From: Basidiobolus meristosporus CBS 931.73
Lineage: Eukaryota > Fungi > Basidiobolomycota
Length of the DNA stretch: 55,132 nt
Direction: 5' to 3'
Assembly (NCBI GenBank): GCA_002104905.1
Contig: MCFE01000591.1
Coordinates: 1 to 55,132 of the forward strand
Shown here: positions 1-55,132 of the stretch, piece by piece
Layout: the number at the start of each line of letters is the position of its first letter
Position numbering within the stretch: the stretch's first letter is position 1
Program-made: the position numbers and the translations under genes
Notes under the pieces: generated by a model
The model's input: only the letters and a program-made list of their open reading frames with translations
Told to the model about the DNA's origin: nothing
Databases searched by the model: none

Positions 1-3000
1 GGCTGCTACATGTAATGAAGATCAAAGATTGTATGCTTACTTTAAAGCCGCCTAGCCAGTATTTTTCTAGGTTCTCCAGTAGCAATTTCAGTTTTGTGTC
101 CAAGTCTTTTCTTTCCTCCCACCAAGCAAGTTTGTCTTCACGTGTCTCGTAGCGTCGGTCTTTGCTGGTGGTTTCATTGCTTGCGTGGAGGATGCCTTGA
201 AGCTGCTCCAATGCCTCCTCAAATGTAAAACTGCCTTTTTCACTTTCACGCATGAAATATCTTCCTAACGGCAACCTCAAGATAACAGGAGAATGATTGG
301 CTCTATATCGGACGATGTAAAGCATATCAGTCTCAAGGTCAACAGACATTGAGCATGCAGTCCACTCATCCGGCAAAACATTGATTATCTCTGTCTGGAA
401 TTCCTCAGGCTCTATCAAAAGCTCTCGCTCATAGTAGCCAAGAATCTCACTTTTGTAGTCGGTCTCGACACTGGCCGATTTCGGGTTGCGGTCCGTGGTC
501 GTATACGAATTGACGACTTCTTCAGGCCAGCCATAGGCGTCCACATCGGCCTGAGGGGAAAGGCGATTTCTCAGTAATGACAGGTATTCACGTCGAGCAG
601 TCACAGCCTTCGTCATTTCGAGGCAGAATGAACTTGCCAACGTCGAATTCAAAGAAGGAGCGTGTACTGATGGGTTTGAGTAGACTTTCAGTATGGACAA
701 AGCCGCTCTAGCCAAACATACGTCATGGATAACGTTGGGGATGGCGGAGTCGAAAGCCAGGCAATAGGCATTGTACAAATGCTCTTGTGCTTGATCAAAT
801 AATTTCCCAATATTGGCTACCGTAGTCTCTGTGCGCCCGCGTCTCTTGGGTGTTTTTTGGGAGGAGAATTCTAGCATGGGAAGCACAAGAACCGAATCTT
901 GCAGCATACGTAGAGTTTGGTGACTTGCAAGTAGAGTGAAGGCCTCTTGAATTTTGATTCTTGCTAGGTTCAGCTCGAATTCAGCTCTCTCGGGCTTCAG
1001 TTGATACCTGGTATCAACCAGCTCCATAATTTTCTCCCCCTCCTCAATGTCGCCGTTTTTGATAAACAGTCCACCCAAACGACAAGATAGCACCCCATGA
1101 AGATGCGATAGCATAGAGCACTCAAATTGAATTTTACTCTTCTTCAGTTGATCAGATCTGAGCAGCCCTGCGGGTAACGCGTCTATCATACGCTTCTCTC
1201 TAGGAGTTTGCCACTCCGGGAGAGAAGGTTCCTCAAGGTTTTTGATGAATTCTTCGTCCATAGAGGCAGTAATCTTTTCTTCCGCTTTCTCAAAGGATTC
1301 CAATGCCTCCTCGTATTCTTCTTGCCTCAAATTGAGTTCGCCTATGTTCAGGTAGGCCATTGCTTCATCCAGGTTCAGCACATCGTTTTTCATTTGAGTT
1401 TGATATTCGATAACTTGGTTCAATGCCTCTCTACTCTCTTGCCAAAGGTATTTTCGATAGGCAAGCTCAGCATCTGAAAGTAGGAATATATTCACTGCAC
1501 CATGGCTCCGAGTAGCTTGCGCAAGCTCTAAACCTCTACGGTTGAAGTACTCCGCCTCTTTAACCGAGCCTCTCATTTCATGCAATCGTGAAATATGGCT
1601 GAAGAGATCCAGTAAGTCCTTCACAATCTCCCATTGAGACGAAGCGCTCAAAAGACCGTGTAGCTCAGCATCGGTAGACTTCCTGCCATTAGGATCCACG
1701 TTAGTCGCTGTATCATCTACTGGATTTCTTTTAAGCTTATCCGCAGCCTTGGAGTAGCTATGCGCAATAGAGCTCAAAAATTGCAGCGCTTTAGTAGCAT
1801 CTGCAATGGCGGAATCAAGAGAACCCATTCGATGCATTATAACCGAGCGAATATAGTATGCTTTTCCGAGGATCTTCTTCGATACCCGCTTTCCACCAAC
1901 TTTTTTTGATTTCTCAACCCATTCTTCTCCACAGGCCCTGGCAGAGTTGAACGCACTCAGGCATTTCTCCTCATTTCCGATGGTGCACAAATAACGAGAG
2001 TAGCTCAAGAGCCACAAGAGCTTCACGTCCATTGAACACTCACCCGAATCCATCAAGGATTTGGCTTGAGACAACGCAAGCCCGGATTGCCCTGTATATC
2101 CTAGTCGCAGATAGGAATCTCCGATACCCATGTACGCCTTAACCGAGTCCTCCACGGCTTCAGAGCCATTCTTGCGGATGTTGTTCAGCTTCAGCATCAG
2201 CCTCAAGCACATGATCTGATATATATACTGTTCCAAAATGCCGAAATATTCTGTAAGCATATAAAGGTGTGCGTAAAGCGCTTCAACATCACCAAGCACC
2301 TCTTTGGCCTTGGCGAGACTATGAGCAGTGGCTTTGCCGCTCCCATACCAAGGGAGATCACTCATTAGTCGGTTCCATAGTTGCAAAGCCATTCTGAACG
2401 GCTTAGGGTCATACTCCTCGTTCTCAACGAGCAAGATCCCGCACCAAGAAAATGCAATCGCCAAATAGTTGTTCCTCAAGTAGTCAAGCTCGATGTCTTC
2501 TCCATTTGGTTCGTTTTTAAGCAACTCCAATGCTTCTTGGGAGTGCTTCAAAACCTCTTCTCGATTCATCTGAGAGAACCTGGAAATCTTGCACTTTTCA
2601 ATCAGTACTCTCGCTCGCCTAATTGGGAATTCTGGCGCTACATAGATGCCCAAAATATAGTCGATAATCTTGTGTCGGGGACTCTGAGTTGGATAGTGCG
2701 CTCCGTATATCTCCAGGAAATAGATCTCCTTCTCCATGACATATCCCAAATTGGACTTCTCAAGCGATTTGACCAGAGGAAGCTCGTAAAGTGGATGATA
2801 GGTCTGGTCTTGATCCTGAATACTAGCTTTGATATACCTGTTGATCACGGGACTTATCAAGGCCAGAAGGGACTGTGTCAGCTTGTCACTTTGCAATGGT
2901 TTGGCATCAATCTCAGGGATGTACACCAACGACTTGGCAAAGCATTCTCGGGCACTCTGGAAACGATTGCAATTAACGAGAATGAGCAGAGAGGCCATAT

Positions 3001-5468
3001 GCCACATAGTTCAGTAAAGCAATACCTTGAAGTCACCGACAGCCTGGTGACATATTCCAAGCACCTCATACCGTTTGTTGAGCTGCATCCAAAGATCGCT
3101 TTTGCTCTGAGGCTCCAAGCTGGAGACTTTCGCTAGAGCAAACTGCTCCAAAAGATGACAGGACTTGGAGAGATAAGAGATGGCGAGCTGGTAGCTTTGT
3201 TGTTTATACAACATTATCCCAAAGTTGTAACAAGAACTTGCTACCCATTTCACTCCTTCACGGGAATCCGTGGAGTTTCCCATATGGCTTGCTTTGTCTA
3301 ACAATCCCATGATCTTGCTGGTGTTTTCAACCGGACTGCTCTCAAAGGTCAATCGTGCTTGGAAAACCACCAAGTCCACAAGATTGAGACCTACTTTGTC
3401 TAGATCAGGTTGGGTCATCCTGGTAATGCTCTAGAATTTTTGTAAATACGCATGGTCAACACATGAGTTTCTTAGACTCTCCTTACATATACGCCGTCTG
3501 GAGAACAGGCCCTATGCGCTATGTCTATCGCTACAAACAAAACCGCCTGAGATTTGGAGACGATTGAAGCCCAAAACTTACGCGAGTCGGCAGGCGCATT
3601 CTTTTGCTTCTCGAGACAGGCTGAATGGGACTTCCTGTACAGATCAGTAGAACGCAGAAATCGTTTGACTTCGTTGACATCGGATGTGGATTTTTCTTCA
3701 GGAGCACTGCCTAAATCCGAAAGAGCGCTTTTCAGTGCATGGTGGATTTTGTCGAGAAACGAGATTGGATCATCGGATTCTTTGGCGTTATCTAGAGTTT
3801 AGATGGGTTAATGATACGATAGTCGAGGAAGAATCAGCCGAGCTGAAGCAGTTACCGGAAATGAGAGTTTGCAGAATCGCAGTGGCCGAACTCAGCTTAA
3901 TGGTCACACCTTTTAGACCGTTTTCGGAAGCAGAGCCCTGACTAGTCGGACTGGGTTGATTTGAGTCTCCAGTCAGCTTGTGTGCAGTTTTCACGCTGTC
4001 CAGGTCGTTAAGCTGGCAGGTTGATGAGTATCCGGATGCAAAACAAGCCAGCATAAATACATTAGCACTACCTTCTTAGCAACATGGACATAATATTCAC
4101 TGAACGTCGATAACTTGGGGGCATCCTCGCTATTCCGGATATTCATGTCAAGCATGTTCCCCATCTGCTTGAAATAGAGCAATAGATTCTGATATTTCGA
4201 TTCGTCTAAGAAAAGTGGTGTTCAGCCAAGATCCATGCCGTAGCAGGCCCATGCGTATAACATTGCGTTACCTTTAAGGGCGCCCTTCTCATATGTTATA
4301 GCGGTTTTAACCACTAGATCACAAAACTCGTTGACATTGAATAGGCCAGACTCGCGGAAGAATCTCATTGACAGTGACCGAAGTTTAAAGCTCAGAAGCC
4401 CTAAGAAACCCCAATAAATACTCATTCTCAACGATGTATGCCAAGCTCAGATACCATTTTCCGAATTGACTTTGGCGGCAACTCGCTGAAGTATCCGGAA
4501 CATCAGCTCAGTCTGCTTGCTAGTATCCTCTGGACTCACGGACTTGAGTTTCATGCACCAATCAAAGGCGTTTCCGTCTTGCCGACTCAAGTTTTCCAAG
4601 TATGCCTGGGATTATCAGCATTAGCTCGGCCTACCACCAATGTAGGGTTACAACATACCTTTGCAAAGCCAAGGTGGTCAATTTCGTACAGACATCGAAT
4701 CAAATTCAGCTGACAGGTAAGAATTAACAAAATCAATTCGCGATCGCTGCACCCGTCACTCGGCGGAAAATTGAAGCATTCGGCATATTGTAATATCGTA
4801 GCTTCATTGCTCGGTTCAGGAGAATCCTTGGTCTTTCTGGTCGAACTCCTAACTGTCCGTACTCGGGTATTTGCGTTGGATTTTCCTCTTGTGGCGGGGT
4901 TTCCTGCTCGCTTCCTGGTTGTTGGATTGCTCTGGTAGAAGGCTAACAGCTGATCACGAAATCCCCGCAATTCCTCCAGCCCTTGTGGAAACTGGTAAAT
5001 CGTTAGTATCTAAATGGTCCGGTGGTACAGGCCAGGAGAGTTTACCCTTCGGAAATCAACCAGCAGTGTGATCAGATTTGAGGTGGCTTTCTCGAGCTCG
5101 AAAGGTTTTATGTTTAAATGTTCCCGCATTTTGTCAAGAGCTTCTATAGCACAGAAAGAGCTGTCAAAAAGGCATTGGATAACCTCTGCCAGTTCAGTAT
5201 CAGTGGCTTGACTCCTCTTTATCGTGTTCAGCTTGGAGGTGTTTTGATTAATGACCCGCATGGCAAACGGGCCATACTTTACTGCGTGCGCTTTAATATC
5301 AAATGCAACCTCCTTTTTCTCTACTTTCCGAGCACGCGAGGGCTTTGGGGCTACTGTAGCGAAGGGTAGTAGCAATAGATTTCGTATTTGTTGGTTCAAC
5401 TCTGTGTTACATAACTTGAAGTCGGATAGTGTGGTGAGGAGTTGGGTGGTCGAATCGGTCTCTAGCAT
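1..5468 (-). CDS. ESP1: Separase (caspase-like C50 protease), multi-exon; 3' end runs off the left edge of the window
   Basis: Minus-strand translation near positions 50-130 reads WWEERKDLDTKLKLLLENLEKYWLGGFK followed by a GTAAGC donor. This matches the start of the separase C50 domain. A long helical N-terminal region is covered by ORFs 5010-5468, 4587-4970, 3788-4054 and 3011-3418. The catalytic His/Cys lie outside the window. Confidence 0.9.
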
Positions 5469-5788
5469 ATATACGGAGTTGGTGCAAGTCGACTTGTGTG
5501 GATTTTCTCCAACAAATGCAAATAGTGGCCTTCAGCTTTGCCACCTGAGGATTGTTTTGTTTTTGCTAGATTTATCCATGATCATTACACCGTTGCGGTG
5601 TTTGTTTATTTCATGCCTCAGCAGATGGTCCGAACAAATGGCTCAAGCACATCGCAGTTAATCAATTAATTGATCACCCGGTAATTGGTGGCTACCACGA
5701 AAATCCTTTTTTTTTTGATTCCTTCGTTCATACCAAATGTACGCCTGGAGAAAGGAATCTGCAAGCTCGTCTTCACCTCGACAACGAT

Positions 5789-6698
5789 ATGTTTATATTA
5801 TCCGTATTTAAAGATACGGTTAAAATAGTTCCTCAAAACTTTCGCAAGAGTAAGAACGATGCCTTAGCCGACGAAATCAACAAAAAATACGCAAACAAGG
5901 TTTGCTTTTCTTTGTGGAATGGAGGGCCGGTCTGGCTGGTTGCTTATTGTTTTTCTGCAGGTTGTTCATGATGTCGGTCTGTGCATTTCTCTGCACGACA
6001 TTCTTGAGGCTAGTGAGGGCTTTATCCATCACAGCGATGGCTGTAGCTATGTCAAAGGTATGTTCTACTCTCTGCCGGTGCTCTGCAACCCACTAAATTC
6101 TGGTTACCATGCTAGTCAAGTTTAGATTGATTGTGTTTAGACCCTTCATTGGTGAAGTGATCACAGGAAAGATTCGTAGCAGTAGTTCTGAAGGAGTTCG
6201 GGGTTAGTGATGTCCTGGAGTTACTCTGATAAACCTTCGAGCAATGTATTCACTTTGGCGAGTTTAGTGTCCCTCGGCTTCTTTGACGATATCCTCATTC
6301 CTCCGGCCCTTCTGCAAGAAAGTACCGAGTTGTGAGTATACCACCTCTGAGGCCAAGTTTACTGAGTAGGAAGCTAAATTCAGCATTTACAGTGATCAAA
6401 ACGAGCAAGTCTGGGTATGGCGTTTCGATGGAAACGAGCTCTTTATGGACATAGACGAAACGATCAGACTTCGTGTTATCGACGAAATGTTTGTTGATGC
6501 TACACCCATCCCAGATGCCAAGAACAAGCTCAAGAGCAACGAGGCAGCCGAGTCCAAACCTGTAGAGCCACCCTACTCGCTTCTGGTAAGCGTTAACACG
6601 GGCTATATGAATGTATATGCATATGTAATATTAACCCCATTGCTTAGTGCTCGATACAAGAGGATGGCCTTGGACTGGTTTCCTGGTGGGGTGGCTAA
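5789..6698 (+). CDS. RPC25: RNA polymerase III subunit RPC25/RPC8 (Rpb7-like), about 6 exons
   Basis: Spliced segments MFILSVFKDTVKIVP..INKKYANKV, GLCISLHDI, FRLIVFRPFIGEVITGKI, LGFFDDILIP, WVWRFDGNELFMDIDETIRLRV and SIQEDGLGLVSWW are joined by GT-AG introns. Confidence 0.93.
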
Positions 6699-6829
6699 TA
6701 ACATGGCCAGTCCCTGGTTCTTTCACTCTAAATAGATCTTTTCAACCCAACGCAGTACAAATAAAGAATAAATTAATGAGAAACACGACGGATGTTAGAA
6801 ATGGTTATTATTCGAGGAGAACGGTGAAT

Positions 6830-8314
6830 CTAGGGGAGAAGAATCTTGCTCTCACACACGTATTCCATATTCTTGTCTAGTGCCCTTTTGGCGAGTCGGA
6901 TTTCCGATAGTTTGACGGTTCCAAAGTTGGTCTCGCCCAACTCCCGCATGATGGAGGTGGAGTCGAAGGCTGTGCGCTCGCCCGTGGATGCGTATTTAGA
7001 GTTGATCAAGGTGGCATGGATCTGGGGGAATTGGCGCATTAGCCAAGAGCAACATCAGACGCTGACACACTTACCTTGAAAGTCTGGTGGGTGTCTCGGA
7101 GATACCCAGCCTCCTTGAATCGCATTCTCAAGAGATCTACATGGAAGGGAGGTTGTTATCGCCCGAACCAACCAATGATAGAAGATCTGTAGACTTGCCG
7201 ATTAGTCCCATTAATCTTCCGTCCGCCTCCGATTCCTCGACGCGTGCATACAGCACATTTGTATTCACTGAGGAACAAACATGTCAGTTAGAGATCAAAC
7301 AAATCGGCACCACGGCATACCTGTATTCTCGTCCATAATAGACAGGCCGGCTAATTTGATCAACAGCGGCTTCGCTTGTACACAGTCATGAACATTCGCC
7401 AGTAGCTCGTTCAGTAATTTCCCGGCTGCTGATACGTCTTCTGTGCTATTCAAGCGAAGCATTCCGATTGTGATGTGCAAAGAGTTCACATGAGAAAGCA
7501 TCCGTGGATCGAAGCCGCTGGGTCTCAGGCCTTTGACCTGATCACAAAACTCGTTCACCTTTTTGTGGAAGTAGGTGTCTGCCAGCGAGAACATTAAGAA
7601 ATGGGTCGGTGGCAAGTTGTTGAGGGCCTTAAAAAGTGGGTGAGAAGTGCGACGGTGGTGAGAAGGCTTGTTTAGGGTAAAACCTCTTCCACAACTTCTT
7701 CTATGCGCTGCTTTGCCTGAGTGACCGATTCAGCAGTTCCGGTGATGGCTGGAGCACAGAACACGCATTAGTCAATAGCTCTTTCCTCACTATCTCCCCT
7801 TGATGTTCAACCAAAATCTAATAACCTACTTATCAAATCGCTGGGGTCCTCCAACTTTGGCACCAGAATCTTTGCCCCCGTTTCGCTGCGGAGCTTAATC
7901 AAGTTTGCACCACGCTTTCCTACGTCGGGTTAGAGACACTGGTTACGACGGTGTGCCAAACGAACGGGATCTACATGGTGTACCTATCAATAAACCAAGA
8001 GCAGCTTTTGGCACTTGGACTGTTGACGTTTCAAAATTAAGTTCCTCCAAAATGGTTTTTCCTGTAGTAGCATTTCGAGCGCATTAATACTGTTCGTTTG
8101 CACATTTATTATAAGCAATTTCACCTGACGCTGGTGTGGAATCCTTTCTATTCGTTGTGCCTGTTGTACCAGAATGAGCAGTGGGTAAATAGATATTCTA
8201 GTGATCACGGAGATTCCACATACTTTCAAAGCCAGAAGTCCGCACCCGATAGGTTTTGGTACCTACAGGTATCAGACTAAAGTCTTGCATACAACTAGGT
8301 GTACTGTTTGCCAT
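6830..8314 (-). CDS. ASCC1: ASCC1-like protein (KH domain plus 2H-phosphoesterase/AKAP7-like domain), multi-exon; start codon uncertain
   Basis: KH GxxG loop (VPKAALGLLIG|KRGANLIKLRSETGAKI), PPTHFL, and two HxT motifs (LHITI, IHATL). Confidence 0.8.
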
Positions 8315-8727
8315 ATGGACAGGAACGAGACGTGCCACTCCATATCGCTTGGAAATTTAAGCACAATTTCCAGATTGTTGATAAGCAACTCATCTACACC
8401 AATCTCGTGGATCTCAGGATGGGGTAAGTGACACTAGCTAGGTGACACTAATTTGGCATATATGGAACCACCTACATTTAGCAACCCTGATGAGCTTAAA
8501 GATGGGAAGGTGGATTCGAAAATGGCGGCTGACTCGCGAAATATGCAGGAGGACTCTCTTTTGATGGAAGTCAGTCCAAGTATCTTCCAAATATGAATGT
8601 CGAAATGAGCTTCTCCACGCTCCTGATTAACCTTAAACCTGATTCAACCGAATAAACAAATGAATCTCTACGCTGGGCGGCGATATATAAGCCTAGCTTC
8701 TACCCTTTCAACAGATATCTCGCCATC

Positions 8728-9627
8728 ATGGATTCTCCATATGTCCAACCAAGCACTGCTCAGAGTGCCCATCTAGATATCAAGGCCATCCTGCACGGAG
8801 AATATTTTCCGATCTGGGGGATGCTCCGTTCAAGATATCGGTGCTATCTGGCGGAATTCTTCAGCACTGCCATTCTGGTGTTTCTAGGCCTGTCAGTCGT
8901 TACACAGGTTCATGTCAACATGAAAGGGGCTGCTGGATCGTGGCTAAGCATCAATGTGGGGTTTGGATTTGCCTTCAGCATCGCTATTTATGCTAATGCT
9001 GGAATATCCGGTGCTCACCTGAATCCAGCCCTGACGTTGGCCCTCTGGCTCCTCAAGGGATTTCCTCTGCGAAAGGTACCCGGATACATCATCTCTCAGC
9101 TGCTGGGCGCTTTTGCCGGTGCAGCATTGGTTTACAGCATATTCTACCCAGCAATAGATGAGTTTGATGGTGGTGTGCGTCAGGTCACAGGTGCCCTGGG
9201 ATCCGCAGGCTTCTTTGCCACATATCCGCTGGATTTTCTCAGCAACGGTAATGCGGTGTACACCGAGATATTGTCCACTTGTGTTTTGGTCATGGCTGTG
9301 TTTGCTGTGGAGGATATGAAGCGACACAACTTGGTTGAGTTCGCCCCCATCTTCCTTGGCCTCACATTGATGGTGATTGGCATTAGTACGGGGTATTTGA
9401 CCGGTTACGCGCTGAACCCGGCCAGAGATCTTGGGCCCCGGCTATTTCTACTGGTCGCAGGATGGGGGAAGGAGAGCTTTACAGCATACAACTATTATTT
9501 CTGGGTGCCTATTGTCGGCCCCATCGTGGGTGGCACCCTGGGAGGAATCATGTACTCATTTTTCATTTATTGCGGACCACATAACAAAACTGATGAAAAA
9601 GCGGCGCCTTCGCTTGAATATGAATAA
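8728..9627 (+). CDS. Aquaglyceroporin (MIP family, GlpF/AQP3-like), intronless, paralog 1
   Basis: 299-aa ORF with ISGAHLNPA, GYALNPARDLGPR, AGFFATYP and six hydrophobic helices. Confidence 0.95.
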   Translation: MDSPYVQPSTAQSAHLDIKAILHGEYFPIWGMLRSRYRCYLAEFFSTAILVFLGLSVVTQVHVNMKGAAGSWLSINVGFGFAFSIAIYANAGISGAHLNPALTLALWLLKGFPLRKVPGYIISQLLGAFAGAALVYSIFYPAIDEFDGGVRQVTGALGSAGFFATYPLDFLSNGNAVYTEILSTCVLVMAVFAVEDMKRHNLVEFAPIFLGLTLMVIGISTGYLTGYALNPARDLGPRLFLLVAGWGKESFTAYNYYFWVPIVGPIVGGTLGGIMYSFFIYCGPHNKTDEKAAPSLEYE

Positions 9628-10054
9628 CATTTCACTATAGCCTACATAGGTTTAATTGCCCGCTTTTTGGATAAAAGAGTGAATAAACTCAGATTAATAC
9701 GAACCTCAGTTGTCGAAATTCATCTTCCCCAGAGCCAACATCATTCTATGCCATAGCGATCAATGCACTACACGCAAACGCGGGGTAGACTACCCACATG
9801 GATAAACTTCACGCATGCCTCCTTAACGAACTAACGTGATTTACATTTTCAAAACAGAAAGGCAATTCTGCCATATACCGCCATGCCCCCTGAAATCGTT
9901 TTGACGACAAACACAGTTGCTCCCGCCATGTCGTTATTCTAGTTCGCTGGAGATGAAACCGACAAATTGAATCCCCTCTCCCTTGTTCCGAAGAGTCGCC
10001 TATAAATTGATGCTGCTACCAGTTGGGCATCCCTCAAGGTATCCCATTTTGACG

Positions 10055-11107
10055 ATGGTTACTATATCAGAAGCTAGCGAAAAAGTGATCGAGATTCCTG
10101 AATCTGATGGCACCCCCAGGACCTTGATAACCAGTCGCTCCATTGCAATGAACACCCCGCGAATCTCCGAAATGTCCGATGGCACGGTTCTTAGCGAAGT
10201 AACCCCGCTGACCGCCATCATCCAAGGAAGGAAGTTCCCCATTATCTACCGCTTCCGCCAGAATTATGCTCCTTACCTCGCCGAATTCCTTGGTACCTTG
10301 GTATTGGTGTTTGTTGGACTGTCGGTGGTAAACCAAGTGTTGCTAAACTACTCGCAAGTTGCTGGCTCCTGGTTAAGCGTGAACATTGGTTGGGGATTCT
10401 CCTTAAGTATAGCTATTTATGTGAATTCAGGCGTGTCGGTAAGAGTCGTTCCAGCGCAGGCTGAATATCTCGCTTGTTCATATGCTGACCAAGGTGACCT
10501 TTCCTCTTAGGGCGCTCACTTGAATCCTGCAGTCACTCTAGCGTTCGCGGCTTTCAAGAAATTCCCACTTCGTCGGGTTCCTGGCTACATCTTCAGCCAG
10601 GTTCTGGGCGCATTCGTGGCCGCCTGTCTGGTGTACAGCGTCTTTTATCCCATGCTGGACCAGTTCGACGGTGGGGTTCGTCAAGTTTCCGGACCCAAAT
10701 CGACAGCAGGTTTCTTCGCCACCTACCCACAGGAATACCTGCGAAACGGGAATGCGTTCTACACCGAGCTACTGTCCACTGCGATACTAGTGATGGGAAT
10801 ATTTGCCTCACAGGAATTCCAAGTGGCGGATCTGGCCGAGTTTGCCCCTATTTTCTTGGGAGTGCTACTGATGACCATTGGGATTTGTACTGGCTATCTG
10901 ACTAGTTACTCGCTTAACCCGGCCAGGGATTTAGGACCCAGAATATTCACCTCCATCGCTGGTTGGGGGAGAGGTGTATGGACTGAGCATGACTACTATT
11001 TTTGGGTGCCGCTTGCTGGTCCCATAGTGGGGGCGCTATTGGGCGGAATCCTGTACGAACTCTTCATTTGTACTAAAACACCGAACACTGCTCGGACGAG
11101 GAAATAG
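10055..11107 (+). CDS. Aquaglyceroporin (MIP family), paralog 2, one intron at 10439-10510
   Basis: YLAEFLGT, VSG|AHLNPA across a GT-AG intron, and SYSLNPARDLGPR. Clearly homologous to 8728-9627. The start is taken at the first in-frame ATG (10055). Confidence 0.93.
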
Positions 11108-11331
11108 CTTGATTGACTGTACGACAGCATCAACCAACGCCCTTTCTTAATCACAATATAAATAATAAAGCATCAATTGATTTTCCCCATATTATGATGG
11201 ATGCCCCGCTATATATCTGAACACACAAACAAGCTGGCGCGAACATTTTGATTTTGATTTGAAGTAGTTACTATACATACATATATATATAAATTGGCCT
11301 GTGAAGTGGGGTATCTGAAGCGATCTATTCG

Positions 11332-12201
11332 TTAGTAGAGAAGGTTTCTCTTGGGTTGGTAGAAGGGCAGGCTCTCGGATATGTTCCACTCTTCCCACCG
11401 CAAATCAAGCCCATCCATCCATACTATCCAGGGCACTAGATGCCGGTTGACTATCTCTGGGGTAAAGGCGATCCGCTGGTACTCATCGTTGTGACTACAC
11501 TCCAGCAACTCTATGCCGCAGTGGAACTTGGAGAACATGGCGATCCGTACCAGGAAGAAATAGATCGAGTACATCGCATAGGTGATGAACAACGAGAGTA
11601 TGACGTCCACCGTGTAGTGAAGCCGAGAGGCCACGATGGTGACTAGGCCGACAAGCGCGTGGATTTGAACGTAGGTGTTGATAGGCTTATTCGGGCAGTA
11701 GATTTTCCATAGCATGATGCATGAGGTTAGCATCATCGTGTGTCCAGAATAGATGTTGTCTGTGCAAGCTTTGTCAATGCCAAAGATCATCCGACCACCA
11801 ATCCGGAGCATCTCTGGAATATCTTTGCCAACCACTGGCTGGCATTCTTTCGTTGGGGGAAGCGTGGTGGAGATGAAGGTGAAGGCGCGGAAGAGGTACA
11901 GACACCCGGAAATCCAGAAGATCCGCCTCCAAAAGATCATCTTCTGGGCCATCGTTTTGGAGGATATCGTCAGGCAAACCATGGTCGAGACAAACAGGGA
12001 AAGAACCAAAAAGTCCGGGATGTCGAACGAGTTCAATCGGGGAAGGTATTCGAAGCCCCCGTCTCTGAGAGGCGTCTTGGTCTCCGACCCTAACCAACGC
12101 CAGTCCGATATCTGTTGAAAAGTCACCATGATGCAGACCACGACCTGAAGAAAAACATAGGCGTAAACGAATCTTGCCACTTCGCCGTTGGGGAGTGCCA
12201 T
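11332..12201 (-). CDS. Sphingomyelin synthase-like phosphosphingolipid synthase (PAP2_C domain), intronless
   Basis: SMS-type motifs: PLRDGGFEYLP (D1-like), CTDNIYSGHT (D3) and SRLHYTVDV (D4), with multiple TM segments. Confidence 0.85.
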   Translation of the reverse strand: MALPNGEVARFVYAYVFLQVVVCIMVTFQQISDWRWLGSETKTPLRDGGFEYLPRLNSFDIPDFLVLSLFVSTMVCLTISSKTMAQKMIFWRRIFWISGCLYLFRAFTFISTTLPPTKECQPVVGKDIPEMLRIGGRMIFGIDKACTDNIYSGHTMMLTSCIMLWKIYCPNKPINTYVQIHALVGLVTIVASRLHYTVDVILSLFITYAMYSIYFFLVRIAMFSKFHCGIELLECSHNDEYQRIAFTPEIVNRHLVPWIVWMDGLDLRWEEWNISESLPFYQPKRNLLY

Positions 12202-13232
12202 GATGGGGGTATGTGAAGGCTACGAGGGTATGTGAGGATTACAAGGGAATCTTGGAGTGCTCTCAGAGCACGTCTACTGAGGATGAGACGGATGGGAAGG
12301 AAGGGTGGTGGGCAATATATCAGAAATCTCCTCAAGAAAATGTGGGAAATGCAGATGCCAGTGGGGTGGGGTGAGGTATGAGATAAAACTGGAACCCAGG
12401 TAAGCTGACGAGTTAACCAGTTGTAGTATTCGCCTTCCTTACAACAAAACCTAAAATCCACCAATAAACAAGTCGGGCTCCTGGTTGTTGCTAAATAAGG
12501 AGAATTGGAATTACGATGGATGGACTGAGTTACGGAATGTTTCACGGTGAACATGAACAGTGGGGCCTCATTGGACAAGGGCGCTGACATCAAGACGTGA
12601 TGCCGATGTAAATAATATTTGGGGTCATACATTTGAAGGCAAGCAACAGGCAAGCAACAGTCCACACAGTCACATCACTTATTTCTATTGATGATTCAGC
12701 CAGTGTCCCAAACCTTAGGGTTGTTGCTTGTGCCACGCATGACAAGGGTTAGGGCTGATGTAGATGTGGTTGTGTATATGGATCCAGCCATGCGATAGAT
12801 AAGGTCCTCTGGCTAATCATGATTGGAGGGGGTTTAAACCATGGTGTCCCTCGTTCTCTGCGAGATGGTTAGATTAAATCTGCTGGATGCGTCGTGGGAA
12901 TTTGCTCGAACCTTCATAGCCGCTGTTGGTGCTTGGTAGCTAGTGTTAGCGCCTGACAGCTTTTTGTTGGATACGTCATTTTGCCTCGCATATGCTGAAG
13001 CATATATATACTACTGCGCATGGAGATGAAGTCCGCGTTTGTGACTCTAAATATTGCTACGATGGGGATTGCCATCAATTGATGACTGCTATTTCGAACC
13101 AAATGAATCCTGGTATTTTTGAATACGTCATTAGGATTTGTGATTCCCTTGGCTAAACTACCTTCGATTAGCCTTCACAACACGTATAACCAACACTTGT
13201 ATCTGCTCCCCTCGAAGCCTACCGAAACAACC

Positions 13233-14189
13233 ATGCAACTCATAACCAGTTCTTCGCAGTTTGACAGCGAGCTTGCCAAGGCGGGCAAGAAATTGGTACT
13301 TATCCATCAACCCATTGTCGCCCCTCTATCACCCCCCTTGCGCATGGTTATTTACTCTTTGTATCTTTCAGGTGGTGGTCGATTTTTTCGCCGTATGGTA
13401 AGTATGAGGTGGTCAGGGGAGCTGCCAGTTCACTTCCCCAGCGTTGAAACAGTTATTGAGGCAAACTCTTAACCAGGTGCGGTCCCTGTAAAATGCTCGA
13501 AGGCCCCCTTCACGAGCTTTCCCGCAAGTATGGCAAAGGGGCGATCTTTCTGCAGGTGGACGTGGACCAGAGCTCCGATCTGGCTGGTAGGATGGGAGTT
13601 CGTGCCATGCCCACTATCCAGTTCTTCAAAAACTCCAGCAAAGTCGGCGAGGTCGTAGGGCCGGATGTGGGGGCGATCGAATCGCTGATAAAGCAGCATT
13701 ATGTGGAGTTGGATGCTTTCAGCGGTAGTGGCAAGCGCCTTGGCGAAGTGGTAAAGCGACCCGTTCACCTGGTCTTCTATCTTCACTCTTACCAACTACT
13801 CACCCCCTCCTCACCCAGTCCGCAGCGAACACCAACCCAGTACCACATGACGTAAGCTCGAGCAACCGCCAGTTCAACGAGAAATTGGAAGAGAACGATT
13901 GTCTGATCCAGATCCGTCTGATGAACGGAGAGAACGTCCGGGAACTATTCAAGGCTGACGACACCATCCAAAAGGTATACGAATTTGTGGCGAGTAAAGT
14001 AGGGAAGAGCACGAACACCTTCCGACTGAGCACCTCCTTCCCCAGAAAGTAAGTTCCTCGCAATATTCCCTGTCTCGCATGACCATCTACTCACCGCTTG
14101 AAAGGATGTACGAGGGCGCAGAGTTACAGAAAACCTTGAAGGAAGAGAACTTGACGCCACGTGGGCAGTTGATCGCGATGGCGAAATGA
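13233..14189 (+). CDS. Thioredoxin-SHP-UBX fusion protein, multi-exon
   Basis: Exons at 13233-13295, 13372-13397 and from 13477 give VVVDFFAVW|CGPCKML and a full Trx fold. These are followed by DAFSGSGKRLG (SHP-like) and a UBX domain (IQIRLMNG...LSTSFPRK...LKEENL). Confidence 0.82.
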
Positions 14190-14315
14190 GGCTTCACACC
14201 AACATCTATGTATTTCATGTATAATCATTTCTCGGATAAAAAAGAAGGGATTTATTCAGACTGATGCAGATCTCTATCACATGTGTTGTTTCTCTAAATG
14301 TTGCATCGGAAAGGG

Positions 14316-17300
14316 CTACTTTCCAGAGTAATGCTTGGACTTGGCGGGCTGGGAGCTGGGGCTTTGGTCAAGGCGGTTGGTTAGGTTGGTGATCATCTCC
14401 TCCAGGTTCGTGATACGCTGGTCGTCATGCTTCTCCCTCTGACGCAGGCACAAGGCCCGGTTCACCGGGAAAAAGCCGTAGTCGTTGTCTTTCAGCATCT
14501 CCACCACGTAGGACTCCTGGGAGGTGTACTCGGTCACATCCTTCGTCTTCAGATGGACCAGGAAAAACAGATACTGCCAGATGTTGTGGTCATGCCTGAT
14601 GTGGTGCTCAAAGCCTTTGGCGTGCCTCTGAAACTCGGTGGCACTGATGTTGCATATGAAGCAGACGCTTTTCATGTCGTTCTGGATGGAGGATCTCTCA
14701 TCTCTTAAGCTACCGAACGTGTCGAATATAATACCAAAGATCACGTTCAGAAGGAAAATGATCACAATGAGGAAGAAGGATAGATCCAACACAATTCGGT
14801 AAGCGTATGAGTTGTCCCCGTGGACAGGGGCTTGTAGTATATCCCCTAGTCCCCCGCCTGCTCGGATGCTGTAGATATATATATATGTGTGTGTGTGTGA
14901 GTGTGTGTTGGTTGGCGGCTTGGGAGTTAGTGGAAACACGAAACATACCCGTATGCTAGCACGGTGATGAAGCAGTCAAACAGAGTGTCACAGTAGAGCC
15001 CTTGTTCACTATCAAACGAATGCCTAAAGTACACGAAGCCTACCACCGAATACACGTAGATGATGATCACTCCCAGCAAAACCTAACCAAGCGTCGAGTT
15101 AGCAAGCGCAGCCCTAGCCAGAGTCGACATGAGTCTACGTACCGTCTTGGTCAGGGAGTTGATGTTGACTGTGACACTGGCAATGACTCCCTGAAGAATC
15201 TGATCTCGATAAATGAAGTCCAATAAATGAATCGAATACAGCATGTGATAACGAAGCCCTCCAATGGACAACAGCACCATAAATACATGGTAGAGTGCCT
15301 TGGGTTCCATCACGAAGTACATGATTTTTTCGGCCAAATTCTGATGGACAAAGACGGGTGTGGTGAGTAAGGAGGGTCATGAGGAGCGCGGGGTTCCAGC
15401 TTACCGATGGTGAAAGGCCTTCGCCTTTGGCAATGATCGCACTAAAGGAGCTGGGTGCGTCAAGATGGCTGTTGTCCAAGGTATCCTCGTCGTTCATAAA
15501 GCCAACCTCGTACGATTGCGAGTGGACATCCTCTTTGGTTTTCTGCTTTCTCAGTTGGTTCAGCTTTTCCAGTCTCTTTCGGTTGATCAGAATTGGCAAT
15601 TGGATCAGCAGAAACTCGCCAGAGGACAATGACCACAACGCCAGGTGGATCAACCCAAGGCAGATCCGCAGTGGTTCGGTAAACCACTGGCAACCGTATC
15701 CCAAAAACAGCTCACCAACCCCACCGCTGCTTTCGACGGTATTCTCGGGCACTGCAGCGCACATCAATCCCAGGATGTTCAGCAGCAAGGTCATGACGTA
15801 TGCACTTTGCCACCACAACGAGTGGTACCCTGACAGCGTAGACAGATACCAGTTTCGGGCTACTCTGGCTTGACTCTCTATCTCGTAGATGATGTCCTCC
15901 GATTTCGTCACGAAATCCTCGATCTTGGCGTCGGCCGAATCTCTTTTGACATTCCAGAGGAAGTGCTCCTTGGTATCCTCTCTCAGATATCGGCACACCT
16001 CCGGGATGGGAAAGAGAACCGGTACCACCCTTTTGTCTCCCGGCGAGAGCTCGCGGAGAATCTCTATTTGCCCGGTGTTTCGTTTGAAGAATATGAACGC
16101 CGGCTCGTTCTGGAATCGATATTGCTGCTCCTTGGTGAGTGCCGTGAACAAGGTCATGATCAGCATGCAGTACAAAAACCCGGAATCGATCGCGGACTGC
16201 TTTCCAGGCTTCCAAGTCAAGTTCTTGCTTTGCTCGAAAAGATTCCGCAGGTTGCGGTTGATGGTGTCCAGGTCCAGTGTGTTCGCCATCTCCCGGAATA
16301 TCGCCTTGGCTTCGATGTTGCCACCTTCGAGCAAACTCAGGAGACACAGGACCGCCTTCCCTTTCAGTTCCACTGCCTGCTCTGCTGGGCATTGGTGGAA
16401 TGGCTCCCTCAGAATCACGTTCACCGACTGCACGATTTTCGCATTGAAGATGCTGACTTGATTGGAGATGCATCCCTGGGCCATTTCGATGATCGTGTCA
16501 AACACCTGGGTGATGACAGGCATGGTCTGCGAGGTGAGATCCTCGTCCTGGAGGCTGGTGATGGGCACAATTGCGTGCAGGTAATCCACCACCCCGGTGA
16601 CCAGGTTAAAGCTCTTGATGTTGTCCCCTTGAACACTAAAGTACGTCTGTAGGCTGTAGTTGTGGCCCTCCACCATCAGCTGCAGGAGCCTCATAAGGTG
16701 GCAGACAGCCTCGAAATCTTGGGCGGTGGTTCCCAGATCGATCTTGTCCTCGTTTTGAAGATACTTGGAGATCTTGTTGTCATCTTTGGCGTGGGACAGA
16801 TTCAAGGTTATGATGGGAACATCGTCCGAGTGCGAGAGTATCTGGTTCAAGAAGTTCGATGTGCTGATAGACAATCCACTCTTATGGCCCCGCAGTCTAC
16901 GCCGGATCTTCGAAGAAAGGGTCGAGCTTCTTTCCCGCTTCTTGGCGTCTACGATGAGAAGCTCCTTGGCTTTGCGAAGGGAGAGAATCCCTTCTCTCAG
17001 CTTGTGATGCACACAATAGAAGAACCGCTCGACTCTGGGGATAAAGTGACATCAGTCTACAAGAAATCAGCATGGGTGAAGCTAGTTCGTTACTTGCCTG
17101 GTTCCCAAGAAGTATCGCTCGAGCGTATCCTAGAGGAGAGCTTAGCGAAAGTTAAATCCCCTGATGAATGGCCTGCGCTTACCTGAACTTTTTTGTTGCC
17201 GCCATCAAGTAGTGCGTTTAGCAGTTTCATCGCGCTGATGTAGATCTTCTGGCTATTCGACGACAAAAGCTTCTCCGCCATCAGCGTGCAGCCAAGCTTG

Positions 17301-20300
17301 TTCAGTTTGTTCTGAATCTCTATTTTCCGCTGCTGTAGGCGGGCCCACTCCAAAGGTTGGTCCACGTGACTGGTCTGCTCGATCTCCTCTGTGACATTGA
17401 CGACTAGATTTCGGAGGATTCTCATGGTGCGGATGTCATAGATCTCCTTTCGGAAGTCCTCCACACCATTCAGTCTGCCAGACAGATACTCCACAAGGGA
17501 CTCGATGGAACACTCTCCCGAAGGATGCGACTCCTCGAGCGGGAAATGTAGGCTTAGCTGACGGAACTCCTCCTTCTCCGACTCCACGATTTGGCCCGAG
17601 TCCATCACCCGGCTAAGGAAGCTCTGGAAGTTCTGGTTTAGCTCACCAAGCGCAACCGAGGGACTCTCCACGCTGACTCGCTTGGATTGGGCGATCTTGA
17701 GGGAGTTGAGCAAGGACTTCGACACGGCTTTCTTCTTGTTCCCGTGCAGGGTTGAATCCACCACCAAGGTTTCCATGCATTCCACCAGGGTCTTCAAATG
17801 CTTTGGGGACTTGGGCGGTAGTTCGGCCAATGCGGCCAGTTCATCCACAATATTGTTCCCGAGCTCTTGCCGGTCGTCGGCCACATCGAACTGGGCGATC
17901 GGGCTTCGTTGCGACGAAAAGTAGATGTCAAACAGTAGCCTCAAAAAGATCAGCACCGATTCGTAGATGTAGGCCGACTTGATCCCGATCTGGCTCTTGG
18001 CTTCTTGATTGTCGCCATGTCGCAGGTCATGGTTGAACGAGCCCAGCAGTCTGCATGTCTTGGCCACGTAAGCCCAGATCAACGGATTCTCGAAGATGTA
18101 GCTGGTGCCTGTGGTCCCTTGCCGACTGGTCCAGAGGTAGACGGCGATGAAGAAGCGCAAATACGCCCTCTCGATCAGATGATCCGACTCTTGATTAGCC
18201 AGTATGTCCAGGATCTGGTCGGCAGGAAGGATGGATTGGAAAATGGACTGCAGGCTGTTTTCTCCTTCGGCACAGGTCGCGACCAGATCGATCAACGCCG
18301 CTTGATAAGCGACCGGAGGCGCTTCGAAGTACGGCTCCTGTTTGATGTCATGGTTCGCTTCGAGCACGATGTACTCGTCCTTTTTCTCCAACAACAAATC
18401 CGCGATGTACAACTGGTTGCGTTTGATGATTTTTCCGGAGACCTTGACCAGTGCTCGCAGCAGGCGAAGGTACTCGCCACAGTAGCCCTTGGAGAGCTCT
18501 AGCAGATGCTCCATGTGGTGCTCCTCTACCCTCAGGCACAGATTCACGCTCTTGGAAAAGATGTCAATCAACGGGGCCACCATTCGCTGATCGTAAGAAA
18601 CAAGCTCGAACAGAAGATCGATGTTTTGCACGAGAATCGAACCATGCAGCTCGCGGTCGTCGCCACAGCAAACGGAAAGGAAGGCGAGGCAGGCCCAAAA
18701 CAGATCCAACACGTCCTCGTTGAACCATTCCGCCTTCCTCTCGCCATAGGTGTTTCTACGCAGGTAACCGATGACGTAGGTGTGAAGGTCCATGTTGAAC
18801 AGGATTCTTTGGGCAATCTTGTTTTTCTCGGCGCCGCTGGGCTCACCGGGCACCAGGTTCCCTTTGTAATCCACGACTATGGTGCCATTGCATAGCCCCA
18901 CGAAACACTTCAGGATCTCCTTCATCTTCCTGGTTCCAACATGCTCGTGGGAATGCTGAAGCGAAAGCGTAAGGAACATGGTCACCCTCGGCCTGATCCA
19001 GTAGTAAACCTGGATGTCATGGCTTTGGGTGAGTATGAACGACTTTTTGGACTTCTCGAACAACTCCTCGTAATCGCAGTACAACCTGTGCATCACAACA
19101 ATCGACCCCTGCTTCAGCCTTTGGTTCCGATATTTGATAAGGTCGATCAGGATGGGCATCAGGTCGGTCTCTCGATTGATGTACCGAGTTTCCATGAAGA
19201 TTCGCCGGATGATGATCTCGATGGAGGACTCCCACGTGCTGGCCTTGTCCCGATTCTCACCGTCCAGCGCACTCAGTCGCTTTTGATCCCTAGGGAGAAG
19301 AATAGATGAATTACGTGATTGAGCTTGCATCGTCCATGGCTACACACCCTTCGTTCTTCAGCCAGATGTACAGCAGCTTCCTCACGCGGATCTCGGTTCT
19401 CAGGTTGAACAGCAATTCGAGGACTGCGCACACCTCGATCTTGATGTCGATGATCATCTTGTTCTTCTCGATGTAGTGGAACCGCTCGTCGCTAGAGACC
19501 AATTGTTAGTGTACGAAGTGTTGGCCAGCTTTTGGCTTGTCGCTTGCTTACTTGATGGTGGATAGGTCGGTGGCTGGCTTGGATTCATCGATCAGGCCGT
19601 ATTCACTGAAGCGATCGGTTAGGGGGGTGGGCATGCGCTGTCGAGAGTTCAGGACAAGCTTACTTGATGTTCGTGCGGCCATCCAGGAGGGTGGTGAGAG
19701 TGCGGATCAACGAGACAATCGATGCATGTTCGTGGTAAAAACCGAAGCTGGCGAGTCCCTTGATCAGCTTTAGCACCGCGAAGATCAGCGTGTTGAGTTT
19801 CTCGTCCTTGGTCAGCTACAGCAATGGATACGGGTCAATTACACGCTCCGGGATAACAACACAACACGGTACCTTGGGATGTTCGGTGAAGAAAGTCCTG
19901 ATCCACTTGGTCAGCTTCTTGATGTTCTGCATATTGGCCAAGGAGCCTTCCACCGAGTAGTTGGACGAGTTGGTGATCTCGGACTCGACGAAGATCAGAT
20001 CCTCGGACACCGGTGACATCGGATAAACATCGACGTACAGCACTAATCACGCAAGGTTTAGAAAGCGGCCGGGTCCATGTATTTATGCACACATACCTCT
20101 GATGAGATTGCAGTATTGCGTTCGGATCTCTAGCGGCAATTTCTCGTCGAACAGGCACGACAGGCACTTCTCCAGCGTGATCTTCAGATACACCTCGGTG
20201 ACCAGGCTCAGCGAGTTCTCGTTTCGGCCGAGGCAGACTGCATTGATGAACTTCAGCATCGCCTCAAAGTACCTGACCTGGGAGGGGTTGCTACGCAAGT

Positions 20301-22699
20301 ACTCGTGCATCTCTACAGGTGTTTGCGTAGCTACATCGTCGACGTAGACGATGTTGTTCCTGCACTCCGTCTTGGGAAGTTGGTTTTGCTGAGGATCTGG
20401 GTGGCAATGTAGTCTTGATGCTGTCGAATGGGCGTCTCGTTACAGGAGCAGAGGGTAATCAAGATGTCCAGGAGGATGGGGTTTCTCTCGGCGAGCGCCA
20501 CCTCCACGAAGAAATCAATCTGGTCGGTGGTGATTTTCTCGATGATCTCTCGATTACCGTGTAGAAGGCGAATGATGACTTGCGCCGCCTCGGGGTTGTA
20601 TTGGATATGCTTGCAGAAGGTGGGAAGATAGTCGAACACGTATTTCTGGTTCACCAAGTGATCCCCCAACAGGAATTGCGAGGTCAGTCGATAGGAGAGG
20701 AACAGCATCTCGTTGAGGACGGGGTCCAGCTTCAGCATCGCCAAGTCCACCTCCGCCTCCCCTTCGACCTCCTTCACGTTGATCTGGAGGCTATCCCGCA
20801 GCGCCTTCCGCACCTCCAGTGAGAAAGGCGCTCGTAGAAACAACAGAATCTTGGCCATGATCCCACTGTCCCTCAGGATGTCCTGGTGCGCTGTGGAGAA
20901 CATCCGTTAGTGCTGGACAGCATCCGATTCGGGGAATGGCTACTTACCGGTTATAGGCAGCCCGATGCGTCTGTTAGGGTCCATGTCACCCGATCTCGAG
21001 GAGAAATAGATCAACGAGGTCTACAGAAATGGATTGGTCAGGTGAGGTGCATGCGGCCTTGGTGGACTGTACGAAGCATTTACCAGGATCTTCTTGATTT
21101 TCTCGTCCTCCTCCGGGTCGATGGGGAAGGCCTTTCGGGAGCTGGCTGCGCGGGGCTTAACCAGGAAATGGTCCAGGTGCGGGGACATGGTGTTGACAAA
21201 GTTGAACGTTTCGCTCAACTCGTTATCTACACGGGTGATTGTGAAGCAGTCGTCGAAGCTTGTCTGATTGGTCGCCATGACGGTGAATCCGTCGTTGTGG
21301 GTGGTGTGGATTAGGAACGAGTATTGCCGCTGCAAGGTGTTCGCCGCTTTGCTCCCGTTCAACTCGTCGACGTTGTGAAGATGAAGCCATGTTTGGGTGC
21401 GTACATGGCGGAACTTGGTGTACGAGCCAGTGATGATGTTGGTGTCGTCGGACTCCAGCGACTGCAACTCGAACAACGTGTTGTCGTCGTCCCCGGGCTT
21501 GCGGGGCCCCAGGACGATGTTGTACAGAACCCTTCCGGTCACTGCATCACACGTCTTCGAGCCGAGGTCCACTTGAAGGTACAATCTCGAAATTGGGCAT
21601 TTGATCCGGCAGCGGACTCCACCTTTCAGCAAACCCCCGTTGAACGTAGATTCCAAGGTGATTTTCCAAAACGTAAGTGACGAATCACTCTCCTGGGGAT
21701 TCAGCGGATTGAAGACATGAGGTCTAACCGCCACCCGGTTGGTTCCAAGGAGATTCTGCAAGTACCCCTCCTTCTCTTTGTGATAGAGCCTGACGAAATG
21801 ACCCCCTTTAAGTCGTCTGCTGTTCACCGTCTGTGTGGGGCTGAAACAGTGAACTTTCCAGCCGAAAGAATTCAGTGAGTTGTAAACCTCATGAAGCCGG
21901 GTCTTGAAGACCTCGTGCGTGAACGTCCCCAAGCCCGCCTTCAAATACCCCTCGGTTTTGATGGACTGTAAGACCACTACATCAAAAGTTCGACGTTAGT
22001 ACGGAGTCGCTGGACCAGACACATACGGAAGAGTGCTTGGCTACCTGAATCACCTACACGGATTGGCTCCCCTTCTCCGCGGATTCTATGCTTGGGCATG
22101 ATTCTGAAGAAATTCTTCTTGCTGGTCATTTTGGACAGGTCCACGATCAAAGTGGTCCCCTTGTGTGTGGTTGTTTGGTTGGTATTGACCCTTAGAAACT
22201 TGTTGTACTGAATGTTACGGAGCTGGATAATCTGCCCGTAGAGCACGACCTTTCCCTTGAGGCGTTGGGTCTCAGCCCTGTTGTACTCGTTCTCCGCCAG
22301 AGCTGCCTTGCGGAGTCGCTCGAGCTGCGGGTTCGTCTCCTCCAGAACCTCCTCCGAGTTCAACACTTCCCCGGGTGTTTCGAAGAACAGCGGGTTTTTC
22401 AGCGCAGAGAAGATTTTTCTAAGCGTCTTGTTGGCCTCATAGTTGTATTGCGGCTCTAGTCTAAATATGTAGGAATTAACGTCGTGCGAGAAGTCGGTTT
22501 GACTGCTGTCGTCCCGCAGGTAAACCCGAGGTTGTATCGGGCCCTCAGCGAACAGCAGGCCGCCAATCTCCGAGGACAGCAGAATGTCATCTCCAATTCT
22601 GAGGAATTCTTCCACTTCCCTCTTCATGTCGCTAGCAGCTCTATGCAAGCTTCAATTAATGAGGAAGATATGAAGTGACCTGGTGTGATTGTTCGCCAT
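14316..22699 (-). CDS. ITPR: Inositol 1,4,5-trisphosphate receptor-like Ca2+ release channel (MIR/beta-trefoil, RIH, RIH-associated and 6-TM ion-transport domains), multi-exon; start predicted
   Basis: N-terminal LYGQIIQLRNIQYNKFL, MIR repeats, RIH segments (LLHGNREIIEKIT, LQLMVEGHNYSLQTYF, IIEMAQGCISNQ), pore IRAGGGLGDIL, TM6 LNVIFGIIFDTF and C-terminal CFIC...H...HNIWQYLFF. Confidence 0.95.
14875..14908. repeat. Compound (AT)n(GT)n microsatellite inside the intron that splits the channel pore-loop coding region
   Basis: The sequence atatatatatatgtgtgtgtgtgtgagtgtgtgt is read directly. Confidence 0.85.
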
Positions 22700-22856
22700 G
22701 AATAATTCACGGAATCCATTGTGTGAATCCAAAAATAGAATGGCCAATGATGATGTATGCCACCCAACTTGATGATGTTGAACGAATCTAGTCGAAATTT
22801 TTTGACTTCAAGTCTCGCCAACCTCCCCCGCACTGCCCTGAGGACGGATAACTATC

Positions 22857-23456
22857 ATGGAAGCAGGCCCCTCCAACGAATCTATACAGAACGCCGAGCC
22901 CCAAGAGATTGCTTCAAACGAAGGAATTCGCTCGGCCAAAGAGAGACTACCAATAGTGATTGGTGTGGGGCTCTTCTGGGGCTTCTTTGCTGGAGCTTAC
23001 CTAGGTGGCCGCCAATCGTCCCTTCAATACTTGGCGGAAAATGCCCACAAAATGCCGAAGGATATGAACAGCTGGTACTTTTACCACAAAACGAAGAACT
23101 ACAAGGTGATGCTGGCCGGCATCCAAAAAGGGCTTAGCTATAGTTGGAGGACTGCAGCGATGTGTGGTGCCTTCACTGGCATCGAGGCTTTGTTGGATCA
23201 GCAACGGGGCCGCCGAGATATCATCAACCCAACCGTAGCTGGTATTACCACCGGCTCGATCTTCTCGCTTATCGGTTAGTCCTCAGTTGGGGGTTTTGCG
23301 TGCGTTCCCACTCGACTCACCACCTTCTCTTGTATAGCTCGCCTCTCCAGGCAATCCGCCAAGAAAGCGGTCGGTTTCGGAGCAGTGATCGGCTTGGTAA
23401 TAGGCACACTTCAAGACCTTGCCAAACCCCGCAAATCTCTGACCCCATCGAACTAA
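22857..23456 (+). CDS. Tim17/Tim22/Tim23-like small membrane protein (fungal uncharacterised subfamily), one intron
   Basis: Gly-rich TM helices (GLFWGFFAG, AGITTGSIFS, GFGAVIGLVIG) and the motif YLAENAHKMP..SWYFYHKTKNY. The family assignment is from recall. Confidence 0.65.
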
Positions 23457-23573
23457 TGCCACATGTAAAATTGCATCCATACCTCCGCATCCCGAACCTC
23501 ATCTCGATATCAAATAAACAAACAATCAAGGAGCCCCTTTTGAAATGATTTATTATGTTGTGTATCCTTCTAA

Positions 23574-25035
23574 TCACCAGCCCGGGCGGTATTTCTGTGG
23601 AGATTCGCGAGTTAGTGTAGCTCAAGGATGAAGACATGCTGTGTACGTACCATTCGGCCTCTACCTTTGTACTTGACTTCAGACGAAGCCGGCTCCGAGT
23701 CTCTGTCCACGTAACCGAACCGATCTTGTCTGTTGTTATTGGGAGCGTAGTGGTCATAGCGGTTTCGTTCATATTTGCGGTTGTAATCGTTACTTCGGCG
23801 AGAGTAGTTTCTTCTGGGGCTTTGAGAGCGGGATCTTGAGCGAGAGGGACTTCTTCTACGGCTGTGTGAACCTCTACGCGAATGGGATGCGGAAGGGGAG
23901 CCAGAACGAGAACGGGAACGAGATCCAGACTGAGAACGATGGGCTCTCCTTTTTGTTGGGTCACGAGAACGCTTCGAACGCTCCCGGGATCTGCTGCGGT
24001 CTTTCTCGTCTTCACTTCCTGTGCGAGGATTTTTTGGGCTTCGCGACCGCTTTGATGGCGGTGAATTCGATCGTGAGGAGGGGTCTCTAGAAGCGGAACG
24101 TGAGCGTGAGCGTCTGGGGGACCTTGATCGCGATTGTGAAGGCGATGCTGTACGTCTACGGGATCGCGTCTTTCTGCGACCGCGAGACTCATCCTCGCTC
24201 TCGGAGTCGGCACTATCGTCGCGCTCTTTTCTGGACTGTTTCCTGTGATGCTTCTTCTTTTTGCTCTTTCTTTTCTTTCGTCGTCTGCGCTCCTCTTCCG
24301 AGTCGGACGAAGATTCAGACTCCGACTCTTTGGTGGCCTTCTTTTTCCTCGCCGAGGCTTCGGAGTCGTCCTCGTCGGAGGCTCTGCCGGTGAGCGCATG
24401 GCCATTCCTGGTTTTGACTAAACAAGACAAGGTGAGTAAACTCAAGTCCCTTGCAGTGACCCACAGACTCACACTGGATGGTTACCTTTGACGTTGGGGG
24501 GTAGTCGTAATTCCAATTCACCACAGTTTGATATCATAACGATACCAACGGGCTTGTCGTTCCCGTCCACTGGTGTGTTTTCTATCACTTCCACCACCTG
24601 CTCAAACCCGCTGACAACTCTACCAAAGGCCACGTGTTTTCCGTCCAGATGCGGGGTAGGTCTCACGGTGATGAAAAACTGGGAACTGTTTGTGTTGGGC
24701 CCGCGGTTGGCCATGGAGAGTAATCCGTGGGTGTCGTGCTTTCTTCTGAAACTCTCGTCGGCAAAAGTGCCCCCGTAGATGCTTTCGCCGCCGGTACCGT
24801 TACGTCGGGTGAAGTCTCCACCCTGGATCATGAACCCCTTGATGACTCGATGGAATATGGAACCTTTGAAGTGCAACGGCGTGTTGCTCGTTTTCCCAAG
24901 ACCCGCTTCGCCTGTGCAGAGGGCACGAAAATTCTCCGCGGTGCGTGGCACCTCATCTGCGAATAACTCCATGATTATTCGACCGATCCTCCTCCCATCA
25001 ATGTCAACATCGAAGAAAACTCTTGGATTAGGCAT
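23574..25035 (-). CDS. PPIG: Cyclophilin with C-terminal RS-rich domain (PPIG/SR-cyclophilin-like), two introns
   Basis: [52 protein letters not shown], followed by a Lys/Glu/Ser-rich region and a long RS dipeptide region. Confidence 0.9.
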
Positions 25036-25223
25036 CTATCAAGCTAATTCCTAGTAAACCGCCGTTTGGGAAACTGACAGAGGAATAAAAGCATCGAAAC
25101 TGAATGTTGAATATTTTTGTCGGTCCGTTGCAATTCCAGGACCAATTCCAGGACCAATTCCAAACCCAATTTTATTAGATGATATACACAGTCGGATTCG
25201 ATGAACAGATGGAATAAATCACA

Positions 25224-26111
25224 TTAGACACGAGCAAGTGCTATGTACTGCTCCAGTGATTTTGGTTTAAAATCGGGATAATTCAAGTTCTGAAGATTCT
25301 CAAGCTTCCCTATTCCGGAAACCAATGGGAGGATATACTGTTCAGGAATATGGACCCCGGGATTCTGCTTAAGATGGGATTCAACAAAGGCCCTCAAGTC
25401 CTCCACGGTGCCCAGTGATTGCCGATGAACCTCTACTCCAAACACCATCTCTAGGCGCTCAGCAATCTCATTGAAGGAGATATCTTCGCCGTTGCATTCA
25501 AAGCGCTCTCCAACATCGGGGTCCAACACTGCCTCCGCAACGAACTTGCCGGTATCCTCCATGTTGATGATGTCAAACCTGGTGTCCCCGTCGCCCCAGA
25601 TACGAAGAGTGCTGGTTTTGGCGTCCCAGACTTGGAATTCGTTGAAAAGTACCTCGACAAAACATCCATTCAATATGTGGGTGACTTTGAAGGCAGGCTT
25701 TTGTGCCGACAGGTAGTCGGCAAACTCCCGCCGAAGAACGAGCCCTGTAGGAGCTAGCTCGTCTTGCAACTGGAACAGGTCAAGCGAGAAAGTGGATGGA
25801 AGGAAGTGCTTCACACTACCACTTTGGTTGATGGCTTCTAGCAAATTCTTCTGTCCATCGATGACAACCTCTCTTCCACCTTGAACTGCTGAAACAACAG
25901 CCTCCTGAGCTTGGCAGGCCTGGACAAGCGAGGCTGGCTGAGAGAGGTCTCCGGTGAAGAGTTGCACCTTGCTTTCCCAGCCTTTTGGAACCTTGTTTAC
26001 GTCACGCACCAGCGCTGATACCTTTACCAGGTCTCCCTTCTGAAGCAACGCTTTGACGATGTTTTGACCAAGAGCCCCGGTGGCTCCAACTACAAGTACT
26101 GAAAGAGTCAT
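25224..26111 (-). CDS. NmrA-like/isoflavone-reductase-like NAD(P)-binding atypical SDR, intronless
   Basis: 295-aa ORF with a Rossmann motif VLVVGATGALG, VSALVR, VVSAVQG, FLPSTFSLD and WGDGD. Confidence 0.85.
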   Translation of the reverse strand: MTLSVLVVGATGALGQNIVKALLQKGDLVKVSALVRDVNKVPKGWESKVQLFTGDLSQPASLVQACQAQEAVVSAVQGGREVVIDGQKNLLEAINQSGSVKHFLPSTFSLDLFQLQDELAPTGLVLRREFADYLSAQKPAFKVTHILNGCFVEVLFNEFQVWDAKTSTLRIWGDGDTRFDIINMEDTGKFVAEAVLDPDVGERFECNGEDISFNEIAERLEMVFGVEVHRQSLGTVEDLRAFVESHLKQNPGVHIPEQYILPLVSGIGKLENLQNLNYPDFKPKSLEQYIALARV

Positions 26112-26503
26112 GATTTTCGATGAGCAGGGTTGGTGGCGCGAGGTGGGTTATATTGGCGTTTGTGAAGGGGAAGTAGAGGTCGTAATCATGGCAGAGGTGT
26201 TATTAGCCTGGTGTGGATGACGTCAATCAGCTGAGAATGTCCGTAGTAATACAACACCTCGACGTCATCATCACCAACACCAGGAATGCCAAAGTTGACC
26301 ATCTGCAAAGCCTCCGAACACCCCACCATTTATGGCAGCGGATCCTAATTAGCCCATCCATATTCTTACTAGTCGTGTTTTGGAATACCTTGGCCCCGAA
26401 TAGGTTTTGTTAGAATGAGTCCCGAAAAATTTCTCATCCAGGAGACCACGGTCTAATCGAATTTATTCACGTTACTAACACAGTCCACCCATTCTCGCCA
26501 GAA

Positions 26504-27262
26504 ATGTTCCTCAGAAACTCGCTTGCCCGTTGTTCACGACCGGTGTCCAGCTCACTTCTGCGCCGGACCCCGACGCTCCCCTCTTTCAACGCTGCACGCT
26601 CCTTCTCTGCGACCACCCAAAGATATGGCAGTGGTCTAGTTGACCAAGACTTGGCTCGCTCTTTGCAAGCCGAGATCGACTTCGAGACCGAAAACGAGGA
26701 GAAGACGGTCCCGGAATTTCTGAAAGAGTTCCAGCAAAGGAACACTTTCAGGATCGAAGACATCCCCGGCCAGTCGGAGGTCACCCTGACTAGGCGTTTC
26801 GGCAAGGAGGCCATCCAGGTGTTGTTTTCCATCAGCGATATCAATAACGCCGAGGAGGCCATGCCGGAGGAGGAGGAGGACGAAGAGGACGAGGAACCAC
26901 TATCGCTTCCATTCGCCGTTCGCTGCAACATCTCCATCACCAAGGGAAGTGACAACGGCTGTCTCAACCTGGATACTATCACCGAAGATACGGATTTCGG
27001 CGTGGAGAGTATCGTCTTTTACAAGGATGCCAAGCTCGCCAAAGAGAACACTGATGAGGCGGATTGGAAGCGAGGTGGCTGTTACGTGGGACCCAACTTC
27101 GGCCAATTGGAGGAGGGGCTCAAAGAGAACGTTCAGAAGTATCTGGAAGACCGTGGCTTCGACGAATACCTGGCCAGTTTTCTTCCCAAGTATATTGAAT
27201 ATAAGGAGCAAAAAGAGTACGTCCAATGGCTTAAGGATGTCAAAGCCTTCGTTGAAAAATAA
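26504..27262 (+). CDS. MAM33: Mitochondrial acidic matrix protein MAM33 (p32/C1QBP family), intronless
   Basis: Arg/Ser-rich presequence, LQAEIDFE, an acidic loop, YVGPNFGQLEEGL..YLEDRGFDEYLASF and KEQKEYVQWL. Confidence 0.93.
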   Translation: MFLRNSLARCSRPVSSSLLRRTPTLPSFNAARSFSATTQRYGSGLVDQDLARSLQAEIDFETENEEKTVPEFLKEFQQRNTFRIEDIPGQSEVTLTRRFGKEAIQVLFSISDINNAEEAMPEEEEDEEDEEPLSLPFAVRCNISITKGSDNGCLNLDTITEDTDFGVESIVFYKDAKLAKENTDEADWKRGGCYVGPNFGQLEEGLKENVQKYLEDRGFDEYLASFLPKYIEYKEQKEYVQWLKDVKAFVEK

Positions 27263-27387
27263 GTGTCTTTATATCTCTCGCCATATTCAAATCGTCGTTT
27301 AAACTCTTCTGTATCCCAATCACTATTCGAGCTATCTCGTATACCATATCACACTGCACATGTAATAAATCGAATTTTCTCTGAACA

Positions 27388-27988
27388 CTACTCATTTGTT
27401 GGCTTTCCTGGTTCGAACCTAAGGCTGATGCTATTCACACAGTGACGTTCATCCGTGGGGGTGTCATATCCTTCTCCCTGGAATACGTGGCCCAAGTGGC
27501 CACCACAAGCGCTGCAGGTGATCTCTGTGCGCTTCATGCCATAGGAGTGATCTTCGTGACGTTCAATCGCTCCTATATGTTGCAAAGGTTCGAAGGTTAA
27601 CCTAGGTGGAAAGTAGAATACACGTTGAGGCCATACCTGGGATGGCGTCGAAAAACGCCGGCCAGCCGCAACCGGAGGCGAACTTGGTGGCGGAAGTGTA
27701 TAGAGGGGATTCGCAGCCGGCGCAGCGGTATACCCCTTCATCAATTTGGTGCTCGTACTCACCACTGTAGGGGGGCTCTGTCCCCTTTTCACGAAGCACA
27801 TGAAACTGGGCTGGGTTGAGTAAGACCCGCCACTCCTCTTCACTCTTTCTCTTGTTGACCCTTTGGTGGGGGGTGAAGGAAATCTGGCGGCGTGTAATGA
27901 GACAACGCAGAAGGGGAGTGCTAAGGGGTGGTACTCTAGGTACTATCCGAGCCGGACTGACGGCCTGAACGAGTCTGCAGCGCCACAT
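27388..27988 (-). CDS. MXR2: Methionine-R-sulfoxide reductase MsrB with putative mitochondrial presequence, one intron
   Basis: [43 protein letters not shown] and RHCVNSISL. Confidence 0.93.
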
Positions 27989-28169
27989 ACTGGATAAATA
28001 ATTGTGGGGAAATGATAGAAGATCAAGTTGGAGCTAAGGCTCGGCAAATATATATGTCTCGTGATTGTTTATTTAGATGGTGAGTGATGGATTTACATGG
28101 GATCTGGGAACGGGTAAATGTGTAAATAATACAAGGCAATTAAGACTAGTACTACGAGGCAAGCCGGTT

Positions 28170-29061
28170 CTAATGAGCACTCAGCTGTGATTGCTGGGCT
28201 TCCTTTTGTTTCCGGAGGAATGCGGAACGCATGGCGAAGTAATCCTTGTGTAGACCACATTCGGTTTTTCCGGAGCCAGACCAGCGGCCACTTCTCTCAT
28301 CCGACAGATCCGTTGTAGGCTTGGTGCTGTGCCAGTCCCCGACAGATCTATACCCATTATCGAGAAGGGAATTGTAGGGCACGTTGTTGGAGCGGATGTA
28401 GGTCCAAACCTGATCGAAGCTCCAGTTAGCCAACGGGTTAAGCTTCAAGAGCCCGGTTCCGGCTTCAATCTCAAGGATACTGATGCTGGAGCGAGCTCCC
28501 TTCTGACTCTTGCGTCTTCCGGTGATAATGGCGGAGACATTCAATTCCTTGTAGGCCCTACGAGCGGGCTCTACCTTGACAAGGTAGTCGTAGCTATCCT
28601 CGTCAGTCTCCCACAATTTGTCGCCGTAGAGGTTGACGAATTCCTCGACGGAACTGCTCCCTTCAGGCTTGTAAACATAGAGAGGAACCTGATAGTGGCT
28701 TTCGCAGCTTCGGGAGAGGTCTAAGGTCTCCGAGAAGTGGTACAGGGTGTCGATGAAAATCAATGGGACGAGGTGCTTGGGTTGCTGTGGGTTTGGGCTC
28801 CATTCGGGATGTTCCTTGCTAATTTTGGAGATCATGTCCAACGCCACCAAACCTACAAACTCTCGGTTAAAGACCCATTCGAATGGTTAGACATAGGGGC
28901 CTGGAATTACCTGAAGGGCCAAATGCGGTGGTTTGGTACAGATTTGGGATGGTGAGGATGGCCCATTCGAGGATCTGTTGTGGGGAGAGTTTGGCGAGCT
29001 GCTGGTTGATATGCTCAAGATGGGAAGGGGTGAAGAGCGATTGTAAGACTGAGGAACCCAT
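28170..29061 (-). CDS. MET16: PAPS reductase, one intron at about 28853-28910
   Basis: LYQTTAFGPSG|LVALDM, IFIDTLYHF, TGRRKSQ, LLKLNPLANW, GYRSVGDWHST and ERSGRW..KTECGLH. Confidence 0.95.
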
Positions 29062-29361
29062 GGTGCGATCGGATCTACGGTGTGCAGGCTAAATGATTTG
29101 GAGAACTGTGGATGCCCATCCTGCTGACTAGTATTTATAGGTCGGCGGACATTGGCAAAGTACGGGGGAAATGGCGTGATTGGGAATGCCAAAGAAGCCA
29201 TCATTCGATCAATTAGTAATTGCAAAGGGATCTCTAAAGTGCATGACGAGTTCTTACTCAGGAAACACCGTCCACACTCTACCCCACATTTCTATGGTGA
29301 ATCCGTAGAGAATATTGCGCCATCTAGATCCAATCACCAGTGGTGAAGATAAGGCAAGGAG

Positions 29362-29439
29362 ATTTGTTTAATGCTCCAAGTAGTAATATTTGTTTAATGC
29401 TCCAAGTAATACTATTTGTTTAGTGCCATGAGTAATCAT
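29362..29439. repeat. Three tandem 26-bp units (ATTTGTTTAATGCTCCAAGTA-like) in the MET16-eIF4B divergent intergenic region
   Basis: Units at 29362-29387, 29388-29413 and a more degenerate one at 29414-29439. Confidence 0.8.
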
Positions 29440-30104
29440 TAAGGTGGTGTTGATTACTGCCGCTTAGCATGACGCCTAAGTACACAAGATGTAATTTGTA
29501 GCGATAATGGCATCATCTCCGTTACGCATGGTGATTCGCTTCCGATCTTTTCTTCCGTGTAGAGCACCACCATCTAGCGAAGATGCTACGTACGGTCATA
29601 TGACATGGCGGGGCTTATTTATCTGGTGTTCGGACTGGCACCGCTTGCAAATGTGTGTGTGTGGGCAGGATTTGTAGGAGGTTCAATGCTGCCAATGCGA
29701 GATCTAATAATGATTAGATAGGATGTGACTGCTGCATCTTAGCAATTTCGCTTCGATCTGAAGAGATCGATTGCCCTTCCAACCAGATCGACACACCACG
29801 CAACGCGCATAACTTAGACAGCAGTCTAAGCGAAATCCAACATATTTGTCCATCATGTTAAGCACAATCGATGGAGTAGCCGAAACCAATGAAGAGCGGT
29901 AACGAGGGGGCGTTCTGATTGGGAGGAGAAATTTTGTTTAGTCGTGAATAGCATCATCCGAAAAAGAGGGCCATCTTCGAAATGGGTATTATTCTCACAA
30001 AGATGGTTTTTTTTCCTCTCGACCTGCGGTAGAAACATAAGAATCCCATTTTCCTAATCAACTTCTTCTCTTGCTAAGTGGTTCAACGAACTATCCCGAC
30101 CAAC

Positions 30105-31551
30105 ATGGGTATGTATCTCTCTTTCTTGTCGGTAGTCAGCCCTCCAACCGGCCCTCCTTGCCTAACCAACTCTCCCAACCCGCACAGCTGAATCACAAGG
30201 AAAAAAAAAGAATAAGGGACAAAAGCTCTCCCTCGCTGATTTCTTGAACGATCAAAGTATGTCCTTCGAGCCCTAGTGGAGCAAACCCCAGCCCCAACTT
30301 ACTAACCTTCCCATCTGCCTTCCGTAGACACCGGCTCCTGGGCTGATGAGATGGCCGAGCTTCCCTCTGCCCGTATGTATATTGTCTTCTTCACTTCCCC
30401 CTTGGAGGGAGCTTTCAAGCTAACCGACCTTTCACACTTCAGCTGCTGCCGCTACCCTTGATGGTTTGAACCGTTCGTTAGCGAACAGTCGAAGGACCTC
30501 TGTTTTTAACGATTTGTATCGGGCTTCGTAGGTGACAGACCACGTGGTGGCTTCGGCGACAGTAGAAGAGAAGGCGCTTTCGGGGATAGCAGAAGAGAGG
30601 GCTCTCGTGGCGGTTTCGGTGGTATGTATCGCATACGTTTTGAGCGAGTGGTTAGAGGGTATCTGGTTTAACAAATCGATGCCCAGAACGTTCCAGCTTC
30701 GACAGACCCCAACGCGGTCCACAAGAGATTCCTGATGTCGCACCCTTCACCGCCTACATTGGCAACTTGCCATTCGATTTGATCGACGCCGACGTTGAGG
30801 ATTTCTTCGCCGGATCCAAGGTAAATTCGAGAACCCTATACAATCCAGGTATTCGGTTGGTAACCAATCCCCCCTGTCCCAGGTCACCAGTGTTAGACTG
30901 GTTCGTGACAAGATGGACGACAAGCCCAAGGGCTTCGGATATGTTGAATTCGAAGATCGTGATTCCTTGGTCAAGGCCCTCGATAAGAACGGCTCTACCC
31001 TCAACAACCGTGCCGTTCGTGTGAACGTTGCTGATCCTCGTAAGTGTTGCTGAGATGGCGATCTGCACCCCGACCCAAGTGTTAACCCCCCCTTCCCATA
31101 TGTAGCTCGTGACCGTCCTGAGGAGCGCAACTGGAGACGCGAGGGTCCCGCTGACTCCTCCCGCTCTGTGTTCGGTTCTTCCCGTGGTGGCTTCGGTCGT
31201 GACAGACAAGAAAGAGAGGAGCGTGGCGGATTCGAGAGACGCGGTGACACCACCTGGGGATCTCGCGGTGCCTTCCAAGATAGAGCTGAGAGACCTGAAA
31301 GGGCTGAGAGACCCGAACGCAGCTTCGAGAGACGTGGTGACACCTCCTGGGGTTCCAACGGCACCTTCAAGAGTAACTTCGAGAACCGTCGCCGCGAGGG
31401 AGAGGAGAGCAAATGGAACTCGGCCCCTCGCAGAAGAGAAGCCCCTTCTACATTCAGCGATTCCGCCGACAACTGGAGAACCAGCAGACCTTCTAACAGA
31501 CCTAACCCTTTCGCCGGTGCCAAACCCAAGGAAGAAAATAGCCAGGAATAA
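30105..31551 (+). CDS. TIF3: Translation initiation factor eIF4B (RRM plus Arg/Gly/Asp-rich repeats), about 6 exons
   Basis: Spliced KKKNKGQKLSLADFL, GSWADEM, PFTAYIGNLPFD, KPKGFGYVEFEDRDSL, DNWR motifs and NPFAGAKP. Confidence 0.9.
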
Positions 31552-32006
31552 ACATTAGATTGTAACCAAGTTATACCAGAGAGATCTTTGATTGGGGTGG
31601 GCACGCCAAGCACCAGTCAACCATGATCCATCTCTCTCTCTCGCATGCTCTTCCCTCTATTCAATGGTATTTCCCTTGCGAAGAATTGCTTTACTACCGG
31701 ATCCAGCGAACTTTCCTTTAACATAAAGATAGAAACAAATTTCTTGCCTTCCTTTTATTTCAAATTTACAATGAACTTGATGCACTGCCGGTGATGTGGA
31801 TGCGCTTGGTTTCCCGACAGAAAAGAGAAATCTATTCTATTCAGAGGAACAATTGGTGGCGAGGGAAGGGCCCCGAGGTGTTGGATGGGTCACCTAGAAA
31901 TTATAGAATACATCGGAGGTTCATGAGGTAATCAAGTCATATTACATGGATGTGTATGTACTGGAGGTTCGGTCATCAACCAAGGTCAATTTACACACCG
32001 TACCAC

Positions 32007-33411
32007 TCAGTCCGAGGGATTCTCGTTTGGTACGGTGATGTCTACAAGCTGCTCTGTGTCAACCAGCGGGTACTCCATCTCAGTGTACGCTGGTGGTTGA
32101 GTGATGATGGTTGTAGACGAAGCGTCTGGGTGTTCGGCCGGAATATCAATGGATACGTGGGTGGACTCGCTTTCGTCGTCCGAGTCGTACGTGATCAATG
32201 ACAACAGGTCTCTTTGCGAGCCTAGTGAACTTCCCTGCCCTATAAACACATCGTTGCCATCTGCATGGCGGTAATGTGATTTGCGGGCATCTAGGTTGGA
32301 GAGTGACATTCGGAATGATATGAGCTGCTCCTCCGTCAGGCTGCTTCCAGATTGCAGTAGCACCGAGTCCCGCTCTACTCCGTAGGCAGGTGGCGGCGAG
32401 AGGATTCCAATAGGTGGTGCTAGTCCCCATTTCTTAACGTTCGCCTCGATAAACACGAATCCAAGCTGGCCAAAGTTCACCTGGAGGTTGCATGGGCCGT
32501 TCGCAGCGATGGTCGGGAAAATATTCAAATGAACGCCTGCCACCGCGTTGCCCAATCTGACTCCGTTTCGAGTGAAGAAAATGGTGCCAGATTGCGGCCG
32601 GTAGCCACATCCAATCACATCCCCTTCGTGGAAGGGGATCCCGTAGGATTTGCCCTTGAGTGGATCATTGCAATACTTTCTCCCGTTGGAATGATAGCCG
32701 ACTGAATGTCGGTTACGACCTAAATTGCACTACGGTTAGTCTCGCGATGCGCATCGCTGTGAGTTTCCGTAACTTACCTGGGAAACGCCAAGAGGGGAAC
32801 GGCTTGGTGGCCACGCCCACTCCTACCGAGGTGCTTTCTGGTTTTTCGAACATCTTCACTTCGAAATAGTACACCGCCTCGCGACGGGGAAGTGGAAGGT
32901 TCGTCTGGACGCAGTGTTCACCTCCATAGAAGGCGACCTCCGTTCTGTCCTGAACAATAACGTTCACTTCCGAGCTGGCCTCAAACTCCCAAGCCGCCAC
33001 TCCTTTCTCCCGAATTAGCGCGCCCTGCTCGGTGGTGAGTTCGTACGACAAACTGCCCGGCGGGTGAGCCTCCTCGAAAGCACGGGATCGCTCAAAAGAT
33101 TGTCGCTCTTCTTCAGTCCAGGAGGCCGACCTTCTGTTCACCAGGTCGTAATCGATGTCGGGAAGGGTTTCGGTGTCTTCGTTGCTCAGTTGGATAGCTC
33201 TGTACGCACTCAAAGACCATAACTTTCTGCGGATAGTCAACATCAGTCCTAGCAGCAGTAGGATGGTTCCGAACACCGACAACGAGATGACCCAAGCGGC
33301 GTTAGCGTCGTGGGCTTCCACGCTCTTTGGAAGAGTCAACAGGAAACCGAGGCACAGCCAGTGCAACGTGCTCTGCGAAAACAATGTTGAACCATAACTC
33401 TTGGGGATCAT
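32007..33411 (-). CDS. SSH4: SSH4/EAR1-like TM plus SPRY domain Rsp5 adaptor, one intron
   Basis: N-terminal TM, CVQTNLPLP..YYFEVKM..VGVGVATKPFP..PG, GDVIGCGYRP..IFFTRNG and PPAY motifs (PPPAY, QPPAY). Confidence 0.85.
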
Positions 33412-34351
33412 GTTTGGGTCAGTCAAAGCTTTAAAGGGTGGTGTGCTTTCTCTAATATATAGGATAAGGGGAGGGGGTATTTCGAAAGAGTGAGTAAACC
33501 TAAAAGTAAAACCGTGGGTACACTCCGGACGTCGGTTTCAAGTAAAGAGATGAGGGTGATTTACAGGTAGAATACAAGTTCGGTCGGTAAAGATGGAGGC
33601 TCAACAGGTGTTCAGCTGCTATTTATGTAAGTGGTACTTACGCAAGTGTGGGCTAAAGAAAAGAGGAATTATCTGGTACGTTGAAAAGTTTGGTGAACAA
33701 ATAGTCAGAAAAGAGGGGGGGGAATATGGACTAATGATCAGTGAGACGATTTTGCCAAATCCGGCCTTCTGGTGTCACGGTTCGTATGGTTTTGGATGGT
33801 TGAGGCGTAAATGGACCACTGCTCATTATATCACCCCAATTCGGTCGAAAACGGAAAATTTCCTTGGCATGAAAAGTCGGCGGGATTTAATGTCCATCCA
33901 TGTAGATTCCTAGAAGCTCAATTGTTCTTTCCCCCTACTCCCCGTGCATTACGAAGCCTGCTTCCCAGAGACAAACGCTCGCTTTCCGATGAAAGGTCCC
34001 GTCCCAATCCATAGATGTTTCACCCTGTGTTCACCGGATATGGCCTTGTGATTAACCGGATTCCTGTGCGTCACGTGATCGGGGTTGGACGGCTACCCTT
34101 GATTATCAATGCATGTATGCATATTAGTCAATTCCTTTATATCCTATTACGACAATAGTGCTACGTTCTCGCCACATCTTCATTTATATGGAATAATGGA
34201 GAGAAAAATACTGAGGTAGTGGGCTTAGAATTAGTTGGTGGTGGACTGGATTAAGGAATGGGGCTTGGTAACGGGCGGCTGCAAAGGGAGACAGAGGAGT
34301 GAGGGGGATGCTGAGGCTGAGGCTGAGGGCAAGGTCATGGTGCGATGCTTC

Positions 34352-37296
34352 CTAATGATACCACTTGTTCTCATTCTTCAGCGAGCTTCCCCCAAACTTG
34401 ACATCATTCTTCAGCGGATCCAAATCATCTAGGAAGCTACTGGAAGCGGTCTGATTAAGGGAAGTATTACCAAAACGATGATTCGTTCGTGAGTTGTTCC
34501 CAAATATGGATGCTACAATCGGTCAGTATCCTTCTCTAAGCTAACTAAATTGGTTCTATTGCTCTTACCTGATGTCACTATCCCCTTTTCAACCGTACGA
34601 TTGGCCCCAAATGGGTTGGCAACGGTTGGCGGCTGGCTGGATCCCTCGTTGTTTGCGGAGAACGGGTTTTTGCCCGGGATGCTCGGTGATTGCGGGCTCG
34701 AGGCAGAAGGGGAGTAGCTCATTGACCGGAATGGTTGACTGAACGGTGACTCGCTTCTCAAAGGTGGCGGGCTGGCCTGCAATGACTGAGGGGAATTCTT
34801 CAGACTTGAGCCATAATTGCCGGCCACCGGGAAGAGCGGCTTGCTCCCTTCGCTGCTGACTGGGACTGATGCGCTTCTGTTGGGAGCATGGCTTGCCTGT
34901 GAGGTGAAGAAAGGGTTCGCCTTGGCAGAGTTGCCCGGATAGCTAGGGGTTGGTTGGAATGGGGATCTCCCCTCACCGGAGGTGGGCTGGTATATGGGGT
35001 TGACCGGTGCGGTTTGATCTACAAAGCTATGCATAGCTGAGTTACCCGGAATGAATGGATGCCCTCTGTCCAAACCGAATGTCTGGTTAGTCCCATTTTG
35101 TCGATCGTAAGCTCCTTTAGCTGAGAAATGGCTGCTCATCGAATCACCGGCCGGCAAATACCCAAAACCAGTCGATGGTGCGACCGGTCCACCCTTATTG
35201 CCAGTTAACTCGGCCAGGAAATCATCCATCGCAGGGTTGCTCGAGTCCTGGGTGGCTGCTGGCGGATCTGCATGACTCGGCTGGGGTTGGGGACGGGGTT
35301 GGGATTGGAGTTGTAGCTGGAACAGATGGGAGATGGAATTTCGGTTTCCTTTCTTTTCCACCATCGAGCTGGGCTCTACCGGGCTGGCATGGTAAAGGTC
35401 AGTTGGGGGGAATTTTTGCTCGAAGGATGAGAAGGATGCGGTGACTGGTGGCTGAGGCGTGCTGCTTGCAACACCAAAGAGCGAGTCAAAGCTACTGGTA
35501 GGGGGCTGGGGCTGAGACAGTGGTTGAGGGGCTGGGCGATAATTGAGCAGAGCATCGAAGGGATCCATGGAGTTGGCATCCTGTCTAGGTTGATATGGTT
35601 CTAAATTTGGAATGGTTGCAGAGGTTAGGTGCCTATTCTTTGGTTTAGAAATATATATACATATATGCATATATACATGAATGTATCTTGCTTACCTGTT
35701 CTTTGTGAATCGTACTGCTGTTGTAAACTGTAATCTGTCAAAGGCTTGGTCAGATTCAGGTCACGTGCTCCGTGACTGGCCGGCTAAATGGCAGTTTCAG
35801 CAAATGCGTCTATAAAGTGCACAGTGGATCACATCTTACCATGGGCAGGTGCAGTCTCAGCACGTCTCAGTTCAAACGCCGCCGAATAGGGCATATTGCT
35901 AGGCTGGGATGTTGGCCCAGGCTGGGGAGATGCATATCCTTTAAAGATGTCGTCAAACGCATTGTTTCCAGTGGGAGATACGGGGTTTGGTAGACTGTTT
36001 GTTCTCGACAGATCACTTGCTAGGAATGCCTGGTCAAATCTGGAGCTGTTGGGTGCTTCTTGCACCGGAAGAGGGCTGGAGGCTATGCCCTGTAGAGAGT
36101 CTGAGAATATGTCGTTGAAGGTTGGCTTGGGGACGTTCGCTAGTTTAGGGAGGGCCGGTTGACTCCCATTCTGCAAAAAGGATTCATGGCCCGTAGAGGT
36201 TCCTTTGCTGGGCTGTGCCTGGGCTACATTGCTTTTCAAACTTTCGGAAGAAACACTCAGATCACCAAACGCCCGGGTGAAGTCGTCCTGTTTCGGGCTT
36301 GTTGAAACGGGTTTGGGACTCCGTAAGGCGGGCTCCTCACTGAACATCTTGGGGGAATACGGAGCAGTGCCGAGTTTTGGAGATGTGAAAGCGGTCGATT
36401 GATCCGTTTTTACAGAACCCCGTCGTCCGCGTACAGTCATCATGGGGGAAGCGATGCCTCCAGGAGTGCCAATATGGCCCAATGAGATGGCGCTGGTGGA
36501 TGGTGAACTGTAGGTTGACTTCCCATCCGAGCCCTGATTAACAGGGAAGGAACCATAGATACGGGGTGCTTAGAACTCACCACAACACTGTCTAAGAGGG
36601 GAGGTGAATCTTACCGTAAGGCTTTCAAGGCTCTGGTTTTTCTTCAACACGGAGAAGGCCTCCTTGTCCAGGTAACGTTTTTCAACGTACTTCTGACGCA
36701 TGAACTTTCGGACCCCCTCCACCGTAGTTAGGTCAGGGATGATATCCTGGGGAGTGATCTTTGCCAGCCAAATACTCTTGGCTCGCTGTCGTACAGTGTG
36801 GATGAGAACTCTGTCCTGCGTTGGGGATGAAAATAAGTCAACCCACCTGATTTCCCCCTTCTTTCAGCGCGGACACTTCGCTGGTAGTAAATGTTGAGGC
36901 GGATAAAGACTTGACCCGATGGCTCAGTTCACGACTAAAATCCGAACCAAGTTTAAGGTGAGGCCAAAGAGGAGCTTGGTGAATGGTGTGGTCTTACTGC
37001 AACCCCGAACATTGTGCACATATAAAGGTGTTGTTCATCAGATTGACGTATACGGGGGACTTTTCCGACGGTAAAGCAAGCGTTAGTTCATAGATCTGTG
37101 GGACGGATGAGGGGATGGAGGGAAACCTTGGCTGGACAGTCGAAGCATTTTTTGTTTTCGGGCAGCTTGAGAAGCTCTCTGATCACTCTGGTCGGCAGGA
37201 AGAGGTGGTTCAGTTGTGAGGCTTGAAAGTGGCAAATAGCCAAGGGGTTCAAGAATACCTTAGGTGTCTTTCCTCTTGCCTTTTGGAAAGGGACAT
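34352..37296 (-). CDS. AGFG1: AGFG1/HRB-like ArfGAP with long Ser/Pro-rich tail and NPF motifs, multi-exon
   Basis: Spliced MSLSKRQEERHLRVIRELLKLPENKKCFDC, HRVKSLSASTF, IWLAK..MRQKYVEKRY, and three NPF motifs (ANPFF, KNPFS, ANPFG). Confidence 0.82.
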
Positions 37297-37594
37297 GCTC
37301 TACGGGCAGGTGAGGGGGAGATGGTAGTTGGGCTTGTGAGCAGACCTGCACCACTACTGAATGGATTTAAATTCATCCCACATACATCCGATTTAGTCAA
37401 CTTCCGAGGAATCAGGGTTAGCACTCTGGTCAACATTGGCCAGACATGGGAATGTTCGGCCAAATTGGCTCCATGGAATCAGCCCCATAATTCACCTTGA
37501 CACCGGAGCCTCGACTGATGGGATTTCACGAGGATTCATTGAATAATATTTTCCCTCGCACGTTGTCATCAGAAATTTTCCCTTTCCAGAGGTC

Positions 37595-37971
37595 ATGTCT
37601 TTCGGACGTCCACCGAACACCACCAGCTTCACCGCAAGTCCCCCCGACCGCGGGAGTTTCCCTCTGGATCATGACGGTACGGTAGTGCTCGTGGAGACGC
37701 TTGTGCCCGCGAAACCTTACTGAAGGTTTGCTTTTACAGGTGAATGCAAACAGGCCATGCTCGAGTACATGGAGTGTTTGAAAGAAAACAAGGCGATTAA
37801 TGGGGCCTGCCGCGACTTGTCCAAGGCATATCTAAAGTGTCGCATGGAGAGGTAACCAACCCACCAAACTTCGCTCGACGCGGACCTAGCTAACCTTCTT
37901 TCTTGCCCAGGGATCTGATGGCCAAGGATGACTTCAAGAACTTGGGCTTCACCTCCGGACCGAACACCTAA
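37595..37971 (+). CDS. COX19: COX19 twin CX9C mitochondrial assembly factor, two introns
   Basis: Spliced [67 protein letters not shown]. Confidence 0.95.
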
Positions 37972-39289
37972 CCCATACAGAACCCGGCATTTCTCTCTAC
38001 GTACCCGTACCCGTCCCCCGTCTCCATACGCTTCCACCACGCCTCCCCAAATTCTCCTCTTCCTACCGGCGTCCGTCGGTCGGCAGAAATACTGTATGCA
38101 TCATGTGAATAAATTCCATATTTCCTGCAGTTTGGCTGGAAACCTCGTGCCCTTCTCTCTTTCGAGGGGGATCCCTTGGATGGACCGACGTTGAGCAGCG
38201 GTATTGCTCTGCTCGAACGCGGGGTAGCCGCCGCCCTACGAGAGGATCAAGCCCCACGAGCGATTGGTATACACTTAACACATCTACCATTCACCGAACA
38301 ATGCTCCTGTTTGTCGTCACGTATCACCTGGAGCGCTCTTCTATGATCGATCCGCAATGCCCCGACGTCTTACCTTCTCCAGGGCTCTACCAAGGCTTAG
38401 CGATGGCTGGGTGATACCAGCCAGGTGCTGGTGCCACCAGTGTCGAAGTGTCTGGCGTACGTAGTGAACCCCATCCCATGAAGCACAGGCTTGTCGCTGG
38501 CCGCATTGCCATGCTCGGATCGAGCCTAGACCCATGGGCATGCAGTCGGATCGCCCGGTAAGTCGTCACCATTTGGGTTGATACAAAACCAGGCCCCGTA
38601 TGGTAACCACTTCGCTGGTGTAGCGAATCGATCGTTCTGGCCAGCTCCGCATGGGCTACCCACCGATGGAATGTCAACCGTAGCGATCGCCCGAGGGATT
38701 GGTGACCGGACTGTAGTATTCGAGCGGGGAATTCTGGATGGTCGGGAAGCCTGAGGAGCAGTCCATGGAGTTTCCACCGATTCGGTCTGCATCCTGGTTC
38801 CACATTTCACCCGGTCGGGGAAATTCGTTGGATGTTCGGGAGTTCGCGGGGATCGTGGGAATCGCCTACACACTGGCTGGGATCATTCGATGCTCTCAAT
38901 CCAGGCACTCTACTTTGTTGACCTCTAGCAAGAGGCCATTGTGGGTGGTAAAGACCTGTCTATGGGAAATATGGTATTTTTGGTTGTTCAACCGGTGATT
39001 GAGCGCATCAGCTATGGTAGATTATACTAATGGACTTGGGCCCACCTAATGGCTCCCTGGATATGCCCATGATATTGGTGAGAGTCATTGAACTTTCATT
39101 GGGTCTACCCTGTGGACATGTTCTATTCTGACTGCTAGAACTTGGTGTCTGCCAATAGAATATTGGAGGTCCATGCTAGGTACCCATTGTGGCTGAGCTC
39201 AGAGTTAGGATGGGGGGGAGTATAAGATATTAATAGCTAATGGATGCCATAGGTTGTATTAGCATGTTGAGTAGAGGCAATGGATTTGT

Positions 39290-40182
39290 TGTTAGAGTCT
39301 TGGAGATATTGGAAGTGTTTGGGAGAACAAGTAGATTATATGGTTTTCACCCAGTGATTTATTGAATGTAAAAGTAGTACTTGTACTTTTACATGGTCTT
39401 GGCATAAAAGACACTGTAGAATAGGTTTGGAAGGTCCCTAAAACATGTGTAGCAAAGTTTGGGGCTGTTTGGACAGCTTTGCAAATTTTCATGCTCAGGG
39501 TACCTGATATTCTGGTGAAAATATTCCAAGTAAATCCCAACAAGAAATTTGGTTAGTATTCTATAAGATTGGAAGGTAATCATCTAAGTGACCAAGCTGG
39601 GTGAATATTTAGGTGGAATTACAAATTTTTACAACACTCCCACTCAACTGAATGTTAAAACTGACTAGTCCTAATTTTGGCCTAAGATATTCAAGCTGTT
39701 TCTAGCTGATGGTTTGGTAAATATGCCTGCAATCATTTTGTCTGTAGGACAGTAAGCTAAGTTAAGTTGTTCTCTATAGCTACATGTATGAAATGATGTC
39801 AAATATCCATGTGCTCAGCTCTAGTATGAAAAGCTGGATTTCTACCTAATTGTATACTTCCTTGATAACTTCAATATAAGTAATAGGTGTTTTTTGACCT
39901 AAGCCTAAATCTGTAAAAAGCTTCCTTAGCCACATTGCTTCTTTTGTAGCCTCACAGGCTGTGAGATACTCTGCCTCTATGGCAGAAAGTGCTATGGTTG
40001 GTTGCTTTCTTGAATTCCATGAAACTGCTCCTTTACAGTAAAGAAAGGAGTATCCTGTGGCAGATCTTCTGTCTTCTAAATTTTGTCCCCAATCAGCATC
40101 AGAGTATCCCACAAGATCTTGTTTTGAATCTGTATAGGTGTACCTTAAGTAGAAATCAGCAGTTCCTTTTAGGTATCTAAAG
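39290..40182 (-). mobile_element. Ty1/copia element A, 3' part: RNase H remnant (39650-40182), PPT and 3' LTR (39290-39636)
   Basis: FRYLKGT..GYSDADWG..RRSATGY..VSWNSRKQ..EAEY..KEAMWL. A purine tract AGTTGAGTGGGAG lies next to an LTR starting TGTTG and ending AACA. Confidence 0.9.
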
Positions 40183-42655
40183 TGTTGCAAAAAATTTGTA
40201 ATTCCACCTAAATATTCACCTAACTTAGTCACTTAGATCATTACCTTTAAATCCTAGAGATTACTGACCAAATTCCTTGTTGGGATTTACTTAGAATATT
40301 TTCACCAAAATACCAGGGACCCAGAACATGAAAATTCTCAAAGTTGACCAAACAGCCCCAAGCTTTGCACACATGTTCTTGGGACCTTCCTTAACCTATT
40401 CTACATGCTGGTTGTGCCAAGACCATGTAAAAGTATTAATATTACTTTACATTCAATAAATCATTAAGTGAAAACCACACAATCTACTTGTTCTCCCAAT
40501 CTCTTCCAATATCTCCAAGACTCTTACAATAGGTTATGAGCCCCAAGCTGTCACTCTCTGCAATGTCTACTACTGCTATTACTGGAATTTTTCCCTCTGC
40601 TGAAAAGTTGGATGGATCTGACTACCAAGTGTGGAAGGTGAAGTTGAAGATGCCGCTATAAGAAAGAGGCCTTTGGGATATTGTCATAAGAGAAGAATGC
40701 CCTCCTAAAAATGTGGGAGAGGAAGCCTTACAGTACCAGAAGAAAGAACAAAGTGCCTTTAACTGCATTTGCCTAAATGTTAGTGACAAATTGCTAATTC
40801 AATGCACAAGAGCAAAAACAGCAAAGAATGCCTGTAAAGTATTAGAAGACATCTATCAGTCATGTTCAGCTGCTAAGTGAATGTATCTGAGATGAAAATT
40901 CTTTATTACAAAGATGCAGCCAGGAGAAGAAATGAAAAATCTAATTAACAGAATTACCCTGCTGGTTGATAAGATGGAATCTGTGGGCATATCAACTACT
41001 GATGAGGATGTGATAGTTACCATCCTAAATAGCCTGACAGATGAGCTTCAGGGCCTTGTATCAGCCCTAGAGTCCAGAACTGAAGATTTGACCTTAAATT
41101 ATGTATATAGAAGACTCCTGGATGAAGAATTAAGATAATCAATCACCAATCAGAAAGAAGAGAAGATGGTTTAATAAGCAGTGATAACCAACAAAGGAGG
41201 TACCCAAGACCCTACAAAGGCCACAGCAACCTGTTTTGTAACTACTGCAAAAGGAAAGGACATACATCTGACCTGTGTCTCAAAAAGAGAGATAATGAGC
41301 AAAAGAAGCCTGAAAATGGAAATGCTGCCACACCTGAAGACAGAATATTCATATCTGAGCTAAATATGACCACAAGCAAGGATTCTCAGATGTGGTATAT
41401 TGACTCTGGAGTATCTCAACACTTTACACACCCAAAAGAATTTTTACCCAACATCAAGAAATTCCGATTAAGAAGGTTTTCATAGATGACAATAGGACAC
41501 TTGATGCAGTGCAAGAAGGAACTATCCTAGTAAACCTTCAAAGCAGTGAAGGAAGCCATACACTGATCCTTAAAGAGGTATTCTATGTACCAGAAATAGC
41601 CAAGAGCCTACTATCTGTAAGCAAGGCCACAACAGAAGGACTCAGTTTCAGTTTTGACAATTCTGGATGCAGGATCACATGATCAAAATGGTGTCCATAT
41701 TGCTTTGGGCATCAGAGATCAGAATCTATACAAGTTGACTTATATTCCATCATATCTGGAAGTCAATAAAAGTAACTTAAATGAAGAAACGCCAATGCTT
41801 TGGCACAGGAGACTTGGTCACATCAATTTTGATTATTTGCACAAAATCGTCAAAGATCAGCTAATTCAAAGCACTGTGAAGCAGGCATACATGGGAAACA
41901 AGACAGACAACTGTTCAAGAGCTCTAGGGTAATCAAAACTAAGAAAAAATCAGATCCAATTCACTCAGATCTGTGTGGACCTATGCAAACTTTATTCCTA
42001 GGCAGGATAAGGTATTTTACCACTTTTACTGATGATTGTACAAGGTACACATGGGTCTACTTCACAGAGAGAAAGGAAGAAGCTCTGTCTAGGTTAAGGA
42101 AGCTTAAAGCTATGGTGGAAAGAGAAACTGGTGAAAAAATCAAGAAAATATGCTCTGACCATGGTGGAGAATATACCTCAAAGCTCTTCATCCACTTCTG
42201 CAAAGTTCATAGGATAAAGCAAAAGACTACTGTATCATACTCCCCACAGCAAAATGGAGTAGCAGAATGTGCAAACAGATCAATAATTGACATGGCAAGA
42301 TCAATGATCCATGATCAATAATTATTCTATGATTTTTGGGCGGAATCAGTTGCTGCAGCTGTATATCTTAAAAGTAGGGGTTATAACAGAGTACTTTGTG
42401 GTTTTACTCAATTTGAAGCATGGTATGGATACAGACCAAGTGCAGAGCATCTAAGAATATTTGGGTGTACAGCATAGGCCAAGAAACTGCCCAGAAATCA
42501 GTCAAAATTTGACCCAGAAAGTGTAAATGCATATTTTTGGGCTACTGCACTGAGAGTAAGACCTATTAACTCTATAATACCAAAGCAAAGAAGCTGATCA
42601 GTTTCAGGGATGTGTTGTTTGATGAAAATTCAATATTTTCACAAAAAATGAGATC
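40183..42655 (+). mobile_element. Ty1/copia element B: 5' LTR (40183-40528), PBS, and decayed gag, protease and integrase; 3' part missing
   Basis: TGTTG...TTACA LTR homologous to 39290-39636, PBS GGTTATGAGCCC, WYIDSG, LWHRRLGHINF, HSDLCGP, SDHGGEY and PQQNGVAE. Many in-frame stops. Confidence 0.92.
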
Positions 42656-42659
42656 AGAT

Positions 42660-44557
42660 CATTCAAGTACAAAGATATCCAATATATTAGATGGCAAACA
42701 CTACAAACAGCTAAGAAGCAAGGGCTACTTTGAAGGTATGTATGGCCATGCCTTTACCATAGCACTTGATGAATTCTCATTAGACAAGTACTCTACCAGC
42801 AAATCCTGCTGGCCACTGATTCTCATCAACCAGAGTCTGCTGCCTATCTTATGGTATTAGAGTTGAAATTTGATGGTAGTCTTACTGGTCTCTGGGCCTA
42901 AATCTCCATCCATCCTGGATGGCTACCTGTACGCATTGCTAGATGAGCCTAGTATGCCTTCCAGTAGGACAACAGTAAATGTCTATCATGCCAAAGCTCC
43001 TGTTATTATGTACATTCAAGATACCCAAGCTATCAGCAAGATAGCTAGCTTTTCTATGCACAATGGACAGTATTGCTGATAAATGTTTGCAATCCAGGGG
43101 ATCTACTCCATAACTCACAAGCATTATTATTACCCAAATGCCAACACTAAGAACATTATTTTCCTGCAGAGAGAACAAACAGGAGTCAGCAATCAATTGT
43201 AGCAAAGTTGGTAAGCTATGATCCATTGTGCAAAATATGGTATTAGTTGGAAGCCAGAGATACTTAAGATAGAGGGTATTTGTTGGAGCAAGAACTTTCC
43301 ACTGCAAGCAACACATTTGCTTTTCAACGATATCCATATACTTATGACCTCATTGTACATGTGGGTTTTCAGCTAGATGCACCCTTTTAGATCCCAAAGA
43401 AGTTTGAAAGAATTGGATATATATTATAGAGTATCCACTGCCCAAAGCACTTCTTGCAGGCTCCAATCAATAATCATATGCATATGTTACAATACCAATG
43501 GAAGGCCTGGATGAACTGAATATTTATTTATTCAAGTGGCCTATGCAACCACTTCTACTAAGAGTACATTGGAAGCATTGGGAGTCATGCATGGACATTG
43601 AAGGAATATTTATCCTGAAGCAGATCACCAATGCCAACTTCATAAGAAGCTGTTTCTATCAAGACTACATTGGAAGCTTGGGAGAAATATGTGGAAGTTG
43701 TAGGAATATTGATCCAGAAGTGGATCACCAATGTCAACTTAATGCATCTACAGCTTTTATGCAAGGAGTCTGTGATGGGATTTGCGCTGCTATGCCACAA
43801 GTATAGAGCCAAACATGTAGATCTCCACCTCTGCTGTAACCATTCTCTACTCCAGCTTTCTTGGTGTCTGGAGTATATTGGACCTTGCTTCACCTTCTGG
43901 GAGTTTTCTATGGAGCAGATGCATTGGGAGATAGGAAGACGTGTGAGCCTGCAGGTACTACCTTATTCCAATCTCATCAAGAGTATATCCTTCAAGGCCA
44001 TCATGGTTGTGATGAGCTAACAAATGATGGATAGCTAGGGTGAGTTGGAGAATACTGAGTATAGATTTATACATGGAAACACCTATGTCTTTCACATTAA
44101 GAATATAAGCAACCTCAGAATTGAATAGAAACTCAATAGCCCCAAGCTGCTGGCATTATTATGGCCTCATGGGGAATCCTGATGGCTGATCCAGATTGGA
44201 TCAACCTGCTGTACCAAATCATTTTTCATAGGGTAGCCCTAAGAAAAAAAATTGAGAAAAGGCCAGCAAAATACCATCATAGTATTGGCTGAACTCCAAG
44301 TTTCTCAAAATTGGCAACTCTCAATATCTCTGTTCTGAGCCAATGGGCAGGCAAGCAAACAGGTTCTCCAGGAGGAGACTAGGCAAACTAGCACCCATAT
44401 CAAATTTGGTAATTAGCTGCCCATTACTTCAATCAAAAATTGCATTTGAAATTCTGAGCCCAAAACACCAGCTGAATACCAGCAAAATATCATCAGAATA
44501 CCAGCAGAATATCAGCTAAAAATCAGATGAACTCCAAGTTTGGGATTTTTCATAGAG
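42660..44557 (+). mobile_element. CACTA/EnSpm-like DNA transposon remnant (Tnp2-type transposase, 5'-truncated) with putative terminal region
   Basis: DGKHY..KGYF, CWPLILIN..LP, GPKSPSILDGYLY..DE and GPCFTFWEFSMEQ..LPYSNL. Repeats of AATACCAGC-like motifs occur near 44470-44520. Confidence 0.7.
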
Positions 44558-44699
44558 TAGCAATATACAGAAGTTGCTGCAGGCTGATATACTGCCATTA
44601 CAATGCTTGCCAATGTCCACATTGAGGTAATCAGAACACCATCAGGCTTCTAGCTATAGGATGCAATTAGATGTACTGGCTAGCTTGATCCACAGTACC

Positions 44700-45720
44700 A
44701 GCTGAATACCAAGATATATGGGAACCAGTGATTGAACAGTGGCATAAGGCCATATAGTTCCCACTAAAGTCATGGAAAAAGGGCATAGCAATAGACATAC
44801 TTAACAAATAATGGATTTTAGTGTAGTTACTTGTTAAGTGTATGGTTGGGCTTAATATTGGTGTTGGGTATAGGTACTTGGGTAGGACAGCATAATTGGC
44901 AATTGAGTTACAACTGAAGTTCCCATGTAAATAAACCAATTTGTATGCAAAAAAAGTGAGTGCCTTAGTTTAGTCAGGAGGCAAGAAGTGTAAAAAAGAA
45001 GTAATAGCCAATCAATGTACACAAAGATAGATGAAGATTACTTTTCCAGTATCAGAAAGTGAGAGAACTGGCAGAGAACCAATCAATGCCACTTATGCGC
45101 TGCTGTGTTAAGGAACTTAACCAAGCTTATTGTGCAATCCAAAGGGTAACTCTTTTAGTGGTCTTTGCATGGTGTCTGCACTGCATCAATACTACTTGGT
45201 ACTGGGATTTATGTTTTGTGACTGCTTTTCAAGAGGATCATCACAGTTATTGGCCAATAATGGGTACATGCGGAGGTTGCAGCACTCATTGAAGAGCAGT
45301 ACTTGGAAAATGCTCATGAGTGTTGCAAGGATTTATGGCAAAGACTGGCAAATGAAGTATTAGACCTTGCAATGCTGGATGAAGACCAGGATAGATGGGA
45401 ACCAGTGGATGAACAGTGGCATAAAGCTGTATGGTTCCTGTCAAAGTTGTGGAAAAAGGGTGTGACAGCAAAAATACTTATTGAATGGTGGATTTTAATG
45501 GAGTTACTTGCTGAGTGTGAGGTTGGGCTTAATGTTGGTGCTGGGTAAAGGGACTTAAGTTGGCCAATAAAATTGGCAACTAAGGTACTACTGAAGTTTA
45601 ACCAGAAATAAATCAATCTGTATTCATGAATAGTAGAGCATTGGTTGAGTCAGGAAGCAAGGAGTGAAAAAAAGTGGCAATAGCTAAATAATGCTCACAA
45701 AGGTAGGAGGTGGTAGAGTA
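44700..45720. repeat. Two tandem diverged copies of a unit also found at 49120-49585 (CACTA-associated, unidentified)
   Basis: Shared TGGGAACCAGTG..GAACAGTGGCATAA..TGGATTTTA..GTTGGGCTTAAT..ACTGAAG strings at about 44710, 45395 and (in part) 49125. Confidence 0.75.
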
Positions 45721-45839
45721 TCTGTGATCCAAAATTTAGTGAGCTGGAAGTGTACCAATCAAATGCACCTATGTATAATGGTGATGGGAAATTTTGACTG
45801 AAATTTTTGTAAACTCTAAGATTCAATTTTTATAATGGT

Positions 45840-46197
45840 CATTGCATGATTCTCTTGGGACAGCAATACCTCTTTTGTAACTTCACAGGCTGTTGTGTAC
45901 TCTGCTTCTGTCATGAAGAGTGTTAGGATTGGCTGCATTCTTGGTTCCACAAAATGAAGTTAAGAAACATTATTATTTCTACAGTGTTTTGCCTGTTGTA
46001 AGAGTCTTGGAGATATTGGAAGTGATTTGGGGGGCAAGTAGAGTATGTGGTTTTCACTTAATGATTTATTGAATGTAAAAGTAATATTTATACTTTTGCA
46101 TGGTCTTGGCATGACAAATGCATAGAATAGGTTTAGTAAGGTCTCAAGTACATGTGTGCAAATTTTGGGGCTGTTTGCACAACTTTGAGAATTTTCA
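45840..46197 (-). mobile_element. Ty1/copia fragments: RNase H remnant and partial LTR (45997-46197)
   Basis: A TEAEY..ACEVTKE-like remnant, plus the reverse complement of the 3' half of the LTR at 40183-40528. Confidence 0.8.
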
Positions 46198-46199
46198 AA

Positions 46200-49100
46200 A
46201 GCTTAACAGTGTCTTGAAAGCCTCTTTGCAGGCCTCTGATAGTATTAAATTGGCAGTATGGTGGCCTACAGCTAGTACTGTAAAATGCTACTGTACCAAT
46301 TTACCAAATGGTATTTCCTTTTTCTACCTCCCCTTGTGCAATTCAAATATACCACTTTAGAAGAACCCCTCTTTATTTGCTTACCCACTACTACCTTGGG
46401 TATTCCACATATAGTTCAAATCAAAAAATACTATGGCCTGCTGCCTACTAACCTCTACACATACCCACACCTGTTGCAATTGCCATACTGCTATCACCTC
46501 AACTTTATGGCTTCTTAATGTGATACTTGCATAGTTGCCATATACCTTTTATTGCAGGTAACATACACATCTAGCAAACATATGCTTAGTTGCCTCCATT
46601 TCTGCCACAAATACCTCCTGAATATCTACAAAGAACTATTTGGTATTTGGCAAACATATTTCTTCTCCCTGCAGGATTCTAGTCCCCCTTATAGGTGCAT
46701 TATGGCTCTTGTCTGTGTGAAATATGTATTAAATGGTGCAGAAATGAGCTTATGACCAAGAGAAGCCTGGCATACTTTGGTAGGGTTCTCCTAATAAAAA
46801 TTAGTTGCTTGTTGCACCCAACCCAGCTTTGCATAACTTGACTGATTACCCACACATTGGGGCTGCTTGGCTTCTTAATGCCATAGGCATAGGTGTCTCC
46901 ATGTGCACATCTGTCCTGAGTATTATCCAACTCTTCCTGGCTGTCCTCCATGTGCCAACTCATTGCATCCATAACAGACTTTGAGGTAACATACTTGATG
47001 AGATTGGGATATGGTAGTACCTGCAACTTGACTTGTCATCTCCCCACAAATCTGCTCTATAGTAAACTCCCAAAAAGTGAAGCAAGGTCCAATATTCTCT
47101 ACACACCAAGCAAGATGGAGTAGCAAATGGATGCAGTAGTGGCAGGGATCTAGTGTTCAGCTTTATGTTTTCAGTACAGCTGCTCAAATCCTGTGACAAG
47201 CTCTTTGCACAAAAGCTGTAGATGTATTAAGTTGACATTGGTGATCCACTTCTGGATCAATATTCCTACAATTTCCACATATTTCTCCCAAACTTCCAAT
47301 GTAGTCTTGATAGAAACGGCTTCAGAAGGCCACCTGAATAAAAACATATCCAGCTCATCCAGTCCTTGCACTTGTATTGTTGCATATGCCTATGAATGCT
47401 GATTGGAGCCCTTGAGAAGTACTGATGGGAGCAGATTCTCTGTGATATCTTGCCAATTCTTTCAAATTTTGCCAGTAGCTCAAAGAGCCCATTTAGCTTG
47501 AAATGCCCCATGTACAACTTGGTCATCAGTATAGGGATATTGTAGAAAAGCAAATGCATTGGTCTCAGTGGAAAGCTTTTGCTCCAGAAGATACCCACTA
47601 TCTTAAGTATCTCTGGCTTTGAATTGATTCCATATTCCAGCTAATGGCTTATAGCTTGCTAACTTTGCTGCAATTGCATGCTGACTTCTGTACATTCTCT
47701 CTGCAGAAATATTATGTTCCTAGTGTTGGTGTTTAGGTAATAATAATGTGTGAGAGTTATGGAGTAAGTCCCCTGGATCTTACACATTCAACGCAATACC
47801 CCCCATTGTGCCCAGAAAAGCCAGCTATCTTAATGATGGCTGGGATATCTCCAATGCAGTAATAGTATGTGCTTTGACCTGGCAGCAACTTACTGTTATC
47901 CTGCCAGAAAGCATACAAAGCTCATCCAGTAATGGATACTGGGAGCTATCCAGGTTGGAAGGTGATTAAGGCCCCAAGATCAGTGAGAATACCATCAGAT
48001 TTTGGCTCTAATACTACAAGATAGGCAGCAAATACAGGTTGAATAGAATCAGTGGCTAGCAGGATTTGCCGGTAGAGTATGTGTTTGATGAGAATCTATC
48101 AAGTGCTAAAGCAAAGGCTTGGCCATACATACCTTCAAAGTATCCTTTGCTCCTTGGCTGTTTGTAATGTTTGCCATCTAATGTAGTGGATATGCTTGCA
48201 TTTGATTCATACTAAGTGCACTACTTTATAGCTTGATAATATATGTTGGACTGCATGAGCTTCTTGAGATGTGGTATTACTGGAATATATTGGGAGCTTG
48301 AACAATGTCTTTCCCCAATGGTGGTGGATTCCTGATAAGTTGGACTCCTTGCAATGGTGGTATCTTCTGATGTGAATGCCATGAAACCATTAACACATGC
48401 TGGTATCAGGACAGTCTCTAGGTCATATGTTGCCAGCCACATGATAGTTGTCTGTTTATACCATATACATGGTAAGTGGAATCCCATGATGGTTTTGCAA
48501 GAAGTAGTAGTAAGTATTCAAAGCCCCCACTATTGATATTAGTGGAAGCTTGCCACTTCTCTAGCCTCAACATCACATCATTTACCAGTAGAGGAATTAC
48601 TGGGCTCACTTGGCTCCACAAAATATCCTGGTCATTTTTTTTATTGGTATTGTCTCATTGCATAATGGGATTTTGCAGGGCTCTTGCAGGGCACTGTTGT
48701 TAGGGAAGATATGCCCACAATACATTAGTGAGCCTGCTTCTTGAGAGCTATCACTGTGTGTGCCATATTTAGAGGACTGGGTTGAGCCTAACAACACCAC
48801 ATTCAAGAGGCTGTCAGCAGTCTAGCACACCATCACCATAAGGCCAGCATACCATAAGACCATCAGGTACTCAAGGCCAAGCAGAATGCACTTGACATTT
48901 TCCATGAGCATTATCCTGGATTTCAGCAAGCAAACAGATTTTGGGCCATCATTGGTATGCTAAGAAAGTGTCTCCAGAATAGCAGGAACTATCAAAGGCA
49001 GAAGAATAGGGGTGTAATGGATAAAATCAGCAGCTTCCTCAAGAGCCTGTTGCAAGCAGGGCCAAAAGCTTCAAACAGGTGTCAAAGAGACATCAGGTAG

Positions 49101-49585
49101 CTGGAATAGTGCAGAAATACTCATTCAATGGTGGATTTTAATGGAGTTTTTTGTTGTATGTGGGGTTGGGCTTAATGTTCATGTAGGGTATAGGGGCTTG
49201 TATAGGTCAGTACAAATGACAATTAAGGTACAACTGAAGCTTCAACAGAAATATATCAATTTGTTTGCATGAAATGAAAGAGAAGTGGCTGAGTCAGGAA
49301 GTAATGAGTGTGGAAAAGATACAATAGCCAATGAATGCACACAAATGTAAGAGGTGATAGAGTGTCCATGATCAGAAAGCAAGAAAATTGGCAGAGAACC
49401 AATCAAAAGCCACTTTTGTATTGTTGTGATCAAAAGTTTTGACCAAGTTTTTTGTGATATCTGGGGTGCAATTATTTTTTGATAGTCTTTGCACAGTGTC
49501 CTAGTGGGATCAATACCTTTTAGTCATGGGACTTGGATTTTGTGATGGCCTTTTGACAGGGTCATCACAATAACTTTTCATAGAG
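46200..49585 (-). mobile_element. CACTA/EnSpm-like DNA transposon, second and longer decayed copy
   Basis: Homologous to 42660-44080 on the opposite strand. ACVNGFMAFT..QYIPVIPHL, DGKHY and LLHLAWCVENIGPCFTFWEF..PYPNL. Left boundary uncertain. Confidence 0.75.
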
Positions 49586-50645
49586 GATGCCGTATCAAGA
49601 CTAATATAACTTGCATAACCCAACCTGGTGAATGAATTGAATTGGCTAGCTTATTACCAAAGTATTAAGAGGACTAAGCCATTCCTAATGAGATGGATAA
49701 AGATGTCACAAAGATTATCCAGGATGAAGCCAGCAAACTTGTAGTAGATGATGAAACACACTACCAAATTGTGGATGGATGCCTTATTGCCTCTTGCCCC
49801 TATGCGCTTACCTGAATTTAATTCACCAGCTACATAATGGATATGGGCATCTGGATATCAAAGGATATTATAGCCTTGTAAGAGCTAGAGCATGGTGGCC
49901 CAGAATGAGAAAAGATATTGAGAAGCTGGTGAAACCATGCCCAAGTTTCCAAGTCAACCAAGGTCAACCACAGCAAATTGCTGAACTAATTCCCTGTAAA
50001 ACCATCTGAAAGATGGGGAATTGACTCTATTGGAAGACTGCTCACCACTAGGAAATGGCAAAGGAAACAGCAAAAACATTGGAAGCCTACCAGGGTAATG
50101 CAGCAGATCAAACATATGAAAACTTTGACATATTGCCATAGAACTAATGGAGTCACTGAGTGAATTAATGAATTATTTGGAAAATGCTGACTGAGTATAC
50201 ATTTGGAGCTTCAAGTTGATGGGACAAATAAATTGACTAAGCAATATTTACCTGCAGTATAAGGGAGCACAGCACTACCCAACAGTTTCCATTTTACTTT
50301 GTGTATGGATATAAACCATGGATTCCAGGAGATCTCACACAGCTAAAACTCACCAACAACTAGGAGGATGAGCTTAGTCAGCCTAGTGAGCATCAACAAT
50401 TGGAACAAAAATGTCAGGAGGCAGAGGCCAATATCTACAAAAGTGCAGATAAGATGAGTTAGAGATATGATAAGACTATATCACCAGAGGCTTTGACAGT
50501 TGAGAACTTTGTATTGCTGAGAAACTACACTTGGAAGAAGTTTGAGCCACAATTGACAGGACTATTCAAGATTATCAAAGAATGTCCATTTGCAGCTTAC
50601 CAGCTAGCAGGCAAGCAAGGAAATATCCAAGAAGATTTGGTTCAT
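49586..50645 (+). mobile_element. Ty3/gypsy integrase-region remnant
   Basis: Homologous to 54815-55132 (DAVSRL..HQLHNGYGHL..AWWPRMRKDI..CQV). Also contains a HRTNGVTE-like and a GPFKII-like segment. Confidence 0.85.
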
Positions 50646-51347
50646 TGTTACAAGTCTTGATATAAAAGTTGTAGAGGAATAGGGAGTTTAGCTGGTATTG
50701 TATCCACTAAAACCAGAACTGATCATTAATGAGATTCCAGCAGCTCCTTATATATCTTTTGCCAGATCAATGGCTGACTAATTGTATCTCTAAATGTAGG
50801 TTGTGACTGATGATTCATTTAGTTGCATTTTCATCACACAATCAGATTTTTCTTAATATAGCAATTTCTGTCCAATAAGGATGTGGCTTCTCATCTAATG
50901 ACTAACACTACTGATTTGATAGAAAATATGAATGTACTGATAGGCTAAACATGCAACTCACATATGTGGTATAAATTTGTAGCTCTGCCTAAATTTGCAC
51001 CTAACTTAGTCACTTTGATTATTACCTTCAGATCCTAGTGAATACTGACCAAATCCATTGTTGGGATTTACTTTGAATATTTTCACCACAATACCAGGTA
51101 CCCAGAAAATGAAAATTCTCAAAGTTGTCCAAATAGCCCCAGACTTTGCACATATATTCTTGGGACCTTCCTGAGCCTATTATACGTGTTGGTTGTGCCA
51201 AGACCATGTAAAAGTATAACTATTACTTTTATACTCAAATAATCATCAAGTGAGAACTGCATAATCTACTTATCCCTCAATCACTTCCAATATCTCCAAG
51301 ACACTTACAACAATGTATTTGACTAAGTAGCTGATCTAACTTGGACA
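50646..51347 (-). mobile_element. Gypsy LTR (reverse orientation) interrupted by a copia solo LTR
   Basis: Reverse complement of 51600-51946, starting TGTTACAAGTC at 50646. Split at 50965-51309. Confidence 0.85.
50965..51309 (+). mobile_element. Copia-family solo LTR
   Basis: TGT...TTACA, homologous along its length to 40183-40528, with no adjacent PBS or internal sequence. Flanks ACATA/ACAAT are only an imperfect TSD. Confidence 0.88.
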
Positions 51348-51599
51348 TTCCAGCATCTTACTAAGCTGACTGAGCAAATCCTCCTAGTTGTAGGTGAGTT
51401 TTGGCTGTGGGAGATCTCCTGCAATCCTTGATACATATCCATTCACTATGCAAAATGGCATTTTTTTGGGAATTGTTAGGCCCCCTTACTCCGCAGGCAT
51501 CCAGTGCCTAGCTAATATACTTGTCTCAGACACTTACAGATCCATTTGCATACTGGGTCAGCATTCTCCTCAATTATGTGTTATGATCTGCCGCTTGAA

Positions 51600-54500
51600 T
51601 GTTTAAGTTAGATCAGTTTTTAGTCAAATCAATTAGTATATGTTTAGGTTATCAGTATATCAGTATTATCTATGAAATCAGTAGCATTAGTCAGCAAATG
51701 AATCAGCAGATCCTTATCAGACAGAAAAAGATATATTAAGTAGGATCTTATTGGGTGATGATGATGCAATCAAATGAGTCATCAGCCACAACCTACATTA
51801 GGAAATACAATTAGTCAGCAATTGATCTGGCAAAATGTATATAAGGAGCTGCTGGAACCTCAATAAAAATCAGTTCAAGTTTTAGTGAATACAATACTAG
51901 CTAAACTCCCTATTCCTCTACAACTCTTATACCAAGACTTGTAACATTGGTAGCAGCAATAACCAGAAACCTCCCTCCTGAAGAAAGAAGAAAACACCCT
52001 CAAGATGTCGGACAATCAAGAATGGAAGAATGCCATGCAGCAAATCCTGGCCCAACAGCAACAGCTACTCCAGATCCTCAGCCAACAGCAACAAGGAATG
52101 ACTACCATGGCTCAGAGCCAGCAAAGCCCTATCAAGAGCAACTTTAGTGTGAAGGTCAACCGGTACCATGGCAGAGTCAATGAAAACCTGGGAACTTGGC
52201 TCTTTCAGATTGAAGAAGCTTTTAAAGCTAAAGGAATTGCTCCAGAGAGCAAGTTGCATTATGCAGCTTCTTACCTGGCAGATGCAGCTTTACAGTGGTA
52301 CCACAACAAGATCAGGTCAGCTACTATGATGGGATGCTCTACAATCTCTACCTGGGATGAGTTTGTGTCGGAAATTCAGGATGCTTTTGAACCTCCACAC
52401 CAGCAGACACTACTAAGAAGGAAGTTAAAGACACTCAGACAGAAAGGAATGGTGCAAGAATACATCTATGAGTACAGATGTCTACTTGGACAAATTGAAA
52501 GAATGGACCCCTTGGATCAAGTTGAATACTTTATTGATGGGTTGAAAGAAAGAACTCGCAAGGAAGTCAATTACCGAAGACCTCAGACTATTGAAGAAGC
52601 CATCAAGATTGCCATTGACTATGACTCAGCTATGTTTGGAGTTGGGAAGCCTACAGTGACTAGTCAGAAAGGCTATAATCATTATGAAAGAAGACAATCA
52701 GAAGCAGTACCAATGGAAATAGACGCTATGCAGAAGAATCCCTCCTCAGAAGAATGCAAGAAGAGAGGACTTTGCTTTAATTGCCACCAGCAGGGACATA
52801 TTGCAAAATACTGCCCTCAGAGAAGAAATGGACACCAGCCAACAAGAACCTTCAACCATATTGAATCCCATGAACACAATAATGAGGAAGATGAGCTTGA
52901 AGAAGACTCGGAACTCACCTTCCATATGACAGAAGAGTACTTGTCCCAAATGACTTCAAACTCAGGGAAGTTATTGTACCTGAATGGAGCAATCAATGGA
53001 GTACCTGCCAAGATCATGATTGACTCAGGAGCATCGCATGAGTACATGTCAGAGCAATTTGCTTTGAAAGCTGGAATCAACTCGGAACCTACCAAATCAA
53101 CTTCAGTCTCCACAGCAGATGGGAACTCCCACATAATCAACCGTATTACCCAGCCAGTAAGAATGAAGATCAATGACTATGAAGAAGACCTACAGGCTTA
53201 TATATTTGGGAACTGCAAGTTTGACCTTGTACTTGGGAAAACCTGGCTATTTTGTCGTAATCCATCAATCAACTGGAGAACCCATGCTACTCAGATCCAA
53301 AAAGACAACAAGACCTATGAGCTATTACCTGCCAGGCTGGATTTCAACTTGGTCAATTCCAGTGTGTGTGAGACAAGTGAACTTAGCAAGACCCAGTTCT
53401 GTAGAGCACTTAGAAAAGGTACCCAGATGTTCCTCATGGCGGTATTACAGGAGGATTCCTCTATCCCAGCACCCCAGCAGGTCCAGACTCTCTTGAAGAA
53501 ATATTCAGACGTGTTTCCAGATGAGCTTGTAAGCCTACCACCAGTCAGAGACGTGGATCATGCCATTGACACAGGAGATAGCCCTCCAGTGAGCAAGACA
53601 CCTTACAGAATGAGTCCATTGGAATTGGAGGAAATGAAGAAACAAATTGATCAGCTATTGGAGCAAGGATACATCAGGCCCAGCAAGTCACCTTGGGGAG
53701 CACCAGTGCTTTTTGTGAAAAAGAAGGATGGAACACTTAGGATGTGCATTGACTACAGAGCCCTGAACTCAGTTACCGTCAAGAATAAGTACCCCATACC
53801 TCGGATTGATGAGCTTTTGGACCAACTTAATGGAGCCACTATTTTCAGCAAGATCGACCTCATGTCAGGATACAACCAGATTAGGGTGAAACCAGAAGAT
53901 ATCCCTAAGACAGCATTCAGGACCAGATATGGACATTACGAGTACTTAGTCATGAGTTTTGGCCTCACTAATGCCCCTGCAACATTCATGACGCTGATGC
54001 AGACTGTCTTTCAGGAGTACTTAGACAAGTTTGTGATAATCTACCTGGATGACATATTGATATACAGCAAGACAGAAAAGGATCACATGGTGCACATTGA
54101 AAAGGTCTTGAAGAAACTAAGAGAGAACAAGCTATACGGCAAGCTAGCCAAGTGTGAATTCTTCAAGGAACACGTAGAATATCTGGGACACATAGTGACT
54201 AGCACAGGAGTAACCTTAGACCCAAGAAGGTGGAAGTAATCAAGAATTTGAAGCAGCCCCATAGCATATCAGAACTCAGATCCTTCCTTGGAATGGTTTC
54301 CTATTATCGGAGATTTGTCAAGTCATTTGCAAGTATTGCAGCCCCTTTAACTGATATCCTCAAGAAAGAGAATACCTACAAGTGGGACATAGCTTGTGAG
54401 ACTGCCTTCCAGACGCTAAAGAATGAACTTGCTAAGTTACCAAGCTTAAGAATACCAGACTTCAGAAAAGAGTTCACTCTATGCACAGATGCTTCAGATT

Positions 54501-55132
54501 ATGCAATTGGTGGAGTGCTGAGCCAAGAACACGAGGGAAAGGACTACCCTGTTGCCTTTGAATCCAAGAAACTGAACTCAGCAGAACAAAACTATCCAGT
54601 CCATGAGAAGGAGATGCTTGCTATAATACACTGTTTGAAGACATGGAGATGCTATATTGAAGGAGTCAAATGCACTGTGAAGACTGATCATGCCTCCCTC
54701 AAGTATATATTTACTCAGAAGGTACTCTCTAGAAGAATGACAAGATGGAGTGAATACATTCAGCAATTTGACCTGGAGATTGTCTACTGCCCTGGAAAAA
54801 CAACACGGTTGCTGATGCCTTATCAAGATTAGATCAAGTTGCACAACTCAACTTGGTGCATGAATCAGATTGGCCTAGCCTATTACCAAAGTACTTGGAG
54901 GACCAAGCCATTCCTAATGAGGTGGATGAAGATATCAAGAAGATAATCCGGGATGAAGCCAGCAAATTTGTTGTACAGGATGAAACACTCTACCGAATTG
55001 TTGATGGAAGCCTATTGCCTATTGTCCTTATGCTCGCCTGGATTTAATACATAAGCTACACAATGGATATGACATCTTGGATTGAAGGAACCTATGCTTG
55101 TAAAAGCCAGAGCATGGTGGCCCAGAATGAAA
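51600..55132 (+). mobile_element. Ty3/gypsy LTR retrotransposon: 5' LTR 51600-51946, PBS, and gag-PR-RT-RH-(IN) from 52005; runs off the window
   Basis: Gag with [14 protein letters not shown] knuckle, IDSGASH protease, RT ([26 protein letters not shown]) and RNase H (TDASDYAIG..EKEMLAI..TDHASL). Several 1-bp frameshifts after 54230. Confidence 0.97.

Follow-up and report, generated by a model that had tools for sequence, protein, structure and literature searches.

The described channels that come closest to the gene analysed here are the holozoan IP3R-B proteins (Capsaspora owczarzaki CAOG_04510 / CO.IP3R-B and the invertebrate and choanoflagellate "ITPR-like" proteins), the IP3R-A proteins (mammalian IP3R1-3, together with those of Corallochytrium and the nucleariid Nk52) and RyR. 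According to the account of Alzayady et al. (2015) given in PMC9113742, the Capsaspora IP3R-B is unable to bind IP3. Among fungi, no IP3R gene is found in Dikarya (PMC3410928), and our sample of 37 homologues from chytrids, Mucorales, Entomophthora and Basidiobolus bears out the statement of a preliminary description of this DNA that the IP3R/RyR family is present in early-diverging lineages. Our literature search found neither a specific analysis of the fungal IP3R pocket nor a binding or gating experiment on any fungal member. Here we describe one such gene in a window of 55,132 nucleotides (the whole stretch of contig MCFE01000591.1 that was analysed) from Basidiobolus meristosporus CBS 931.73. 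Judged by its residues, its predicted product is an intracellular Ca2+-release channel of the IP3R/RyR superfamily and an ordinary member of the known branch that does not bind IP3.

The coding span covers positions 14319..22627 on the minus strand, as do all features below, in ~13 exons, located by tblastn of the public protein against the window, an exact-sequence look-up and Pfam. The look-up identifies the public model as ORX85369.1 / K493DRAFT_341790 (2495 aa), which the public record annotates as "hypothetical protein". Exons were searched singly, and whole-protein analyses were based on this model. Pfam on the exons and the precomputed Pfam list for ORX85369.1 both return Ins145_P3_rec, MIR, RIH, RIH_assoc and Ion_trans, in the order Ins145_P3_rec - MIR - RIH - RIH - RIH_assoc - 6-TM Ion_trans that defines the IP3R/RyR superfamily. 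Exon 1, which together with intron 1 spans 21976..22627, encodes the first beta-trefoil (suppressor-like domain, Ins145_P3_rec; Pfam E 9.1e-14); the public model ends it at 22027 and carries a 6-aa insertion there, and since these residues are absent from both the B. ranarum ortholog (K7432_003395) and the paralog K493DRAFT_348021, an earlier donor at 22045 fits. In architecture and length class the protein resembles IP3R-A. RyR, in contrast, has about 5000 aa and RyR-specific modules, whereas the Basidiobolus protein has just the five Pfam families shared with IP3R, and in every one of its segments RyR PDB entries score below IP3R entries.

Homology with the ligand-binding core of mammalian IP3R1, originally claimed from alignment by eye, lies far above chance level: HMMER matches the beta-trefoil exon to PDB IP3R1 with E 7.9e-8 and the ARM1 exon with E 6.5e-9, and Pfam agrees. 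Modelling of the beta-trefoil/ARM1 region, which the preliminary description had proposed, gives an IP3R-like fold with the cleft kept (AlphaFold2, residues 1-690, pLDDT 85.6, pTM 0.86). The top Foldseek matches of this predicted N-terminus are the N-termini of IP3R3 and IP3R1 (E about 1e-35, TMq 0.70-0.72), with RyR ranked below them (E about 1e-25, TMq 0.61). IP3R-A gives the best PDB match by sequence as well as by fold.

The channel core is conserved in all the motifs compared. In the Ca2+-activation (Ca-IIIS) site (16473..16685), for which residue list and roles were taken from PMC9663519, LQLMVEGHN (16685-16659) aligns with E1978, H1980 and N1981, and IIEMAQG (16493-16473) with E2042 and Q2045. 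At 14520..14663 lie the C2H2 zinc finger and the ATP site, which read CFIC...HHIRHDHNIW, and after them TEYTS (CFIC at 14663-14652, TEYTS at 14534-14520; alignments and PMC9663519), which corresponds to the T2654 backbone Ca2+ ligand. The Ca-IIIS ligands of a Ca2+-activated channel (E1978, N1981, E2042, Q2045 and T2654 backbone equivalents) are thus present. The selectivity filter GGGLGD (14841..14858) and the TM6 gate motif FLLNVIFGIIFDTF are intact alongside CFIC..H..H, as in the superfamily at large. Alignment thus upholds the early reading that the Ca2+-site glutamates, the C2H2 finger and TEYTS are kept, motifs that lie outside the interval with which that reading was concerned. IP3R-A shares the Ca-IIIS site, the ATP/Zn finger, the filter and the gate, and RyR shares the Ca2+-activation and ATP sites. 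The fungal consensus, like the Basidiobolus protein, keeps Ca-IIIS, the E2101 equivalent, CFIC..H..H, TEYT, the gate motif and a filter of the form GGG(I/L)G(D/E). In most fungal members this filter reads GGGIG(D/E), which is the RyR filter as well.

The IP3 pocket, in contrast, is almost entirely altered. In place of the IP3R1 loop F-L-R265-T-T-G-R269-Q-S, beta-trefoil 2 carries RPHVFNPLNPQ (21693..21725; HMMER and alignments). The preliminary description had equated RTTGR with RPHVF (21725-21711); its conclusion that the loop arginines are lost stands, and its register is probably off by two, since both the multiple alignment and gapless anchoring on a conserved Trp place HVFNP there (R265>H, T266>V, T267>F, G268>N, R269>P). 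HMMER pairwise alignment puts the loop in a third register, and because none of the three restores R265 and R269 together, the conclusion of pocket loss holds: as far as the aligned residues tell, the P4-phosphate contacts of this loop are gone. The small exon 3 (20948..21020) ends in ...RRIGLPIT (the public model reads ...GLPITAHQDILRD), and ARM1 helix 3 reads AHQDILRD (20868..20891). The earlier reading PITAHQDILRD, with K508 replaced by an acidic D, is real, but requires splicing of a 57-nt GT-AG intron (20947-20891; sequence and public model). Together with the preceding T, helix 3 shows R504>T, R506>H and K508>D, and R511 is kept. In ARM1 helix 7 (20646..20663), direct HMMER alignment to IP3R1 bears out the proposed change of DYRKNQ to DHLVNQ (Y567>H, R568>L, K569>V). 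We tested eleven contacts (R265, T266, T267, G268, R269, R504, K508, R511, Y567, R568 and K569), all of which are present in five IP3R-A references; the Basidiobolus protein does not carry this IP3R-A set. A proper alignment placing Arg or Lys at the canonical positions would have spoken against a dismantled pocket, and R511 is the sole phosphate contact that it places. At most one or two of about 10 IP3 contacts are left, whereas IP3R-A conserves all 10-11, and the cleft, with D, E and three His at its positions, is neutral to acidic.

This pattern extends well beyond Basidiobolus. In an alignment of 79 N-termini (faster MAFFT modes), the altered pocket is common to all 37 fungal homologues. 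The R265 position holds H, Y or F, and the R269 position P in 35/37; a basic residue occurs at R504 and at K508 in one sequence each, at R568 in 8/37 and at K569 in 10/37. Moreover, the R506 position is His in 32/37 and the S274 position D or E in every sequence, and a DP-LNP-(Q/K)-(D/E) loop is conserved across the clade. Other fungal homologues (Phycomyces blakesleeanus "IP3 receptor", Mucor, Apophysomyces, chytrids, Entomophthora muscae) share clade, altered pocket and channel core with the Basidiobolus copy, as do the B. ranarum ortholog and the paralog. Outside Basidiobolus, however, the ligand-binding domain is just 30-34% identical, and the Basidiobolus copy differs in its D at K508, in H/L/V at 567-569 and in an apparent frameshift. 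On these alignments, alteration of the pocket goes back to the ancestor of the entire fungal clade and is not the decay of a single gene; the novelty of the Basidiobolus pocket is correspondingly lowered, also because IP3R-B had already been described as unable to bind IP3.

Phylogenetic analysis places this clade beside IP3R-B. In a C-terminal tree built without RyR sequences, the fungal proteins are monophyletic (SH-aLRT 100) and sister to holozoan IP3R-B (SH-aLRT 99 and 98), separate from the IP3R-A clade; a fungi + IP3R-A grouping, chosen for testing only after the tree had been inspected, is rejected by the AU test (p = 0.0016; 30 rows, LG+G4). Grouping with IP3R-B over IP3R-A agrees with the "IP3R-B/RyR" subfamily of Alzayady et al. 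(2015). An independent similarity ranking concurs, with the central exon and the N-terminus matching IP3R-B proteins, their best non-fungal matches, much better than IP3R-A proteins. Holozoan IP3R-B shares the domain architecture and has likewise lost the RTTGR loop, but retains R265, R/K504, K508, R511, R568 and K569, of which the fungal clade keeps R511 only, and its divergent filter, without TEYT, differs from the canonical GGGxG(D/E) and TEYT of the fungal proteins. Specifically, the holozoan signature (RQK-LLRN, G-D/E-SRKNELY, divergent filter) is replaced in fungi by HQx-LLR(D/E), GSDxxNQ and a canonical filter. By these sequences the fungal clade is a sister lineage of holozoan IP3R-B that lies outside the holozoan clade itself.

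Beyond the architecture, residue states, clade-wide conservation and phylogenetic position, all directly established, we infer that the protein would not bind IP3, would be gated by Ca2+ and ATP and would reside in the ER. We favour, with a fair but incomplete degree of confidence, a tetrameric Ca2+-release channel whose subunit belongs to the fungal branch sister to IP3R-B and which opens to Ca2+ and ATP independently of IP3. The subunit would assemble as a tetramer, most likely in the ER, and the beta-trefoil/beta-trefoil/ARM1 module would stay a folded gating module unable to coordinate IP3 phosphates, much as RyR has a ligand-free N-terminal module of the same fold. Given this inability, the channel would most likely be opened by cytosolic Ca2+ acting at Ca-IIIS, which is conserved, and ATP would potentiate opening at its own conserved site next to the zinc finger; the outcome would be Ca2+-induced Ca2+ release as in RyR. 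The original proposal of a Ca2+ channel not gated by IP3 is likewise favoured by the near-complete loss of contacts and the conserved Ca2+, ATP-Zn, filter and gate motifs. Counting against it, divergent protist IP3Rs are reportedly IP3-responsive despite imperfect residue conservation.

A rival reading is continued sensing of IP3, another inositol phosphate or a phosphoinositide, by a re-arranged set of basic side chains at the cleft or close to it. Candidate residues are the R511 equivalent (present in 34/37 fungi), R285 in the preceding strand and, in Mucorales, the lysines of the loop, whose flanks are K/R-rich (KKH..LDPK); in some members K or R survives at R568 or K569, and the fold of the ligand-binding domain, with its cleft, is kept in the model. 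Across the clade, however, no cluster of basic residues is conserved, and the R265, R269, R504 and K508 positions are non-basic in 36-37/37 sequences, with acidic residues or Pro conserved there; the cleft of the Basidiobolus protein, as noted, carries D, E and three His. Nor is R511 a mark of remaining IP3 affinity: IP3R-B, reported in the account cited above to be unable to bind IP3, also keeps it almost invariantly, which indicates a structural role. We consider such sensing unlikely.

The new residues at the pocket (Pro in place of R269, His in place of R506, an acidic residue in place of S274, and LNP) could instead mean a different ligand rather than none. In fungi, part of the former pocket ranks within the top 11% of columns of the ligand-binding domain by conservation, albeit with new residues, a pattern other than neutral decay. 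The cleft might then have been re-tooled for a non-phosphoinositol signal (protons, a metal ion or some small ligand), making these channels ligand-gated by something new. Yet the conserved residues could do no more than stabilise an interface between beta-trefoil and ARM1 that stays fixed, the cleft varies widely among fungi on its helix-7 side, and our results point to no candidate ligand, leaving this reading improbable. Its most specific form, in which the DP-LNP-(Q/K)-(D/E) loop, the His at R506 and the acidic residue at S274 make up a new non-phosphoinositol ligand, metal or pH sensor, with further His/Asp at the 265, 508 and 567 positions in Basidiobolus, strikes us as very doubtful; if true, early-diverging fungi would own a class of ligand-gated Ca2+-release channel with a novel agonist.

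The integrity of this copy bears on the preferred reading of an IP3-independent channel as well. Three-frame view, HMMER and comparison with ortholog and paralog reveal a reading-frame problem at 20371..20443, which the public model bridges with a 47-nt "intron" (20443-20397). This "intron" encodes residues that the HMMER alignment shows to be conserved with IP3R1; ortholog and paralog are contiguous across the region, and the window shifts frame by one base around 20378-20371. We read this as an apparent one-base frameshift masked by a doubtful intron. Single-base indels are a frequent assembly error. A recently inactivated pseudogene, with function carried by the paralog, would account for the frame change relative to ortholog and paralog, for an intron that deletes IP3R1-conserved residues and for a public sequencing-run look-up that lists no RNA run, but is very unlikely given that elsewhere the copy is intact and runs collinear with its B. 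ranarum ortholog (77-95% identity over the full length, 88-92% in the ligand-binding domain), that all functional motifs are kept, that such indels are so often artefacts, and that clustering with that ortholog in the tree implies maintenance since before speciation.

IP3 is produced in fungi by phospholipase C, and there are reports of IP3-evoked Ca2+ release from fungal vacuoles. IP3R-like genes of early-diverging fungi are sometimes labelled "IP3 receptor", a label that encourages the view that the animal pathway is in use, and the residue data argue against this. They argue further that the IP3 pocket was lost before chytrids, Mucorales and Basidiobolus diverged, with the Ca2+ and ATP gating core kept. 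Clade-wide loss in fungi, taken together with a nucleariid IP3R-A whose pocket is intact, suggests that the Holomycota ancestor (fungi + nucleariids) had both channel types. The practical effect is modest: annotation should read 'IP3R/RyR-family Ca2+-release channel, IP3-binding residues absent'. For the family, the fungal proteins may offer a compact, RyR-like Ca2+-induced-release channel in which to study ligand-free gating by the shared N-terminal module.

The gene for the IP3R-like channel has several exons and lies on the minus strand, from an ATG at 22627 to a stop after 14319. Its public protein model, P0001 (2495 aa), was recovered at 100% identity to the window when the 746-aa central exon served as query in an exhaustive HMMER search, and exact look-up identified it as ORX85369.1, "hypothetical protein K493DRAFT_341790", of Basidiobolus meristosporus CBS 931.73 (phylum Basidiobolomycota, NCBI). 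Exons were searched one by one, with the public model used for whole-protein analyses. Pfam domains follow the order Ins145_P3_rec, MIR, RIH, a weak second RIH, RIH_assoc and Ion_trans, and every exon finds its best PDB-sequence matches in IP3R1-3, with RyR second (HMMER): E 7.9e-8 and 6.5e-9 against IP3R for the beta-trefoil and ARM1 exons, 1.4e-16 for IP3R versus 4.7e-9 for RyR2 for the RIH_assoc exon, and 6e-43 for IP3R versus 4.7e-37 for RyR1 for the channel and C-terminal exon. A confident AlphaFold2 model of residues 1-690 (43-sequence input alignment; pLDDT 85.6, pTM 0.86) is matched best in Foldseek by the N-termini of IP3R3 and IP3R1 (E ~1e-35, TMq 0.70-0.72), versus E ~1e-25 and TMq 0.61 for RyR. 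In this model both beta-trefoils and ARM1 are kept, and so, by prediction, is the cleft.

What has changed is the lining of that cleft. In IP3R1, phosphate P4 is held by T267, R269 and S274, P5 by K508, R511, Y567 and K569, and P1 by R504 and R568 (PMC9663519). With the 57-nt GT-AG intron that interrupts the ARM1 coding sequence (20947-20891, minus strand) spliced out, the protein reads ...GLPITAHQDILRD versus ...KPNRERQKLMRE, and a multiple alignment numbered on human ITPR1 shows the ARM1 substitutions to be R504>T, R506>H, K508>D, Y567>H, R568>L and K569>V, leaving only R511 among the ARM1 contacts. This bears out the acidic residue that the preliminary description had placed at K508 and, R511 apart, puts no Arg or Lys back at the canonical ARM1 positions; the description's replacement of DYRKNQ by DHLVNQ is aligned directly by HMMER. 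In the beta-trefoil loop, the earlier equation of RTTGR with RPHVF was probably off by two residues, although the loop contacts are indeed lost and no register restores both arginines. Specifically, multiple alignment and gapless anchoring on a conserved Trp agree on R265>H, T266>V, T267>F, G268>N, R269>P and S274>E; the HMMER pairwise alignment gives another register, different from both others. With one Arg, one Asp, one Glu and three His at its contact positions, the cleft is predicted to suit a hexa-anionic ligand poorly.

This loss is common to the whole fungal clade, and ancient. When its C-terminus was used for a word search, P0001 gave 71 hits, including a same-genome paralog (K493DRAFT_348021), homologues in B. 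ranarum (the ortholog) and Entomophthora muscae, ~20 from Mucorales (one Phycomyces protein among them annotated "IP3 receptor") and ~25 from chytrids; none of the 71 was from Dikarya. Among these homologues, P0153 of Dichotomocladium elegans carries added cyclic-nucleotide-binding (PF00027) and RIIa dimerisation (PF02197) domains in a precomputed Pfam list, reflecting either a true fusion or gene models run together, and three others (P0155, P0157 and P0176, from Logan, JGI and ENA) have EF-hand domains fused to the channel. Across 37 fungal sequences tabulated in IP3R1 numbering, R265 is replaced by H (19), Y (15) or F (3), R269 by P in 35 and R506 by H in 32; position 504 is basic in one sequence, 508 in one, 568 in eight and 569 in ten, and Tyr never occurs at 567. 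The loop motif (D/N)P-L(N/D)P-(Q/K)-(D/E) runs through the entire clade.

R511 persists (R in 34, K in one), and residual or alternative inositol-phosphate binding could be proposed on that basis. However, R511, like Q507, is near-invariant in fungi, canonical receptors (IP3R-A) and the holozoan sister family (IP3R-B); its retention in fungi is therefore no evidence of residual IP3 binding, and we regard such binding as improbable. The cleft might instead have been re-tooled to sense a metal ion, pH or a different ligand. In fungi, conservation reaches 85% at only 11% of the columns of the ligand-binding domain, and these include the new Pro and His and the retained Arg, while position 274 is Asp or Glu in 37 of 37; the beta-trefoil side and helix 3 are therefore constrained with new residues, and the helix-7 side relaxed. 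We nonetheless give re-tooling the same low probability.

A third alternative, that this copy is a recent pseudogene, we consider slightly less probable still. An apparent one-base frame change lies at ~20378-20371 (minus strand), which reflects either an indel in the assembly or a genuine recent frameshift, and the public model spans it with a 47-nt "intron" (20443-20397, minus strand). That stretch encodes NETPIRQHQDYIATQ, aligned to IP3R1 by HMMER; its removal costs 16 residues that IP3R1, the B. ranarum ortholog and the paralog all share, and the latter two read straight through. P0001 is otherwise collinear with the ortholog (77-95% identity in every 250-residue window, 88-92% in the ligand-binding domain), and the frame change lies downstream of the pocket, so the pocket finding is unaffected. 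The intron-1 donor of the public model (exon end 22027, minus strand) adds six residues, GSQALF, absent from ortholog and paralog; an earlier donor at 22045 (GT at 22044) fits the relatives and would read RVGDSVVLQS.

The Ca2+-activation site, by contrast with the pocket, is intact. As first described, the motifs LQLMVEGHN, IIEMAQG and TEYTS and the C2H2 zinc finger are kept. LQLMVEGHN supplies the equivalents of E1978, H1980 and N1981, IIEMAQG those of E2042 and Q2045, and TEYTS the T2654 backbone equivalent. The protein also retains the GGGLGD filter, the gate motif of TM6, an equivalent of E2101 and, in HIRHDHNIW, most of the ATP contacts (site roles from PMC9663519). Pocket loss and the kept Ca2+ site together support the original reading of a channel not gated by IP3. 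We favor, with moderate confidence, an ER Ca2+-release channel that cytosolic Ca2+ would open and ATP would potentiate. Its N-terminal module would then serve, like that of RyR, as an allosteric ring that binds no ligand. IP3R-like channels that do not bind IP3 are already known.

The gene's neighbors are two tandem MIP-family aquaporin/aquaglyceroporin genes (8728-11107, plus strand; the second split by an intron), a PAP2_C (sphingomyelin-synthase-like) protein (11332-12201, minus), an SR-cyclophilin-like gene (23612-25035, minus) with a cyclophilin-like N-terminus and a very long Arg/Ser-rich tail in ORF translations, an NmrA-like protein (25224-26111, minus), a MAM33 mitochondrial glycoprotein (26504-27262, plus) and a PAPS reductase (28170-28850, minus). 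G+C falls from ~0.50 to 0.37-0.41 over 40000-55132, where a Ty3/gypsy-type retroelement (gag, protease, RT, RNase H) occupies 52005-54832 (plus).

Holozoan IP3R-B proteins (P0122, P0124 and others) differ from the fungal ones: they keep most basic pocket residues (R265, R/K504, K508, R511, R568, K569), whereas little of the basic pocket is left in fungi, and their selectivity-filter region is divergent and TEYT (backbone Ca2+ ligand) is missing, whereas fungi keep a canonical pore, usually GGGIG(D/E). The fungal clade is sister to the holozoan IP3R-B clade, lies outside it and has a signature of its own. In a tree of the C-terminal 900 residues (53 sequences spanning fungi, holozoan IP3R-B and IP3R-A; 779 columns, LG+C20 PMSF, quick search), fungi are monophyletic (SH-aLRT 100) and sister to a holozoan clade (support 99) of Capsaspora CAOG_04510, Saccoglossus, Lineus, Mytilus, Tubulanus and choanoflagellates, apart from a canonical IP3R clade (support 100) of human ITPR1, spider, fish, Corallochytrium and Nk52. 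A 30-sequence LG+G4 tree recovers the same fungal-holozoan grouping (98), and an AU test, on a group named after the tree was seen, rejects fungi plus IP3R-A (lnL difference 39.9, p 0.0016). Similarity rankings from the central exon and N-terminus lend independent support, holozoan "B" proteins matching far better (Saccoglossus, E 2.6e-27 and 9.4e-43) than IP3R-A proteins (Corallochytrium, 1.6e-4 and 3.2e-18). The topology matches the scheme of Alzayady et al. 2015, in which opisthokont channels reportedly split into an IP3R-A line and an IP3R-B/RyR line; IP3R-B of Capsaspora is reported not to bind IP3. Nucleariids are the sister lineage of fungi, and Nk52 (P0183), which we take from its eukprot code to be a nucleariid, encodes a protein of IP3R-A type whose pocket is canonical throughout (R, T, S, A, R / R, K, R / Y, R, K). 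Both types of channel were probably present in the ancestor that fungi share with nucleariids.
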